A stretch of 64,000 bases of DNA from a virus (taxonomy: Duplodnaviria > Caudoviricetes), in the IMG/VR virus record IMGVR_UViG_3300018012_000099; one strand, given 5' to 3'. How positions within the stretch are numbered: position 1 is the first letter of the stretch; each line of letters opens with the position of its first letter. A model generated the notes under the pieces. The model saw nothing but the letters and a program-made list of their open reading frames with translations. It had not been told where the DNA came from and ran no database searches. This document shows, one piece after another, positions 1 through 64,000 of the stretch. The translations under genes were made by a program, and so were the position numbers.

Positions 1-1
1 T

Positions 2-1537
2 GGTGATATCAACGCCGCCACTTCTAATAATTTAGTGCCAGCTAAAACGGTTCAAGAGAGCAGATGTCACGCTTTCTTTCGTTTGATTGGTTTTCCAGTT
101 GTTAATAGCAATCAAAGTAAAATCTATAATCCCGGTCATGATATTATTTACGGTAGCCGTAGCATTTATTTAAAACAGAAAATATATATAGCCACTGATC
201 CTATTGCAGGTTTTGAGGCGCTGTCTGATTTTCGAGAGCAATATTTTCTAAACAACCTAAAGATTTTTTCTAATCCTACCACAGTAGATGCTGGGGCATT
301 ATCTTTGTCTGGTGGAGCTAATCCTGCCGGTAAGAGAACTTTTCATTCTCCATTTCTAAATAATACACAACCATTTGACGTTACTATTAAAAATCAAAGT
401 TATCCAGCTATTTACAATAGTATCGTGGGTGGCGGTAATCCAGGTGATGGTGGTAGCGGAGAGGTTCAACTTTCCGAATATCAGGATGCAGCCGGTAATA
501 CACCCGCTAATGCTACTTTGCCCCCTACCAAATATCATATCATTACTCCATTTATTGTAGATCCGCGTATTGACTTTACTTGTTCACCTTCTACCAATAG
601 AATTGGCGTTCCCTTCGTTCCTAATAGATCTTTTCTGCAAGTTTCTAGTAATGTATTTACAGTTCCTCCTTTGGTAGAAACTGTTATTAGAAATAGAATC
701 AGTGTAACTGATCAATTACAGAATACGGGGGACTATACCCAACAGTTTGCTAGTTTTGTTAAAAACATTAGTAATAATCCTAATCAATCTATTTTAGGAC
801 AAATCAATCAAAATGATATTCAACAGCTTTCTACTAATGCTCAGTTCTTGCAGTTTATTAATATTGTTCAGGCTATGTGTATCAAATTAGTGGAAGCCCA
901 GAAAATTATTAATAACGCGCAGGGTCAATATTATTGGTTGCCTATTCCATCTACCACTGGACCGGAAGGTGGAAGTACTGTACAAGGTGTATTTCTACCA
1001 GATAGAATTGCGTCTCAACTAGTAACTGTGGCAGATGGTCAGATTTTGATCAGTCTAGCTCAATCTTTGTTTAGCCAGACCAAACAAAATCCGCAAGCCT
1101 CTACTGCCAACGCTGTTCCAGATCCTGGCGGTTTAGCGGTGGTAGTACAAAATTCCTTAACGCCCAATTCCTCTTCTTCTTTCGTCAATAATGGCGTGGC
1201 TACCCTAGATATGCTGACCGCTAAAAGAAATGGTACCCTAACTCAAGCCGGAGACGCTCTGAGAATTGTAGAAATTATTATGGGAGAGTTCAGTGGGCTA
1301 GGGCTGTGTGACATTATTGCCGTTCTGGGGGCATTGTACACTATGCCCCCAGCCAATTTGCTCGGTTTCTTAGATACTGATGCTCTTAGTAGAATGAATG
1401 TACAGTTCAACCATACTTTCACTAGCCCAGGAATTCAAGTGGCCATGGGCTCTTTTATTGCAACTGTTAATCAATTCTATCAATTAATGGACGCCATTTA
1501 CAATAACGTTTTGACTACCCAGGGTATTTCGGTGTAA
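2..1537 (+). CDS. Hypothetical virion (tail/baseplate-associated) protein, 5'-truncated by the window edge
   Basis: The frame of the 35..1537 ORF is open back to base 2 (GDINAATSNNL-VPAKT...), so the true start is upstream. It is S/T/N/Q-rich and lies directly before the baseplate operon. No family motif recognised. Confidence 0.55.
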   Translation, partial: GDINAATSNNLVPAKTVQESRCHAFFRLIGFPVVNSNQSKIYNPGHDIIYGSRSIYLKQKIYIATDPIAGFEALSDFREQYFLNNLKIFSNPTTVDAGALSLSGGANPAGKRTFHSPFLNNTQPFDVTIKNQSYPAIYNSIVGGGNPGDGGSGEVQLSEYQDAAGNTPANATLPPTKYHIITPFIVDPRIDFTCSPSTNRIGVPFVPNRSFLQVSSNVFTVPPLVETVIRNRISVTDQLQNTGDYTQQFASFVKNISNNPNQSILGQINQNDIQQLSTNAQFLQFINIVQAMCIKLVEAQKIINNAQGQYYWLPIPSTTGPEGGSTVQGVFLPDRIASQLVTVADGQILISLAQSLFSQTKQNPQASTANAVPDPGGLAVVVQNSLTPNSSSSFVNNGVATLDMLTAKRNGTLTQAGDALRIVEIIMGEFSGLGLCDIIAVLGALYTMPPANLLGFLDTDALSRMNVQFNHTFTSPGIQVAMGSFIATVNQFYQLMDAIYNNVLTTQGISV

Positions 1538-1540
1538 CCC

Positions 1541-1556
1541 TAATATTCCGACATTA
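1541..1556 (+). promoter_or_regulatory. Candidate late promoter (YAATA-N5-RYATW class)
   Basis: TAATA ttccg ACATTA upstream of the baseplate operon; similar spaced motif at 34962, 38216, 42471, 43220, and on the - strand at 52580-52595 and 53589-53604. Confidence 0.45.
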
Positions 1557-1572
1557 TGGTGTGGAGAACTAG

Positions 1573-2004
1573 ATGTCATTTGATTTACGAATAATTAATG
1601 GAGATTTGGTTATTCAAAACGGTGACTTACGCACCGTGACAGACTCAGAAAAATTAATACAAGATATTCTGAAGATTTGTTTGACCAATGTTGGAGCTAA
1701 TCCCCTCAACCCTGGATACGGTTCTTTCTTATCAAGAACTATTATTGGTAATCCAATGTATACTTCTACCATTGTATCAATAGCCAAAACACAACTCACT
1801 ACTTGTTTAAATAATTTACAAACACTCCAACAAGCTCAAATAAAATCTAGACAAAGAATGACAGCAGATGAACAACTTGCAGCCATATCAGATATATCTG
1901 TAGTTAGAAGTACACTTGATCCTAGATTGTTCAATGTAACTATTAAGGGTATGACAAAAGGCTTTAAACCGATCACAACTGCTTTTCAAGTTTCTACTAT
2001 CTAA
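1573..2004 (+). CDS. Baseplate wedge subunit, gp25/GPW/XkdS-like
   Basis: 143 aa; DL-x-I-x-NGDL, EKLIQDILKICLT and NPLNPGYGS pattern typical of gp25-like wedge proteins. GGAG SD; directly precedes baseplate J. Confidence 0.8.
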   Translation: MSFDLRIINGDLVIQNGDLRTVTDSEKLIQDILKICLTNVGANPLNPGYGSFLSRTIIGNPMYTSTIVSIAKTQLTTCLNNLQTLQQAQIKSRQRMTADEQLAAISDISVVRSTLDPRLFNVTIKGMTKGFKPITTAFQVSTI

Positions 2005-2024
2005 AATCTAACCGGGAATGATTA

Positions 2025-5000
2025 ATGGTAACAATCAGAAGCGCCAATGAAATTATCTTAAGCTTGCTAGACTTTTTTAGATTAGCACAGCCCGATCTGG
2101 ACACTAAGCCCGGTACGGTAGCAAGGGATTTGTTCGTTGACGCACCCGCCAGTCAACTTTCCATTCTTTATGACCAGCTTTCTGGTGTGTCAGACAAGCA
2201 ATCATTTCGTTTGGTAACTGGTTCAGATTTGGATAAGCTAGCTAAAAACTTCGGTTTGACTCGAAAACAATCTACACCGTCTGCAGGTGTAGCTCTGATG
2301 ACTTTTGCCTCTATTCCCGCTACCATCAATATCAATAAAGGCGATATCGTTACCTCTAACAGTGGGTTGTCCTTTACAGTCACCGTAGGTGTGTCTGTTA
2401 CTCCTAACGCCCTTAATTTTTATCGCTCTGTAGCCACTAAGTTTGCTAATCAGTTAGCCTTCGTCGGTATTGTCGATCAGTATGCTGTCGAAGTGACTGT
2501 TACCGCTACTTCTCCTGGTTCACAGGGCAATATTGGTCCCTATGCCTTAAACAAAGCAACCACGACTGGCGTTTCTAATGTCACCAATATTTTGTCATTT
2601 CAGGGCGGTACTGATCAAGAAACTGACTCCGCCTTTAGAAACCGTGTTCTGTCTGCTTTTAGTGGCGCTTCAGTTGGTACTACCTTAGGTTATTTGAACA
2701 CTGCCCTAGCGACCACGGGCACTTTAGATGCCGTGGTAATTGGACCAGGCAGCCCACTGATGACACGTGATGGAACGGTGACTACCACTGCTCCAGACGG
2801 AACTATTACTATTGTATCAGAAGGTTCGGGAGGTAAGGTAGATATTTATGTGTTAGGCAACGTTTTGGTACAAAATTCCGACAGTTTTATCTATCAAGAT
2901 AAAAGTAATAACAACGATCCAGCTAGTCCAGCTAATAATTTTGTTTTGGGTCAGATTCCGGGGCAAAGTAATTTTACCGTTACTCAAAAACGTGTTACTG
3001 ATATTGCTGCGGGCACTCTACCCTCTCAACCAGTCTCTTCTCTTCTTTCTGTCAATGGTTCTCAGAGTGGATCTAACTTCGTCCTGCAGACTACTGACGG
3101 TTATGGTCTAACTTCTGGTAACTATAAGCTGATCAAGGATACAGGCGCCTATGCTGGAAGTCCTTTTGGTTTTGATACTTTTGCTTGGACTGACGATAGA
3201 ATTAGAAACTTTCAAGATGGTTTGGTTAAGGGGCAGCCAAACGGTCAAGATGCGGCTACTTTTACCGGATTAACCGAAATCCACGATGTTCAACAAAATC
3301 TTTCTATTACCAACGAGAATAGTACTGTCACCAACGATCGTACCATTATTCAGTTAATACACACTCCAGCTTCCAACGTTACTAGGGTGTTTAACGTCAA
3401 TACAGGTGAACGATACATCATTACCAATCAGAATTTGGATAATACCTCACCATTTAACAATACAGGCAGAATTCAGATTTCAGGTAACACCCTTCCGTCT
3501 CCCAGCGATGTCTTGCAAGTAGATTATACTTGGATAGTAGATTTCGATCAATACTCCGATTTCGATGGATTAGTGGATACACAAAATATTCGTCCAGTCA
3601 CTGATAGTGTGGACTGGGGCTATTCTTCTGAGGTAAAGAATGAATTGGTTACTTTTACTACCACAGCTGGTGGCAACTCTTTTATTGGTATTACTAGTGA
3701 GCCCATAGCTGTTATTGTATCGGCTAGCACTTTTTTGCAAGTAGATGGATATATTCAGAGGGTTACTACAGGTATTTTTATTAATCGCCTGTCAGTAGCG
3801 GTTAATAATTTAGCTATTCCAACCGCTTCCGTTGATTCTATTACTTGGAAAAACTCTAATGCTGAATTGTACAATACAGCCCAAAATAATGGAGTGTTTT
3901 CTAATACAATTTCAGTAGTGGGTATTAGTATTTTATACGATACTACTATCATCCTTCCATCTGATACAGTGGCATCAGTGGGAGATAGGGTTACTGTCTA
4001 TATAAATACTACTAATGTATTTCAGTCTGGATCTGTCCAAGGTAGCTCTAGTGGTACACAGGTGACTATACCTGCTTCGTTAATTAATACTACTGCTACT
4101 GCTATCAATCTTAAAGTTTCCTATATTACCAACATCTCAGATTTATTCTCTTCGGCTATGACTACGTTACCAGCTAGCAGAATTGGTAATGGATATATTT
4201 TAAATGATAACAATGGTTTTAATAATTTTAGTGTAGTAAATGTTTCTAGAAGAGAAAATCAGTTAGTTCAACAGAATCTAAGCAATCAGTTCTTCGTTGA
4301 ATTGAATTTACCAACCAACGCTTATAATTTAGTTCCGAGCGATATCTTAACTGTCTTAAAACTTAAAGATGGTTTAGAATTATGGAATCCAGACCATCAA
4401 GGTACTGTAACCAATGGTCAAGACGGTAATTATCAACTAATTTTAGACGGTTACAATACACCGGTTATAAGTGATAGAGTACTGGTTATTTATTATGCTT
4501 TAGATCAAAATAGATTTCAACCATTTACTTTCGATAATGAGATTATTAAGACACATATTGATAATTTGACCTTCGATACTGTATCTCAAGCTTTCACAAT
4601 ACCTCTAGTTGAATTTACTGCTCAAGCCGGCGAGCTTAATTTTACAGTAATAGATATTAACGACAATGTTACTTTTTTTGACATTACGGATGGTTATTTG
4701 CTTCTTAATGGTCCAGATCAAGCTATTATTAGCAGTCCTACCGTTAACTTCAGTAATATGCCAGATCTTCTTAATAAAAGAGTTAAGATTACTGGAGCCG
4801 CTACCGTTAATAATAATGGCTACTATGATATTATAGGATATAATCCAAATACTAACGATATCGTTATTACTAATGTATTAAGCAAAATAACTAAAGATCA
4901 AGTTTGTGTGGTTCGTGTATTGGACGGACAAGAGTTGTGGAATTATTCTGGTACTATTGATTTGGCTAATAATATATTGATTATTCCTAATACACCGAAC

Positions 5001-6128
5001 GCTGCGGCAGGTGATTTAGTCTATGTTATGTTCTTCAATTTCCAGAATATTCGACACTCTCCGACTAAACTTATCTCCACTACTCAAGATCAAACAATCA
5101 ATACTGGTACTCTAGCTATTAATGGTGCTACAATAGGTATTGTTAAGGATGTAGTTTTAATTTCTACCAGTACTGGTTTGAGAGTTAACTTACAAGAAGC
5201 TCTACAAAAATCATTAGGTTTAAACTCAAGCAATACTATTCCTACCAACATACAAATCATTAAATTAATTAAGATGTCTAAAGTAATCACGGTTAGTCCA
5301 ACCAATGATGAAGTATTAGAAACTATATCTACCTATGATATAAAAAATACCACGATTGCCAATAATTTATTTTTTACTGATCAAATGTTACAAGATACTA
5401 CGTTAGCTAACTTAGAATGTGTATTACCCAATACTACTACTAATAATAGCATGACTGGTGCTACTAACAATTTACCTACTTTAGGAGACTCTCTACAGGT
5501 AACGTTTTACTATATTACTAATGGGAATACAGAAAATTTATCTTATACTAGAAATGGATCGTTATATACTAACAACAGGTTTATTCTAATCAATAGAATA
5601 TATGCTTCTAGTGGATTTACCGCCTCACAAGCTACTAAGTTAACTACAACCTCCTACACACAACCAACACTAGGTGCTAAGTATAATGCTTTTTATGATT
5701 ATTTAGCGCCCAAACAAAACGAAAGAATAGTAATTTCCTACGATTTTAACCAATTGGTAGGTAATGTTACGTTTAGTGTAGAAAATGCTAGACCAATTAA
5801 TGCTGATGTGCTAGTTAAGCAGGCTCCGTTGGTATTATTGGATTTGACCATGAATGTAGTTATTTCTAGTAATTTTCTCACTTCTAGCACCACGGTTCTG
5901 CAAAATCTGCGAAACGCATTATTAGCCGCTCTAACTACTACACAATTAGGGCAGACTATTGATCAGATTACACTAATCAATGTGGCTCAAGGAATTCAGG
6001 GCATAGCCAGAGCTAGAATACTTTATTTCAACAAGACTGGCGCTATCGGTCAAGTTCTCAGTATCACGGCTCAGAAAAATCAATACTTTAATCCAAACAA
6101 CCTTCTCATAAACACTGAATCGATATGA
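2025..6128 (+). CDS. Baseplate J-like (gp6/XkdT) wedge protein with a large internal insertion
   Basis: N-terminus has DTKPGTVARDLFVD, GSDLDKLAKNFGLTRK, GGTDQETDSAFRNR and GGKVDIYV. C-terminus has ENARPINADVLVK...QGIQGIARARI. About 900 extra beta-rich residues lie in between. Confidence 0.85.
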   Translation: MVTIRSANEIILSLLDFFRLAQPDLDTKPGTVARDLFVDAPASQLSILYDQLSGVSDKQSFRLVTGSDLDKLAKNFGLTRKQSTPSAGVALMTFASIPATININKGDIVTSNSGLSFTVTVGVSVTPNALNFYRSVATKFANQLAFVGIVDQYAVEVTVTATSPGSQGNIGPYALNKATTTGVSNVTNILSFQGGTDQETDSAFRNRVLSAFSGASVGTTLGYLNTALATTGTLDAVVIGPGSPLMTRDGTVTTTAPDGTITIVSEGSGGKVDIYVLGNVLVQNSDSFIYQDKSNNNDPASPANNFVLGQIPGQSNFTVTQKRVTDIAAGTLPSQPVSSLLSVNGSQSGSNFVLQTTDGYGLTSGNYKLIKDTGAYAGSPFGFDTFAWTDDRIRNFQDGLVKGQPNGQDAATFTGLTEIHDVQQNLSITNENSTVTNDRTIIQLIHTPASNVTRVFNVNTGERYIITNQNLDNTSPFNNTGRIQISGNTLPSPSDVLQVDYTWIVDFDQYSDFDGLVDTQNIRPVTDSVDWGYSSEVKNELVTFTTTAGGNSFIGITSEPIAVIVSASTFLQVDGYIQRVTTGIFINRLSVAVNNLAIPTASVDSITWKNSNAELYNTAQNNGVFSNTISVVGISILYDTTIILPSDTVASVGDRVTVYINTTNVFQSGSVQGSSSGTQVTIPASLINTTATAINLKVSYITNISDLFSSAMTTLPASRIGNGYILNDNNGFNNFSVVNVSRRENQLVQQNLSNQFFVELNLPTNAYNLVPSDILTVLKLKDGLELWNPDHQGTVTNGQDGNYQLILDGYNTPVISDRVLVIYYALDQNRFQPFTFDNEIIKTHIDNLTFDTVSQAFTIPLVEFTAQAGELNFTVIDINDNVTFFDITDGYLLLNGPDQAIISSPTVNFSNMPDLLNKRVKITGAATVNNNGYYDIIGYNPNTNDIVITNVLSKITKDQVCVVRVLDGQELWNYSGTIDLANNILIIPNTPNAAAGDLVYVMFFNFQNIRHSPTKLISTTQDQTINTGTLAINGATIGIVKDVVLISTSTGLRVNLQEALQKSLGLNSSNTIPTNIQIIKLIKMSKVITVSPTNDEVLETISTYDIKNTTIANNLFFTDQMLQDTTLANLECVLPNTTTNNSMTGATNNLPTLGDSLQVTFYYITNGNTENLSYTRNGSLYTNNRFILINRIYASSGFTASQATKLTTTSYTQPTLGAKYNAFYDYLAPKQNERIVISYDFNQLVGNVTFSVENARPINADVLVKQAPLVLLDLTMNVVISSNFLTSSTTVLQNLRNALLAALTTTQLGQTIDQITLINVAQGIQGIARARILYFNKTGAIGQVLSITAQKNQYFNPNNLLINTESI

Positions 6129-9100
6129 CGACCACCAATCTTCGAATCGTTAATGTACAGGTTATTAGCAGCACAGAGATTCAAGCTACTTTCACCGAAA
6201 ATCTGACACCTAATCTCACCACAGCTAACGTTTCCATTATCTCTACCACCAATGATATACCTAATTCAGAGGTGTTATCTGTCAGTGTATCCGCTGCTAT
6301 CCTTACTGTTTCTTGTCAGCCGTTGACCCCATTTGCTACTTATTATATCAAATTTGTCTCTACACCACAACATCTTTTCGAATCAATCAATGGTGATGCG
6401 GTAATTTTGCAGGATGGTGTTTCTAATCAATTTTTGATTACCGGACCTATTGATCCAGATAATCCAGTAAAAGATTATCTGGTTAATTTTTTCAATGGCA
6501 ATATCTACGATACTGATGTTGAAACTTCTGTTATTTCACAGTATATTAATTCTCTTGCTATTAATTTGGCTCGTGCTTTACACGATATTCGACAAATACA
6601 AAATGAGAATTATCTCTCTTTCACCGTAGTGGACGAACAGCAATTTAGAAGCGAGGGACCGTACGATAGATTGTATGAAGAAGGTGCTTATGAAGTATTA
6701 CGTGTTGGATTAGGACCAACCGATGCTCAAGCTACTATTACTCTGACTTTCGATGATTTTCCGAGTTTTCCAGTTACCCTACAGCAGCAAGAGAATGTAG
6801 AAACACCCACCGTTTCTTCTAGTAATCAGGCTGGAACTTTTAATATTGATACTTTGACATTTAACTTGAATAACTCGCCTGTTACTCAGGTAACTAATAT
6901 TGTATTCACTTTAGGAACTGCTAATCCCATTTACACTTACAATATTGAGTTACTAGGATATCAGATCAACAACTCTAGATACGACCAGAATTTCGCTTCT
7001 AGCTATGCTACTTTAAGTACTAATCAGGTTAGATTAAATACTCAGATTCTGAATGATCCATTGTTTGATATTAATCAAATCATCCACATTCAAATTAACT
7101 ACCAAAGCAAAGATTTAGGTCGTGTCATTAGTGCTAGTAATATTGATATTTTTACGACACTCACTTCTATTAGGGAAGTATTGCCGCCAATTGAAAATGT
7201 TTTTACTCTTCAACATGCTCCGATTACTGATAGCAGTAACAACATCCCGCTACTTGGCGGTGTGCTTTTCTTAGATCCCAACTCTAATACTGGGTCTCTG
7301 CATCCTGCCTTTCTAGTAGAAATTCCATTTCGTCTTAGTGCGCTTCCATATGCTCCAGGGCAATACTCTATTGATTATACTACTGGCACCGTTTACGTCT
7401 ATGGCGCTACTTTGGAAAATGATGGTACCGGACCTTCGCCACCGCTGGCAACTTACGATTATCGTTTTACTTATGTTTCCGAAACGGATTATGTCTACGA
7501 TGTAGACCTGTTGGATTTAGTAGCTTTGCCATTGGGCAATCTAATCAAAAATGCTGGTGTAATTACTTTACTATATGAAGAAGTATTAATTCCGGATACT
7601 GACTATGTCGCTGATACCCATATTGAGTCCTTGACGGAGCGCGTACAAAACCGTTTAGTAGCTTTGAATTCGGTGACGACACTCAACTCTCCTATCACTA
7701 ACGTTTTCCAAATTTTCAATGAAACTTCCGGCGAAATCTATACACTAGATCGTTGGACTCGTAATAACCAAATATATTTTCAGTACACCACTCCTCCACG
7801 CGTTCTGCAACAAGTAGGAGAAAGGGCTACTTTCCAAACAGTCTCTAATGAATTGTTGTTTATTAATAGTATTTCTACCAATACTAATTCGGTTAGAGTA
7901 TTCACTATCTTCCTAGCTAATAACACCATTGTAGATGGTACAGAAGATGGTACTGGTTCCTCAATCAACTCCAGTATGAGTTTCAGTAATGGCAATATTT
8001 TTGTGGTCGAGAGATGGTATAATCAAGAGTTTAATGCCACTTTCAACTTTAATAGATTATCTAATCCAGGTGAATACACGGTGGATTATGTTAACGGCAT
8101 AATATATCTGGCTGTTTCCGCTACACAAAGCAATAACGTGGGTGCAGTTACTTATAAGATGGATGTCATTGATCCAAATTTTCCACACGTTTTAAGTGTA
8201 GATGATATTTACTACCGCGTAAGCCCACTAGCTCCTAAGAACAAGCAGTTTGCTTATCTCAGCTTTGGTGATAGTCACATCATTCCAGACAAGCCGGATC
8301 CTTCTGATGAGGCTTTCCTTAATGGTTTCGTGGGTGCACCTTATCAGCTATTCAATAATCAAGTAGGAACTTTTGTCAGCAGCAGTTTCTTACCTGGCGT
8401 GACCAATCAAGTTAAGTTTGTTAGGGGCGTGTTTGAATACCAAGACTTATTGAATAATACTAATCCGATCAATTTTGCTTCTGCTAGTGTTGGTGGCAAT
8501 TTTAATATTACTGTCAATAGTCTAATGGGTCAAGCGTTCGATTCGGTCCAATTTGACGGCACACATTACTATGTTTTGTTCAATCAAAATATTCCATACC
8601 TATCTACAGATATTTTATTTGACTTTACTATCACTAGAGTGTCTGATGGCTATTCTCTGTGGGACGCTACACATGTCGGCACTATCGTTTCTGGTGATCC
8701 AGTTAAACTTGTACTGACTGGTTTTAATTCCCCACATACGGGAGATTTAGTTAGTGTCACTTACTCTTTCACTATTCTGCCACTATCTCGCGTGATTGTC
8801 GATTACAATAAGGGAGATTACTTTGTCGACTATACTTACTTGGCTGATGAATTAATTATTAGTTATGAGTATGGTGACAACGTAATCGATTTCCGTCAAA
8901 GTAACAAAGTAAGCCCTGGTACACCATATTATGTCACTTATCGTGCCGGTGCTCTCAGGGACGCTTTAGTCAAGAACTTCGGTTCTTTAGTTAACTTGCC
9001 AGAATTAGCTTCTCTGGACGTTAATTTCCCACGTGAAAGATATCGCGATGCCCTGATGGCAGCCCTCTCCTCCTTCTTACAAGGACCTACGGTTGCAGCC

Positions 9101-12100
9101 ATCAAAAACATTGGTCAGATTATTTCTCACACGGAGCCACAAGTCATCGAATCTGCTTTTCAAACCTGGTCTTTGGGTCAAGGTTTGTTATTCCCACAAT
9201 CTATTGATACTACTGGAGCCTTCCAGCTCTTACCGGCCCACTTTGGTAACGGTGTGTTGGTAAATCAACCTAATCAAACTATTACTATGCCGGCTAACTC
9301 TAATATCAGGTTGGAAGAGGGCACTTTCGAACAATGGATTGTTCCACAATGGGATGGTTTGGATAATGATGCTGCTCTAACTTTTAATATTACTAGAGAT
9401 GGATATCCTATTAATCCTTATCGTGTTTTCATTGGGGCTTCAGAATATCATCCAATCATTACCAACAGCACTTTTATTCTAACTAAAGAATCTAACGTTA
9501 CCGGTCTACCTAACACCAACAAGGACGGTGTCTTTATTTGGTATGGTAAAGATATTTCTGGAAATTTCAATCGATGGTATCTAGAAATTATTGACGGGTA
9601 CGTTCAACCAGTAGCTCCGGTTTACAAAATCAAGATTACCTCGACAGGTAAATTCTACGACGCTAAAGCATTCAACCTACCATCCCCGTCCAATGCCGTT
9701 ATCTTTACTGGATTAAGCGCCTTGAACGTGACCATCACGACAAATGGCACTCCTATTGAAGAGGGTGTTACCTTTCTGTCTGATGTGGAACATTACTTTC
9801 TAGACGTAGGACGTAAGAAAGATCGTAGTCGTTTGTCTGTTTTCAAGGATGCCAGTGGATATATGAATTTCCGAACCTGGGATAACACAGGTATTATGTA
9901 CTCCATCAGTGCTGATGTGTCTTCTTGGAAAGCTGGGCAAGTTCACCAGATAGCTGCTTCTTGGAAACTAAGCACCCGCAATGAAAGAGATGAAATGCAT
10001 CTCTTCTTGGATGGATTAGAAGTTCCAAATATCATCAAGTATAGTCAAAAACTACAGCCATATTTACATGAGAAGTTTAGAACTATCAATCCAGAAGAAA
10101 TTGCAGGATTATCTAATAGGGATATCGTTGGATCGGATGATTTGACCACGATTGCCGGCACTAATAGCGTTAGCTCTAGCATTAACTTTAGCCAATTCAA
10201 TATTTTCTTAGGTGATACCATTATTATCAATGAAATAGGTTTCTCCTCTATTGGTTATCAAATTGCTAGTATCAATGGTCAAACGCTTACCCTTAATGGA
10301 ATCATGCCACTATCATTGAAGGGAGACGGTAGATTCTCGATTAATGAGACTTCTTTCTTAATCACCTCCGATATCAATGTAGCCCCCAACACTACTGTTA
10401 GTACCATTCACACCTTCGTGACCGGTAATGATCTGATTACTACCATGAATTCTAACGTAGTTACTTCACCAGGCACTAATTTCACTACTAAAGGAGTACA
10501 GCCTGGTTATCTTTTAAGGATAGATAGTAACTCTCCAGTATTGGTTTATAGTATAGTACAAGTTTCTGGTCATTCGTTGACTATTACCGATCCTTTTCCT
10601 GTCAACCAAACTAATATCAATTTCCAAGTTTACTCTAATACCGAAAATGAGCTACCAGGCGTTCGTGCCCTTCACCCAGATTATGCCATCAGCGAAAATA
10701 GTAGTTTCCAGAATGTACTAACTATCTTTAATGGTATTTTTGCTAATGATTTGATTTTAGTTAGAACTCTAGGTCTCAATCATCGAGATATTAAGAAGCA
10801 GTACTATATTTGGAGCACTCAAAAAGAAAATATCATTATGACTCAGCTTCCCCCTCCTATTTCTTTGGATGAGGCCGATGTCACTAAGATCATTACTCCA
10901 GTCACAGCTATCGGTCCCAACAACTCTACTTTAGTGGGAGGAGTTTTCCACTCCAACTTAATACCTACTGCTCATCCAACTAACGCTCAGGTTGGAAGAA
11001 CCATTCAGGTTACTATCGCCGGTACTAACACTGATTTCTCTACTCCAGTTCAAGTGCTGCTAAATGGTGTGGTCGGAATCAATATTGTCACTGAAACCGT
11101 CACTTTTACTAACTATGGTACTTTAGATTTTGCCAACGGTTTTACCTCCTTGAATTGGGTAATGGTAATAGCTAAACCAATTAATTCCGCTAAAGCCGCT
11201 CTAACCGTAGAGTTAAGAGAAAAGTATCCAATGACCCATAGTGAGTTTAGTGGTTTAGCCCCAGTAATTAGGTATAGCTATCACATCACTGGAGGCTATA
11301 CTCTGTACGCCGACGGATATGACCAATGGGTAACAGACGGCTATAATCTATTTAGCGATTTAGATATCGGTAACTACTTGGTCATCCACTCTCCTGCGGT
11401 AGTGGATGGATATTCTGTTGCAGGATTCTATATCATTACTGGTCTATCAGTCGATAGACACTCTATTAGTATTAGACCAACCTATGCTTCTGGTCCCGTT
11501 CCTCTCCCTCCATTTACCGGAGGTGTTTATGAGGTGCTAGACACCACCCAATATCGTAGTGGTTTGCAGAATGGATTCTTTACCTTCGAAGTTGGGTTGT
11601 TGCCAGGCGAAGCTTTCTTCCTTAGTACGGGCTTCTATGAATTTGATTACTCCACCTATGCCAGAATCAAATTTGATCCACTCAATGTACCAATCTATTT
11701 TGGTAGCGATATGTTTGGTGGCAATCAAGCTAATTCTATCTTAGATCAAACCATTTTATATTCAGTTATGTTAACTGATACGAGAGTTGGTGAAGTGGTA
11801 GCTGCCAATCAGCGTTCTATTACCAAGGATTATAACTCTCTCATTCCAATTACTTCAAACCAACAGACCTTGGTACTAATTACTTTCGATAACTTTCCAT
11901 TCACTAACAGTGCTCTAGTATATGTCAATACCGATACCGATAGAATTCATTTTCAGTCCAACTGGGCAGTCAATGATAATTTCAATCAAAGTATAGTTAT
12001 TTTAGATAAGCCTATTTTGGTTCCTAATACAGGTATCTTGGATACTCGTAAGCAAGGAACTGTCGAATTCTGGATCAGTCCTCTATTCGACACGGCTAAT

Positions 12101-13300
12101 GATCCTAATCCACGTTTTTACTTTGATGCTTACGGGGCGGTGGTAGAACAAGCGGTTAGTAATACGGATGTTACGGTCAAGATCGCTGCGCCTGCCAGCC
12201 AAATCTTAAGCGTCAAGTTAGCAGCCGGTGACCCTAACGTAGATTACTTCGCTGGTGGAAAATTAGAAATTGATACTCAACATGCTATCCAAGAAGGAGG
12301 TATCAGCATCGGTACCTCTTCAGTCAAAACTTCTGAGCCCATTTTACAAGTTATAACTGTAAAAATTGTGGATGATTTTACTGGTACCGATTACTTTGCT
12401 AATGGTTCTATTGGCACTGATGGTCAAACTATTTATTTAGGGAAAACTCTACCACTTCCAAATGTTTCAGTTATTATTACTTATCAACCAGCTATTAATG
12501 GTCGTGTTGCTCTCAATACTCAGATAATCAGACTCAATCGTCGACTACCAAATCAAAACTCTCACGTTATTGTCAATTACATTCCACAGGGACTGCAAGG
12601 AGACCGCATCTCCATCTACAAGGATACGTCCGGCTATATCAATTTTAGTATTACTGCCTCGGGTACTAACTTTGTAGTGCGTGCTCCTACTTATTGGGCT
12701 AAGAACACCTGGCATCGTGTTAAGGCTAGTTACAAGATTAATGGTGGTTTCGGACAGGACGAAATGCGTCTATTCTTAGATGGCTATCAATATACTAATG
12801 TGCTCTTTGGTCAAGGATTAGTCTTTGGTAAATTTCCAATGGTGATGGGTTCCGTTTCTGTGGGAGATGGTTATAGTTTGACTGGTAATATCATTTTTAA
12901 GGATCCGATTAATGATTTATTTATCGGTAGCCAGTATGACCAGCGATTTCCTGCCTTTTCTTTGTTGGATAATTTTAGAATTAGCAACATTTCCAGACCA
13001 GTTTTTGCACCATATGGAGAGCCAATTGATGTCAATTGGAGTAGTAACCTAAATACCGTCATCCCAGTTACCCCAGACCTATACACTACCTATTTATTGA
13101 ATTATGATGATATGGTTGTGAAAGGGTCGAATTTTGCAGTTCTTACCGATAGAACAGTAGGATCTTTTGATTTTACAGTTAATATTTTTGATTCATTTGG
13201 TATAGTTAGTAGTAGTGCGAAAGTAAAACAAACTTTGGAAGCTTTAATCAATACTTTAAAGCCCGCTAATACTGTGGCATTTATCCAGTATTATACTTGA
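6125..13300 (+). CDS. Giant baseplate wedge protein (gpI/XkdU-like core) with Ig-like and LamG/concanavalin-A-like domains
   Basis: 2391 aa. Wedge-like ERYRDALMAALSSFLQGPTVAAIK and C-terminal LINTLKPANT. Two LamG-like sets: EGTFEQW..W / WKAGQVHQIAASW / MHLFLDG and QGTVEFWISP / WAKNTWHRVKASY / MRLFLDG / LFIGS / LDNFRIS. ATGA overlap with J. Confidence 0.7.
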   Translation: MTTTNLRIVNVQVISSTEIQATFTENLTPNLTTANVSIISTTNDIPNSEVLSVSVSAAILTVSCQPLTPFATYYIKFVSTPQHLFESINGDAVILQDGVSNQFLITGPIDPDNPVKDYLVNFFNGNIYDTDVETSVISQYINSLAINLARALHDIRQIQNENYLSFTVVDEQQFRSEGPYDRLYEEGAYEVLRVGLGPTDAQATITLTFDDFPSFPVTLQQQENVETPTVSSSNQAGTFNIDTLTFNLNNSPVTQVTNIVFTLGTANPIYTYNIELLGYQINNSRYDQNFASSYATLSTNQVRLNTQILNDPLFDINQIIHIQINYQSKDLGRVISASNIDIFTTLTSIREVLPPIENVFTLQHAPITDSSNNIPLLGGVLFLDPNSNTGSLHPAFLVEIPFRLSALPYAPGQYSIDYTTGTVYVYGATLENDGTGPSPPLATYDYRFTYVSETDYVYDVDLLDLVALPLGNLIKNAGVITLLYEEVLIPDTDYVADTHIESLTERVQNRLVALNSVTTLNSPITNVFQIFNETSGEIYTLDRWTRNNQIYFQYTTPPRVLQQVGERATFQTVSNELLFINSISTNTNSVRVFTIFLANNTIVDGTEDGTGSSINSSMSFSNGNIFVVERWYNQEFNATFNFNRLSNPGEYTVDYVNGIIYLAVSATQSNNVGAVTYKMDVIDPNFPHVLSVDDIYYRVSPLAPKNKQFAYLSFGDSHIIPDKPDPSDEAFLNGFVGAPYQLFNNQVGTFVSSSFLPGVTNQVKFVRGVFEYQDLLNNTNPINFASASVGGNFNITVNSLMGQAFDSVQFDGTHYYVLFNQNIPYLSTDILFDFTITRVSDGYSLWDATHVGTIVSGDPVKLVLTGFNSPHTGDLVSVTYSFTILPLSRVIVDYNKGDYFVDYTYLADELIISYEYGDNVIDFRQSNKVSPGTPYYVTYRAGALRDALVKNFGSLVNLPELASLDVNFPRERYRDALMAALSSFLQGPTVAAIKNIGQIISHTEPQVIESAFQTWSLGQGLLFPQSIDTTGAFQLLPAHFGNGVLVNQPNQTITMPANSNIRLEEGTFEQWIVPQWDGLDNDAALTFNITRDGYPINPYRVFIGASEYHPIITNSTFILTKESNVTGLPNTNKDGVFIWYGKDISGNFNRWYLEIIDGYVQPVAPVYKIKITSTGKFYDAKAFNLPSPSNAVIFTGLSALNVTITTNGTPIEEGVTFLSDVEHYFLDVGRKKDRSRLSVFKDASGYMNFRTWDNTGIMYSISADVSSWKAGQVHQIAASWKLSTRNERDEMHLFLDGLEVPNIIKYSQKLQPYLHEKFRTINPEEIAGLSNRDIVGSDDLTTIAGTNSVSSSINFSQFNIFLGDTIIINEIGFSSIGYQIASINGQTLTLNGIMPLSLKGDGRFSINETSFLITSDINVAPNTTVSTIHTFVTGNDLITTMNSNVVTSPGTNFTTKGVQPGYLLRIDSNSPVLVYSIVQVSGHSLTITDPFPVNQTNINFQVYSNTENELPGVRALHPDYAISENSSFQNVLTIFNGIFANDLILVRTLGLNHRDIKKQYYIWSTQKENIIMTQLPPPISLDEADVTKIITPVTAIGPNNSTLVGGVFHSNLIPTAHPTNAQVGRTIQVTIAGTNTDFSTPVQVLLNGVVGINIVTETVTFTNYGTLDFANGFTSLNWVMVIAKPINSAKAALTVELREKYPMTHSEFSGLAPVIRYSYHITGGYTLYADGYDQWVTDGYNLFSDLDIGNYLVIHSPAVVDGYSVAGFYIITGLSVDRHSISIRPTYASGPVPLPPFTGGVYEVLDTTQYRSGLQNGFFTFEVGLLPGEAFFLSTGFYEFDYSTYARIKFDPLNVPIYFGSDMFGGNQANSILDQTILYSVMLTDTRVGEVVAANQRSITKDYNSLIPITSNQQTLVLITFDNFPFTNSALVYVNTDTDRIHFQSNWAVNDNFNQSIVILDKPILVPNTGILDTRKQGTVEFWISPLFDTANDPNPRFYFDAYGAVVEQAVSNTDVTVKIAAPASQILSVKLAAGDPNVDYFAGGKLEIDTQHAIQEGGISIGTSSVKTSEPILQVITVKIVDDFTGTDYFANGSIGTDGQTIYLGKTLPLPNVSVIITYQPAINGRVALNTQIIRLNRRLPNQNSHVIVNYIPQGLQGDRISIYKDTSGYINFSITASGTNFVVRAPTYWAKNTWHRVKASYKINGGFGQDEMRLFLDGYQYTNVLFGQGLVFGKFPMVMGSVSVGDGYSLTGNIIFKDPINDLFIGSQYDQRFPAFSLLDNFRISNISRPVFAPYGEPIDVNWSSNLNTVIPVTPDLYTTYLLNYDDMVVKGSNFAVLTDRTVGSFDFTVNIFDSFGIVSSSAKVKQTLEALINTLKPANTVAFIQYYT

Positions 13301-13308
13301 GAGAAATT

Positions 13309-16300
13309 ATGACTAAACGCAGCCCGGTATCCGCCCCAAAACCCATATGGTACGATAGTCAACAGGTTGATGAGACCGATCTAACCACACAACAGATAGC
13401 TGACGCTACTGTGGAATCATCTATTCTCAATAATCATATAGGGACAGGGGTTTTGCCAGAAACCCTGATTCCGCATGTCTTATTCGATTCCAATCTAGTT
13501 GCCGGATTTTTGGATGGATTGGCTATTCAATCTCAGTCTCAACCTAGTGACAATAATTTAGGTAATCAACTTTCACTCTCTTTGACTAAATCTGACGCAT
13601 CTGTTTATCGCAATGTTAAGGTGGGTATTATTGGTTTAGATTTTCAGAGCAATTTACAATACGAAACTTTCGTTTTCAAAACCAACGAAGTGCAAGTAAG
13701 TCAACATCATTTTACTAAGATTTTGGTGTTATTGTTCAATGATTTGAAGGGAGATCCCACGCGCTCCTTCAACTTGGGTGGGGATTTAGTAATTTCAGAG
13801 GCTCGTCCCATGCAACTCTCTAGAGAGTCTATTATGATCTCTCAGGCTGTGGAGCCTAATCTATTTTTTAGGGATTTTTTTATTGATCCTTCTTTAGGTC
13901 CTATCTCACTACAAGCTATGTTGCAAGCAGCCTTGCCGTTCTACAATGTTAGTAGTTTAAATATTAAGACTCAGCCACTAGATAACCTAGTTATTTCTAG
14001 TGGAGATGTCACCACTCAAATTGGTCAAAAGTTTCAAGCTTCTACTAATAATATTCAAAAAATTACTCTATTACTTTCAGTTAGAAATTTAGTTGCAGGA
14101 CAACAGAATAATTTAATATGGAATGGTGATTTAATTGTTAGTATTTTTCCACTACAAACTACTATTAACTGTGCTACCGATTTAGCCCCAGGTTTACCAA
14201 TTAATTTCTCACCATCTAGTATTCCGGTTGCTCAAATCAGTTTCAACTACGGAAGTTTACAGGCTTCTGGTGTAATTTTAGATTCCATTCCACAACCAGT
14301 AGATTTTATTTTTAGTAACACACCAGCCGCCGTAGGTAATCTTATTCAATCGGGTAATTATTATTGCATAGCCGTTAAACGTGCTGGTAATGCCAATCAA
14401 TGTGATATTCTGATCGCTATCGGAGGAGATGATATTTCTAATTCTAATGCTGCTACTTTTACTGGAGATCTATGGGTTGATTTACCAGGTGAGGATTTAT
14501 GGTTCCGTATTTGGACCGACGCCTCCAAAGTGGCTGATGGTCAGGCTTATGATACTGGTAATGGTGTAACTATTCCAAAAACTATTACCGATCCATCTAG
14601 TCAAGCCACCATAGATTATACTTTTGGACCACAACCATTCGTGGGTAATGATACTTTCAGGGCTGTTTTGGCTGCCATTAATGTAGAAAGTGATCCGGTA
14701 CCTGATGCCAGGACAGGCGAACCAGTAGAGTCTAGACAACAGCTAGAACCACAAGTAACTTTAATGGGCACAGTAGATATTACTAACCTAGAATCTACTA
14801 CTGAGCCTTTAATTTTGGGAACTATTTCTGATAAAAATATCAAGACTTTTCAAACCAGCAACATAGTTATTAATTCAAAGCTGTATACTGCTACTATGGC
14901 TAACAATACTATGTTAATTAGAATAGTAGATGATCCAACTGATGTAGTTAGATTTGATACTTCAGTTTCAGCTCTAGCTACAGAATTACTTAATGGTAAT
15001 TTAGTTGGAGCCAGCATCGCCCCAGATGGAAATAATCCATCTATTACTTATCGTGTTGCTACTGCTAGACTGTGCTCTATGTTAGTAGGAGATGTAGATG
15101 GTAATGGAATTATTGATGAGAATGATTTAAATCTTCTTAATAGCTATCTCGGCTATAATATGAACATTGCGCCACCTCAACAAACTATCATTAATACTAC
15201 CGGTATGTCGTTGGGTAGCACCACTACATTTATCAATGGTTACGAAACCCTTATTCAACCATTTGCTAATTTATTTTCTGTACAATTCCAGTTGGTAGAT
15301 CCTAACACTAATTTGGTAGTGGCGGATGGATATGATGGCGTTTTGATTGCTAATCCAGCTAATCCAAGACTAGCACAATTTACCAGTGCCAGTGTAGCTT
15401 TTAATACTATAGTCGGTTTAACCTCTTACAAACTGGTCATTCTAACCAACACTAATCAAGCTGATCATGGTGGTTTTAATATTATCTCTCTGGATTCTAC
15501 TGCCGATGTTTTGACTATTCAGAAGGTTTTCCTTACTGAAGATAATCTTGGTCAATTACTCAGAGCAGATATTGATGGCGACTTTGTTATTACTTTTATT
15601 GATGGCTACTTATTAGAAAGTTATATTCAACGTTTGCCATTATCGCACTCTCCGGTTAGTACTTATCCCGCCCCCAGCACTAATCCATATACTAAAATTG
15701 GCACTAGATTTAATGTCATTGAATTAGAATTAGAACAATTCATTGATCGTACGGATGATTATACTGCCAATCCAGCTACTCGATCAAGCAGCGTCCACCC
15801 ATTACCAGATATCTTTTTGGATGATGGATACTTTGCGGGCCACGATTTCTATCATTTTCCGGTTCCAATTATTTTTATAGAGCAACTTACTTGGGATGAT
15901 TCTCTAATTATCACTGATTCTATGCCTAAATTAGTGCCTAGCGTCTTCACTTCTCTCACTGGTTTTAATGTTTCATCCTGTCTCATCAATGGCATTCAGT
16001 GCAATGTGTATCCAGTAACACAGCCTTTTGATCCTGGTACCATTGATTATTTTGTTCCTAATAATCTTATCATCGGAACTGGTGATCTACAACGTCCAGA
16101 TGGGGAATTCTATAAAGTGGACTTTGAAATTGGAACCATCGTTTTGGAAATTCCAGATGGTCTCTTTGGCTCTGAACGTACTATTGATATTTTCAATGAT
16201 TTTATGGTAGACGTAACGGGTAACGGTGCCACTAAGCTTGGCTTTCCATCTATGAGGTTCGCTGACTGTTCTTTCGTAGGTCCTAATGCTCTGGCAAATG

Positions 16301-17346
16301 ATCAGGTTCGATTCTCAGTAGCTGTACAGTCATTCTCTCCTAATGTAGATGGTTATAGCGATGATGGTTACTATGGAGCTATTGTAGATGGTAAGATGGG
16401 TGTCAGCATCGATTATACTACTGGTTTGCTCACTTTAAATTTTAGCAATCTATATCAAGATCCAGTACTACAAACTCTTAGCACTAAGATTCAAATTAAT
16501 GTCTTCTTAAAGAAAGGTGGATTTAACAACCAAACTTTGTTTGTGGATTCCACAAAAGTCCAGAATATGCTAGGTATGATTAGTGTTTTCAGTGGGGCTA
16601 ATGATGGTGGTCCATCCGCTCTAGTAGATTTGGGTTTCGATGTTACGGGTATCCTACCTATCTTGCATGGTGGCACCGGGCTCAATGCAGTTGGTGCGGT
16701 CGGCACAGTGTTGACTAGTACTGGTAGTGGTTTAAGTTATCAATTTATTGCGGACTTGGCTGGATTCATTCCGTTCTCCGTAGGTATGGCTAGTGCGGAT
16801 CAAGTACCAAAGACAGATGGTTATGGATTCTTGGATCCAAGTTTTTATTACAAGAACCCAGTGTACATATACGGGGTAGCTGGTACTTTTTCTAATGACA
16901 GTAGTACTCCTGTTACAATTGGAGCGTTGACTTTTAGATTTGATACTTTTATTCTAGAAGGTTGGTCTACATTTGAGTTAGAGGTAATTCTAGAAACTAC
17001 TAATGCATCTGATACGGCTAGAGTGCAATTATACAATGTTAATACGCACACTTATTTGAATTTAGCTACGGGTCCAAGTCAATACTTAACTACTACTAAT
17101 ACATTTGCTACTTTGGTAAGATCGATAGATTTGAGTTCTCAGCTATCTAGTGGTCAAACAGACTTCGTATACGAAGTTCATCTTAGTTTAAGTCCAACCA
17201 GCGGTACTGATGTAGCTATCTGCAAGATGGCTCGACTGGTTATCACTTATAATAATTTGACTTTGAACGGTTCGGCGCAGATTGCTCCTCCAGTTTCTCA
17301 TAGCTATAATTTCGTACCGTTCTTGCCTACCCCTACTCCAGCCTAA
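13309..17346 (+). CDS. Baseplate-proximal structural/fibre protein with dockerin-like Ca-binding repeats
   Basis: N-terminal WYDSQQVDETDL resembles fibre-attachment N-termini. Contains GDVDGNGIIDENDLNLL and ADIDGDFVITFIDGYLL, plus the LPILHGGTG fibre motif. ATG at 13309 preferred over TTG at 13297. Confidence 0.6.
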   Translation: MTKRSPVSAPKPIWYDSQQVDETDLTTQQIADATVESSILNNHIGTGVLPETLIPHVLFDSNLVAGFLDGLAIQSQSQPSDNNLGNQLSLSLTKSDASVYRNVKVGIIGLDFQSNLQYETFVFKTNEVQVSQHHFTKILVLLFNDLKGDPTRSFNLGGDLVISEARPMQLSRESIMISQAVEPNLFFRDFFIDPSLGPISLQAMLQAALPFYNVSSLNIKTQPLDNLVISSGDVTTQIGQKFQASTNNIQKITLLLSVRNLVAGQQNNLIWNGDLIVSIFPLQTTINCATDLAPGLPINFSPSSIPVAQISFNYGSLQASGVILDSIPQPVDFIFSNTPAAVGNLIQSGNYYCIAVKRAGNANQCDILIAIGGDDISNSNAATFTGDLWVDLPGEDLWFRIWTDASKVADGQAYDTGNGVTIPKTITDPSSQATIDYTFGPQPFVGNDTFRAVLAAINVESDPVPDARTGEPVESRQQLEPQVTLMGTVDITNLESTTEPLILGTISDKNIKTFQTSNIVINSKLYTATMANNTMLIRIVDDPTDVVRFDTSVSALATELLNGNLVGASIAPDGNNPSITYRVATARLCSMLVGDVDGNGIIDENDLNLLNSYLGYNMNIAPPQQTIINTTGMSLGSTTTFINGYETLIQPFANLFSVQFQLVDPNTNLVVADGYDGVLIANPANPRLAQFTSASVAFNTIVGLTSYKLVILTNTNQADHGGFNIISLDSTADVLTIQKVFLTEDNLGQLLRADIDGDFVITFIDGYLLESYIQRLPLSHSPVSTYPAPSTNPYTKIGTRFNVIELELEQFIDRTDDYTANPATRSSSVHPLPDIFLDDGYFAGHDFYHFPVPIIFIEQLTWDDSLIITDSMPKLVPSVFTSLTGFNVSSCLINGIQCNVYPVTQPFDPGTIDYFVPNNLIIGTGDLQRPDGEFYKVDFEIGTIVLEIPDGLFGSERTIDIFNDFMVDVTGNGATKLGFPSMRFADCSFVGPNALANDQVRFSVAVQSFSPNVDGYSDDGYYGAIVDGKMGVSIDYTTGLLTLNFSNLYQDPVLQTLSTKIQINVFLKKGGFNNQTLFVDSTKVQNMLGMISVFSGANDGGPSALVDLGFDVTGILPILHGGTGLNAVGAVGTVLTSTGSGLSYQFIADLAGFIPFSVGMASADQVPKTDGYGFLDPSFYYKNPVYIYGVAGTFSNDSSTPVTIGALTFRFDTFILEGWSTFELEVILETTNASDTARVQLYNVNTHTYLNLATGPSQYLTTTNTFATLVRSIDLSSQLSSGQTDFVYEVHLSLSPTSGTDVAICKMARLVITYNNLTLNGSAQIAPPVSHSYNFVPFLPTPTPA

Positions 17347-17367
17347 GGTTTGGTTATATAGGCAAGT

Positions 17368-18495
17368 ATGAAGGTTTTGATCCGCCAATTTTTGGGTAAA
17401 AATCACAGTTGGTCCGTAGTGGGTTGGGGCATTGCTAATGCTCTAATTAAGCAAGGACACGAGGTTCACCTCTTCTCTACCGATGGTGTCCAACATTTGC
17501 CCAATAATTTGCGTAGTCATATCGTAGGTTTTACAGAAGAAAATCAACCTAAAGTTTTTGGTAGACTGCCTGATAAAGAGTATGATTGTCAGGTTAGCTA
17601 TACAGCTATGAAAAACTTTCCGATATTCTTGGGTAATGGAAATCAAAATAGATTTGGTATTTGGTGCTATGAATGGTTTGGTAATAATATTTTACCGATG
17701 GGATTTGCTAAGCACTACAAATTTTGCGATTGGTTATGTTCTCCCTCTAACTTTGTAAAGAATGAAATATTCATCAAAAATGGTATTCCGGAAAGTGCTA
17801 TCCAGGTTATTCCGCATGGTATTAATACGGATCAATATCAACAAGATACCAAAATAATTCTTCCTACCAAAAAGAAATTCAAATTACTTGCTAATATTGC
17901 TCAAAACCATATTAGAAAAAACATTCCTGGCTTATTAGACGCTTATGGTAAAGCCTTTACTAATAATGATGATGTGTGTCTTATTCTAAAAGCCAAAGAT
18001 AAACCAGTAGTTGCGCCATTTGAAGTATCTCTTAATGACTGTCTCAAGACTTTTAATCAGAAATATCCAAAACATGCTGAAGTGAAAATATTCTCGGAAT
18101 TCTTGCCGGACATTTCTGCCCTGTATCGTAGTGTAGATGCCATCTACACCATGAGTTATGGTGAAGGATTTTATTTTCCTGGCTTGGAAGGATTAGCTGC
18201 TGGTAAACTATCCATCGCTCCTGACCATGGCGGTCATGTGGATTTTCTTAACAATCAAAATGCCCTATTAGTCAAGAGCGTCCCCGAGCGTGCTAATCCT
18301 AAAAGTATGTACTGGGAGCCTAAACCTGACGCTATGTGGTATAAGCCGGATATAGATAGCGCAGTCAGTCAGCTTCGTCATGCATTTCAGAATTATGAAA
18401 GCATTAATCAAGTAGTGGAGAGCCAAAGGGAGTATATTTTTGATACTTATAATTGGACTACTATCACCTCACAAATTACAAATTTATGCCGATGA
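17368..18495 (+). CDS. Glycosyltransferase, GT-B fold (family 4 / Glycos_transf_1-like)
   Basis: VIPHGIN, RKNIPGLLDAY, LILKAK, LYRSVDA, GEGFYFPGLEGLAAGK (E-x7-E motif), GGHVDFL. Confidence 0.9.
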   Translation: MKVLIRQFLGKNHSWSVVGWGIANALIKQGHEVHLFSTDGVQHLPNNLRSHIVGFTEENQPKVFGRLPDKEYDCQVSYTAMKNFPIFLGNGNQNRFGIWCYEWFGNNILPMGFAKHYKFCDWLCSPSNFVKNEIFIKNGIPESAIQVIPHGINTDQYQQDTKIILPTKKKFKLLANIAQNHIRKNIPGLLDAYGKAFTNNDDVCLILKAKDKPVVAPFEVSLNDCLKTFNQKYPKHAEVKIFSEFLPDISALYRSVDAIYTMSYGEGFYFPGLEGLAAGKLSIAPDHGGHVDFLNNQNALLVKSVPERANPKSMYWEPKPDAMWYKPDIDSAVSQLRHAFQNYESINQVVESQREYIFDTYNWTTITSQITNLCR

Positions 18496-18510
18496 TTAAG
18501 AAGAATAATT

Positions 18511-19227
18511 ATGTCTAAATACGATTTCGCCCTAGATATGAAAACAGATAACTCTCTTTCTGTTATTCTCAGAAATATGAAACTAAACTCTACCGTATTA
18601 GAGGTGGGTCCTGCCCATGGTCGTATGACCAAGTATATGAAGGAGACCCTCAATTGTAATGTAGATATTGTGGAAATTGATGAAGAAGCCGGCAATGTGG
18701 CAAAACAATGGGCAAGGAATGCTTATTTAGGGCCGCGACTCGGCGACATCGAACGAGAAATTGAACTACATCCAATTGGAAAGGGTAGTATATTTAATTT
18801 AATTGCAAATCACGGCACTTTTGACTATATAATTTTTGCCGATGTATTAGAGCACTTAGTAAATCCAGATAAAGTGTTGTCCAATTCAAAACAAGTATTA
18901 AATAAAGATGGTTCTGTTTGGATCTCTATCCCTAACATAGCTTATAATGGCGTTATCCTGGAATTGATGAACGATCAATTTACCTATCGAGAAACTGGTC
19001 TGCTAGATAATACTCACCTTCGTTTTTTCACTATGAACTCTCTAGATAAAATGGTTAAGAAGTGTGGATTCAGGATTAATTTTGAACATAATTTGCAGAA
19101 TAAGGTTAATTTTTCCGAGTTTAAAGATGCTTATACTAAGGTTCCACCGGCAATAGCGTCTTTCCTTAAATTTAGACCTGGCGGAGAAGTTTACCAAATG
19201 ATATGGGAGCTAAAGGTTAATGAATAA
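18511..19227 (+). CDS. Class I SAM-dependent methyltransferase (Methyltransf_23-like, glycan-cluster type)
   Basis: VLEVGPAHG motif I, FDYIIFADVLEHL, ISIPNIA, GLLDNTHLRFFT. Confidence 0.88.
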   Translation: MSKYDFALDMKTDNSLSVILRNMKLNSTVLEVGPAHGRMTKYMKETLNCNVDIVEIDEEAGNVAKQWARNAYLGPRLGDIEREIELHPIGKGSIFNLIANHGTFDYIIFADVLEHLVNPDKVLSNSKQVLNKDGSVWISIPNIAYNGVILELMNDQFTYRETGLLDNTHLRFFTMNSLDKMVKKCGFRINFEHNLQNKVNFSEFKDAYTKVPPAIASFLKFRPGGEVYQMIWELKVNE

Positions 19228-19942
19228 AGTACTCAGCATTATCATTCCGGTTTTCAACAAATACAATTTCACTAAAGCCTGTCTACAAGACCTTGCCAAA
19301 CTGCCCGAGGATCATCAAATTATCGTAGTGGATAACGGAAGTAGCGACGAGACCCAACGCGAGCTAGAGAAAAATAAAAAAATTACCTATCATCGTGAGT
19401 CGGTCAATTTAGGATTTGCCAAGGCGTGCAACGAAGGTTATAGTATAGCAGTCGCGCCGAACATTCTATTTTTAAACAACGACATTCGCGTGAAAACCAA
19501 CCATGAAGGTTGGACTCAAGAACTGATCAAATGGTGCTCGCAGGGCTTAGTAGGACCCACCATGGGGCAATTAGATAACGAGTTGAACTTCGTACAAGAA
19601 GCCAATCGATCCCTCCCAGGTAAATCTTACATGTCAGGTTGGTGCCTTGCATCTTCCAAAGAAATTTGGGACAAACTGGAAATTAGACGAGATACCACGA
19701 TCCTCTACGATCGAACTCCAGCCCCTCAAATATTCTCGGAAGAATTTGGTTTAGCATATTTTGAGGATACGGATCTCTCATTTAGAGCTAGGAAGTTGGG
19801 AATTGCTATGCAGGTCATAGACATGCCAGTGGTTCATTTTGGCAAGCAAACCAGTCGTCAATTAAATACACATCAGTTGTATAAACAAGCAAGACAAATC
19901 TTTGTCAAGAAGTGGAGTAAGGATAATGCCAGAGGGTCCTGA
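19220..19942 (+). CDS. Glycosyltransferase family 2 (GT-A)
   Basis: LSIIIPVFN, IVVDNGSSDET, NLGFAKACNEG, LFLNND, YFEDTDLSFRA. Confidence 0.9.
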   Translation: MNKVLSIIIPVFNKYNFTKACLQDLAKLPEDHQIIVVDNGSSDETQRELEKNKKITYHRESVNLGFAKACNEGYSIAVAPNILFLNNDIRVKTNHEGWTQELIKWCSQGLVGPTMGQLDNELNFVQEANRSLPGKSYMSGWCLASSKEIWDKLEIRRDTTILYDRTPAPQIFSEEFGLAYFEDTDLSFRARKLGIAMQVIDMPVVHFGKQTSRQLNTHQLYKQARQIFVKKWSKDNARGS

Positions 19943-20726
19943 GGTGCGTCTAAGTGTGGAATTAATTCGTCCATTAGTTGTGGGAAAAACTACTGCTGTC
20001 TTTTCTATGCATGGCAGATATCAAAAGACTAATCCAGAAGGACTGGATGCGTTCAAAAACAAATCACCAGTTCTTGATGTAAAAACCAAAGGTAAATTCA
20101 TGTATTGGGTTTTCGAGGATGAATGGTATATGTTTTGCACCTTTGGAATGAGTGGTCAGTGGAGCCCTAAAAGAGGCAAACACCCAGCTCTCGGTATTGA
20201 GTTTACTGATGGAAGTAAAGTGTACTTTAATGATCCGCGCCATTTTGGAACCATTAAATTCGTTCACGGTGAAGCTAACCTCAAAAAGAAACTAGCAGAA
20301 TTAGGTTGGGACCCTTTCGATGGTGCTACAGATTTTAATATTCTGTGGGTTGAATCTAAGATCAAATCTTCTAATAAAACAATTGGCGAAATATTGATGA
20401 ACCAATCTATATTTGCAGGTGTGGGTAATTATATTCGTGCTGAAGCATTATATATATCCAAAATATCTCCTTGGCGTACTGCTAATAGTTTATTGGATGA
20501 AGAGATTTATTCTCTTTGTGATAATATCGTAATTATTATGCAAGAATCATACAAACATCAGGGCGCCACTATCCATACTTATGCTACGCCATATGGTGAA
20601 GAAGGTAAGTATTCTAGTTGTTTTAAAGTTTATGGTCAAAAACAAGATCCATTAGGTAATCCGATTAAGAAAGAAACTACACCAGAAGGCAGAGCTATCC
20701 ATTGGTGTCCAGCAGTACAAAGTTAA
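19926..20726 (+). CDS. Fpg/Nei DNA glycosylase/AP lyase, zincless-finger type
   Basis: Starts MPEGPEV (catalytic Pro2/Glu3). Contains KGKFM, FNDPRHFG and the H2TH motif QSIFAGVGNYIRAEALY. C-terminal finger lacks the four Cys. True start is ATG 19926. Confidence 0.92.
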   Translation: MPEGPEVRLSVELIRPLVVGKTTAVFSMHGRYQKTNPEGLDAFKNKSPVLDVKTKGKFMYWVFEDEWYMFCTFGMSGQWSPKRGKHPALGIEFTDGSKVYFNDPRHFGTIKFVHGEANLKKKLAELGWDPFDGATDFNILWVESKIKSSNKTIGEILMNQSIFAGVGNYIRAEALYISKISPWRTANSLLDEEIYSLCDNIVIIMQESYKHQGATIHTYATPYGEEGKYSSCFKVYGQKQDPLGNPIKKETTPEGRAIHWCPAVQS

Positions 20727-20734
20727 GGTGTAAG

Positions 20735-21742
20735 ATGAATACAACATTAGGAAAGATTTTAGTCATAGTGGGATTATTTCTCACGTTAGGGGCGTTGGGA
20801 TTTGTGATTTACAATCAGCATCAAATCTCTGTGCAGCAAACAGCCATCCAAACGGAACAGGTAGTGCAGCGCCAACTGATTGATGGTATTGTACGCAGCC
20901 AAACTAGCTGGGCAACACAACAAGATGTTGCTAATTTGCTGGCAGCTAATGGTGTCAATGCGGATGCTCTCAAAGCCATTCAGAACGATTTGAATACTCT
21001 TAATGCCTCAGTGACCACTGCCAATGTAGTTACTGTCAACAGTCAGGGGCAAAGTGTGACGGGGCAGCCAAGCACTGGTAAGGGCACGACAAATCCTAAT
21101 CCTCCTGGACCGCCCCCTGCCGGTTGTCCCTCTACTGATCCTTTCGGATTTATGCAAGCTCAGCAAACTTATCAGTTGAATGAAGATTTTGGTAATGTTA
21201 AAGTTCCCTTCGGAACAGTAGGTTTCTCCGCCTTTCAGGCTCAACCCTGGAGTGCCACTATTCCGTCGCGCACCTATACCGTGGATAATGTTATCGGTAC
21301 GGATGAAAATCAGAGAAACTATGTATATAGTCAAGTCAACATTCAAACAAATGGCAAGACTTATACGGTGCCCATTGCCTCTTCTACCACTAAACAAGTG
21401 TATCCAACCGCTAAGTTTAGCTTCTGGAACCCAAGGCTCTTATTGGGTGCGGATGGTGGTATCAACCTCAATCATGTCAGGGGTGAGTTTACTCCAAGCA
21501 TTAACGTAGGTATCATGAGCTATGGACAGTATAAAACAACTCCCGATTGGTCCATTCTAGAGGTGGGTGCTGGTTGGCAAGCCGTTAATGGAAAACCATC
21601 TTTGGTAGTTACTCCAGTGGCTTACAACGTGGGTCGTAATGTCTTCTCGCCGCTAATGAATAATACCTATGTAGCTCCCTCTGTTTCGGTCGCTTCTGAT
21701 GCCACGTGGACCGTTAGTGGCGGTCTTAGGGTAGGTTTCTAA
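20735..21742 (+). CDS. Membrane-anchored protein: N-terminal TM helix, helical stalk, beta-rich C-terminus ending in Phe (spanin-like or envelope protein)
   Basis: TM segment KILVIVGLFLTLGALGFVIY; Q-rich helical region; PPGPPPAGCP linker; alternating beta-strand C-terminus ...TWTVSGGLRVGF. Confidence 0.45.
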   Translation: MNTTLGKILVIVGLFLTLGALGFVIYNQHQISVQQTAIQTEQVVQRQLIDGIVRSQTSWATQQDVANLLAANGVNADALKAIQNDLNTLNASVTTANVVTVNSQGQSVTGQPSTGKGTTNPNPPGPPPAGCPSTDPFGFMQAQQTYQLNEDFGNVKVPFGTVGFSAFQAQPWSATIPSRTYTVDNVIGTDENQRNYVYSQVNIQTNGKTYTVPIASSTTKQVYPTAKFSFWNPRLLLGADGGINLNHVRGEFTPSINVGIMSYGQYKTTPDWSILEVGAGWQAVNGKPSLVVTPVAYNVGRNVFSPLMNNTYVAPSVSVASDATWTVSGGLRVGF

Positions 21743-22569
21743 TGTTACATATCCTCACTCTCACTTGGAACGGTGTAGATAAATTAACTAAATTGCATCA
21801 GTCCTTAATTCCAGCTCTAGGAAACTCTTCTTATACCTGGCATATCAAAGATAATGGATCTACAGACAATACAGTGGAAATAGTTAAGTCCTGGGAAAGT
21901 AATATTAGAGTTCTTCCTTATAAGGATAATAGACAAAACTTTGCAGAAGGTATGAACTATCTTTTTCATGACGTTTCGCCGCCCGATAATGATTTAATAA
22001 TGTTGCTCAATAATGATGTGATTTTTAATGACACTACCTCTATTGGTAACATGATGAATATCATTCAGAAAGATTCTACTGTTGGGGCTGTGGGCGCCAG
22101 ATTACTCTATACTAATACCGATAAGCTCCAGCATGCGGGTGTTGTCTTTGACAAACAGTACAAAACCCCCATGCACTTTCGTAGAGGGCAAGTTTCAGAT
22201 GAAATAGCGGAGAAGAATAGATTATTTCAGGTAGTTACAGGTGCCGTTTTGATTACCCGCCCTAGTGCCTATCGTGAAGTATGCAAAACCAACAAGTCAG
22301 GTTTGCCAGGTATGGATGAGAAATTTCATTGGGCATTTGATGATGTAGATTTATGTCTCTCTATCAACTACAAGCAGAAGAAAAAAATTGTCTACTGTGG
22401 CGACACTAATATTTTTCATGAAGAAAGTGCTACCCTTAAAAAACATCCAGCTAACAAACTTTTCCTTAATCACAATCTTTTGTATCTTTTTGAAAAGTGG
22501 CAAAAGACGTACACAATAGATGGGGATATATATGCTCACGACACTAGACACAATTTGTATCGTGGGTGA
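21742..22569 (+). CDS. Glycosyltransferase family 2 (GT-A)
   Basis: IKDNGSTDNT, NFAEGMN, MLLNNDV, VGAVGARLLY, LQHAGV, VTGAVL, FDDVDLCL. Confidence 0.9.
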   Translation: MLHILTLTWNGVDKLTKLHQSLIPALGNSSYTWHIKDNGSTDNTVEIVKSWESNIRVLPYKDNRQNFAEGMNYLFHDVSPPDNDLIMLLNNDVIFNDTTSIGNMMNIIQKDSTVGAVGARLLYTNTDKLQHAGVVFDKQYKTPMHFRRGQVSDEIAEKNRLFQVVTGAVLITRPSAYREVCKTNKSGLPGMDEKFHWAFDDVDLCLSINYKQKKKIVYCGDTNIFHEESATLKKHPANKLFLNHNLLYLFEKWQKTYTIDGDIYAHDTRHNLYRG

Positions 22570-22571
22570 GT

Positions 22572-23540
22572 ATGAGCAAGAAGATTCTCGTTACGGGTTC
22601 TTGTGGATTTATTTTAGGAAATTACGTTCGCAAAGCCATCTACAGTCAAAAGAAAGAAGCTGATAGGGATACCTTCATCAGTATCGATAGAGTTACAGCT
22701 AACAACTTGAACTCTATGTATTGGAACCAGAACCACAAGTTCTATCCAGCTGATATTCGTGATAATCATGTCATGGATATCATCTTTCAGCGCGAGCAAC
22801 CCGAGATTGTTATTCATGGTGCTGCCGAAACCTTTGTCGATACATCGCTTAGTGATCCGAATTCTTTTGTTACCTCTAATGTATTGGGAACTCAAGTAGT
22901 TATTAATTGCTGTCTTAAACATAATGTTAAGAAATTGGTTTACATCTCTACGGATGAGGTATATGGGCAACTGACCAGCGAGAAAGATATTGCCTGGACC
23001 GAGGAGGCGCCGTTAGACCCTAGGAACCCCTATTCAGCTTCTAAAGCGGCTGGGGAGATGCTGGTCAAAGCAGCCAACGCCAGCCATGGGTTAATTTATA
23101 ACATTACTAGAAGCTCCAACAACTATGGACCCCGCCAGCTCCCCGAGAAGCTGATTCCCAAGGCGATAAAGTGCATCCTGACTGGTCAAAAAATTCCTAT
23201 TTATGGAGAAGGTAAACAGATTCGAGATTGGACCTACGTAGATGACAATTGTAGCGCCATTTCTACGATAGTGGAGAAGGGCGCTTCCAATGAAACTTAT
23301 AACATTTCTGCCCATCAGGAGTTCACTAATATTGAAGTCATCCAGGCAGTATGTAATGCTATGAATGAAGGGTATCAACTTATCTCCTTTATCCCAGATC
23401 CCCGTCCTGGTCACGATTTTCGCTACGCAGTAGATACTTCTAAGCTACAAGCTTTGGGGTGGAAACCTTCCTATAAGCTTAAGGGCGGGCTGGAGGAGAC
23501 GGTGAATTGGTATAAGTTGAACCAGTGGTTTTTGAAGTGA
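22572..23540 (+). CDS. rfbB: dTDP-glucose 4,6-dehydratase (extended SDR)
   Basis: LVTGSCGFILG, HGAAETFVDTS, YISTDEVYG (T-D-E), YSASK (YxxxK), SNNYGPRQLPEKLIP, RDWTYVDD, RPGHDFRYAVD. Confidence 0.9.
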   Translation: MSKKILVTGSCGFILGNYVRKAIYSQKKEADRDTFISIDRVTANNLNSMYWNQNHKFYPADIRDNHVMDIIFQREQPEIVIHGAAETFVDTSLSDPNSFVTSNVLGTQVVINCCLKHNVKKLVYISTDEVYGQLTSEKDIAWTEEAPLDPRNPYSASKAAGEMLVKAANASHGLIYNITRSSNNYGPRQLPEKLIPKAIKCILTGQKIPIYGEGKQIRDWTYVDDNCSAISTIVEKGASNETYNISAHQEFTNIEVIQAVCNAMNEGYQLISFIPDPRPGHDFRYAVDTSKLQALGWKPSYKLKGGLEETVNWYKLNQWFLK

Positions 23541-23546
23541 TATAAT
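23538..23546 (+). promoter_or_regulatory. Extended -10 promoter (TGnTATAAT) upstream of tubulin
   Basis: Perfect TGATATAAT, also at 54845; variants at 17352, 27557, 45916, 53667 and 59916, all intergenic before non-virion genes. Confidence 0.55.
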
Positions 23547-23566
23547 AGGACGCAAGGAGAAAGAGA

Positions 23567-24928
23567 ATGCCAGCAACATCAGTAACGGAACAGGGAAAAC
23601 CAGAAGAAATAGTAGATAACATGCCTAATACAGAAGTTAAAACAGAAGATAAAATGGATGCTAGCAAGTTGGCGGCGCTAAAAGCCAAAAGTGAAACCAA
23701 ACAACAGGAGAGTAAGATGGCAGCTAAGATCGTATCAAGAAAAGAAAGAAGTATTGCTTTAGGTGTAGTAGGATCGGGTCAAGCCGGCTCTAGATTAGCT
23801 GAAGCTTTTTATCAGCTAGGCTACGATACAGTAGCTATCAATACTGCCATGCAAGATTTAAAATTTATTAACATTCCAGATGCCAACAAACTATTGTTAG
23901 AGCACGGTTTGGGTGGAGCGGCTAAAGAAATTGAAATTGGTCGTGCGGCAGCCGAATCGCATCGTGGCGAAATTCTTCAAATGCTGAACGATAAGTTAGC
24001 TGGTTCCCAGATTAATTTACTCTGCCTTTCTTTAGGGGGCGGTTCGGGAGCAGGTTCTTGTGAAACTTTGGTTGACGTTCTGTCTGGCACAGGTAAGCCA
24101 CTAGTAGTAATTACTGTGCTCCCGATGGATAATGAAGATGCTCAAACTAAGACTAACGCGTTAGAAACTCTTTCTAAGTTAGCTAGAATGGCTCAAAATA
24201 AAAAGATTAATAACCTAATTGTAGTTGATAACGCTAAACTAGAAGTTATCTACCATAACGTTAGTCAAATGGAATTCTTCGGTGTTGCTAACAAGGCAAT
24301 TGTAGAGCCTATCGATATTTTTAATACGCTCTCTTCCATGCCATCCTCCGTCAAAGGACTTGATCCTATGGAGTGGGGCAAGCTATTCACTGATGGTGAA
24401 GGTTTGACGGTTTATGGGGAATTGACTGTGGATAACTTTTCTGAAGACACCGCTATTGCCGAAGCAGTGGTTAACAATTTGAATGGTAATTTGTTAGCTG
24501 GTGGTTTTGATCTTAAACAATCGAGATATGTGGGCGTAATTATTGCTGCCAACAAAGAGGTTTGGGCAAAGATTCCAAGCTCTAGTATCACTTATGCTAT
24601 GGCTATGATCAATGATCAATGTGGTACTCCTAAGGGAGTTTTCAAAGGTATTTACACCGTAGAAACTCCTGACCCTGTTGTCAAAGTATACAGTATGTTC
24701 AGCGGTCTCGGTTTGCCAGAGTCCCGCGTCACTCAGCTCAAGAAGGAAGCTCACGAGCACACCACCGCTGTCAAGAACAAGGATGAAGCTCGTAACCTCA
24801 ATCTACAATTGGAAACGGGCACTAACGAAACGGTTTCTGCGGCACAAAAGATCAAAGATAAGATGGCTGCCAAATCTTCTGCTTTTGGTAAACTGGTTGG
24901 AGGGGTGGTAGATAGGCGCAAACAATGA
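23567..24928 (+). CDS. Tubulin/FtsZ-family GTPase (PhuZ/TubZ-like)
   Basis: GSGQAGSRLA (T1), AINTA, GLGG, GGGSGAG (tubulin signature), VVDN, T7-like GLDPME; charged N- and C-terminal tails; AAGGAG SD. Confidence 0.88.
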   Translation: MPATSVTEQGKPEEIVDNMPNTEVKTEDKMDASKLAALKAKSETKQQESKMAAKIVSRKERSIALGVVGSGQAGSRLAEAFYQLGYDTVAINTAMQDLKFINIPDANKLLLEHGLGGAAKEIEIGRAAAESHRGEILQMLNDKLAGSQINLLCLSLGGGSGAGSCETLVDVLSGTGKPLVVITVLPMDNEDAQTKTNALETLSKLARMAQNKKINNLIVVDNAKLEVIYHNVSQMEFFGVANKAIVEPIDIFNTLSSMPSSVKGLDPMEWGKLFTDGEGLTVYGELTVDNFSEDTAIAEAVVNNLNGNLLAGGFDLKQSRYVGVIIAANKEVWAKIPSSSITYAMAMINDQCGTPKGVFKGIYTVETPDPVVKVYSMFSGLGLPESRVTQLKKEAHEHTTAVKNKDEARNLNLQLETGTNETVSAAQKIKDKMAAKSSAFGKLVGGVVDRRKQ

Positions 24929-24988
24929 GTAGTCTATACTGGATTTATTGTCTAGAGAATAAAATCGATGAAAAATATAGGAAAAGTA

Positions 24989-25267
24989 ATGAATCAGGAC
25001 AATAAACATAGAATGGTATCCCTTTTAGGTAGTTGCCTAAATAAACTAGTAACCGTTTATACAGATGCGGGAACCAACTATACTGGTGTGTTGAAAGAGA
25101 TTAAACCAGAAATTATTGATAACTACATAATATTAAGCACCTGGGATTCTTCTTCTCAAAAAGTAGATGGTTCTAAAATAGTCTCTTTTTACTGTGGCGA
25201 AGATGGGCTTAACCTGGAAGTAAGAGAGCTTATTGGAAAGTTTTATGAGAATAGGAGAAAGTCATAA
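24989..25267 (+). CDS. Small Sm/LSm-like beta-barrel protein 1 (putative)
   Basis: L-x2-LNKLVTVYTDAGTNYTGVLKEI matches an Sm1-type pattern; paralog of 25870..26094. Confidence 0.5.
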   Translation: MNQDNKHRMVSLLGSCLNKLVTVYTDAGTNYTGVLKEIKPEIIDNYIILSTWDSSSQKVDGSKIVSFYCGEDGLNLEVRELIGKFYENRRKS

Positions 25268-25551
25268 TGGAAATTTTAGAATCGGACAAATTCTATGATG
25301 TATTGGCTAAATTAGATGGTACGGAAGTTACCGTATACACTACCCACGGGAAAAATTTTAGTGGTCTTTTGCATTTTTCACGCAACAGTTTTGTGGTGGA
25401 ACTTATTCCGACCGATAAATGGGAATTAAAGCGATATGGCTCTTCTTTTGTTCCAATTGGTGTTGTCTTTGCTGCACGCGAATTAAAACCGTGCAGTTCT
25501 GATGAATCTAAAGATGATGGTTGTGATGACTGCGATGAAAGCAAAGGTTAA
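25267..25551 (+). CDS. Small Sm/LSm-like beta-barrel protein 2 with acidic tail (putative)
   Basis: LAKLDGTEVTVYTTHGKNFSGLL; Sm2-like FVPIGVVFAA; acidic tail DESKDDGCDDCDES. Confidence 0.5.
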   Translation: MEILESDKFYDVLAKLDGTEVTVYTTHGKNFSGLLHFSRNSFVVELIPTDKWELKRYGSSFVPIGVVFAARELKPCSSDESKDDGCDDCDESKG

Positions 25552-25553
25552 AG

Positions 25554-25862
25554 ATGGAATCGGATATTCTTAAGAATTTTATCAAACAAGACGTGGAAAT
25601 ATTGGTGGGAGGCGTGTGGATCGAAGGTTATTTGCTCCCTATCGTCAAAAACATCGTGACATTAGTTCCAATTGGATTAGCTAAAGAACATTATGGACCT
25701 ACCGCTTGCAAAATGGAAGTTATCCAGGCTATTAGGCAGGTGAGAAGACCAGCGCAGACCAATTCCGCCGTTCCCAACGATCCGTCCCCTCCGGCATCAG
25801 TTCGTTCCGGTTTTGAAGCAGCTCAACAAGGTCACCCCGGTAACCGATTTGTCCATAAATAA
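25554..25862 (+). CDS. Small Sm/LSm-like (DUF2642/YuzF-like) protein 3 (putative)
   Basis: LKNFIKQDVEILVGGVWIEGYL...IVTLV...MEVIQAIR. Confidence 0.45.
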   Translation: MESDILKNFIKQDVEILVGGVWIEGYLLPIVKNIVTLVPIGLAKEHYGPTACKMEVIQAIRQVRRPAQTNSAVPNDPSPPASVRSGFEAAQQGHPGNRFVHK

Positions 25863-25869
25863 GGAGAAA

Positions 25870-26094
25870 ATGATGAGACAGAATGAACATAGGATGGTAT
25901 CTCTAATTGGTAACTATTTAAGTAAAAATGTCAGCATAAATATAAGCGGTGGCACCGTGCTTTATGGCAAATTACTGGAAATAAAACCAGAAAAAATTGA
26001 TAATTATTTAATTCTTGAAACAAGCTTTGGAACAAGATATGTGGATGCATCACGCATAGAATCTTTTGCAATTGATGAACACAAGCCGGAATAA
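25870..26094 (+). CDS. Small Sm/LSm-like beta-barrel protein 4 (putative)
   Basis: LSKNVSINISGGTVLYGKLLEI...YLIL...YVDASRIESF; AAGGAG SD; paralog of protein 1. Confidence 0.55.
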   Translation: MMRQNEHRMVSLIGNYLSKNVSINISGGTVLYGKLLEIKPEKIDNYLILETSFGTRYVDASRIESFAIDEHKPE

Positions 26095-26108
26095 TTACAC
26101 ATTATTGT

Positions 26109-26681
26109 ATGTCTCAATGCACAATTTATCTACTTAAAAATACCATTAATTCTAAAGTTTACGTAGGTCAAACTTGGTATACTTTGCCAGAACGATGGAA
26201 AGGCGGTGCTGGTTACGTGCACTGTGCATATTTACATAATGCAATCAATAAATATGGTGCTGATAAATTTTGCTACGAAATTTTAGCTACCACCTCTAAT
26301 CAAGAAAATGCCGATTATCTCGAAGATTATTACATCAATTATTTTGACAGTCGTAACAAGGATAAAGGATATAATATTAGAGAAGGTGGCAGTCGTGGCA
26401 AAAATTCTGATGAAACTATAATTAAAATGTCCAAGGCGCAAATGGGTGAGAAAAATGCTATGTTTGGCAAACGTCACTCACCAGATACTAAAAAATTGAT
26501 GTCGGAAAATAGAGAAGATAGTAGCGGTGAGAAAAATCCTAGAGCGGTTCTCACTGAAAAATTAGTAGAAGAAATTAGAATTGATACCAGATCTGAAAGA
26601 GTTATAGCAAAAGAATATGGCGTATCTCGATCTACCATTAACAGTATCAAACGTGGTATAAATTGGAGAAACAATGGCTAA
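26109..26681 (+). CDS. GIY-YIG homing endonuclease with NUMOD3 and C-terminal HTH
   Basis: TIYLLKN..NSKVYVGQT, LHNAINKYG..F, GYNIREGG, NAMFGKRHSPDTK (NUMOD3), NPRAVLTE. Confidence 0.88.
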   Translation: MSQCTIYLLKNTINSKVYVGQTWYTLPERWKGGAGYVHCAYLHNAINKYGADKFCYEILATTSNQENADYLEDYYINYFDSRNKDKGYNIREGGSRGKNSDETIIKMSKAQMGEKNAMFGKRHSPDTKKLMSENREDSSGEKNPRAVLTEKLVEEIRIDTRSERVIAKEYGVSRSTINSIKRGINWRNNG

Positions 26682-27528
26682 TTTAATTAAAGGGATAGAT
26701 GTCAGTATTATTCAGGGCAATATTGATTGGCAGGCTGTGGTTGCATCTGGTATACAATTTTGTATAATGAGATGTGGGGTCGGCAACGGTGGAATAGATT
26801 CTAATTATGCTAAAAATGTTGCTGGGGCTAAGGCAGCAGGAATTAAAGTGGCATGTTATCATTTTATTTATCCTTTACCTACCATACCTTCACAGCCTTT
26901 ACGCGATCCTATTAAACAGGCTCAATATCATTTTAACGCTTCTTTGGGCGAATTAACTTGTGTGGATTGTGAATGGCCCGCACCACAAGATTGGAGTAAA
27001 TGGGGCTGTAATTCTGCGCAGCTCAACCAGTGGATGTTAACCTATTTACAAGAATACGAGCGCCTTAGTGGTCGTAAGCCGCTTATTTATACTTATCCAA
27101 ATTGGGCTGATAATGTTGGTTTTCAAGCAGCATTTTCCCAGTATCCCTTGTGGATTGCCAGTTATCAAGCCAATCCGGACATTCCGCACCCATGGTCCGA
27201 TTGGGTGCTATGGCAGAACACAGGTGGAGGCGGACATTTACCAACCACAGGTGCACCCGTAGATACTGATTTAGCTAAAGATCTTTCATTATGGGATACA
27301 ACAGCAGCACCCACTAATGAGCCTATACCAGATCACCAACCTGATCCTCCTATCAATTCAAACCCAGTTCCAGCACCCATCACGCCACCCCCGGCTGTAA
27401 CGCCAACTTCACCGCCTGTTATTATGGTGCCACCTACTACCAACACCGTGAGTAAGGATTTTAATATTGTGATGGGATTATTTCGTGCCTTATTGAATTT
27501 ATTTAAAGAAGAGTTGCCCAAGCTATAA
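26674..27528 (+). CDS. Endolysin, GH25 muramidase, with Pro-rich linker
   Basis: KGIDVS..QGNIDW, ACYHF, DCE (DxE), PLIYT, YPLWIASY, WVLWQ, VDTD; followed by a Pro/Thr-rich tail. Confidence 0.88.
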   Translation: MANLIKGIDVSIIQGNIDWQAVVASGIQFCIMRCGVGNGGIDSNYAKNVAGAKAAGIKVACYHFIYPLPTIPSQPLRDPIKQAQYHFNASLGELTCVDCEWPAPQDWSKWGCNSAQLNQWMLTYLQEYERLSGRKPLIYTYPNWADNVGFQAAFSQYPLWIASYQANPDIPHPWSDWVLWQNTGGGGHLPTTGAPVDTDLAKDLSLWDTTAAPTNEPIPDHQPDPPINSNPVPAPITPPPAVTPTSPPVIMVPPTTNTVSKDFNIVMGLFRALLNLFKEELPKL

Positions 27529-27574
27529 ACTATTAGAATGTCGAGAAAAAGGTGCCGGTTATATATGAATCAGC

Positions 27575-29098
27575 ATGGCTAAACTCGTCATCAAGGGCAA
27601 CACCTCACAGATTATGGAAGAGGCGGATGTGGGGCATATTCTTGCTCTAGATAAACATTTGTCTTTTTTCGTTCAGGGCGCGGAGCACACTGCGGCTTAT
27701 CGCGGTTTCATCAACCGCGATGGTGATTATGTCAAGTGGGATGGTTTTAAGAAATTACTTACACCCACCTTACAGTTAGCTACAGGTTTGGTAGATAGGG
27801 TCAAAGATTTCTATCAGGTGGCTGGTAAGCCATTGGAAATTGTGGATCGACGTCCCGCTAAATCAGTAGGAAAAGAGCGACATATTCTGTTTAATTTGCA
27901 AAAGATTAACAAACTTCCTTACCCTTACCAATTAGAAATTTTAGATGTCATTGACAAATATGATCGAGGAATTATAAAGGTAGCTACGGGTGGTGGCAAA
28001 TCTTTGATCGCCGCTCTTATTGCTGCAAAATTAGGTAAAAAGACTATTATTTATGTTATTGGTAAAGATTTATTATACCAGTTTCACGCGTTTTTTTCAC
28101 AGGTATTCGACGAACCTATCGGTATCATTGGTGATGGTCAGTGCGAGATACATGACATCAATATCGCTAGTATTTGGACAGTGGGTCAAGCCATTGGTAT
28201 GAAGAAGAATGAGATTCTGTTAGATTCTGACGATGAGGAGGAGACTCTCAGTAAGAACAAATATGCTAATATTGAACGGATGATGAAGGATGCTAAAGTC
28301 CATATCATTGACGAATGTCATATGTCAGCCTGCGAAACCGTTCAACAGATTTTCAAGCACTCTAAACCAGAACACCTATACGGCTTGAGTGGTAGTCCGT
28401 GGCGTGATGATGGCGCCGATCTATTAATTGAATCAGTGCTGGGTAAATATATTGTCAATATTCCAGCTTCTCGTTTGATTAGGGAGGGATATTTAGCCAA
28501 AGCTATTATTCGATTTCGTGTTGTTCCTCCCTACCCATATGATATTGAAAAATCGTATCCTTCTATCTATAAGAAGTATGTGGTAGAAAATGAAGTTCGC
28601 AACGGTTTAATTTTGGATGCTGCCAAAACGCTGGTAGGTAAAGGCTATCAAACATTAATCTTGTTCAGTAGTCTTAAACATGGCAGGATTCTATACGATC
28701 TGTTTAAGCAACACATGAAGTGTGCTATTCTGGATGGTAGTAACGATAAAGATGAGCGACAGCAAGTTAAAAAGGATTTAGAAGATCGTAAGATCGATTG
28801 TATTCTAGCTTCCAAGATTTTTGATATCGGAGTAGATATTCCTAGTTTAGCAGGATTGGTTATCGCTTGTGGTGGCAAATCTACTGTCAAGGCGTTACAA
28901 AGGGTAGGGAGGGTCATCCGTAAATATCCTGGTAAAACATTTGCGGTAGTAATAGATTTCTGTGATCAAATAACCTATCTAGATAATCATTCGCGCATTC
29001 GACACAAGATTTATACCTCAGAGGACGGTTTCGACGTCAATTGGCCCATCGAAGAAAAGAAAAAGAGAAAGTCAAAGAAACATGATAAAGAAGAGTGA
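27575..29098 (+). CDS. Superfamily 2 helicase (UvsW/XPB/ResIII-like)
   Basis: VATGGGKS (Walker A), IIDECH, GLSGSPWRDDG, IFDIGVDIP, QRVGRVIR. Confidence 0.9.
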   Translation: MAKLVIKGNTSQIMEEADVGHILALDKHLSFFVQGAEHTAAYRGFINRDGDYVKWDGFKKLLTPTLQLATGLVDRVKDFYQVAGKPLEIVDRRPAKSVGKERHILFNLQKINKLPYPYQLEILDVIDKYDRGIIKVATGGGKSLIAALIAAKLGKKTIIYVIGKDLLYQFHAFFSQVFDEPIGIIGDGQCEIHDINIASIWTVGQAIGMKKNEILLDSDDEEETLSKNKYANIERMMKDAKVHIIDECHMSACETVQQIFKHSKPEHLYGLSGSPWRDDGADLLIESVLGKYIVNIPASRLIREGYLAKAIIRFRVVPPYPYDIEKSYPSIYKKYVVENEVRNGLILDAAKTLVGKGYQTLILFSSLKHGRILYDLFKQHMKCAILDGSNDKDERQQVKKDLEDRKIDCILASKIFDIGVDIPSLAGLVIACGGKSTVKALQRVGRVIRKYPGKTFAVVIDFCDQITYLDNHSRIRHKIYTSEDGFDVNWPIEEKKKRKSKKHDKEE

Positions 29099-29675
29099 AG
29101 GGGAGCTTAATTCCATCCCTAACGAAAAATACGAGAAGTTCTTTGCTAAATTCGACGAGATCGAAACATTAGAGGTGTCACGATGGAAAATTGCTCACCT
29201 CCTCGGCTATTTTTGTCAAAAATGGAAAGCTATCTATGGTAATGATTATCATTGGAAATTCAATAACCAAAACCCTAACAAGTGTTTCGAGGTGTGGCAG
29301 ATGAACACGCTGGTGGCTAAACTATCAGCCAACCCACAAATCCTTAAAGATTATATTGATTGGGTTTTCGTCAATATCGTTCCCAAGAAGAGCAAACTGC
29401 GTTCTATTTCTTTTATGACCAATGATGATGTAGTCATTCCGTACAAGATGAACGTGTTATTAGGGGGTAAGAAGAATCTCAACGTGGATCGTTCTACTCT
29501 TTTGCCCTTTGAATATCGTCATATTTTAGGTCATTGTGGATTATTATCTCTCGTTAGCTACGGAGATTTAGCTTTTGCTTATCAAATGGATCCCCGTCCA
29601 GATAATCTTTCAGATGCCATTAATCAAATGGTCGAGGCTGGGTTCGATCCAGAAATTCTTAAAAGGATCGTATGA
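29082..29675 (+). CDS. Hypothetical protein in the replication module (possible initiator or loader partner)
   Basis: 197-aa coupled ORF between the SF2 helicase and DnaC; assigned by position only. Confidence 0.4.
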   Translation: MIKKSEGELNSIPNEKYEKFFAKFDEIETLEVSRWKIAHLLGYFCQKWKAIYGNDYHWKFNNQNPNKCFEVWQMNTLVAKLSANPQILKDYIDWVFVNIVPKKSKLRSISFMTNDDVVIPYKMNVLLGGKKNLNVDRSTLLPFEYRHILGHCGLLSLVSYGDLAFAYQMDPRPDNLSDAINQMVEAGFDPEILKRIV

Positions 29676-30103
29676 TACCACAACCCGGACAACATATTAA
29701 ATGTTTTTTGCGCAGCGGCAATATAGTAGAGGGTATCGTAGAAGAGTGGACCCAAGAGCAAGCTGTATTGAAAACTTTAGATCACCAAAGTTTAATGATT
29801 ATTCACAGTCCAGCCCAGGATATACTACTAACCAAAGTATTGCTCCACACGGGAATCGCCACTCACTCGAGAGCGCAAGAAATAGCCGACAAAATTAGAG
29901 AAAAGGCAGCAGAGGAAGGTCAGCCTGAACCTGACGAACAATCTTTGGATGCAATGACCAAAGCACAATTACATATCGAGTTAGCTGAACAAGAACGTCG
30001 TGTGGTTGCCGAGAAGATGAAGGATCACTATCCTGATTCACAGGCACCTAGAAAGAAAACCTATGGATACCCCGGATTTTTCAAAAAGCCAAGCACTTCG
30101 TAA
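29672..30103 (+). CDS. Hypothetical protein with an N-terminal small beta-barrel (Sm/SH3-like) and helical C-terminus
   Basis: PGQHIKCFLRSGNIVEGIVEEW...AVLK...LMII pattern; ATGA overlap. Confidence 0.4.
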   Translation: MIPQPGQHIKCFLRSGNIVEGIVEEWTQEQAVLKTLDHQSLMIIHSPAQDILLTKVLLHTGIATHSRAQEIADKIREKAAEEGQPEPDEQSLDAMTKAQLHIELAEQERRVVAEKMKDHYPDSQAPRKKTYGYPGFFKKPSTS

Positions 30104-30767
30104 TATTCCTAGCAAGAAGCTATCTGAAGCTATCACGGCTATTGAGAATAGTCAGGATACAGCCGATAACAAGTTTGTTAAGTTGACAGCAATTAATCGT
30201 TATGCGGAAAGCAACATTCCTATTGAATATTGGGGTCTCAAAATGGAGCGAGATTTCATAGGAGATCCTCGCCTTAAAATTAAATACGAAGAGTACATAC
30301 AGGATCTAAAAGTTAGTTATAATAATGGTGTATCTATCCTCTTTGCTGGGGGACATGGTTTGGGTAAGACTATGACATCTACCTGTATTCTCAAGAAGGC
30401 TTGTCAAAAAGGATACACTTGTTTGTATACCAATTTGAGTGATATTGTGTCGGTACTAACCTCCGGTAGTGGAGAAGACAAATTCCTAGCTCGTCGCGAG
30501 TTAGTGTTGGTAGATTTCTTAGTGATCGATGAGTTTGACCCCCGCTTCATGCCTTCTGAGAACGCTGCCGATCTGTATGCTAGAAGTTTGGAAAGTGTCT
30601 TCAGAGCCCGTAGTCAAAACAAACTACCTACTTTGATGTGTACCAACAGTCCTAATGTTCTAGAGAGCTTCAAAGGTTCGTTGAGAGATAGTATTGGCAG
30701 CCTGGTTAAAGGTTATTTGAAGATATTTGTAGTATCTCCTGGTGTTGATATGAGAGGACGGGAATAA
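30063..30767 (+). CDS. dnaC: DnaC/IstB-like AAA+ helicase loader
   Basis: RYAESNIP, GGHGLGKT (Walker A), LVIDEF (Walker B), PTLMCTN; directly upstream of DnaB. Confidence 0.8.
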   Translation: MDTPDFSKSQALRNIPSKKLSEAITAIENSQDTADNKFVKLTAINRYAESNIPIEYWGLKMERDFIGDPRLKIKYEEYIQDLKVSYNNGVSILFAGGHGLGKTMTSTCILKKACQKGYTCLYTNLSDIVSVLTSGSGEDKFLARRELVLVDFLVIDEFDPRFMPSENAADLYARSLESVFRARSQNKLPTLMCTNSPNVLESFKGSLRDSIGSLVKGYLKIFVVSPGVDMRGRE

Positions 30768-32173
30768 TGAGTTACAACGAACTAGACCTAGCGGTTCTCA
30801 AAAGTATCATTACCAACAAGAAACACGGCTTAGATTTTGCCAATGAGCACGATCCTAAAATCTTTTCTAATGATGTATGGAACTTTGCCAATTTAGTAGT
30901 GGGATATATTCGTACTTACAAAGAGCTTCCCACACTGCGTGTCATTACGGAAAAATTGTCCAAGGGCAATAATGACAAACTAATTGAAACCGTCAAGAAT
31001 GTCTGGTCTCAGCTAGAAAAAACTCAAGTCAATGATAAAGAATACAAGCATGATTTAGAAAAGATCAAGAAAAGATTTGCTGAAAAGCAATTGTTAGATA
31101 CTAAAACCCTTATGTCCAAGCTGGAAGTGGGTAGTATTGATGTTAATAAAGTGGTCATCGAAATGCAGAAGACCGTCCAAAACATCAAAGCTCTGGATCA
31201 GGTCCGTACTTTCGAACGCAAAACACTTAAAGAAGCAGTACCTATCTTTCGCGAGGAATACAATGCTAAACTAGAGGATCCTAATTTTGATTCTGGTATT
31301 AAATGTAACTACTCTTATCTAGATCACGTAACAGATGGATTACGTCCTGGAGAACTTTTGCTTATCGGTGGTGAATCGGGCGCTGGCAAATCTATGTTGC
31401 TCATGAACATGGCAATTCAGATTTGGCTTAACAATAATAATATTGAAACCGTAGATAATTTTACTCCTGGACACAATGTGCTGTATTTTTCTTTAGAAAT
31501 GCCCTTTAAGCCATGCCTTAATCGTGTCTTGGGCAGGTTGTCTAACAATCCCACTAAATTGATTCGCAGCGCTAAGCTCAATCCAATGGAAGCTGATAAA
31601 TTAAAGAAATCCCTTCGTTTCATTAATAAATATCCTTACCAATTCGAAATCGTGGATATTCCTCGCGGCGCTACTATGGAAAGCCTAGAGCTGTTATATG
31701 AGGAAGCTAAGGTTTTGTACGATCCCAAGATTGTTGTCATCGATTATCTGGGTTTGATGGACTATGACAACGGAGAGATGGAAGACTGGCTTAAGTTGGG
31801 CAAGATCGCCGAGAAGATTCATGAGTTTGCCCGCGTGCATAACTGTACGGTGCTAAGCGCGGTACAGCTTAATCGTACTAAGGGCGCTAAGGAAGAGGAT
31901 AAGATTGGTTTGCATCGCATCGGTCGTTCGGCTCTCATTATGCAGAATGCCAATATTGCTCTTCAGATTGAATCTCGTCCTAATGAAAAGAATCATCCTG
32001 ATATGTTCTACCACATAATTAAGAATAGAGATGGCGAATTGGGGAAGGGAAGACTAATTAAGAATCTGGCATGCGGCACTTTGATTGACGATAAAGTGGA
32101 AGAAGATCCGACTACTTTTGAAATGCGTGATCCGGATGATATTTCAGAAAGGATCGAACTGTTGGATGTATAA
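30767..32173 (+). CDS. dnaB: DnaB-like replicative helicase
   Basis: GLRPGELLLIGGESGAGKS, YFSLEM, VVIDYLGL, SAVQLNR, IIKNRDG. Confidence 0.9.
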   Translation: MSYNELDLAVLKSIITNKKHGLDFANEHDPKIFSNDVWNFANLVVGYIRTYKELPTLRVITEKLSKGNNDKLIETVKNVWSQLEKTQVNDKEYKHDLEKIKKRFAEKQLLDTKTLMSKLEVGSIDVNKVVIEMQKTVQNIKALDQVRTFERKTLKEAVPIFREEYNAKLEDPNFDSGIKCNYSYLDHVTDGLRPGELLLIGGESGAGKSMLLMNMAIQIWLNNNNIETVDNFTPGHNVLYFSLEMPFKPCLNRVLGRLSNNPTKLIRSAKLNPMEADKLKKSLRFINKYPYQFEIVDIPRGATMESLELLYEEAKVLYDPKIVVIDYLGLMDYDNGEMEDWLKLGKIAEKIHEFARVHNCTVLSAVQLNRTKGAKEEDKIGLHRIGRSALIMQNANIALQIESRPNEKNHPDMFYHIIKNRDGELGKGRLIKNLACGTLIDDKVEEDPTTFEMRDPDDISERIELLDV

Positions 32174-32196
32174 TTTAGCATACAATAGAGGTCAAA

Positions 32197-32373
32197 ATGC
32201 AGGATAATGTTGTGGCAGAAGCTGTTAGAATTGAGTACGAAGAGCAAACAGGAAAATTGTATATTGTCTTCGAAGTTAAAGACGAAAAATATAAGCAAGA
32301 TATCAAAAAGAATTGGACCAAAGATATAGACTACCGCTTAGTGGATAGGTTTTTAGTTAAGGAAAATCAATGA
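32197..32373 (+). CDS. Small hypothetical protein (58 aa; not in the ORF track)
   Basis: AGAGG SD, then MQDNVVAEAVRIEYEEQTGKLYIVFEV...KENQ*. Confidence 0.55.
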   Translation: MQDNVVAEAVRIEYEEQTGKLYIVFEVKDEKYKQDIKKNWTKDIDYRLVDRFLVKENQ

Positions 32374-32499
32374 AAAGTGCTTATAATCTATCAGCCAATG
32401 GAGGCTTACCCCAACTCAAAAAGAAGCTTCTCAAATCGCTCAAAAAGGGCAAAAGTTATAAATTGAGAAGCGCTTATCAACCCGGAAGGATTCCATCCC

Positions 32500-32826
32500 A
32501 TGCCTACCTATGAATTCCAATGTCAAGAATGCAAACATGAATGGGAAGATTTCATGTCCATTAAGGCTCCTGATCCAGAAGAATGTCCAAGCTGCAAAGT
32601 TAAAGGAAAGACTCTTCGTTTGATCAGTGGTGGTTCTGGTAAGGGCACCGTAGAGTTATATGGTCGGGAACTGATCGACAAGCTGAAGGGTGATGCCAAG
32701 AAGATTCAACAAGATGCTTCTCAAAAGGAAAAGGTCTACGCTAATCTGTTAGGTGAAAGTAATTATCAAGCCCTACAAACCAGAATAGATAGTCAGAAAA
32801 AAGAAGGAAAAGTCAGACGTCGATGA
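32500..32826 (+). CDS. FmdB-family zinc-ribbon protein
   Basis: MPTYEFQCQECKHEWE...CPSCK...RLIS. Confidence 0.85.
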   Translation: MPTYEFQCQECKHEWEDFMSIKAPDPEECPSCKVKGKTLRLISGGSGKGTVELYGRELIDKLKGDAKKIQQDASQKEKVYANLLGESNYQALQTRIDSQKKEGKVRRR

Positions 32827-33053
32827 AACATGAGTTTCTTACTGCTAATTTGAACATTAGACTAACTGTTGCATATCAAACCGTTAAAGATTTGACAGTG
32901 GAACTAGATGGTATTGAGGCAGATACGAAAACCCCAGCAATAGAAAGACTTTCTCAAATAAAAAAGATTAGGGCAAAATTAGATAAAGTTGGGGCAGAAA
33001 TTGACAATATAAAGAAGAGCATTAAGTTGTTAGTTGAGCATTCGATTAATTGA
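32823..33053 (+). CDS. Small coiled-coil hypothetical protein
   Basis: 76 aa, heptad-like, ATGA-coupled. Confidence 0.45.
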   Translation: MKHEFLTANLNIRLTVAYQTVKDLTVELDGIEADTKTPAIERLSQIKKIRAKLDKVGAEIDNIKKSIKLLVEHSIN

Positions 33054-33882
33054 GGCAGTTGTGAAGAAAATATGTCGAAAATGTGGAGATGAAAAAGATG
33101 TGGATAAATTCTATTTCATTACTAAATCACAAAAATATCGAAATACCTGCCTCGTCTGTGAAAAAGAGTATCAGCGAAAATACTATGTAGAAAATATAGA
33201 TGAACTATCCGTCAAGAAAAGAACATACAATCACGAAAATTCACAATTCCTATCTGTCAAGCAAAAGGAATATTACGATAAAAATAAGGTAGAGATAGCA
33301 GAGTATCAAAAAGAATACTATTTGGAAAACAAGCAAGATATAGTTGAAAGACAGAAAGAATATCATAGGGAAAATAAAGATACTCGTAATACTTATGCCA
33401 AATTACATTATCAGGAAAATCGAGAAACTATTCTGGAAACTCAAAAACAGTATCAGCAGGAAAATCGAAAAGCCAAAACAGATTATCATAACGAATATGA
33501 CAGAAAAAGACGAAAAACGGACCCCGCTTATAGACTAAGAAAAAATGTTTCTATAGCAGTCTATGTTGGACTGAAAACTGAAGGTTTTTCTAAAAAGGGT
33601 GAGTCAATACTTAAGTACCTCCCTTATTCAATAGATGAATTAAAGAAGCATTTAGAAAAACAATTTGAGTCCTGGATGAATTGGGATAATCAGGGTATTC
33701 ATAACGCCAAAATTTATGATGAAGCAAACCCTAAAACTTGGACGTGGAATATAGATCATATAATTCCACAGTCAAAATTACCTTATACATCGATGGAAGA
33801 TGATAATTTTAAGAAGTGCTGGGCTCTGGAGAATCTTCGACCAATCTTATCCAAGACTAATCTAGAAAAGGGTAATAAATAA
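33034..33882 (+). CDS. HNH homing endonuclease (Zn finger, 15-aa helical repeats, HNH)
   Basis: CRKCG..EK...CLVC; WNIDHIIPQS; KCWALENLRP..SKTN. Confidence 0.85.
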   Translation: MSIRLIEAVVKKICRKCGDEKDVDKFYFITKSQKYRNTCLVCEKEYQRKYYVENIDELSVKKRTYNHENSQFLSVKQKEYYDKNKVEIAEYQKEYYLENKQDIVERQKEYHRENKDTRNTYAKLHYQENRETILETQKQYQQENRKAKTDYHNEYDRKRRKTDPAYRLRKNVSIAVYVGLKTEGFSKKGESILKYLPYSIDELKKHLEKQFESWMNWDNQGIHNAKIYDEANPKTWTWNIDHIIPQSKLPYTSMEDDNFKKCWALENLRPILSKTNLEKGNK

Positions 33883-34097
33883 TGCCAACCTATCTTTATG
33901 AATGCCCGATTCACGGAGAATTTGAATATCAACATTCGATTAACGAAGAGCTAGAATACTGCCCACATTGTGAAGAAAAGGGAGAGTTAGACACTGGAGA
34001 GCGACATACCTTTCAAAAGGTCAAGAGACTTATTGCTGGTGGCACAAATTTTATTTTGACCGGTTCCGGCTGGGCCAAGGATAGTTATTCAAAATGA
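33882..34097 (+). CDS. FmdB-family zinc-ribbon protein (second copy)
   Basis: MPTYLYECPIHG...CPHC...KRLI...FILTGSGWAKDSY. Confidence 0.85.
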   Translation: MPTYLYECPIHGEFEYQHSINEELEYCPHCEEKGELDTGERHTFQKVKRLIAGGTNFILTGSGWAKDSYSK

Positions 34098-34804
34098 AAA
34101 TTTGTAGGATATGTGGTGAAGGGAAATCAGAAATTGATTTCCCTTTCAGAGATAAAAAGAAGGGAATTCGTCGTACCGAGTGTAGCACTTGTATATCATT
34201 GTATAATAAACAATACAGAAAAGAAAATGAAAATTACATAACGCAACGAAGAAAAAAATTTTATGAGGATAACAAAGACCGATTATTAGATGAAGCAAAA
34301 AGGTATCAACAAAATAACAAAAAAAGTATTTCACAGTCTAAAAAAGACTATTATTCCGCCAATAAAGAAAAATCAAGGATTTATCAACAACAAAATCGTA
34401 AGCGTTTGAATGATTATATGGTGATACGACGAAAAAATGATCCACTCGTCAGGCTACGAGAAAATGTTTCAGCTTCAGTGTATAGATTAATTAAGAGTGT
34501 TGGATATTCTAAATCTGAAAAATCAGTAATTAATTTTCTTCCTTATTCGTTTCAAGAATTAAAAGAACATATAGAAAAACAATTCGAACCCTGGATGACC
34601 TGGGAGAATTATGGTAGATACGATATAAACATTTGGGATGATAACGATCCAACCACCTGGACTTGGCAGATTGATCATATCATCCCTCAAACTCAATTAC
34701 CCTATGTTTCTATGAAGGATGATAATTTTCAGAAATGTTGGGCACTCCCTAATCTTCGTCCATATTCTGCTAAAATGAATATTAAGGATGGAAATAGACG
34801 ATAA
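34094..34804 (+). CDS. HNH homing endonuclease (paralog 2)
   Basis: CRICG...CSTC; WQIDHIIPQT; KCWALPNLRP..AKMN. Confidence 0.85.
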   Translation: MKICRICGEGKSEIDFPFRDKKKGIRRTECSTCISLYNKQYRKENENYITQRRKKFYEDNKDRLLDEAKRYQQNNKKSISQSKKDYYSANKEKSRIYQQQNRKRLNDYMVIRRKNDPLVRLRENVSASVYRLIKSVGYSKSEKSVINFLPYSFQELKEHIEKQFEPWMTWENYGRYDINIWDDNDPTTWTWQIDHIIPQTQLPYVSMKDDNFQKCWALPNLRPYSAKMNIKDGNRR

Positions 34805-34805
34805 T

Positions 34806-34967
34806 ATGACCAAAAAGAGCGATAAACAAGGTATTGACAAGTATAAATTAGAGCAGATTGTACAGCTGCTTAAATTCGCTCTTTCTTTGGAAGATCATGA
34901 GATTATCAAATCGACAGTTGAATCGGTCGTCGAAATTTTGGATGAGGAAATCAGTAAGTATCAATAA
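34806..34967 (+). CDS. Small hypothetical helical protein (53 aa; not in the ORF track)
   Basis: MTKKSDKQGIDKYKLEQIVQLLKFALSLEDHEIIK...KYQ*, directly after HNH2. Confidence 0.5.
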   Translation: MTKKSDKQGIDKYKLEQIVQLLKFALSLEDHEIIKSTVESVVEILDEEISKYQ

Positions 34968-35022
34968 TGGAGTATTAAATTACTTTCGACTGAGCTGGAT
35001 AGTTTTAAGTGAGAAGAGAAAT

Positions 35023-35652
35023 ATGCTAACCGAACAAGAAGCAAACGAATTGATGAATAAATGGATCGATCTTAGAGATCGACTCAAGACATCTGAGGAT
35101 CCAAAACTCACCAGAGAATTCGACAAACATAACAGATTGTGCGTAGAAAAATTTCGCTATTTGGTGACCATGAAAACTGGTCGTTATAAGGCTTTCAGCA
35201 ATTACGAAGATTTAAACCAAGAAGGACATGAAGCCCTCATTAAGGCTATGAAGACCTTCAAACCTAACAAAGGCTCTTTCTTTGCGTGGGCACATAACTA
35301 TATTGGTACTCGTATTTCGCGCAGTGCTAATTTGCATACCACCATTAGATTTCCTTTGAAGGTAGCAAAAGCAAATACCCCTCACAAAGAGTCGGTAATG
35401 CCTTTGCTGATCGAGGAGCGTTATTGTCCTGATAAAGAGCTTGAGGAATCTCAAGTGAATCATGCGGTGCAGGATGCCCTCTCTATTCTCTCTAATGAAC
35501 AGAAAGAGATAATCAGTTTGGCGTACGGTTTCGATGGTGATAAACCGATGTCAATTAATAAGATATGCAAGAAGTTAGGCATATCCCGATTGAGCTGTAT
35601 CAAAACGATCGACAGCGCTCTTTCTATGATGAAAGAGAACATTAAAATATAA
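35023..35652 (+). CDS. RNA polymerase sigma-70-family factor (regions 2 and 4)
   Basis: Region 2: YEDLNQEGHEALIKAMKTF....SFFAWA. Region 4: LSNEQKEIISLAYGF....MSINKICKKLGISR. Start at ATG 35023 preferred. Confidence 0.85.
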   Translation: MLTEQEANELMNKWIDLRDRLKTSEDPKLTREFDKHNRLCVEKFRYLVTMKTGRYKAFSNYEDLNQEGHEALIKAMKTFKPNKGSFFAWAHNYIGTRISRSANLHTTIRFPLKVAKANTPHKESVMPLLIEERYCPDKELEESQVNHAVQDALSILSNEQKEIISLAYGFDGDKPMSINKICKKLGISRLSCIKTIDSALSMMKENIKI

Positions 35653-35706
35653 GTGTCTGATCAAAAATAATGATTGGATTTTAACTTAATTCTCTTAAGG
35701 TGGATT

Positions 35707-38211
35707 ATGACAGGATATCTTTATGCTCAGGTTTATGAAGCGTCAATTGAATACTTTGGTGGTGATGAGTTCGCAGCGAAAGTATTTGTTGATAAATATG
35801 CTTTACAGACACCACAGGGTGAATATCTAGAGCTGACGCCAGCTGACATGCATCGTCGTTTGGCAAAAGAGTTTGCGCGTATTGAAAATAAATACCCAAA
35901 CCCAGTCTCTGAAGAAGTCATTTTTTCTCTGTTAGATCATTTTCGATTCGTCGTTCCACAAGGCAGCCCTATGTCTGCCATCGGAAACCCTTATCAACTA
36001 CAGAGCCTCTCTAATTGTTTCGTCGTCCAAGGCGTCAATTCTAGTAAACTTGATTCCTATGGCGGTATCATGTTGGCTGATCAAGAGATCGCCCAAATCA
36101 TGAAGCGACGTGGAGGCGTAGGTCTCGATATCTCTGGTATCCGTCCTAAAGATGTAATCACTAACAATGCCGCCAAAACCACTGACGGCATTGGCGTTTT
36201 TATGGAACGCTTTTCTAATACCTGTCGTGAGGTGGCACAGAATGGGAGGCGCGGCGCGTTGATGATCACTATTTCCATTAATCATCCCGAAATTGAAACC
36301 TTCATCAAGATTAAGCGCGATACCAAGAAAGTAACGGGCGCTAACATTTCCATTCGTTTCAATGATGAGTTTATGCGGGCAGTGAAGGGTAATGAAGAGT
36401 ACACTCTTCGTTGGCCAGTAGAAGCCCCTTTAGAAGAAGCTAGGGTAACCAAGAAAGTTAGCGCTAGGGAGATTTGGGATCAGGTGATTGATTCTGCTTG
36501 GGCTTCTGCCGAGCCAGGTTTGCTCTTTTGGGATACTGTCAAACGCAACACACCATCCGATCTGTATGCTGCTTTTGGTCATAATTCTATCTGTACTAAT
36601 CCCTGTGGGGAAATTGTATTACCCGCCTATGATGCCTGCCGTCTTTTGGTCTTGAACCTATCTTCTTACGTCAAGAATTCCTTTACCAAGGAAGCCGCCT
36701 TCGATTTTAAGAAATTCAACCAGCACACCCAGGTGGCGCAGCGCCTGATGGATGATATTATTGATTTAGAAATTGAATGTGTGGACAGAATTATCGCCAA
36801 GGTCAAGGCGGACCCCGAGCCTCCGGAAGCTAAACAGACCGAACAAAACCTATGGAAAAAGATCCGAGAAATGAACATCAGCGGTCGTCGTACAGGACTG
36901 GGTATTACAGCTTTAGGCGACACTTTAGCTATGTTAGGTATCAAGTATGGTTCTAAGGAATCCATCGAAGTAACTCGTAAGATTTATCGTGCTCTAGCTG
37001 TTGCTGCCCACACCTCTTCGTGCATTATGGCAAAGGAAAGAGGAGCCTTCCCTATTTTTGATTATCAGTTGGAAAAGGATCACGAGTACCTTGGTAGCAT
37101 TTTTCAGGACTGCTCACCAGCCGTACGGAAGATGTGGAAGACATCAGGTCGTCGTAACATTGCTTTAACCACTACCGCTCCAACCGGATCGGTGTCTTCA
37201 CAAACTCAAACTACATCCGGTATTGAACCAGTTTATTCTTTGTCTTACATGCGCCGCAAGAAGCATAACCCTTCTGATAAAAATGCACGTGTAGATTTTG
37301 TAGACGCCATGGGTGATTCCTGGCAAGAGTTTACTGTCTACCATCATGGTGTACAGAAGTGGATGGACGCTACCGGGGAGACGGATATTACTAAGTCCCC
37401 GTACCATGGTGCTACCTCTAACGACATCGACTGGGTAGCTTCAGTAGATCTACAAGCTGCGGCTCAAGAATCTATTGACCATAGCATTAGCAAGACTTGT
37501 AATCTTCCAGAAAATATCAGTAGAGATATTGTCTCTCAAGTTTACATGCGTGCTTGGGAAAAGGGTTGCAAGGGCTTTACTGTCTATCGTGATAAGTGCC
37601 GTGATGGTGTGCTCATTCAGAAGGATACGTCCAAGCCCAAGGCGGACGGTCGTCCAGGAGAGATTGAAGCTTCCATGGCACCCAAGCGTCCTATTGAATT
37701 ACCTTGCGATATTAGGAAGGCAAAAATTCAAGGCGAACAATGGACTATCTTTGTGGGTTTGTTTAACGGTAAACCGTATGAAATCTTTGGTGGACTATCT
37801 AAATATGTAGATATTCCTAATAAATATAAGATGGGCAAAATTGTCAAGAACGGTAAGGTGGACGATATTACTACATACAACTTAGTTCTTGGTGAAGGTG
37901 ATGATCAAATGATAATCAAAGACATTGCTAATGTTTTTGAGAATGGTAATTTTGGTGCGTTCACTAGAACTATCTCGCTGGCTATGAGACACGGTACTCC
38001 GGTTCAATATGTAGTAGAACAACTACAGAAGGACAAACACTCTGATATTACTTCTTTTTCTAAGGTGGTAGCACGTGTGTTAAAAAACTATATTGTGGAT
38101 GGTACTAAATCTACAGCGGAAAGAAAGTGTCCATCTTGTAATAAAGAGAATTCCTTTGCTTATCAAGAAAAGTGTTTAACGTGTACTAATTGTGGATGGA
38201 GTAAATGCTAA
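35707..38211 (+). CDS. nrdJ: Class II (adenosylcobalamin-dependent) ribonucleotide reductase with C-terminal TSCPD-like domain and Zn ribbon
   Basis: LSNCFV, RRGGVGLD, TNPCGEI (catalytic), RRTGLG, TTAPTGS, SGIEP, HSISKTCN, KGFTVYRD, terminal CPSC..CTNCGWSKC; no NrdB nearby. Confidence 0.88.
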   Translation: MTGYLYAQVYEASIEYFGGDEFAAKVFVDKYALQTPQGEYLELTPADMHRRLAKEFARIENKYPNPVSEEVIFSLLDHFRFVVPQGSPMSAIGNPYQLQSLSNCFVVQGVNSSKLDSYGGIMLADQEIAQIMKRRGGVGLDISGIRPKDVITNNAAKTTDGIGVFMERFSNTCREVAQNGRRGALMITISINHPEIETFIKIKRDTKKVTGANISIRFNDEFMRAVKGNEEYTLRWPVEAPLEEARVTKKVSAREIWDQVIDSAWASAEPGLLFWDTVKRNTPSDLYAAFGHNSICTNPCGEIVLPAYDACRLLVLNLSSYVKNSFTKEAAFDFKKFNQHTQVAQRLMDDIIDLEIECVDRIIAKVKADPEPPEAKQTEQNLWKKIREMNISGRRTGLGITALGDTLAMLGIKYGSKESIEVTRKIYRALAVAAHTSSCIMAKERGAFPIFDYQLEKDHEYLGSIFQDCSPAVRKMWKTSGRRNIALTTTAPTGSVSSQTQTTSGIEPVYSLSYMRRKKHNPSDKNARVDFVDAMGDSWQEFTVYHHGVQKWMDATGETDITKSPYHGATSNDIDWVASVDLQAAAQESIDHSISKTCNLPENISRDIVSQVYMRAWEKGCKGFTVYRDKCRDGVLIQKDTSKPKADGRPGEIEASMAPKRPIELPCDIRKAKIQGEQWTIFVGLFNGKPYEIFGGLSKYVDIPNKYKMGKIVKNGKVDDITTYNLVLGEGDDQMIIKDIANVFENGNFGAFTRTISLAMRHGTPVQYVVEQLQKDKHSDITSFSKVVARVLKNYIVDGTKSTAERKCPSCNKENSFAYQEKCLTCTNCGWSKC

Positions 38212-38239
38212 GTATCAATAGACTAGCATTTGTTATGAG

Positions 38240-38641
38240 ATGAAAGGCACAATACTTCTCAATCATTCTGATAATACCCACCTGGTGGAAGACGAGGAGA
38301 AAGCTCGATTCCTTCGTGGCTTGCTGGAACAAATGTTCGAGGAAGTTCCTGAAGTCATGACCAAAATTGCAGAAATTTGGTCAGAAGACGGCACCCTATC
38401 ACCAGAGCAAAAAATAAAAATGAGACAATTTATGAACATCTATGGCATCCAAGTCATCGATGATCTGGATGGTCACATGAAAATATACTTGGATGGTCAA
38501 GTAGTGGGTGAATGGTTTAAGTGCAAATATAAACTGAAGCGAGATTTATCACAAATCGATCGTAGAAGACAGTTCTATTTGGAGATGGAAGTAAATTGTT
38601 GGAGCGTATTCGAATCCACTGAAGAGACACAAGAGACATAA
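38240..38641 (+). CDS. Hypothetical protein
   Basis: 133-aa ORF overlapping the PhoH start. Confidence 0.5.
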   Translation: MKGTILLNHSDNTHLVEDEEKARFLRGLLEQMFEEVPEVMTKIAEIWSEDGTLSPEQKIKMRQFMNIYGIQVIDDLDGHMKIYLDGQVVGEWFKCKYKLKRDLSQIDRRRQFYLEMEVNCWSVFESTEETQET

Positions 38642-39945
38642 TGAACACAAAATACATTTTGGATACATCGACTTTGGTTTATGATCCATGTGCTTACAAG
38701 CAGTTCCCGGATAGTACTGTAATTTTACCCATCACTGTTCTGAATGAATTAGATAAGTTAAAGAAAGGTTCATCAGAAGCTGCTCGTAATGCTAGGGTAG
38801 CGATTAGATTGCTCGATGAAATTTGTGAGCGCGGCGATATTAGTACAGGTATCCTACTTGAAGATAACGTCATGTTGAAAGTAGATGTTAATTATATTGA
38901 TCTTGGTGATATTGACTTTCGCACCTTCGGTGATCCCACTTACGGTGACACGCAAATTCTAGCCTGTGCTTATTCCAATTGGTTAAATGACCATGAAACA
39001 GTGTTGGTCAGCAATGATATTAACCTACGTGTCAAAGCTAAATCTCGCGGTATGGATGCCGAAGCTCACGAGGGCACCAGATTCTCGTTGACTGATTTGT
39101 ACTCTGGTAGTCAAGTGATTCGCGATGAAGAGGCTGGTTTAGATTTGCAACAGCAAGGATTTATTGATCCTCGTTGCTATGGTCTTAAGCTTAACCCACA
39201 CGAATGTGTTTTGTTTGAATCTGACAATGGTGACGGTATCGCCATAGGTCGTCAGGTGGCTCCTGATAAACTCAAAATAATCAAGAAACATTATCCGTGG
39301 AATATTGCTGCGCGTAACAAGGAACAATCTTTTGCTATCGATCTAATTATGGATCCTGCTGTAAACTTGGTGACCCTCATCGGTCGCGCCGGTACTGGTA
39401 AAAGCTTAATCGTTTTAGCCACGGCTCTTGAATTAGTCCTTAATAAGAGAGAATATGACAAATTCATTATCTATCGTCCAGTTCAACCTGTTGGGAACGA
39501 TATCGGTTTCTTGCCCGGTACTATGGAAGAGAAGTTGGCTCCTTGGTTCCAGGCTATTATGGACAATTTCGAAATGCTTTTCCACTCAAAAAACGGTGGT
39601 GACTGGAGAAGAGAATTAGAAATGTATCAGAAGAAGGGTAGAATTGAAATGGAGGCTATTACCTACATTCGTGGTCGTAGCATTCCTAATGCTATTATTC
39701 TAATTGATGAGTGTCAAAACCTCAGTAAAGAAGATGTAAAAACTATCCTCACTCGTGCGGGTGAGAATACAAAAATCATCTTAACTGGTGATATAGAGCA
39801 AATTGACAATTCGGTGTTGGATGCTACCAGCAACGGACTGACCCATGTTATTGAGAAATTTAAAGACTCGGATATGGCTGGGCATATTACCTTTATCCAG
39901 GGTGAGCGTAGCAAGCTTGCCTCCCGAGCTGCCGAGATTTTGTAA
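38641..39945 (+). CDS. phoH: PhoH-family ATPase with N-terminal PIN domain (PhoH2)
   Basis: YILDTS, VLNELD, LVSNDINLR (PIN); GRAGTGKS, IGFLPG, IRGRS, IDECQN, GDIEQID. Confidence 0.92.
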   Translation: MNTKYILDTSTLVYDPCAYKQFPDSTVILPITVLNELDKLKKGSSEAARNARVAIRLLDEICERGDISTGILLEDNVMLKVDVNYIDLGDIDFRTFGDPTYGDTQILACAYSNWLNDHETVLVSNDINLRVKAKSRGMDAEAHEGTRFSLTDLYSGSQVIRDEEAGLDLQQQGFIDPRCYGLKLNPHECVLFESDNGDGIAIGRQVAPDKLKIIKKHYPWNIAARNKEQSFAIDLIMDPAVNLVTLIGRAGTGKSLIVLATALELVLNKREYDKFIIYRPVQPVGNDIGFLPGTMEEKLAPWFQAIMDNFEMLFHSKNGGDWRRELEMYQKKGRIEMEAITYIRGRSIPNAIILIDECQNLSKEDVKTILTRAGENTKIILTGDIEQIDNSVLDATSNGLTHVIEKFKDSDMAGHITFIQGERSKLASRAAEIL

Positions 39946-39954
39946 GGAGTCCTG

Positions 39955-40278
39955 ATGAGTAAAGAAAAGAAAGTTGTTCAAGCTGAAGCTACCCCTAGTG
40001 CTCCAGCACAAACCCCCGTTCCTCCGGCACCAGCTCTTGGTTCGGAAAGACTTTCCGAAGTGGATAAGTTGAGTTTGGATTTGGCTCGAACCAAGCGTCA
40101 AACCGCTTTAGCTGAAGCTAAAACCGCTCTAGCCAATAACGAAAATGCGGAACTAACTTATAAGTATTTGATACTACAATTATATATGAAGTATGGATTA
40201 ACAGCGCAAGACGCAATTTCAGAAGCCGGTGATATCATTCGTGGGGGCGCTATTCCACAACCTCCTCACAAGGAATGA
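39955..40278 (+). CDS. Hypothetical coiled-coil protein
   Basis: 107 aa; Pro/Ala-rich N-terminus, helical core; AAGGAG SD. Confidence 0.5.
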   Translation: MSKEKKVVQAEATPSAPAQTPVPPAPALGSERLSEVDKLSLDLARTKRQTALAEAKTALANNENAELTYKYLILQLYMKYGLTAQDAISEAGDIIRGGAIPQPPHKE

Positions 40279-40526
40279 TGATGGATTTGCAAGAACTATT
40301 AGATTTGATTGCTATTCGCAGCTATGTGGTCAATGCGGTCGCTAACCCTATTTTTGATAGAACAATTGTCAGAGACTTAGACGGTATTCTGATCCTTTTG
40401 GATAAGAAAATTGCCAGCATTCTAACTGGCAAGGACTTTAAAGAGTATATCGGTTACGCTAACGTCAGAAAAGCGATTGAAGACGTTGTTCGTGTCACCA
40501 ACATCAAATCTGGTATTAAAAAATAA
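40275..40526 (+). CDS. Hypothetical protein
   Basis: 83-aa coupled ORF. Confidence 0.5.
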   Translation: MMMDLQELLDLIAIRSYVVNAVANPIFDRTIVRDLDGILILLDKKIASILTGKDFKEYIGYANVRKAIEDVVRVTNIKSGIKK

Positions 40527-40547
40527 TTTCTCGTAAAGGTAAGTTGC

Positions 40548-41357
40548 ATGAGAACTGACAGAAAAAACCCTTTTGCTTCCAACATGCTTGTGTCTTTGAA
40601 AGACGATAAGTGGCTTAATTATCAACGTATAGCAGGACGCATTGCCTCTGATGCGTTAATTGCTTTGGAGCAAGAAGTCGAAAAAAGAACTCAACTGTCG
40701 TTAATTGATCTCAACGCTTATGCAGAAGAGATTATTACTAAGGCGGGCGGCATTCCCACTTTCAAAGGATATGGTAAACCGCCCTTTCCTGCCGGAGTTT
40801 GTATTTCTGTGGGAAAAAAGTTAGTACACGGCATTCCTACCGGTTATCGCTTGCAGGAAGGAGATGTTGTCAGTTTTGATTTAGGCGTTACTATTGAAGG
40901 CGCTATTGCGGATACGGCTATTACCTGTATTTATGGTCAGGCCAAATCGGAGCAACACGTTAAATTAGTGCGGGCTACAGAAGAGGCTTTAACACAAGGC
41001 ATCCGAGCTATCCAAGTAGGTAAACGATTGGGATGTATTGGTGAAGCTATTTATAAATCTGCTAGAAATAGCAATTTCTCGGTCATTAATAACTATGGTG
41101 GACATGGTCTTTCATGGAATACTCCGCACGATAGTCCATTTGTGGCAAATAAGTCAACAAGTAGCGAGGGTATAAGAATACAAAATAATTTGACTCTTGC
41201 TATAGAGCCTATGCTGACAACCGGATCGGTTAAAACTTGGACAGACAAAGATGGTTGGACGGTATGGTGCGAGGCAGAAATGTCCTCGCATTTTGAACAT
41301 ACCATATACGTTCATGAAGATTGTGTAGAAATTATCACGGATAGGAGTAGGTTATGA
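40548..41357 (+). CDS. map: Methionine aminopeptidase type I
   Basis: FPAGVCIS..VHGIP, SFDLG (D), ADTAIT (D), GGHG (H), AIEPM (E), HFEHT (E): all five metal ligands present. Confidence 0.93.
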   Translation: MRTDRKNPFASNMLVSLKDDKWLNYQRIAGRIASDALIALEQEVEKRTQLSLIDLNAYAEEIITKAGGIPTFKGYGKPPFPAGVCISVGKKLVHGIPTGYRLQEGDVVSFDLGVTIEGAIADTAITCIYGQAKSEQHVKLVRATEEALTQGIRAIQVGKRLGCIGEAIYKSARNSNFSVINNYGGHGLSWNTPHDSPFVANKSTSSEGIRIQNNLTLAIEPMLTTGSVKTWTDKDGWTVWCEAEMSSHFEHTIYVHEDCVEIITDRSRL

Positions 41358-41551
41358 AAAAATTGTTTGGTTATACTTGGGTAGGATGGTTGAACATCAT
41401 CGTTTTGCAATGGTTATTCGTTCGACTTTACTATGCAGAGAGTGATAGTGGTAGCGTTGAAAATTATGGCATCATTTTTCCGATTGTTCCTTTGACCGGC
41501 TGGTGGAGTGATTATCTCCCGTTATCCAAGTACTGGAATATAAAATTATGA
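41354..41551 (+). CDS. Small hydrophobic (membrane) protein
   Basis: Two hydrophobic segments in 65 aa. Confidence 0.45.
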   Translation: MKKLFGYTWVGWLNIIVLQWLFVRLYYAESDSGSVENYGIIFPIVPLTGWWSDYLPLSKYWNIKL

Positions 41552-41724
41552 AGATTACTTTTGAGGACAAGAGTTACGTGGATTGCTATAAATCAGATTC
41601 TCCAGGTAAAATAGTGCTAGTTATTTCTGCTAAAGACGGTTCAGATCCGTTAAAAAAAATTACCAACGCAGTAGAATTAACTATTGACGAGTTCAAGAAG
41701 CTTATTTCCAATGTTCAGGTGTAA
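41548..41724 (+). CDS. Small hypothetical protein (58 aa; not in the ORF track)
   Basis: MKITFEDKSYVDCYKSDSPGKIVLVISAKDG...QV*; ATGA-coupled and fills the gap. Confidence 0.55.
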   Translation: MKITFEDKSYVDCYKSDSPGKIVLVISAKDGSDPLKKITNAVELTIDEFKKLISNVQV

Positions 41725-41725
41725 A

Positions 41726-42274
41726 ATGAAAGTGTATTTTGTGGGAAGTCATTCGGTTGGTAAAACGACTTTGGCACGCCATGTTTCGGAAACTTACAAT
41801 TTGCCCATGATTACCGAGGTGGCCCGTATGGTTCTATCGGAAAAAGAATTACACCTCGATTCACTTCGCCACGATATCAAATTAGTGAACGACTATCAGA
41901 CACAAATTTTCTATCGACAACTTAAAGAAGAGGAAAAGGAAGAAAAATTTGTTTCCGATAGGAGTTTTGATTGTCTCGCTTATGCTGCCCAACATACCTA
42001 TATTCTACCCGATCTACTATATTCTCCCGATTTAACTACCTATCTAGAAAAGCTCCGAGAGCCAGACACCTTTATCTTTTTCGTTCGACCCAGTAAAGCT
42101 ACCCTCAGATCTGATGGCGTTAGGGAGCAAATTAGCTGGGACGGTATTATCGCTATCGATGCCTATATCAAGTTTATGCTCCAGATGTGGCAATTAAGGC
42201 ATTTTCAAATTAATATGGACAATATGCAAGAGAGAGTACAAATGATTAATGCCGTCCTATCTTTAAAGAAGTAA
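41726..42274 (+). CDS. P-loop nucleotide-kinase-like protein (AAA_28/NadR/thymidylate-kinase-like)
   Basis: MKVYFVGSHSVGKTT, ITEVAR, FVSDRSFDCLAY. Confidence 0.75.
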   Translation: MKVYFVGSHSVGKTTLARHVSETYNLPMITEVARMVLSEKELHLDSLRHDIKLVNDYQTQIFYRQLKEEEKEEKFVSDRSFDCLAYAAQHTYILPDLLYSPDLTTYLEKLREPDTFIFFVRPSKATLRSDGVREQISWDGIIAIDAYIKFMLQMWQLRHFQINMDNMQERVQMINAVLSLKK

Positions 42275-42290
42275 TGCTACTAATTTGATA

Positions 42291-42315
42291 TTCTCTTGAG
42301 AATAACTCAAGAGGA
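42291..42315 (+). promoter_or_regulatory. RBS-sequestering hairpin
   Basis: TTCTCTTGAG-AATAA-CTCAAGAGGA: perfect 8-bp core, 10 bp with one G:U; the 3' arm contains the GAGGA SD of the ATG at 42319. Confidence 0.55.
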
Positions 42316-42318
42316 TAC

Positions 42319-42462
42319 ATGGGTAGCATTTTAGTTCCGGGATATTTGCGTTGGGACGGTTTCAAGTACGTGCTTGATCCAAACATAACGCATGCAATGT
42401 CTTTTAATAGCTCTTTCTATGTATATTTTGATGGTTTTAAGTTTATAAAGATTAGCGTATGA
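42319..42462 (+). CDS. 47-aa mini-ORF (not in the ORF track) heading the fibre cluster
   Basis: GAGGA SD; MGSILVPGYLRWDGFKYVLDP...YFDGFKFIKISV*. Confidence 0.5.
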   Translation: MGSILVPGYLRWDGFKYVLDPNITHAMSFNSSFYVYFDGFKFIKISV

Positions 42463-42514
42463 TCATATACTAACATTTTTGCATAGTCTTTGACTCTATT
42501 TGTGTCGGAGATTT

Positions 42515-43210
42515 ATGAGCAACTATCCTAATAGTATAGATGATTCTACTACATTGCCGCCTGCTTCGGGTGATGACGCCGTGTCAGTTAATGCTGCGAT
42601 AGGTGCCATAGAAGCTATAGAAAATGAGTTAGGGCTAGTTCCGTCAGGAGTATATGCTGATGTCAGAACTCGATTAGATATTTTAGAAGCTCGTATCAAT
42701 AACCCTTTTGCTCCCGCGCCCGACGTACTTAATCCTTTTTTTATAGGAAATACCGGCGTTACCGTCCAGGCGGGATTTGGAGATCCCAATCTTGCTTTGG
42801 CTATTCCACCTCCTAAGACTGGATCTTTATTTCTTCGCGAGGATGGCTATCAAAATGTCTATGTATTTAGACCAGATGGATATTGGCACGATATTGATTC
42901 CGCTAGTTTTGCTGCCCCCATCATAGTAACCACTAAAATAATCACTGGCAATTACGTATTCGATACCCCACTTCCTGACTATGTAATTTTTTGCAACGGC
43001 ACCGCCCCAATCATCATTAACTTACCATCAGCAACAACGGGAAGACAAATTATTATTAAAGATATTTCGGGAAACGCCGCCGCTAATCCTATCACCCTAT
43101 CCCCCGTAGCCGGTGCCACAATTGATGGAAGTTCTTCATTTGTCATACAGTCTAATAGAGCATCTCTAACGCTGACTGCCGCCAGTAATTCTAATTGGTA
43201 CATCCTGTAA
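42515..43210 (+). CDS. Tail-fibre/RBP-associated adaptor protein
   Basis: N-terminal YPNSID..LP...AIEAIENELG is shared with 52599..53576. C-terminal INLP...GRQIIIKD...ATIDG...WYIL domain is shared with 43252..45903. Confidence 0.6.
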   Translation: MSNYPNSIDDSTTLPPASGDDAVSVNAAIGAIEAIENELGLVPSGVYADVRTRLDILEARINNPFAPAPDVLNPFFIGNTGVTVQAGFGDPNLALAIPPPKTGSLFLREDGYQNVYVFRPDGYWHDIDSASFAAPIIVTTKIITGNYVFDTPLPDYVIFCNGTAPIIINLPSATTGRQIIIKDISGNAAANPITLSPVAGATIDGSSSFVIQSNRASLTLTAASNSNWYIL

Positions 43211-43251
43211 TGTGATGGGTAATAAATGTGCATTTATTCTGTGAGGACTAG

Positions 43252-45903
43252 ATGACACAACAGTATTATATGCGAGGTTACAACACTGCTGCTCCTGGGA
43301 CGGTGGGATATGTGGACTGGGTAGTTAATGACGCCCCCGACTCCACCGCAGCATTTGTGCCTTCTCCTTATAATCCGTCACATATTTCTAATATCGTCGT
43401 CAACAGGGTTGTTACTTCCAAAGTTAATAATTTTTTTAACCCTACTATTTTACCTTCCTTCGTATCGCCCAATTATACTAACCCGGTCGATGGATATTTT
43501 TTACATCTAAACAGTTATGATTGGTTGAATCCAATTCCTCCCAATTTAACTCAAACATTACCTCCGCCATCTCAACCTATTGGTTTAGCGGTGGTGCGAG
43601 GCACCAGTGACGGCACCCATCTTAATCCATATTCTGCTTTATTTTGGAGCGAAGGATCTCAATCCTGGTCATTTGCTCAAATAAATGCTAACGGCACTAT
43701 AGGCTCTTCTCAGACCATATCTATGGGATCCTTAATAATTGATGGTTATTTGGGTGTACAGCCGACCAATTCATCGCCAGCTATTTTTTCTTCCACTGGT
43801 TTGATTAGAATAGCTAATAATCAATCTGATGCAACTGGTAATACCGGAGCCATTAAATCTCGTAACCACACCAGTTCCGGTGATATTAGTATAGCTTTTA
43901 CTGATAATGTCGATAACGTGGTCATAGGTGATGCTACTCATAATGTAATTATTGGTGGTACCGCTGCCAATACTATTGGTTTTCCCGCTACTAGCCTGAC
44001 CACCGTAGCAGGTAATTTATTGGTGTTAGGCACTTCTACTACCGTAGAAAGTACTGTCATAGATATAGTAGGTCGAGTTATCCACGCCAATTGGAGCGTG
44101 GTCCCTAATGTGGCACCACCCACTCAAGTAGTGGGTTATACCGTTCACCGTGGGGCAGGTGCTACCAATCAAAATGATGGTGCCGCTATTATTTGGACCG
44201 AGGGCACACAAACGGTCACCGGCTCTGACGGTTATTGGAGATTCGTTACCTTACCGCAAGATAATGATGGATATACTATTACTTCTAGCCCCAATATCCT
44301 TAATATTATGGCAGCGGGTCTTTCTGTGGCAGCCACACCCAATCCGGTCAGTACTACTTTGCCAGCAGTGGGCGGTCTTAGAACACAAACTAATACAACT
44401 GCCGTTTCTGCCAGAAATGCTGCGGGCACCTCTGATCACCTATTATTGGGCACGGATAATGCCGATCACATCACCCTAGGGGCTACCTCCTCTCCTCATA
44501 ATGCAGGATTTATTTTTAATACTACCACGGGCAGCATATACGATTTCTGGGTCAATTCAGCTTCTCAAGTACAAATTGGAGCTAATGCTATCACCTTTAC
44601 CGGTACCGATACTTCGCCAACTTTATCACAAGCTTTAGTATCTACTGCCTCTGCCACCGGACAAACCCTTACTATTCAATCCCAAAATGCTACTGGCACC
44701 ACCTCTATCGGTGGCAATCTCAATTTGACATCAGGAACCGGAACTTCTGTTGATGGATATGTTAATTTACAATTTGGTGGTACCACAGTCCTCACCGTAT
44801 CATCAACTACCTTAGTCACTATGAGCGGCACTACTTTCCAGTTCACTTCAGGCGTGGTTGCCCCCACCATCAATCAAGCTACCACCGGTAGCGCTAGCGG
44901 ACAAGCACTCACCCTACAAGCACAAAATGCTGCTACCACGGGTGGTGGTTTAACTCTTACTTCTGGTACCGGAAGCAGTTCTGCCAATGCAGGTATTGTT
45001 AATATTCAAACGGGCACAGCTACTAGAGTATCTGTTAATCCAACATTTACTTCATTTAGTGATACGACAGAAGCATTACGCGTTACTCCGGTATCTGCTG
45101 GTACTACACAAATTACTTATGCTGCGACCGTGACTGCCGCCTCTATCAATCAAACCACTACGGGTAGTGCCACCGGTGCCAATATGACATTACAGGCACA
45201 AAATGCCGCAACAACTGGTGGTAATACTGTCATTACTTCTGGTACGGGTACTACTGCTGGTAATGTGCAATTGCAAACTGGAACAGTAGATCGTATAATT
45301 GTACATCCAACCTTTACTGAATATCGAGATTCTGCTGAAGCCTATCGTGTTACTCCGGTGTCTGCCGGAACGACTACCCTACAAGCAGCCAGCACGGTCA
45401 CTGCCGTCATCTATAAACAAGCTGACTTAACCACCAATAGTGGAGTCGGTGCCGCCACCACAGTGCAAGCACAAAATGAAACGGGCACCACCTCTACAGG
45501 CGGTAATTTAGTTCTTACTTCTGGTACTGGCACTTCCACTAACGGAACCGTTAATCTGCAGGTAGGTGGTGTGACTACTGCCTCGCTGGTAACTAACAAG
45601 TTTGTTACCAATAAGGGTCGTCGTCGAAATGTCACCCCAATTACAGCCAATTATCCTGTAGTAACTTCCGATGATATTATTGCAGTTGGAACCTTATCAG
45701 CAGGCATTACGGTCACCCTGCCCTCTTCCCCCACAACTGGCGACTCTTATGATATCAAAGATACAGTAGGGGGTGCTGCTACCAATAGTATCACAGTATC
45801 GGGTAATGGAAATAATATTGATGGAGCGGCTAATTTTACCATAAATACCAATTACGGTTCTGTAACCGTTGTATTCACGGGTACTGTCTGGAGTATTTTG
45901 TAA
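43252..45903 (+). CDS. Tail fibre protein with QAQN...GG..LTSGTG repeats
   Basis: 883 aa, T/G/S/A-rich; four repeat modules; C-terminal TLP...GDSYDIKD...NIDG...WSIL domain. Confidence 0.7.
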   Translation: MTQQYYMRGYNTAAPGTVGYVDWVVNDAPDSTAAFVPSPYNPSHISNIVVNRVVTSKVNNFFNPTILPSFVSPNYTNPVDGYFLHLNSYDWLNPIPPNLTQTLPPPSQPIGLAVVRGTSDGTHLNPYSALFWSEGSQSWSFAQINANGTIGSSQTISMGSLIIDGYLGVQPTNSSPAIFSSTGLIRIANNQSDATGNTGAIKSRNHTSSGDISIAFTDNVDNVVIGDATHNVIIGGTAANTIGFPATSLTTVAGNLLVLGTSTTVESTVIDIVGRVIHANWSVVPNVAPPTQVVGYTVHRGAGATNQNDGAAIIWTEGTQTVTGSDGYWRFVTLPQDNDGYTITSSPNILNIMAAGLSVAATPNPVSTTLPAVGGLRTQTNTTAVSARNAAGTSDHLLLGTDNADHITLGATSSPHNAGFIFNTTTGSIYDFWVNSASQVQIGANAITFTGTDTSPTLSQALVSTASATGQTLTIQSQNATGTTSIGGNLNLTSGTGTSVDGYVNLQFGGTTVLTVSSTTLVTMSGTTFQFTSGVVAPTINQATTGSASGQALTLQAQNAATTGGGLTLTSGTGSSSANAGIVNIQTGTATRVSVNPTFTSFSDTTEALRVTPVSAGTTQITYAATVTAASINQTTTGSATGANMTLQAQNAATTGGNTVITSGTGTTAGNVQLQTGTVDRIIVHPTFTEYRDSAEAYRVTPVSAGTTTLQAASTVTAVIYKQADLTTNSGVGAATTVQAQNETGTTSTGGNLVLTSGTGTSTNGTVNLQVGGVTTASLVTNKFVTNKGRRRNVTPITANYPVVTSDDIIAVGTLSAGITVTLPSSPTTGDSYDIKDTVGGAATNSITVSGNGNNIDGAANFTINTNYGSVTVVFTGTVWSIL

Positions 45904-47754
45904 TTCGGAAACAGCTGATATATAGTATTTCGGAGGTCAGAAATGACAAACGAAATACCTGAGCAAATATGGTCGTTGTATCGAATTATAAACAAAATCA
46001 ACGGAAAAATCTATATCGGTCAAGCTGCCGAAGTATCCAAGCGCTGGTATGATCATCGCAGAGCAGTTAAACTAAATAAACCAACTCAAATCGTTCACCG
46101 TGCCATGATAAAATATGGTTTAGATAACTTTGAATTCGAAGTTATAGCGTCCTGTAAAACTCAAGAGGATGCTAATGAGACCGAAACAGAATTAGTTAGA
46201 CAATACGATAGTTTTGTTAAAAATGGCAAAGGATATAATGCTACCTTTGGCGGTATGAATGCCCCAAAAACCGAAGAGTGGAAACAAATAATGCGAGATA
46301 TTAAGGCAGATCCAATTTTCAAAAATAAAATGTCAACACTTTTAAAACAGTCTTGGAACGAAAGTCCAGAAAGAAAACAACAACTGTCAGAGCACAATAA
46401 AAATCTATGGCAAGACACAGAATACAGAAAAAATATGTTGTCCATCACTGAAAAAACTCAATTCAAAAGAGGCAGAATTGTTCCTGAAGAAATAAAAGAA
46501 GCTATTTCAAAAGCTAATTCAGGTAAAGTTGCATGGAATAAGAATATTAAAGGAATAATGAAACCAAACAAAACCTCTTTTAAGGTGGGTCAAAATATAG
46601 GGGAAAATAACGTAAACAGCAAGTTGAATTGGTCAATTGTGTCTAGTATTAGAAAAGATAGAAATGATGGTTTATCTTACAAACAACTCGCTGATAAATA
46701 TCAGATAAGTAAATCTGTCATCGCTCAAGTTGTTACGTTTAGAACTTGGAAAGTTAAAAGCTAACTACCAATTATTAGGAATATACGTATGACTTACAAA
46801 GAACCCTCTGCCACCGGCTCAGAACCAGGACTAATTACTCTAACGAATGATTTAGGAGGTTCGGCTACCTCTCCGTCAGTAATTACTCTGACGGGATCTG
46901 CTGTTAATAAAATAGCAGGATATCCTGGAGCTACCACTACCCGAGGTGCTCTCTGGATGGGCAGCACTAACGTCGCCTCTCCCAGCAACGTCAACTTCAC
47001 ACTTTCCACCGATGCCAGCGCCAATACTTACTTGGGTGCCTTGGGTGCCAGTAACGGCAACTTCTTCTTCTACGCCGCACCGGGTGGCACACTAACCCAG
47101 TTGGCACTGTGGGGTGGTCAAAGTGGAGATAACCTGTTATTGGGGGCTCCAGCTACTGACCAACTTAATATCACGCCTGCTGGTTTGTCTATTACCACTC
47201 CAACAGCAGATACCGCCACCAACAATATCACACTGACACCACAAGCTCCTAACGGCAGCGCTACCTCGCATAAGACCCCCGGTAGCGTGGTGGTTAATGC
47301 TCCTCTACCTATCAGTGGTGGTGGAGAAGGTACTTTCCAATATCAAAGAAATGGACAACCATATTTTACCGTGCAAGGTTTGGTAGGTGGTCCCACTTCC
47401 TATGCCGGCATCTACCTGGGACCTAACCTAACGCCCAACACCAGCAATCATTGTTTAGTTTCTGATAATACCAACGTGTTCGTTAATTCACCTGGAGCCG
47501 GTGCTGTCCAACTACAGGTCAATGGTATTGTACAGGAGAACATTACCTCTTCTTCTATAGCAATCACTCCAGTTTCTTTAAGTTGGGTAACTGGAACCAC
47601 TTCTCCTAAACTAGCTCAAGCCGACAACACTACCAGTTCGGCTACTGCCACCAATTTGACCGTCCAAGCTCAAAATGCTACTGGAACTACCTCCGTGGGT
47701 GGAAACTTAGTTCTTACTTCTGGTACTGGTACTTCCACCAATGGAACTGTTAAT
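45508..47754 (+). repeat. 48-bp near-identical repeat shared by two fibre genes (45508-45555 and 47707-47754)
   Basis: 44/48 identical; all four differences are synonymous C/T at third codon positions. Confidence 0.8.
45943..46764 (+). CDS. GIY-YIG homing endonuclease
   Basis: SLYRIINKINGKIYIGQA, RWYDH, RAMIKYG..NFEFEVI, GYNATFGG, AWNK, NSKLNWSIV plus HTH. Confidence 0.88.
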   Translation: MTNEIPEQIWSLYRIINKINGKIYIGQAAEVSKRWYDHRRAVKLNKPTQIVHRAMIKYGLDNFEFEVIASCKTQEDANETETELVRQYDSFVKNGKGYNATFGGMNAPKTEEWKQIMRDIKADPIFKNKMSTLLKQSWNESPERKQQLSEHNKNLWQDTEYRKNMLSITEKTQFKRGRIVPEEIKEAISKANSGKVAWNKNIKGIMKPNKTSFKVGQNIGENNVNSKLNWSIVSSIRKDRNDGLSYKQLADKYQISKSVIAQVVTFRTWKVKS

Positions 47755-48198
47755 GTGCAAGCAGGAGGTAGTACCAAGTTAGCTGTTACACCAAGCCAAG
47801 TGCAAGTAACTGAACAATTTCTATTACAAAGCATTATTCTCAATGATGGTTACTCGGGAGCTACTACTACAGATGGTGGTACATACACCATTTATACGGA
47901 ACCTGCCCAAGCTACTTCTACCAGCTATGATTATGTAGTGACTGTGGTGGGTCAAGAGGCTTCGGATGGGGATTTGTATCGTGCTGACTTTTCTTTTAAC
48001 TACCAAAGAATTGCATCCGCTGGTCCTACGGTAGCCGGTGCTGCACCTACAGCGCTTAATGTTAGAACCACCGGAGATGGTAGCAGCTGGAGTGCAGCTA
48101 TTTCTACTGCCGGAAATAGTGTGATAGTAAATGTAACAGGTCAAGTAGGTAATACGGTAAACTGGGTAGTAGCTTTTAATAGAATTACTTGCGCCTAA
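46789..48198 (+). CDS. Tail fibre protein
   Basis: 469 aa; ITLTNDLGG motif; one QAQN repeat nearly identical in DNA to 45508-45555. Confidence 0.65.
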   Translation: MTYKEPSATGSEPGLITLTNDLGGSATSPSVITLTGSAVNKIAGYPGATTTRGALWMGSTNVASPSNVNFTLSTDASANTYLGALGASNGNFFFYAAPGGTLTQLALWGGQSGDNLLLGAPATDQLNITPAGLSITTPTADTATNNITLTPQAPNGSATSHKTPGSVVVNAPLPISGGGEGTFQYQRNGQPYFTVQGLVGGPTSYAGIYLGPNLTPNTSNHCLVSDNTNVFVNSPGAGAVQLQVNGIVQENITSSSIAITPVSLSWVTGTTSPKLAQADNTTSSATATNLTVQAQNATGTTSVGGNLVLTSGTGTSTNGTVNVQAGGSTKLAVTPSQVQVTEQFLLQSIILNDGYSGATTTDGGTYTIYTEPAQATSTSYDYVVTVVGQEASDGDLYRADFSFNYQRIASAGPTVAGAAPTALNVRTTGDGSSWSAAISTAGNSVIVNVTGQVGNTVNWVVAFNRITCA

Positions 48199-48206
48199 GG
48201 GATAAA

Positions 48207-64000: not shown

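What the first reader, a model, noticed from the sequence alone, without database searches (positions are those of the whole stretch)
17368..23540. Glycan-building cluster attached to the end of the baseplate operon
Seen: GT4, a SAM methyltransferase, GT2, a second GT2 and an intact RmlB (T-D-E and YxxxK) start 21 nt after the last baseplate gene. A further GT-B-like gene and a HAD hydrolase lie at 58-60 kb. Established: RmlB makes dTDP-4-keto-6-deoxyglucose, the precursor of rhamnose and other 6-deoxy sugars; virion glycosylation is known in giant viruses and some actinobacteriophages. Inference: three transferases plus a sugar methyltransferase suggest a multi-sugar methylated glycan. Synteny with the DGY-rich proteins points to virion decoration rather than DNA glucosylation or host O-antigen conversion.
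Basis: partly seen in the sequence, partly recalled or inferred. Interest (0 to 1): 0.7.

Follow-up and report, generated by a model that had tools for sequence, protein, structure and literature searches.

The report
Tail-linked sugar-adding gene island, huge phage
An uncultured wetland huge phage, like about 70 relatives, carries soluble sugar-transferring enzymes and a sugar-activating enzyme right after its last baseplate/fibre gene, most likely to sugar-coat its own tail, though the target is unproven.

Summary

In 60 non-redundant relatives, a GT4 always follows the baseplate gene. RmlB is present in 52 and the membrane protein in 50. The two GT2s come or go together (50 both, 9 neither). 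The methyltransferase (5) and Fpg (23) are accessory.

Catalytic residues are conserved in 54-71 homologs of each enzyme. All enzymes lack membrane segments. GT4 exists as two deep alleles that swap between near-identical phages. More distant relatives have larger, different glycan islands at the same spot.

Complete relatives lack RmlA and RmlC, and most lack a ThyA-family enzyme.

My reading is a phage-encoded glycosylation module that diversifies like a surface-antigen locus. Its most likely target is the phage's own exposed tail proteins (confidence about 0.45). Remodelling of host envelope glycans is a serious rival (about 0.3). DNA glycosylation is unlikely.

This scan reached the same reading on another genome (e1-5392273). 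The island is a new variant of virus-encoded virion glycosylation, still untested.

The parts
13297..17346 (+). Last of three giant baseplate/fibre-like structural genes (1349 aa). It carries 6 DGY motifs and is the candidate acceptor protein.
   Evidence: It follows a gp6-like wedge gene (phrog_6, E 3e-34). DGY count is 6 against 0.23 expected. Homologs at 25-79% identity precede a GT4 in every adequately long relative locus.
17368..18495 (+). GT4-family (GT-B, retaining-type) glycosyltransferase. It is the invariant anchor of the island.
   Evidence: PF13439 and PF00534 score above their cut-offs. The AF2 model has pLDDT 95 and shows a GT-B fold; the top Foldseek hit is the chlorovirus NY-2A glycosyltransferase 3oy2, followed by PglA, BshA and HepE. 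The EX7E residues E266 and E274 are conserved in 71 and 68 of 71 homologs. No membrane segment.
18511..19227 (+). Class I SAM-dependent methyltransferase. Accessory: present in 5 of 60 relatives.
   Evidence: PF13489, E 5e-17. The substrate is unknown, as PDB 3cc8 is uncharacterised. Unrelated class I methyltransferases occur in two other island types.
19220..19942 (+). GT2 (GT-A) glycosyltransferase 'GT2a'. Soluble.
   Evidence: PF00535, E 2e-17. D38/D43, N86-N87-D88 and E182-D183-x-D185 are conserved in 46-56 of 56 homologs. No membrane segment. It is present or absent together with GT2b.
19926..20726 (+). Fpg/Nei-family DNA glycosylase. An accessory insert (23 of 60 relatives), probably not part of the glycan pathway.
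   Evidence: TIGR00577, E 6e-48; PF01149 and PF06831. P2 and E3 are conserved in 24 and 26 of 26 homologs. The C-terminus has only two Cys.
20735..21742 (+). Conserved membrane-anchored protein of unknown family ('UNK'). It has an N-terminal TM helix, a helical stalk, a Pro-rich linker and a beta-rich C-terminal domain that ends in ...RVGF.
   Evidence: No Pfam, PHROG, NCBIfam or PADLOC hit. KD19 is 2.59 at residues 8-26. The AF2 model has pLDDT 69, and residues 228-335 resemble small beta-barrels (Z 9.2 to a designed barrel; Z 5.3-6.2 to TM barrels and OmpA). A profile search finds 408 clusters at 50% identity, all about 330 aa. It is present in 50 of 60 relatives, always between the GT2 positions.
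21742..22569 (+). GT2 (GT-A) glycosyltransferase 'GT2b'. Soluble. Its start overlaps the stop of UNK by 1 nt.
   Evidence: PF00535, E 1.4e-9. D37/D42, N90-N91-D92, D200-D201-x-D203 and H226 are conserved in 36-54 of 54 homologs. No membrane segment.
22566..23540 (+). dTDP-glucose 4,6-dehydratase (RmlB-like SDR). Its start overlaps the end of GT2b by 4 nt.
   Evidence: TIGR01181 scores 346 bits, just under the 365 cut-off. PDB hits 2hun, 6bi4 and 1g1a have E 6e-72 to 7e-66. T129, D130, E131, Y156 and K160 are conserved in 43-53 of 54 homologs. Present in 52 of 60 relatives. It carries an intein in L010/L011/L021/L022.
58289..59266 (+). Second, dispersed GT-B-like glycosyltransferase (MJ1255/VC2487-like), conserved in the clade.
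   Evidence: TIGR00661, E 1.9e-9 (37 bits, far below its cut-off), and PF13528, E 2e-4. Homologs at 38-55% identity occur in all five complete relatives.
59270..59896 (+). Weakly HAD-like protein. Its link to the glycan pathway is unproven.
   Evidence: TIGR02247, E 1.2e-4; no Pfam hit. Read by eye: motif I is DVGNV (second Asp missing), and the SN, K and DD motifs are present.

Best explanation
This is a phage-encoded, cytoplasmic protein-glycosylation module that decorates the phage's own outward-facing tail, baseplate and fibre proteins.

Proposed steps:
1. RmlB takes host dTDP-glucose to dTDP-4-keto-6-deoxyglucose. This feeds a 6-deoxyhexose donor pool, which host enzymes probably finish.
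2. The invariant GT4, encoded directly after the last fibre-like gene, puts the first sugar on the acceptor protein.
3. The co-inherited GT2a/GT2b pair extends the glycan, perhaps together with the dispersed MJ1255-like GT-B.
4. In a minority of phages a class I methyltransferase caps it.

The island diversifies like a surface-antigen locus.

Shown: gene identities, intact catalytic residues, solubility of the enzymes, conserved position, and modular gain and loss.

Inferred: the donor sugar, the order of the steps, and above all the acceptor.
For: 1. Tight same-strand packing from the baseplate genes through RmlB, with gaps of 21, 15 and 8 nt and overlaps of 8, 17, 1 and 4 nt. No terminator signal above chance.
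2. In 60 non-redundant relatives anchored on the baseplate protein or on GT4, a GT4 always follows the baseplate homolog. This holds even where that homolog is only 25-31% identical and the rest of the island differs. The linkage is therefore to the tail module, not to the downstream TubZ block.
3. Catalytic motifs are conserved in 54-71 distinct homologs of each enzyme. RmlB hosts an intein in four loci, which suggests the phage needs the gene.
4. All enzymes are soluble. The island has no initiating polyprenyl-phosphate transferase, flippase, polymerase or Gtr parts.
5. Diversifying pattern:
- Two GT4 alleles of about 41% identity swap between phages whose flanking genes are 85-93% identical.
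- The GT2 pair is gained or lost as a unit.
- Distant relatives carry 5-7 GTs plus a DegT aminotransferase, an acetyltransferase, a methyltransferase and RmlB at the same site.
6. The upstream structural proteins carry DGY about 20 times more often than expected, and the enzymes carry none. The outgroup Bacillus phage G has neither the island after its baseplate genes nor DGY enrichment.
7. Precedent: Mimivirus keeps a 4,6-dehydratase, GTs, a class I methyltransferase and the fibril protein gene in one cluster, with clade-specific variation (PMC10117803). Mycobacteriophage virion glycosylation is cited in PMC12619734.
Against: - There is no direct evidence that any virion protein is glycosylated.
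- Soluble GT4 and GT2 enzymes are equally typical of lipid-linked polysaccharide assembly.
- The island also sits at the start of a block of TubZ, lysis and replication genes, so late co-expression with the tail genes is not shown.
- DGY and the island are both clade-wide, so their co-occurrence amounts to about one evolutionary event. L068/L106 keep the island with only weak DGY enrichment.
- The pathway is incomplete. No RmlC was found in five complete relatives, and RmlA in only one.
- GT4 keeps both Glu of EX7E, unlike the GT4 rhamnosyltransferase WsaF (PMC2943079). The link between RmlB and GT4 is therefore unclear.
- A conserved membrane-anchored protein inside the island hints at an envelope-related process.
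Confidence: 0.45

Rival explanations
1. The island remodels a host envelope glycan. The soluble GTs add side-chain or altered sugars to lipid-linked O-antigen, capsule or teichoic-type intermediates made by the host, with RmlB supplying 6-deoxyhexose. This would mask the receptor against superinfection, or stop progeny from sticking to debris. The membrane-anchored protein would be the envelope part of this function.
For: - Iyer et al. 2021 (PMC7824862, section 3.4.10) read polymorphic GT clusters of jumbo phages as diversifying outer polysaccharides to pre-empt attachment.
- Soluble GT4 and GT2 enzymes are the normal tools of polysaccharide assembly.
- RmlB alone makes sense if the host supplies RmlA, RmlC and RmlD.
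- A TM-anchored protein lies inside the island.
- The phage has a pectate-lyase-fold tailspike, so its receptor is probably a polysaccharide.
- Linkage of receptor-modifying genes to receptor-binding genes, and allele swapping, would also fit co-evolution with host glycan types.
Against: - No initiating transferase, flippase, polymerase, ligase or acetyltransferase is present in the window's island.
- GT4 is a core gene at 58-81% identity over more than 120 protein clusters and was not found in 185,579 species genomes by pattern scan. That is unlike a host-derived moron.
- Its position after the last fibre-like gene survives even where the rest of the island is replaced.
Confidence: 0.3
2. The enzymes glycosylate another phage-made or host protein rather than the tail. 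A candidate is the co-encoded membrane-anchored protein, which could be a glycosylated envelope, lysis or exclusion factor.
For: The unknown protein is wedged between the two GT2 genes with a 1-nt stop/start overlap. It is kept in 50 of 60 relatives, including minimal islands of GT4, UNK and RmlB. It has an exposed Pro/Ser/Thr/Gly-rich linker.
Against: - The protein is absent from the distant islands that still follow the baseplate gene.
- If it is exported, its linker would lie outside the cytoplasm, beyond the reach of soluble cytoplasmic GTs.
- Neighbouring Fpg, homing-endonuclease and TnpB inserts show that adjacency here does not always mean shared function.
Confidence: 0.1
3. The genes are a hot spot of unrelated accessory genes without one common product. 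RmlB boosts host rhamnose metabolism, and the GTs have separate targets.
For: The same interval accepts Fpg, a Dam-type methylase, LAGLIDADG and DUF4379 endonucleases, TnpB and inteins. The methyltransferase and Fpg are sporadic.
Against: GT4, UNK and RmlB keep order and orientation in 50 or more of 60 loci. GT2a and GT2b are gained or lost together in 59 of 60 loci. Translational overlaps link the genes.
Confidence: 0.08
4. The island glycosylates phage DNA as protection against restriction, as in T-even and other phages with hypermodified bases.
For: Virus GTs that put diverse glycans on DNA are known (Pyle et al. 2024, as cited in PMC12619734). A DNA glycosylase (Fpg/Nei) lies inside the island.
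Against: - The window encodes ThyX, and no hydroxymethylase was seen.
- Three of five complete relatives have no ThyA-family gene. The two that do score as ordinary thymidylate synthases (E 1e-94 to 1e-101).
- Fpg is absent from 37 of 60 islands.
- Five to seven GTs plus an aminotransferase and an acetyltransferase in distant islands fit a polysaccharide better than a base adduct.
Confidence: 0.04

Closest known systems
Mimivirus / Megavirinae fibril glycosylation gene clusters (R135 fibril protein, L136, GTs L137-L140, R141 4,6-dehydratase, L142, R132 class I methyltransferase; PMC10117803)
   Same: - Virus-encoded and independent of the host's glycosylation machinery.
- An NDP-glucose 4,6-dehydratase, several GTs and a class I SAM methyltransferase are clustered with the gene of the surface protein they decorate.
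- Cluster content differs between clades. The distant islands L029 and L030 even add a DegT aminotransferase and an acetyltransferase, as in the viosamine pathway.
   Different: - This is a bacterial virus, and the structural genes are tail, not capsid fibrils.
- The pathway is incomplete without the host: no epimerase/reductase and no RmlA.
- No glycan has been analysed.
- The GT4 is not an ortholog of the mimivirus GTs.
Virion O-glycosylation of mycobacteriophages by phage-encoded glycosyltransferases (Freeman et al. 2023, known here only through PMC12619734 and PMC11256854; the paper itself is not held)
   Same: Tailed phages that carry their own soluble GTs and use them on virion proteins.
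   Different: - There the glycans sit on C-termini of the capsid and tail-tube subunits, in actinobacterial hosts, with small genomes and two to three GTs.
- Here the candidates are baseplate/fibre proteins of a huge phage, with an RmlB, a membrane-anchored protein and a hypervariable island.
- No sequence relation was found. The best cultured-phage hits of GT4 are Streptomyces phage GTs at 22-26% identity.
Polymorphic glycosyltransferase / NDP-sugar clusters of jumbo (mainly cyano-) phages, read as host outer-polysaccharide modification (Iyer et al. 2021, PMC7824862 section 3.4.10)
   Same: Jumbo-phage setting, several paralogous GT families, sugar-nucleotide enzymes, and polymorphism between related phages.
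   Different: Those clusters are sporadic. Here the GT4 anchor is a core gene fixed behind the last baseplate/fibre gene in every relative examined.
Gtr-type O-antigen seroconversion (GtrA/GtrB/GtrC) and prophage wall-teichoic-acid GTs
   Same: Phage-encoded GT2-type enzymes placed near receptor-binding genes. GT2a has a weak N-terminal hit to phrog_841 'GtrB-like' (E 3e-6).
   Different: There are no membrane segments in any enzyme and no GtrA or GtrC. The setting is a lytic huge phage, and the genes are core rather than morons.
S-layer protein glycosylation of Firmicutes (Tyr-, Ser- or Thr-linked rhamnose-rich glycans; WsaC-F, RmlABCD; PMC2943079)
   Same: Rhamnose-pathway enzymes, soluble GT4 and GT2 transferases and a terminal O-methyltransferase build a glycan that ends up on a surface protein. 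O-linkage to tyrosine is known there, which bears on the DGY idea.
   Different: That glycan is built on a lipid carrier, exported by an ABC transporter and transferred by an oligosaccharyltransferase, none of which is encoded here. WsaF lacks the first Glu of EX7E, and the phage GT4 keeps it.

Membership tests
dTDP-glucose 4,6-dehydratase (RmlB; extended SDR; TIGR01181) | Catalytic Thr-Asp-Glu and Tyr-x3-Lys | tested here: met
   T129-D130-E131 and Y156/K160 are present and kept in 43-53 of 54 homologs.
dTDP-glucose 4,6-dehydratase (RmlB; extended SDR; TIGR01181) | N-terminal Rossmann Gly motif for NAD+ | tested here: met
   G11 and G14 are conserved in 54 and 53 of 54 homologs. The third position is G or S.
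dTDP-glucose 4,6-dehydratase (RmlB; extended SDR; TIGR01181) | Score above the curated equivalog cut-off | tested here: not met
   346.4 bits against a cut-off of 365.1, a narrow miss. The best PDB matches are all dTDP-glucose 4,6-dehydratases at E 6e-72 to 1e-62. Preference for dTDP over UDP is therefore not settled.
dTDP-L-rhamnose pathway (RmlA-D) | RmlA, RmlC and RmlD encoded alongside RmlB | tested here: not met
   No PF00908 hit in five complete relatives. PF00483 scores over its cut-off in one. G001 has a single SDR. The window's own genome is not held.
CAZy GT4 (retaining GT-B) | Two-Rossmann GT-B fold | tested here: met
   The AF2 model has pLDDT 95.3. Foldseek matches GT4 structures 3oy2, 8dvz, 3mbo and 4xsu at E 1e-15 to 1e-14 and TM 0.63-0.73.
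CAZy GT4 (retaining GT-B) | EX7E motif in the C-terminal domain | tested here: met
   E266 and E274 (EGFYFPGLE); E266 in 71 of 71 and E274 in 68 of 71 homologs.
CAZy GT2 (inverting GT-A) | Pfam PF00535 above cut-off, with nucleotide-binding Asp and a DxD-type metal site | tested here: met
   GT2a scores 64.1 and GT2b 38.5 bits against a cut-off of 23.3. DNGS..D, the NND triad and (E/D)D-x-D are conserved in 36-56 of 54-56 homologs.
Gtr-type O-antigen conversion | Membrane-bound GtrB (C-terminal TM helices) with GtrA flippase and GtrC | tested here: not met
   The maximum KD19 of every enzyme is 1.13 or less. The only TM segment is in the unknown protein. No GtrA or GtrC family hit.
Phage DNA glycosylation (T4-type and relatives) | Synthesis of a hydroxymethylated base (ThyA-family hydroxymethylase) that the GT then modifies | tested here: inconclusive
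   The window has ThyX only. G001, G003 and G004 have no PF00303 hit. G002 and G005 have typical ThyA scores. The window's whole genome could not be searched.
Virus-encoded virion glycosylation (mycobacteriophage / giant-virus type) | Virus-encoded GTs plus a glycan demonstrated on a virion protein | not testable with these tools
   GTs are present and intact. No proteomic, glycan or expression data exist for this uncultured phage.
Fpg/Nei DNA glycosylase | N-terminal Pro2 nucleophile and Glu3, H2TH domain, C-terminal zinc finger | tested here: inconclusive
   P2, E3 and H2TH are met. The C-terminal stretch has two Cys instead of four, so a classical zinc finger is not evident.
Outer-membrane beta-barrel proteins (OmpA/OmpX-like) for the unknown protein | 8-stranded antiparallel barrel with C-terminal aromatic residue and a cleavable signal peptide | tested here: inconclusive
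   The protein ends in ...RVGF. Residues 228-335 align to small barrels at Z 5.3-9.2 and TM 0.53 or less. The model has pLDDT 69, and the N-terminus is a long TM helix rather than a typical signal peptide.

The most novel reading that the evidence does not exclude
The invariant GT4 is a protein O-glycosyltransferase that reads the Asp-Gly-Tyr motif on exposed tail, baseplate and fibre proteins and starts a tyrosine-linked glycan. The GT2 pair, the dispersed GT-B and RmlB-derived 6-deoxyhexose then extend it. Swapping of GT4 alleles and of whole islands would give huge phages exchangeable 'glycotypes' of their host-recognition apparatus. This would be a new sequon and a new viral protein-glycosylation system in a clade of hundreds of uncultured phages.
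Probability: 0.2. Interest if true: 0.85.

Novelty: new variant of a known kind. Interest (0 to 1): 0.55.

Why it matters
If the target is the virion, a large and widespread clade of 350-500 kb phages sugar-coats its own host-recognition machinery, using an exchangeable gene island. That would extend virion glycosylation from a few actinobacteriophages and giant eukaryotic viruses to huge phages. It would give the GT genes common in huge-phage genomes a concrete role, and it would supply the enzyme side for the unexplained DGY motif on their tail proteins. If the target is instead the host surface, the island is a conserved receptor-masking device of lytic huge phages. Either answer is testable with a handful of recombinant proteins.

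Tried and rejected
- Nucleotide similarity of the region to 50,697 phage records: none. Protein search with the unknown protein and with the 1349-aa baseplate protein against cultured phages: none.
- The window's own genome is not held, so whole-genome questions were asked of five complete IMG/VR relatives instead.
- Single-protein scans of IMG/VR found almost nothing. Alignment-based scans worked.
- Scan of 185,579 species genomes with the GT4 alignment: no relative, so no host hint.
- Foldseek of the unknown protein against PDB: nothing below E 1e-3. VIA-align, Atlas and BFVD gave only weak small-barrel or OMP-like rows. The profile search of 1.84 billion proteins returned only same-architecture, unnamed relatives. 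The language-model atlas gave only viral hypothetical proteins.
- Promoter and terminator scan of 12-27 kb: counts equal to shuffled sequence, so it gives no evidence on transcription units.
- PADLOC: no defence-system match beyond a generic methyltransferase domain.
- Sequencing runs: 13 wetland DNA runs hold the stretch and no RNA holder is listed, so expression and co-transcription could not be examined.
- A search for baseplate-bearing relatives without a GT island, as an internal negative control for the DGY link, found none in IMG/VR.
- Complex prediction was not used. An enzyme-substrate pair is a poor case for it, and I do not claim stable binding.
- Freeman et al. 2023 could not be read.

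Full report
**What is in the stretch**

Region 17368-23540 holds seven tightly packed genes on the + strand.
- GT4 glycosyltransferase, 17368-18495.
- Class I SAM methyltransferase, 18511-19227.
- GT2 'a', 19220-19942.
- Fpg/Nei DNA glycosylase. The ORF starts at 19902; the probable start is 19926, which gives MPEGPEV.
- A 335-aa protein with no family hit. The ORF starts at 20702; the ATG is at 20735.
- GT2 'b', 21742-22569.
- RmlB-like dTDP-glucose 4,6-dehydratase, 22566-23540.

These assignments rest on Pfam, PHROGs and NCBIfam and on PDB sequence searches. GT4 begins 21 nt after the stop of a 1349-aa gene. The remaining junctions are gaps of 15 and 8 nt or overlaps of 8, 17, 1 and 4 nt.

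**Setting**

The window belongs to a huge phage.
- Upstream lie a gp6-like baseplate wedge gene and three giant structural genes.
- Downstream lie a TubZ/PhuZ-type tubulin, an endolysin, a helicase, ribonucleotide reductase and PhoH.
- Further on are a second block of fibre-like genes, a pectate-lyase-fold tailspike and ThyX.
- Relatives are contigs of 350-500 kb from environmental metagenomes.
- The only cultured relative found is Bacillus phage G, at 24-31% identity for TubZ, Fpg and the wedge protein.

**Are the enzymes functional?**

- GT4 folds with pLDDT 95 into a GT-B enzyme. Its best structural match is a chlorovirus NY-2A glycosyltransferase, followed by PglA, BshA and HepE.
- Its EX7E glutamates are conserved in 71 (E266) and 68 (E274) of 71 homologs.
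- Both GT2s keep the nucleotide-binding Asp residues, an N-N-D triad and an acidic (E/D)D-x-D motif in 36-56 of 54-56 homologs.
- RmlB keeps T129/D130/E131 and Y156/K160 in 43-53 of 54 homologs.
- In four relatives the RmlB gene is interrupted by an intein. Inteins usually sit in genes the carrier needs.
- None of the enzymes has a membrane segment. The only one in the stretch is the N-terminal helix of the unknown protein.

**Comparative anatomy**

I fetched 36 IMG/VR loci with a GT4 alignment and 79 with an alignment of the 1349-aa protein. These gave 69 non-redundant loci, 60 of them with more than 6 kb after GT4.
- A GT4 follows the baseplate homolog in all of them.
- RmlB is present in 52.
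- The unknown protein is present in 50, always between the GT2 positions.
- GT2a and GT2b are both present in 50, both absent in 9, and split in one partial case.
- The methyltransferase is present in 5 and Fpg in 23.
- Other inserts are homing endonucleases, a TnpB and a Dam-type methylase.

So the conserved unit is GT4, the unknown protein and RmlB. The GT2 pair is an optional extension module. The methyltransferase and Fpg are accessories.

**Diversification**

GT4 occurs as two deep alleles, about 60-80% and about 40-45% identical to the window's copy. The alleles do not follow the flanking genes. In the closest relative (L001/L119), TubZ is 93% identical, GT2b 89%, RmlB 85% and the baseplate C-terminus 93%, yet GT4 is only 41% identical over its full length.

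In relatives whose baseplate protein is only 25-31% identical, the same position holds larger and different islands.
- L029 has a double GT4, two GT2s, a nucleotide-diphospho-sugar transferase, a GT47-like enzyme, a methyltransferase, a DegT aminotransferase and RmlB.
- L030 has four GT4s, a GT2, a hexapeptide acetyltransferase, a methyltransferase and an Asn-synthase homolog.

The three methyltransferases in the three island types are not detectably related to one another. This argues for repeated recruitment of methylation to the glycan. The overall pattern is that of a surface-antigen locus.

**Pathway completeness**

- Five complete or near-complete relatives have no RmlC, and only one has an RmlA.
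- G001 (452 kb, with terminal repeats) has a single SDR, no GT2 and no ThyA-family gene.
- G001 does carry the cassette GT4, one further GT-B, and a homolog of the window's 58289-59266 gene.
- That gene is an MJ1255-like GT-B (E 2e-9), present in all five relatives at 38-55% identity.
- The neighbouring HAD call is weak.
- The phage must rely on the host for dTDP-glucose and probably for the steps after RmlB.
- GT4 keeps the first Glu of EX7E, which the GT4 rhamnosyltransferase WsaF has replaced by Pro (PMC2943079). GT4 may therefore transfer an ordinary hexose, and the user of the RmlB product is open.

**The unknown protein**

- It has an N-terminal TM helix running into a long helix, a Pro-rich linker and a beta-rich C-terminal half that ends in ...RVGF.
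- The last roughly 108 residues resemble small beta-barrels. The best row is a designed barrel at Z 9.2; transmembrane barrels and OmpA score Z 5.3-6.2, and Atlas rows reach TM 0.53 or less. This is suggestive only.
- A profile search of 1.84 billion proteins found 408 clusters, all about 330 aa, and none informative.
- Its role is open. It is the main reason to keep an envelope-directed reading alive.

**What is the target?**

Three readings can be weighed down.
- Gtr-type seroconversion fails its membership test.
- DNA glycosylation lacks a hydroxymethyl-base pathway. It also fits poorly with islands of five to seven GTs plus amino-sugar enzymes.
- Defence-system models do not match.

Two readings remain.

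The virion reading is favoured by:
- the deep and exclusive linkage of GT4 to the last fibre-like gene;
- the absence of any lipid-carrier or export genes;
- the core-gene status of GT4, together with its absence from cellular genomes in a pattern scan;
- the roughly 20-fold DGY enrichment in the upstream proteins, with the sequence context shown;
- the Mimivirus precedent, in which dehydratase, GTs, methyltransferase and the fibril protein gene form one clade-specific cluster (PMC10117803).

The host-glycan reading follows Iyer et al. (PMC7824862). It is favoured by:
- the ordinary polysaccharide character of the enzymes;
- the dependence on host Rml enzymes;
- the membrane-anchored protein;
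- the polysaccharide-directed tailspike.

The test is not decisive. Every baseplate-bearing relative in IMG/VR has the island and is DGY-enriched. One lineage has only weak enrichment (4 in 4644 aa, L068/L106). DGY density does not depend on the GT2 pair or on the GT4 allele. The only negative is the outgroup phage G, which has neither the island nor the enrichment (2 DGY in about 9,500 aa). That amounts to one evolutionary contrast.

**Relation to earlier notes of this scan**

Notes e1-5337498, e1-5319449 and e1-5319440 describe the DGY motif on this genome. I confirmed the enrichment but find the co-occurrence argument weaker than stated. Note e1-5392273 describes the same island on another genome and reaches the same reading. 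My synteny survey agrees with it and adds four points: the allele swap, the paired GT2 behaviour, the minimal core and the RmlB intein.

**Verdict**

The island is a conserved, diversifying, phage-encoded glycosylation module. Its most likely target is the phage's own tail (confidence about 0.45), with host-glycan remodelling a real alternative (about 0.3). It is a new variant of virus-encoded glycosylation. Interest is moderate to high, but everything beyond gene identity is untested.

Noticed in passing
window 19926-20726: An Fpg/Nei DNA glycosylase lies inside the glycan island. It has Pro2/Glu3 and an H2TH domain but only two Cys at the C-terminus, so it may be a zincless finger. It is present in 23 of 60 relatives, always between GT2a and the unknown protein.
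   Followed up: partly
L010:13609-15714, L022:13673-15760 (also L011, L021): RmlB is a 696-702 aa open frame whose two SDR halves are separated by an insert of about 370 aa with intein-splicing-domain hits (E 2e-7 and 3e-5). This looks like an intein near the active-site region of a phage sugar dehydratase.
   Followed up: partly
L001:597-1733 versus window 17368-18495: The closest relative has neighbours 85-93% identical but a GT4 only 41% identical over its full length. Two deep GT4 alleles are spread mosaically over the clade.
   Followed up: partly
L003:11327-12472 (- strand): A TnpB/OrfB_IS605 (Cas12f-like) gene is inserted right after GT4 in one relative. LAGLIDADG and DUF4379 (treble-clef) endonuclease genes and a Dam-type methylase occupy the same interval in others.
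   Followed up: no
window 23567-24928: A TubZ/PhuZ-type tubulin (PF00091 and TubZ-like_C) directly follows RmlB in nearly all relatives. Its only cultured-phage match is Bacillus phage G gp138, at 24% identity.
   Followed up: no
window 48933-52550 (- strand): A 1205-aa pectate-lyase-fold tailspike with an endosialidase-type N-terminal extension carries no DGY motif, while the fibre-like genes next to it (42500-48932) carry nine.
   Followed up: no
window 24968-26094: Four small ORFs of 93-102 aa with no family hit lie between TubZ and a homing endonuclease/endolysin pair. They are possible holin or spanin candidates and were not examined.
   Followed up: no
L029:10001-20469 and L030:9989-20894: Distant relatives carry much larger glycan islands at the same site. 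These include a fused double GT4, a GT47/exostosin-like enzyme, a DegT aminotransferase, a hexapeptide acetyltransferase and an Asn-synthase homolog, which suggests amino-sugar chemistry of the viosamine type.
   Followed up: partly
window 61336-63059 (- strand): ThyX (PF02511) lies next to an IMPDH/GMP-reductase-family gene. Two of five complete relatives carry ThyA instead or in addition.
   Followed up: no
window 20735-20830 and relatives P0166, P0175, P0179: JGI annotates three homologs of the unknown protein as type IV pilins PilE/PilA. The N-terminus (M-S-P-T-L-I-K-I-L-V-A-I-G...) resembles a pilin helix but lacks the Gly-1 and Glu+5 of prepilins.
   Followed up: no

What the first reader, a model, noticed from the sequence alone, without database searches (positions are those of the whole stretch)
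20735..21742. Possible single-chain envelope-spanning protein (TM anchor plus C-terminal outer-membrane beta-signal)
Seen: an N-terminal uncleaved TM helix, a Q/A-rich helical stalk, a Pro-rich hinge, and then amphipathic beta-strands ending in ...VSGGLRVGF. Established: outer-membrane beta-barrels end in an aromatic residue, usually Phe, recognised by BAM; known u-spanins have an OM lipoprotein N-terminus and an IM TM C-terminus. Inference: this could be an inverted unimolecular spanin-like bridge or a phage OM protein for superinfection exclusion, which would imply a diderm host.
Basis: inference. Interest (0 to 1): 0.6.

Follow-up and report, generated by a model that had tools for sequence, protein, structure and literature searches.

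The report
Huge-phage envelope tether with beta-barrel
A 335-residue protein kept by hundreds of uncultivated huge phages has an inner-membrane anchor at one end and a small, almost charge-free beta-barrel ending in Phe/Leu at the other, so it may link or fuse the two membranes of a Gram-negative host at lysis, but no experiment has tested this.

Summary
It has no Pfam, PHROG, PDB or cultured-phage sequence match.

AlphaFold2 (pLDDT 95.7) gives an N-terminal helix (hydrophobic 8-26), a small alpha/beta domain, an ordered Pro-rich linker, an Ig-like sandwich and a six-stranded C-terminal barrel.

- **N-terminus:** it reads as a signal anchor. The hydrophobic run is 18-20 residues and has no conserved small-x-small cleavage site.
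- **Barrel:** both strand faces are almost charge-free (7.5% charged, against 21% in the Ig-like domain). The chain always ends ...V-G-[F/L].
- **Host:** a syntenic relative encodes a classical OmpA-type outer-membrane protein, so the host is diderm.
- **Lysis link:** a distant family member, and a remote structural look-alike in cultured Cellulophaga phages phi4:1/phi17:2, each overlap the end of an endolysin gene by 11 nt. The two endolysins belong to unrelated families.
- **Canonical spanins:** none were found, but the search was crude.

Against a lysis role: most relatives carry the gene after the baseplate genes among glycosyltransferases, the phi4:1 look-alike was detected in virion proteomics, and the periplasmic part looks short and rigid.

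Verdict: a new family. A spanin-like two-membrane tether is plausible (about 0.35) and unproven. First readers proposed the same idea in three other genomes of this scan.

The parts
20725..20730 (+). Shine-Dalgarno-like AAGGTG, 4 nt before the ATG. It overlaps the TAA stop of the upstream Fpg/Nei gene (20724-20726).
   Evidence: sequence read directly
20735..21742 (+). Gene X, 335 aa (P0001). It founds an undescribed huge-phage family.
   Evidence: no Pfam, PHROG, PDB or INPHARED match
20756..20812 (+). Residues 8-26: N-terminal hydrophobic helix, read as an uncleaved signal anchor (N-in, C-out). Lys7 lies in front of it.
   Evidence: Contrast with the classical cleavable signal peptide of the OmpA-like protein of relative G001.
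20813..20854 (+). Residues 27-40: Gln-rich continuation of the helix beyond the membrane.
   Evidence: DSSP H4-40
20855..21091 (+). Residues 41-119: small alpha/beta domain in the order strand, two helices, two strands. About 24% of residues are charged, as in soluble periplasmic domains.
   Evidence: no PDB match above noise
21092..21157 (+). Residues 120-141: Pro-rich linker, predicted ordered. Some relatives carry a Cys pair here; this protein has the single Cys131.
21158..21409 (+). Residues 142-225: seven-stranded Ig-like beta-sandwich. It holds the invariant Glu150 and the near-invariant P158, G160, F164, P171, W172, R179 and Y181.
   Evidence: best Z 4.1, Ig-like, not above noise
21410..21739 (+). 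Residues 226-335: six long strands forming a small meander barrel. One strand face is large aliphatic and variable; the other is conserved Gly/Ser/Thr/Asn. The domain is 10.9% charged and ends ...GGLRVGF.
   Evidence: phage OMP_b-brl proteins at Foldseek probability 0.94-0.96
21742..22569 (+). GT2 glycosyltransferase. Its ATG overlaps the stop of X (TAATG), so the two are probably co-translated.
22566..23540 (+). RmlB-like NDP-sugar 4,6-dehydratase/epimerase. It follows X (directly or after GT2b) throughout the main clade.
19923..20726 (+). Fpg/Nei DNA glycosylase, the upstream neighbour. It is absent in many relatives, so it is not functionally tied to X.
26674..27528 (+). GH25 muramidase, the likely endolysin, 5 kb downstream on the same strand. 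It has a Pro-rich linker and a C-terminal amphipathic helix and no cell-wall-binding domain.
   Evidence: a GH25 gene lies within about 8 genes downstream of X in 19 of about 60 related loci

Best explanation
X is a bitopic envelope protein of huge phages that infect diderm bacteria.

**Proposed biogenesis and topology (inferred).** SRP and Sec insert its N-terminal signal anchor into the inner membrane. The rest of the chain is exported to the periplasm: a short helix, an alpha/beta domain, an ordered Pro-rich linker and an Ig-like sandwich. The last ~110 residues form a six-stranded barrel with almost no charge on either strand face, ending in G-hydrophobic-[R/K]-V-G-[F/L]. This barrel is buried in a non-aqueous environment, most likely the outer membrane. 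It would go in through the BAM pathway, perhaps as a dimer forming a 12-stranded barrel. The chain would then be fixed in both membranes.

**Proposed function (inferred).** I take it to act at the last step of lysis in the place of a spanin. Once the endolysin has removed the murein layer, the short rigid tether can pull the two membranes together and destabilise or fuse them.

**Shown here:** the gene, its conservation, the predicted fold, the composition contrast between domains, the diderm host of a close relative, and the gene-order links to endolysins.

**Inferred:** retention of the anchor, insertion into the outer membrane, any oligomeric state, and the lytic function.
For: 1. **Anchor.** The hydrophobic run is 18-20 residues in 219 of 251 relatives, Lys7 is conserved, and no small-x-small site is conserved. 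In the same phage clade a genuine OmpA-type protein uses a short cleavable signal peptide ending AHA|Q. The phage therefore makes both kinds of N-terminus, and X is of the anchor kind.
2. **Barrel fold.** AlphaFold2 gives pLDDT 95.7 and pTM 0.83. The top structural match is the six-stranded designed barrel 9xzt (Z 9.5; described in PMC12478100).
3. **Barrel composition.** Strand positions are 7.5% charged, against 20.8% in the Ig-like domain of the same protein. Of the non-hydrophobic strand positions, 23 of 39 have 5% charge or less, against 7 of 38 in the Ig-like domain. Per sequence, charge is 10.9% (sd 2%) in the barrel, against 23.5% in the Ig-like domain and 24% in residues 27-119. The hydrophobic face varies among V/I/L/F while the Gly/Ser face is conserved. 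That is the pattern expected of lipid-facing and lumen-facing positions.
4. **C-terminal end.** It is always F, L, M or I, with no extension, and Gly sits at -5.
5. **Diderm host.** Relative G001 has X at 55% identity in the same gene order. It encodes a protein with a signal peptide, an OMP_b-brl domain, a Pro-rich hinge and an OmpA_C domain. Its nearest clusters all come from diderm phyla.
6. **Lysis context.**
   - In L005 the order is a tail-anchored membrane protein, a T4-type lysozyme (PF00959), then X with an 11-nt overlap.
   - In cultured Cellulophaga phages phi17:2 and phi4:1 the order is a small membrane protein, a cupin protein, an Amidase_3 endolysin, then gp059/gp057 with an 11-nt overlap.
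   - That Cellulophaga protein is a remote structural match to X (Foldseek E 7e-6, probability 1.0). It has the same N-terminal anchor and ends GGFKIEF.
   - A GH25 lysozyme lies a few genes downstream in the main clade.
   - That makes three unrelated lysin families.
7. **No canonical spanin.** There is no Rz (PF03245) hit in five X-bearing genomes. A scan of the 480-kb G001 genome and of the window found no i-/o-spanin gene pair and no u-spanin-like ORF.
8. **Architecture.** The gene is stand-alone, with no fused longer forms.
Against: - No outer-membrane barrel with fewer than eight strands is known. The best fold match is a soluble designed barrel, and the 8-stranded OMPs score only Z about 5, within noise.
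- I could not read the model coordinates, so which face points outwards rests on composition and conservation alone.
- Three conserved prolines (P254, P294, P315) sit inside strands, which is unusual for transmembrane strands.
- The periplasmic part is compact (pTM 0.81-0.83) and has no long coiled coil. I estimate it at about 10 nm, which is short for a resting periplasm.
- In the main clade X is translationally coupled to a glycosyltransferase and follows the baseplate genes. It is not in a lysis cassette.
- In six other distant contexts no lysin is adjacent.
- The link to the Cellulophaga protein is structural only; hhalign gives 23.6% probability.
- That protein is annotated as found in virions by MS/MS.
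- The spanin scan was crude, and spanin families are diverse.
- G001 has two lipoproteins with weak 'Rz-like spanin' PHROG hits (E 0.0016 and 0.0065).
Confidence: 0.35

Rival explanations
1. X is a non-lytic envelope protein. It is anchored in the inner membrane, and perhaps also inserted in the outer membrane. It would serve during the long infection cycle of a huge phage to exclude superinfecting phages, mask a receptor or stabilise the envelope.
For: The anchor, barrel and diderm-host evidence is the same as for the main explanation. Most contexts have no adjacent lysin. The Ig-like domain carries an invariant Glu150 and near-invariant W172, R179 and Y181, which look like a binding site. 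A 2026 preprint reports 1,603 outer-membrane proteins and other envelope proteins in huge phages and proposes host-envelope manipulation (10.64898/2026.10.24.761521).
Against: Exclusion genes are usually accessory and variable. X is a near-universal, single-architecture gene over 28-80% identity. This reading does not explain two independent overlaps with endolysin genes.
Confidence: 0.22
2. X is a virion (tail or baseplate) protein. Its hydrophobic helix and barrel are hidden in the particle and insert into host membranes during DNA delivery.
For: X follows the baseplate genes in the main clade and is directly adjacent to the 1287-aa baseplate-like protein in L098. The Cellulophaga look-alike lies inside the tail module and is annotated 'structural protein, experimental MS/MS proteomics' in phi4:1.
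Against: A very hydrophobic 19-residue segment at the extreme N-terminus with a preceding Lys is a classical SRP/Sec signal anchor. It would send the protein to the membrane, not to a cytoplasmic assembly line. Membrane debris commonly contaminates virion preparations (my own knowledge, not tested here). X keeps its place in distant relatives that have no structural genes nearby. X has no DGY motif, although earlier notes of this scan report that motif saturating exposed virion proteins of this phage (unchecked).
Confidence: 0.15
3. The C-terminal barrel is a soluble, hydrophobic-core domain. X is then simply an inner-membrane-anchored periplasmic protein of unknown binding function. The low surface charge would reflect an oligomer or a partner interface, not lipid.
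For: The best fold match is the soluble designed barrel 9xzt, with 6 strands and shear number 8. Prolines sit inside strands. No natural 6-stranded outer-membrane barrel is known.
Against: All six strands lack charge on both faces across 95 diverse sequences, while the neighbouring Ig-like domain has the normal 30-50% charge at exposed positions. The conserved face is Gly/Ser and the variable face is aliphatic, the reverse of a soluble core-and-surface pattern.
Confidence: 0.18
4. X is the membrane component of the phage glycan pathway encoded around it (GT4, methyltransferase, two GT2, RmlB-like). It could be a scaffold or chain-length factor for a periplasmic or surface glycan.
For: The order GT2a-X-GT2b-RmlB is conserved over 35-80% identity, and the stop of X overlaps the start of GT2b.
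Against: X persists without any glycosyltransferase in L098 and in the distant clades L005, L093, L006, L007, L059, L065 and L067. It matches no known polysaccharide co-polymerase, LCP or ligase family by sequence or fold.
Confidence: 0.07

Closest known systems
Unimolecular spanin gp11 of phage T1 (u-spanin)
   Same: One polypeptide is proposed to be fixed in both membranes of a diderm host. The periplasmic part is mainly beta. In two lineages the gene (or its structural look-alike) sits just behind the endolysin.
   Different: T1 gp11 has an N-terminal lipoprotein anchor in the outer membrane and a C-terminal helix in the inner membrane. X has the reverse order, no lipobox, and a beta-barrel instead of a lipid anchor. 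It is 2.5 times longer and has no sequence or profile similarity. The description of gp11 is from my own knowledge.
Two-component spanins Rz/Rz1 (PF03245, PHROG 'Rz-like spanin')
   Same: An N-terminal inner-membrane anchor followed by a helix, as in i-spanins. The Cellulophaga look-alike gives a weak hit to phrog_1152 over residues 4-104 (E 0.031).
   Different: There is no long coiled coil and no separate lipoprotein partner. PF03245 gives no hit in five X-bearing genomes or on X itself.
Small outer-membrane barrels (OmpA/OmpX/OmpW/NspA/PagL; Pfam OMP_b-brl), including phage-encoded ones
   Same: Amphipathic strands of 10-12 residues, a terminal Phe/Leu with Gly at -5, and very low charge. 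Phage OMP_b-brl proteins match the barrel at Foldseek probability 0.94-0.96. OmpA, NspA, OmpW and OprF give Z 5.0-5.3.
   Different: X has six strands, not eight. It has no cleavable signal peptide and no Pfam hit. The structural scores are within noise.
Cyanophage/huge-phage six-stranded 'OMP-like' family IPR056410 (preprint 10.64898/2026.10.24.761521)
   Same: A six-stranded, apparently incomplete membrane barrel encoded by large phages, sometimes in virion-assembly loci. It is modelled there as a dimer forming a flattened 12-stranded barrel.
   Different: Those proteins have signal peptides, which that study required. X would have been filtered out. No sequence link was found (Pfam scan), and X adds about 225 N-terminal residues.
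Cellulophaga phage phi4:1 gp057 / phi17:2 gp059 (phrog_38578) and ~200-aa phage proteins of DUF6549/DUF6808
   Same: An N-terminal anchor, a helix, an alpha/beta domain and a beta-sandwich. Scores: Foldseek E 7e-6; ESM-Atlas fold match TM 0.60 over residues 4-224. gp059 also ends in amphipathic strands...GGFKIEF.
   Different: They are shorter (about 200-240 aa). The DUF6549 clusters align only to residues 4-224 and so seem to lack the barrel. gp059 seems, by eye, to end in about four amphipathic strands. Homology is not shown by sequence (hhalign 23.6%; no DUF6549 hit in 95 members).
VirB10/TraF of type IV secretion systems, TonB, TolA
   Same: An N-terminal inner-membrane helix, a Pro-rich region and a C-terminal domain acting at the outer membrane. 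VirB10 is, to my knowledge, the classical single chain present in both membranes.
   Different: VirB10 enters the outer membrane with helices, not a barrel. TonB and TolA only bind outer-membrane partners. No sequence or fold match was seen.

Membership tests
u-spanin (T1 gp11 type) | N-terminal lipoprotein signal (lipobox Cys) for outer-membrane anchoring | tested here: not met
   No Cys lies in or after the N-terminal segment of P0001 or its relatives. The only Cys is C131 in the linker.
u-spanin (T1 gp11 type) | One transmembrane helix anchoring the same chain in the inner membrane | tested here: met
   An 18-20-residue hydrophobic helix is present, but at the N-terminus instead of the C-terminus.
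u-spanin (T1 gp11 type) | Gene located in a lysis cassette next to the endolysin or holin | tested here: inconclusive
   Met in L005 and for the Cellulophaga look-alike. Not met in the window or the main clade, where GH25 is 3-8 genes away, nor in six other distant contexts.
u-spanin (T1 gp11 type) | Required for outer-membrane disruption; complements Rz/Rz1 defects | not testable with these tools
   This needs genetics.
i-spanin Rz (PF03245 / PHROG Rz-like spanin) | Profile match to an Rz family | tested here: not met
   X has no Pfam or PHROG hit. PF03245 is absent from five X-bearing genomes.
BAM-dependent outer-membrane beta-barrel proteins | Cleavable Sec signal peptide | tested here: not met
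   The hydrophobic run is 18-20 residues with no conserved -3/-1 small residues. This is an in-silico reading only. The clade's OmpA-like protein does have one.
BAM-dependent outer-membrane beta-barrel proteins | Closed barrel of at least 8 antiparallel strands | tested here: not met
   The monomer model has six long strands in residues 234-334 and matches a 6-stranded barrel.
BAM-dependent outer-membrane beta-barrel proteins | C-terminal beta-signal: last residue aromatic or hydrophobic, hydrophobic at -2, Gly at -5 | tested here: met
   Last residue F 131, L 114, M 4, I 2 of 251. Val at -2 in 68 of 95 and Gly at -5 in 69 of 95.
BAM-dependent outer-membrane beta-barrel proteins | Lipid-facing hydrophobic belt about 25 A high and few charges in the strands | tested here: inconclusive
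   Composition fits: 7.5% charged in strands, with alternating aliphatic and Gly/Ser positions over 10-12 residues. Side-chain orientation could not be read from the model.
DUF6549 (PF20186) / DUF6808 (PF20647) | Pfam profile match | tested here: not met
   There was no hit in P0001 or in any of 95 family members at E 0.1. Only a fold-level match (TM 0.60 by the row) and a feature score of 0.84-0.85.
Cyanophage OMP-like family IPR056410 | Family profile match; signal peptide plus a six-stranded half-barrel | tested here: inconclusive
   No Pfam family of that kind hit X.

The most novel reading that the evidence does not exclude
X founds a third class of spanin. It would be a single chain with an inner-membrane signal anchor and a BAM-inserted (possibly dimeric) beta-barrel in the outer membrane, replacing Rz/Rz1 in a very large group of huge phages of diderm bacteria. 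The shorter Cellulophaga-type proteins behind endolysin genes would be its relatives. It would also be the first phage protein, and one of very few proteins of any kind, integrated in both membranes. It would further be the first natural six-stranded (or 2 x 6) outer-membrane barrel.
Probability: 0.3. Interest if true: 0.85.

Novelty: new variant of a known kind. Interest (0 to 1): 0.62.

Why it matters
Phages of Gram-negative bacteria must breach the outer membrane to get out. Only three solutions are known to me: two-component spanins, the T1-type u-spanin and a cationic 'disruptin' peptide. Many phages, including most huge phages, have no recognisable solution.

This family is present in hundreds of huge-phage lineages and has the right topology for the job. 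It sits behind the endolysin in one distant member and, as a structural look-alike, in a cultured Cellulophaga system. It would therefore be a concrete, testable candidate for the missing function.

Independently of function, a chain with an alpha-helical inner-membrane anchor and a six-stranded, charge-free C-terminal barrel challenges two assumptions. One is that outer-membrane barrels have at least eight strands. The other is that BAM substrates are released from the inner membrane. Pipelines that require a signal peptide for outer-membrane proteins, such as the 2026 huge-phage survey, would miss it.

Tried and rejected
**Sequence and family searches that found nothing**
- Pfam, PHROGs, PDB (single sequence and profile) and cultured-phage tblastn, with the whole protein and with the barrel alone, gave nothing.
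- A Pfam scan of 95 members gave only scattered coiled-coil and TM noise.
- Searches for shorter and longer forms found only fragments and no fusions.
- No paper mentions DUF6549 or DUF6808, and PF20186 was not found in four X-bearing genomes.

**Fold searches**
- Foldseek against the PDB found nothing for the whole model or for residues 36-228.
- VIA-align on residues 36-228 gave only generic Ig-like matches, Z 4.1 or less.
- My idea that residues 56-119 form a POTRA domain (as in FtsQ or BamA) got no support from these searches.

**Other ideas dropped**
- I considered a cleavable signal peptide (cut after G22). I rejected it because position 22 is small in only about 59% of relatives and the hydrophobic run continues to residue 26.

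**Host inference**
- One GTDB hit, a 2-kb contig in a 'Proteobacteria' MAG, is too weak to use.
- GH25 and DnaB relatives point to Gram-positive phages or phage G, but at 22-36% identity. I did not use them.
- The OmpA-type gene of G001 settled the question for that relative only.

- The search for related loci with distant single proteins or distant alignments mostly failed.

**Weak or null results**
- The promoter and terminator scan was at background level.
- G001 lipoproteins with weak 'Rz-like spanin' hits have no i-spanin partner beside them.
Full report
**1. The gene.** The ORF at window:20735-21742(+) starts at an ATG preceded by AAGGTG (20725-20730). It encodes 335 residues (P0001). 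Its stop overlaps the ATG of the next gene, a GT2 glycosyltransferase. The block 17368-24928 is tightly packed on one strand, and promoter and terminator signals are at background level. The window belongs to an uncultivated huge phage. It carries a TubZ-like tubulin, DnaB, RNR, PhoH, a GH25 lysozyme, large tail and baseplate proteins, and a sugar-modification block. No whole genome is held for it.

**2. The family.** X has no match in Pfam, PHROGs, PDB sequences or 50,697 cultured-phage records. It does have 395 relatives at the 90% cluster level and 314 representatives at 50% identity. Nearly all are 320-350 residues and align end to end, and they lie on contigs of up to about 500 kb. There are no fused longer forms, and the shorter hits are fragments. 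ESM-Atlas neighbours are 'hypothetical protein' clusters that are 94-100% viral.

**3. Predicted structure.** With a 95-sequence alignment, AlphaFold2 gives pLDDT 95.7 and pTM 0.83. The parts are:
- a helix at residues 4-40;
- a small alpha/beta unit at 41-119;
- an ordered Pro-rich segment at 120-141;
- seven strands at 142-222;
- six long strands at 234-334.

Residues 36-228 folded alone keep pLDDT 94.7. They match nothing in the PDB above noise; the best matches are Ig-like sandwiches at Z 4.1.

The C-terminal domain matches 9xzt (Z 9.5, rmsd 2.6 A, 83 of 90 residues). That is a designed soluble meander barrel with six strands and shear number 8, whose authors say the fold is hardly seen in nature (PMC12478100). 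Eight-stranded outer-membrane proteins (OmpA, NspA, OmpW, OprF, PagL) and a designed transmembrane barrel follow at Z 4.6-5.7, which is within noise. In the viral structure library, phage proteins annotated 'outer membrane protein beta-barrel' match the barrel at Foldseek probability 0.94-0.96 but with weak E-values.

**4. Anchor or signal peptide?** In 251 full-length members the uncharged N-terminal run is 18-20 residues in 219, and the net charge before it is +1 in 196. Lys7 is conserved (84 of 95 are K or R). The only plausible signal-peptidase site has a small -1 residue in about 59% of members, and the hydrophobic run continues four residues beyond it. Relative G001 provides a control from the same clade. 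Its OmpA-type protein has a textbook signal peptide: a short hydrophobic core and AHA|Q. I therefore read X as a signal anchor, N-in and C-out. This is an in-silico inference.

**5. Is the barrel in a membrane?** I could not read the coordinates, so I used the alignment, with the Ig-like domain of the same protein as an internal control.

| Measure | Barrel (234-335) | Ig-like domain (142-225) |
|---|---|---|
| Charged residues at strand positions | 7.5% | 20.8% |
| Non-hydrophobic strand positions with 5% charge or less | 23 of 39 | 7 of 38 |
| Charged residues per sequence | 10.9% (sd 2%) | 23.5% |

Residues 27-119 are 24% charged per sequence.

In each barrel strand one face is V/I/L/F and varies between relatives. 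The other face is conserved Gly/Ser/Thr/Asn. Neither face behaves like a solvent-exposed surface. The simplest reading is a narrow barrel with small residues inside and an aliphatic belt 10-12 residues high outside, which would place it in lipid. Aromatic residues (Y236, Y263, W272/F274, Y297, Y312, F335) cluster at the end of the barrel that carries both termini. The chain always stops right after V-G-[F/L], with Gly at -5, which fits the loose beta-signal consensus.

Several points caution against this reading:
- six strands is below anything known for outer-membrane proteins;
- three conserved prolines lie inside strands;
- a soluble barrel buried in an oligomer is not excluded.

A 2026 preprint describes six-stranded 'incomplete' barrels in cyanophages and huge phages and models them as dimers forming a 12-stranded barrel. 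That study kept only proteins with signal peptides, so X would have been dropped. I could not test self-association.

**6. Host.** GH25 and replication-protein relatives are too distant to indicate a host. I fetched 480,000 of the 480,838 bases of the IMG/VR genome G001, whose X is 55% identical and lies in the same gene order. It encodes a 345-residue protein with a cleavable signal peptide, an OMP_b-brl domain (weak, but covering profile positions 1-158 of 175), a Pro-rich hinge and an OmpA_C domain (E 7e-20). Its nearest Atlas clusters are OmpA/OprF families from Binatota, Acidobacteriota, Pseudomonadota, Thermodesulfobacteriota and Campylobacterota, all diderm phyla. G001 also carries several lipobox lipoproteins. 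The clade therefore infects diderm bacteria. This is shown for a relative and inferred for the window phage.

**7. Gene neighbourhoods.** In about 50 loci of the main clade (35-80% identity) the order is baseplate protein, GT4, (methyltransferase), GT2, (Fpg), X, GT2, RmlB-like, tubulin ... helicase. A GH25 lysozyme appears within about 8 genes downstream in 19 loci. In L098 the glycosyltransferases are missing and X sits between the baseplate-like protein and the RmlB-like gene. In more distant members X has lost this block altogether.
- **L005:** a tail-anchored 113-aa membrane protein, a T4-type lysozyme (PF00959) and X follow each other, with X overlapping the lysozyme gene by 11 nt.
- **L093:** keeps the tail-anchored protein and X without the lysozyme.
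- **L006, L007, L059, L065, L067:** X lies near IF3, peptide deformylase or thioredoxin genes.

X therefore does not depend on the sugar genes, and it has at least one classical lysis-cassette position.

**8. A cultured look-alike.** The third-best hit of the full model in the viral structure library is 'structural protein' R9ZZB8 of Cellulophaga phage phi17:2 (238 aa, E 7e-6, probability 1.0). By its length and annotation I take it to be gp059 (NC_021798:70096-70812); the identifier itself was not cross-checked. gp059 has an N-terminal anchor after two lysines and a helical stretch. It carries a ...K.E....IKELGIDLK... motif at the same position as the corresponding motif in X, and it ends in amphipathic strands...GGFKIEF. 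It overlaps by 11 nt the end of the Amidase_3 endolysin gene (E 2e-28). Two genes further upstream lies a small membrane protein with weak holin-type hits.

Its N-terminal 100 residues give a weak hit to a PHROG 'Rz-like spanin' (E 0.031). Sequence homology to X is not established (hhalign 23.6%). In phage phi4:1 the identical protein is annotated as detected by MS/MS in virions, and it lies inside the tail module. This is the main evidence for the virion rival. Contamination of virion preparations by outer-membrane debris is an equally simple explanation (my own knowledge, not tested here).

**9. Canonical spanins.** PF03245 found nothing in five X-bearing genomes. A script found no pair of an N-terminally anchored protein followed or overlapped by a lipobox ORF, and no lipobox-plus-C-terminal-TM ORF, in G001 or the window. 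Two G001 lipoproteins give weak 'Rz-like spanin' hits but have no partner beside them. This absence is weak evidence.

**10. Assessment.**
- **Observation:** correct.
- **Structural reading** (inner-membrane anchor plus a C-terminal barrel buried in a hydrophobic environment, in a phage of diderm hosts): I put this at about 0.6.
- **Functional reading** (spanin-like tether acting at lysis): about 0.35.
- **Rivals:** a non-lytic envelope role (0.22), a soluble-barrel periplasmic protein (0.18), a virion protein (0.15) and a glycan-pathway component (0.07).

First readers in three other genomes of this scan proposed the same 'inverted spanin' idea, and no follow-up is recorded for them. Those notes are not independent evidence.

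The family is undescribed and very widespread, and the Cellulophaga phages offer a cultured system in which to test the idea.

Noticed in passing
window:26674-27528: The GH25 muramidase has no cell-wall-binding domain. After the catalytic domain it carries a ~60-residue Pro-rich linker and a C-terminal amphipathic helix (...DFNIVMGLFRALLNLFKEELPKL). That helix could tether it to a membrane or permeabilise one.
   Followed up: partly
L099:787-1824 (G001:53853-54890) and L099:1838-2644: A huge phage of the same clade encodes a full OmpA-type protein (signal peptide, barrel, Pro-rich hinge, OmpA_C). It is directly followed by a 268-aa lipoprotein made of Cys-rich 'GVxCP.G..C..G.C.PVDPC' repeats.
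   Followed up: partly
L100:1471-3018(-) and L101:262-1830(+): Two other X-bearing huge phages (G003, G004) encode fusions of a periplasmic substrate-binding domain (NMT1/phosphonate-binding type) with an OmpA_C peptidoglycan-binding domain.
   Followed up: no
L005:2297-2638 and L093:5666-5956: A 96-113-aa protein with a soluble N-terminal part and a transmembrane helix at its extreme C-terminus precedes X in two distant relatives. In L005 a lysozyme gene is inserted between the two. It may be a holin-like partner of X.
   Followed up: partly
L006:2428-2586, L007:3221-3382, L059:11009-11161: A conserved ~50-aa acidic protein ending ...ERG(V/Y)..I(D/E)L(F) follows X, directly or within a few genes, in several distant relatives.
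   Followed up: no
L067:11157-11354 and L067:14371-14685: A 65-aa ORF just after X joins the first ~40 residues of a 104-aa protein encoded 3 kb downstream to a tail ...LLGIRVGL that copies the C-terminal motif of X. It looks like a recombination scar.
   Followed up: no
window:60659-60913: An 84-aa protein with three hydrophobic segments and a sub-threshold DUF5698 hit. It is a possible holin-type membrane protein and lies far from the GH25 gene.
   Followed up: no
L001:6408-7043(-), L096:2815-5538: Mobile elements pepper this block in relatives. A LAGLIDADG endonuclease gene lies between GT2 and Fpg. An intein with a LAGLIDADG domain sits inside the helicase. In the window a GIY-YIG/NUMOD3 gene (26109-26681) lies just before GH25.
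   Followed up: no
G001:426000-441000 (L090): This ~15-kb stretch of G001 has poor ORF structure in my crude gene calls. It holds many small lipoproteins and membrane proteins, two of them with weak 'Rz-like spanin' PHROG hits. It may be an island of different origin.
   Followed up: partly

Follow-up and report, generated by a model that had tools for sequence, protein, structure and literature searches.

Tandem diverged Sm-fold paralogs occupy a variable gene slot downstream of a phage tubulin

In a 64,000-nucleotide stretch of DNA from a virus of the Caudoviricetes (IMG/VR record IMGVR_UViG_3300018012_000099; hereafter the window), four short genes directly follow a gene for a TubZ-like tubulin. 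A first-pass annotation made from the sequence had described their products as Sm/Hfq-like and proposed that they might form a heteromeric RNA-binding ring, possibly coupled to the tubulin filament. This raises the question of whether the four proteins (O1–O4) indeed share the Sm fold, and whether they act as one assembly, as tubulin partners or each alone.

Four tightly packed plus-strand ORFs of 74–102 aa were confirmed at the stated coordinates, and Pfam matches confirmed the preceding gene as a tubulin (Table 1). With gaps of −1, 2 and 7 nt between them, the four genes are coupled. An alternative upstream ATG at 24968 would extend O1 to 99 aa. For O4, the ATG preceded by AAGGAG was preferred, and a 93-aa form starting from TTG was regarded as an over-extension. 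An opposite-strand ORF within O2 (25293–25544, 83 aa) was likewise rejected, as the relatives conserve the plus-strand frame. O1–O4 are real genes, since O3 has 30 database homologs, and O2-type and O1-type relatives are found in the same slot of related phages. Word-indexed homolog searches with O1 and O2 returned only the queries themselves, and their relatives were obtained from an exhaustive profile search and from the related loci; O1 and O4 have almost no homologs elsewhere. A DNA search of the INPHARED phage collection with the window gave no match, and the sequencing runs matching the window are of wetland-metagenome DNA only, with no RNA run among those listed.

Table 1. Features of the tubulin–Sm-like region in the window.
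Feature	Position	Strand	Basis
Candidate sigma-70-like promoter (TTGAAC, 18 nt, TG-TATAAT) 5′ of tubulin	23517..23546	+	Consensus match only
TubZ-like phage tubulin (453 aa)	23567..24928	+	Pfam Tubulin 4.1e-14, TubZ-like_C 5e-8
O1 (A-type Sm-fold protein, 92 aa, extra C-terminal helix)	24989–25267	+	ORF
O2 (B-type Sm-fold protein, 94 aa, acidic Cys-containing tail ending ESKG)	25267–25551	+	Profile A7, same-slot homologs
O3 (C-type Sm-fold protein, 102 aa; core residues 1–65, then Pro-rich linker and conserved C-terminal motif)	25554–25862	+	
O4 (A-type Sm-fold protein, 74 aa, O1 paralog)	25870–26094	+	O1 similarity, member of A8
Insertion of ~810 bp relative to closest relative L001; carries O4 and homing endonuclease	25877..26685	+	DNA alignment
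GIY-YIG/NUMOD3 homing endonuclease (190 aa)	26109..26681	+	NUMOD3 1.3e-12, GIY-YIG 3.4e-6
O5 (143 aa), probable Sm-like N-terminal domain without N-terminal helix	29672..30103	+	

The tubulin also matches the PHROG family 'tubulin PhuZ' (5.6e-8) and is 24% identical to gene 138 of Bacillus phage G. The promoter-like sequence in front of it agrees with the consensus at 10 of 12 positions and carries an extended −10 element, and no terminator-like site was found from there through the end of the array. It is a candidate promoter for both the tubulin and the Sm-like genes, which would then probably be transcribed together. No iteron-like or centromere-like repeats were found around the tubulin gene. 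Scanning the window for Rfam families and tRNAs gave no match, so it offers no candidate partner RNA.

O1–O4 all belong to one Sm-fold superfamily, as the first-pass annotation had supposed; the assignment is based on AlphaFold (AF2) models for O1 and O3 and on homology for O2 and O4. Proteins of this fold have an α-helix at the N-terminus and then a five-stranded antiparallel β-sheet that is strongly bent. The AF2 model of O3 consists of a helix (H3–9) and five bent strands, with pLDDT above 90 over residues 1–65, and that of O1 shows a helix (H8–16) and five bent strands at pLDDT 83. The best PDB matches of both models are Sm, LSm, SmAP, Hfq and Gemin6, the best Foldseek match of O1 being Gemin6 from the Gemin6/Gemin7 heterodimer, and for both proteins the Foldseek matches include MnxE (9bxa_E; TM 0.46–0.61). 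The structural neighbours also comprise proteins that do not act on RNA, namely Gemin6, MnxE, the Rho inhibitor YaeO/Rof and the spore proteins GerQ and CgeA. When family profiles were compared with PDB chains, almost all matches were of Sm type (6.6e-4 for a mixed set). The B-type profile A7 matched solely Sm, LSm or Sm-like chains (best 1h64, 3.2e-3), and the A-type profile A8, which includes O4, matched the Sm-like 1ycy best (2e-4), followed by LSm and Hfq. The O3 family profile gave no match to PDB sequences, and O3 is placed among PDB folds by fold comparison only; it is joined to the other members by hhalign, which aligned the C-type profile with that of O1, O2 and O4 at 96.4% probability (E 1.4e-9). 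Furthermore, the subtype HMMs cross-match each other. A non-Sm barrel of the SH3/KOW type had been named beforehand as the outcome that would speak against the Sm reading; the structure and profile comparisons gave Sm-type, not KOW-type, barrels.

A glycine in the middle of the bent strand β2 is a hallmark residue of Sm, LSm and Hfq proteins (PMC3710371). In the 65-sequence alignment A5 a single column is invariant, G33 (O1 numbering), which lies inside β2 (residues 30–40), and G25 is invariant in the O3 family, inside its β2 (residues 21–27). The shared motif V-x-V/I ... G-x4-G-x-L is present as annotated, except that the spacing is x4 rather than the proposed x3 in most copies.

The exhaustive search, covering 1.84 billion proteins, yielded 79 relatives. 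Among the 65 that were scanned against Pfam (E ≤ 0.01), matches were to DUF6897 (24), LSM (9), SM-ATX (5) and DUF2642 (3). O1 itself scored 13.2 bits (E 0.074) against LSM (PF01423), short of the gathering threshold of 23.4 bits, and O2, O3 and O4 did not match this model. O4 scored 14.9 bits (E 0.022) against DUF6897 (PF21838), below the threshold of 23.9 bits, with no match for O1, O2 or O3, and O2 had a sub-threshold match to SM-ATX (0.0077). An A-type relative in the same slot of locus L006 (73 aa) reached 25.6 bits against DUF6897, above the gathering threshold. For O1–O4, the Pfam scan gave no Hfq match and the PHROGs scan no significant family; O1–O5 did not match Phage_Hfq (PF23874), even with E values of up to 1 allowed. 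The barrel is shared by many uncharacterised phage proteins. One 'MotB' entry stands far down the BFVD list (E 0.032, TM 0.33–0.38).

Three subtypes are present in the family. A-type proteins (O1 and O4) consist of the core alone or with a short helix. B-type proteins (O2) carry an acidic, cysteine-bearing tail that often ends in ESKG, and C-type proteins (O3) a Pro-rich linker followed by a conserved basic/aromatic end motif, V-R-S-S/G-F ... P-G-x-R-F-V-x-K. O1, O2 and O4 have acidic cores (pI 5.2–5.8). Two further points of the first-pass annotation held: the O2 tail is acidic, with a net charge of −5 over its last 21 residues, and O1 and O4 are clear paralogs, sharing 50% identity across 76 aa (E 9e-19). 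Their paralogy can even be traced in the DNA, as two blocks of 73–80% identity at a constant spacing of 881 nt.

The annotation had also pointed to a fifth such domain at the N-terminus of O5. This proposal stands in part: the O5 family profile matched no chains other than those of Hfq, LSm and EDC3, and these with weak scores (best E 4e-3), and hhalign aligned it with the O1/O2/O4 family (A5) at only 47% probability. No match was obtained to alignment A2 or to Pfam. Beyond the domain, the protein continues with a charged helical segment in the middle and a conserved tail, Y-G-Y-P-G-F-F-K-K-P. O5 lies outside the variable array, just upstream of a DnaC-like loader and DnaB, and is present in nearly every related locus reaching this part of the genome.

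The array itself occupies a variable slot between the tubulin gene and a GH25 lysozyme gene in a clade of uncultured jumbo phages from wetland metagenomes. Across the window and 19 related loci, this slot holds between none and four family genes, in the combinations A-B-C-A′, B-C, A-A-B-C, B-A-C, A only, or C with unrelated neighbours, among phages whose tubulins are 69–94% identical. The closest relative, L001, has only a B-type (O2-type) and a C-type (O3-type) gene, and B-type homologs are found at this position in L001, L005, L013, L016, L017 and L019. Tubulin is followed by an empty slot in L003/L004, L007 and L009–L011, and a 447-kb relative rated 100% complete encodes a tubulin (71% identity) and no A, B or C member. 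Wherever family genes are present, they lie 0–3 genes downstream of tubulin, with start/stop coupling to it in L006, L008, L013, L016, L019 and the P0028 contig. Two same-slot genes, of 92 aa in L002 and 106 aa in L014, are recognised by no subtype HMM; the former has a short D-N-Y-I motif in common with O1, a likeness too weak to be used.

Collinearity between the window and L001 breaks exactly over O1 and most of O2, and again over O4 and the homing endonuclease (PHROG homing endonuclease 5e-31). At the second break, the alignment runs to 25876 and resumes at 26686, with the L001 coordinate continuous at 7953. From this alignment, O4 appears to have been gained, or lost, together with the endonuclease. 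In L015, an ORF fragment upstream of the O1-type gene resembles the C-terminus of a helix-turn-helix protein but has no significant similarity to the window endonuclease, so the case for A-type genes travelling with homing endonucleases comes from the window only. Judged by these comparisons, the array genes appear to have undergone gain, loss, exchange and duplication among closely related phages. If the four proteins formed an obligate hetero-ring, or were obligate partners of tubulin, one would expect them to be inherited together. The observed turnover and the joint indel of O4 and the endonuclease therefore suggest dispensable add-ons, and neither a fixed four-subunit ring nor an obligate tubulin partner.

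To relate the barrels to RNA-binding Sm proteins, O1, O2 and O4 were compared with the uridine pocket of the Pyrococcus abyssi SmAP, which we take to consist of His37, Asn39 and Arg63-Gly64-Asp65 (entry 1m8v); O3 is not alignable by sequence. The canonical pocket combines an aromatic residue or His with Asn in loop L3, and Arg-Gly-Asp/Asn in loop L5. In the profile alignment to this protein (1h64), the column matching His37 is variable and Asn39 is left without a counterpart, while Arg63-Gly64-Asp65 is aligned to D-G-S in O1, D-A-S in O4 and P-I-G in O2. On this alignment, the canonical Sm uridine-pocket residues are absent. Sm rings assemble by pairing of β4 in one subunit with β5 in its neighbour. 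A complex prediction with four O3 cores (residues 1–66, family alignment) gave a median of 0.31 against a mark of 0.42, with one unrelated control at 0.50, and weighs neither way on ring formation.

Combined, these results lead us to lean, if only slightly, towards O1–O4 being tandem diverged paralogs of a lineage-specific Sm-fold small β-barrel family, held in a variable accessory slot, with each subtype acting alone. Each subtype would then serve as a small Sm-type platform, probably homo-oligomeric like Hfq and the archaeal SmAPs, and might bind single-stranded nucleic acid or a host factor through a surface other than the canonical one. The C-terminal peptides particular to B and to C may recruit or regulate partners, and expression would presumably occur early in infection from the host-type promoter before tubulin.

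A single heteromeric ring of all four paralogs that chaperones phage RNA, in the manner of eukaryotic Sm/LSm rings, would account for four diverged Sm-fold paralogs in one coupled array, and the likeness of O1 to Gemin6 is a reminder that Sm-fold proteins can pair with different partners. Such a ring is nevertheless very improbable, given that the set is not co-inherited (B and C only in L001; A only, C only, A-A-B-C or B-A-C in others), that O4 shares an indel with a homing endonuclease, that O1 and O4 are almost without homologs elsewhere, and that the canonical uridine-pocket residues are not conserved in the alignment above. A second alternative is a smaller core. In the window, L001, L005, L013, L016 and L019, the B and C genes lie side by side with translational coupling; in L017 an A-type gene separates them. 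In none of the 7 loci with the whole slot visible does B occur without C. This pattern fits a B–C hetero-complex as well as independent action. O2 and O3 could then assemble into a hetero-oligomer, such as a ring in which they alternate as in MnxE3F3, with the A copies optional; MnxE, which both O1 and O3 match in Foldseek, is part of a bacterial E3F3 heterohexamer (PMC5622069). On the other hand, L002, L014, L015 and the P0028 contig have a C gene but no recognisable B, with C directly following tubulin on the P0028 contig, and O2 is 40% but O3 89% identical to its L001 counterpart, which is unusual for a co-evolving interface. Since the loci are close relatives, the co-occurrence may also reflect shared descent only. 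We therefore regard a B–C core as rather unlikely, and a little more so its elaboration into a heteromeric phage Sm ring of O2 and O3, with A copies as exchangeable extra subunits and the two tails recruiting distinct partners, possibly tubulin.

The position of the genes could alternatively mean that the Sm-like proteins regulate the TubZ-like filament or tether cargo to it through their tails, as TubR and TubY do for TubZ. Their closeness to tubulin, the frequent start/stop coupling and the probably shared promoter would agree with such a role. However, several relatives keep tubulin with an empty slot, and the 447-kb genome rated complete keeps it without any family member. The function proposed in the first-pass annotation finds no backing in the comparison with relatives. 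The whole region is moreover collinear among these phages, which deprives the adjacency to tubulin of independent weight. TubR is a winged-helix DNA binder encoded beside tubZ, with centromere repeats, whereas the array proteins have the Sm fold and no iteron-like repeats accompany this tubulin gene. A role as tubulin accessory factors thus seems quite improbable. Finally, the barrels might serve host takeover or counter-defence by binding and blocking a host protein rather than RNA, candidate targets being Rho, which the Sm-like Rof/YaeO blocks, Hfq and a defence sensor. The non-RNA structural neighbours of the fold include such an inhibitor, but there is no specific similarity above the general fold level, and the Rof-related matches are within noise. 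We consider this role unlikely, though not negligible. The reading in which each subtype acts alone is the one we retain.

Among known systems, the closest precedent would seem to be the LSm-like GoF/MotB.1/Frd.2 family of T4, likened here by its published description. The three T4 paralogs are early proteins with an LSm-like fold and no known function (Kim et al. 2025, PMC12152347). In common with the array, several diverged paralogs occur in one large phage, a small five-stranded bent barrel at the N-terminus precedes a variable C-terminal part, and the genes would be non-essential accessories without a known function. The nearest sequence families are the uncharacterised bacterial Sm-like DUF6897 and DUF2642/YuzF (PF10842), and in the Atlas the closest structural neighbour to O3 is a DUF6897 cluster (TM 0.62/0.82). 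However, none of the four array proteins reaches the threshold, and the B- and C-type tails do not occur in these families. Archaeal SmAPs and bacterial Hfq form homomeric Sm rings on U- or A-rich RNA, whereas the array proteins lack an evident conserved uridine pocket, stay below the Pfam LSM threshold and do not match Hfq. The eukaryotic Sm/LSm hetero-heptamers resemble the array in having multiple diverged Sm paralogs in one genome, but their subunits are a fixed co-inherited set, in contrast to the 0–4 genes found among close relatives here. Phage_Hfq is likewise a phage-encoded Hfq-like domain and is among the feature-based Atlas neighbours of O3 (0.87, a lead only), although none of the five window proteins matches it in Pfam. 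The array represents a new family of an already known kind.

Sm-fold barrels are emerging as a frequent product of small uncharacterised genes in large phages, with no established role for any of them. The comparative data at this locus argue against a eukaryote-like obligate four-subunit ring and against an obligate link to tubulin. If true, a hetero-ring of O2 and O3 would represent a modular hetero-Sm assembly outside eukaryotes. With three subtypes, two of them bearing sharply conserved tails, in a slot that changes between near-identical phages, the locus is a compact natural experiment, and the family lends itself to studying ring formation by phage Sm-like proteins, their ligands and the partners recruited by their tails.

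The four small ORFs O1-O4 lie head to tail on the plus strand at 24989-26094. For O1, the start at 24989 is used by the database copy and shows better AGGA spacing than the upstream ATG at 24968. O4 starts with an ATG located seven bases past the O3 stop and preceded by AAGGAG; this start was preferred over a 93-aa TTG-start version, which was rejected as an over-extension. A good sigma-70-like promoter match is situated upstream of the tubulin gene, and no terminator-like site was found between this match and the array end, the first one occurring only past the array. This suggests that O1-O4 are likely co-transcribed with tubulin. Past the endonuclease, the gene order is GH25 lysozyme, helicase, a 197-aa protein, O5, a DnaC-like loader and DnaB. 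The phage also encodes an Fpg/Nei-type DNA glycosylase with the N-terminus P-E-G-P-E-V, whose homolog in the related locus L014 matches Pfam Fapy_DNA_glyco and H2TH.

Coordinates of the array genes and neighbouring features
Feature	Coordinates	Strand	Remarks
Fpg/Nei-type DNA glycosylase	19902-20726		inside glycosyltransferase/RmlB cluster, upstream of tubulin
Sigma-70-like promoter match	23517-23546
Tubulin, TubZ type	23567-24928		directly before O1; Pfam Tubulin 4e-14, TubZ-like_C 5e-8
O1	24989-25267	+	92 aa (99 aa from ATG at 24968)
O2	25267-25551	+	94 aa
O3	25554-25862	+	102 aa
O4	25870-26094	+	74 aa
Homing endonuclease, GIY-YIG/NUMOD3	26109-26681		next after O4
O5	29672-30103

The first-pass annotation had assigned an Sm/Hfq-like fold to all four proteins, and this assignment is borne out. 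In the AlphaFold model of O3, residues 1-65 reach pLDDT >90 and comprise a helix (3-9) followed by five strands, while the O1 model (mean pLDDT 83) contains a helix (8-16), five strands and an additional C-terminal helix (76-91). O2 and O4 are predicted by homology to share the Sm fold of these two modelled proteins. Sequence profiles searched against PDB chains provide evidence independent of the models. A mixed profile of O1/O4-like (A-type) and O2-like (B-type) proteins matched P. abyssi SmAP over the whole domain (E 6.6e-4), and nearly all of the subsequent matches are Sm, LSm and Hfq chains. The B-type profile by itself matched SmAP at E 3.2e-3, with 10/10 matches Sm-type or Sm-like, and the A-type profile matched the Sm-like 1ycy at E 2e-4, then for the most part LSm and Hfq. 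Furthermore, the sole invariant column in an alignment of 65 relatives is a glycine within beta2, which is also invariant in the O3 family; it corresponds to the glycine described as strictly conserved in the Sm fold (PMC3710371). Models, profiles and glycine thus agree that the array proteins have the Sm fold, rather than a KOW or other non-Sm barrel.

The proposed paralogy of O1 and O4 was confirmed by 50% protein identity (E 9e-19) and by two matching DNA blocks (73-80% identical) whose spacing stays at 881 nt, in which the duplication can still be read. Pairwise similarity is weak for O1 versus O2 and for O3 versus O4, and therefore families were built for comparison. For O3, 30 homologs at 41-89% identity were found in a 5.8-billion-protein set; their alignment (A2) shows a conserved core (residues 1-65), a variable Pro-rich linker and a conserved end motif. 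O1 and O2 matched only themselves in a word-indexed protein search, and their relatives were recovered from related phage loci. When 1.84 billion representative proteins were then searched exhaustively with a profile, 79 matched at E up to 1e-3, and 65 of the shorter sequences form one BLAST-connected set. The O3 family aligned with the O1/O2/O4 set at a probability of 96.4% (hhalign; E 1.4e-9, 70 columns), an O2-type protein of another phage matches O3 directly (E 4.6e-5), and the HMMs of the A, B and C (O3-like) subtypes cross-match one another, indicating homology between the O3 family and the O1/O2/O4 set. Among the 65 relatives, the nearest Pfam families are DUF6897 (24/65), LSM (9/65), SM-ATX (5/65) and DUF2642 (3/65). 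None of O1-O4 themselves reached a Pfam gathering threshold, and a PHROGs scan of the four gave no significant family. In three large proteins among the 79 matches, P0043 (541 aa), P0058 (1627 aa) and P0064 (3217 aa), a domain that fits the A/B-type profile is repeated in tandem, 4 to 10 times; therefore, the barrel also serves as a repeat module.

A tubulin search of IMG/VR yielded 11 loci (69-94% identity), and further related loci were added from look-ups of O2- and O3-type homologs. Since the source contigs reach 492 kb, these loci belong to a jumbo-phage clade. The close tubulin homologs occur only on uncultured contigs; among cultured phages, the collection searched gave a single match, gene 138 of Bacillus phage G (24% identity). 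A search for datasets containing the window's own DNA returned wetland metagenomes and no RNA data. All ORFs of the related loci were run against the subtype HMMs, and the content of the slot between tubulin and the next conserved gene was scored.

Slot content in the window and related loci (?, gene unrecognised by the subtype HMMs)
Locus	Slot
Window	A-B-C-A' + endonuclease
L001 (tubulin 94% identical)	B-C
L005	(fragment)-B-C
L016, L019	B-C each
L013	A-A-B-C
L017	?-B-A-C
L002	?-C
L014	?-C-?
L015	A (69% identical to O1)-C
P0028 contig	C immediately past tubulin, then two unknown genes
L006	A-B, then contig end
L008	A only
L003, L004, L007, L009, L010, L011	none

Between the window and its closest relative, L001, the DNA is collinear (76-80% identity) except in two stretches. 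The first, 24917-25512 (O1 and most of O2), has no DNA similarity to L001; the O2 alleles share 40% protein identity, compared with 89% for O3. The second, 25877-26685 (O4 and the endonuclease), is a clean insertion of ~810 bp across which the L001 coordinate is continuous. O4, a small Sm-like gene, may travel with a free-standing homing endonuclease. A 447-kb relative, 100% complete by CheckV, carries the tubulin (71% identity) and gave no match to the C-type or A/B-type profile. A second variable slot in this region, between GH25 lysozyme and helicase, holds in some relatives an additional gene of ~115 aa starting M-P-S-Q-Y (L002 8758-9102, L014 6496-6855).

This variability bears on the suggestion that the four paralogs could form a heteromeric ring, which would chaperone phage RNA or link it to the tubulin filament. 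An obligate four-subunit ring should be co-inherited; O1-O4 are not inherited as a set, which argues against it. Where the slot is visible in full, B-type genes are always accompanied by C (7/7), which keeps a B-C hetero-complex alive as a candidate. Similarly, an obligate tubulin partner would be expected in every tubulin carrier, and its absence from several tubulin-bearing relatives argues against this role. Synteny with tubulin holds in part: the array genes adjoin it wherever present, several copies being start/stop-coupled to it, but they are missing from several tubulin loci. Because the whole region is collinear in related phages, this adjacency is no independent evidence of a functional link, and our literature search found no paper connecting Sm-like proteins with phage tubulins. 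The structural neighbour lists also include Sm-like barrels without RNA binding, namely Gemin6, YaeO/Rof (a Rho inhibitor), the GerQ and CgeA proteins of spores, and MnxE. MnxE is a member of a bacterial E3F3 heterohexamer (PMC5622069); should this ring be Sm-type, hetero-rings would not be confined to eukaryotes.

The uridine pocket of P. abyssi SmAP comprises R-G-D of loop L5 together with His and Asn of loop L3. This canonical pocket is not conserved: in the profile alignment, D-G-S (O1), D-A-S (O4) and P-I-G (O2) take the place of R-G-D, while the His falls in a variable column and the Asn in an insertion. As the O1, O2 and O4 cores are also acidic (pI 5.2-5.8), RNA binding is possible but would need another surface. 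After the last strand, B-type proteins continue with I-R-E-h-K-P and then an acidic segment that contains between one and three Cys residues; its end is very often D-D-C-x-D-C-D-E-S-K-G or a near variant. This extreme C-terminus, with C-x2-C or a single Cys before the E-S-K-G end (O2, P0033, P0038, P0051, P0052 and others), might bind metal or serve as a docking peptide. The C-type proteins share the end motif V/I-R/K-S-S/G-F/L ... P-G-x-R/K-F behind their flexible linker. Conserved terminal peptides on flexible linkers suggest that both tails are docking motifs.

The claim of a fifth similar domain at 29672 was upheld only partly. The O5 profile matched only Hfq, LSm and EDC3 chains in the PDB, weakly (best E 4e-3), and O5 is probably another Sm-like barrel, lacking the N-terminal helix. 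Its relation to the array family reached only 47% probability across 33 columns (hhalign), with no match to the O3 family. O5 is present in nearly every related locus extending to its region, always directly upstream of the DnaC-like loader, and belongs to a conserved module outside the variable array; adjoining this loader and DnaB, it may be a replication-module protein. In its family, with homologs in L001-L016, the middle part is helical and charged and the tail is conserved as Y-G-Y-P-G-F-F-K-K-P; the P-G-x-F...K at the end of this tail is loosely similar to the O3 end motif.

The closest known parallel is the GoF/MotB.1/Frd.2 family of T4, which consists of three early paralogs that have diverged from one another and whose N-terminal barrels are LSm-like; they are non-essential, have no known function and gave no confident multimer models (PMC12152347). 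A phage Hfq-like family (Phage_Hfq) already exists in Pfam, and BFVD contains many uncharacterised phage barrels of the same shape, including a PhiPA3 protein. The analysis establishes the Sm fold, the paralogy, the changing gene content and the tail motifs. Combined, the array is best explained as a family of accessory Sm-fold proteins that is specific to this lineage, turns over fast and comprises three subtypes in a variable slot. As to oligomeric state, ligand and timing, we infer that O1-O4 most likely work independently of one another, each as a small Sm-type platform and probably as a homo-oligomer. These platforms would bind a host factor or nucleic acid, with the B and C tails recruiting partners, and the genes are probably transcribed with tubulin from a host-type promoter. 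Sm-like paralogs in large phages were already known; what is new is the present family with its A, B and C subtypes and its tail motifs. The tubulin beside it is the mark of an unstudied clade of jumbo phages that carry a cytoskeletal gene.
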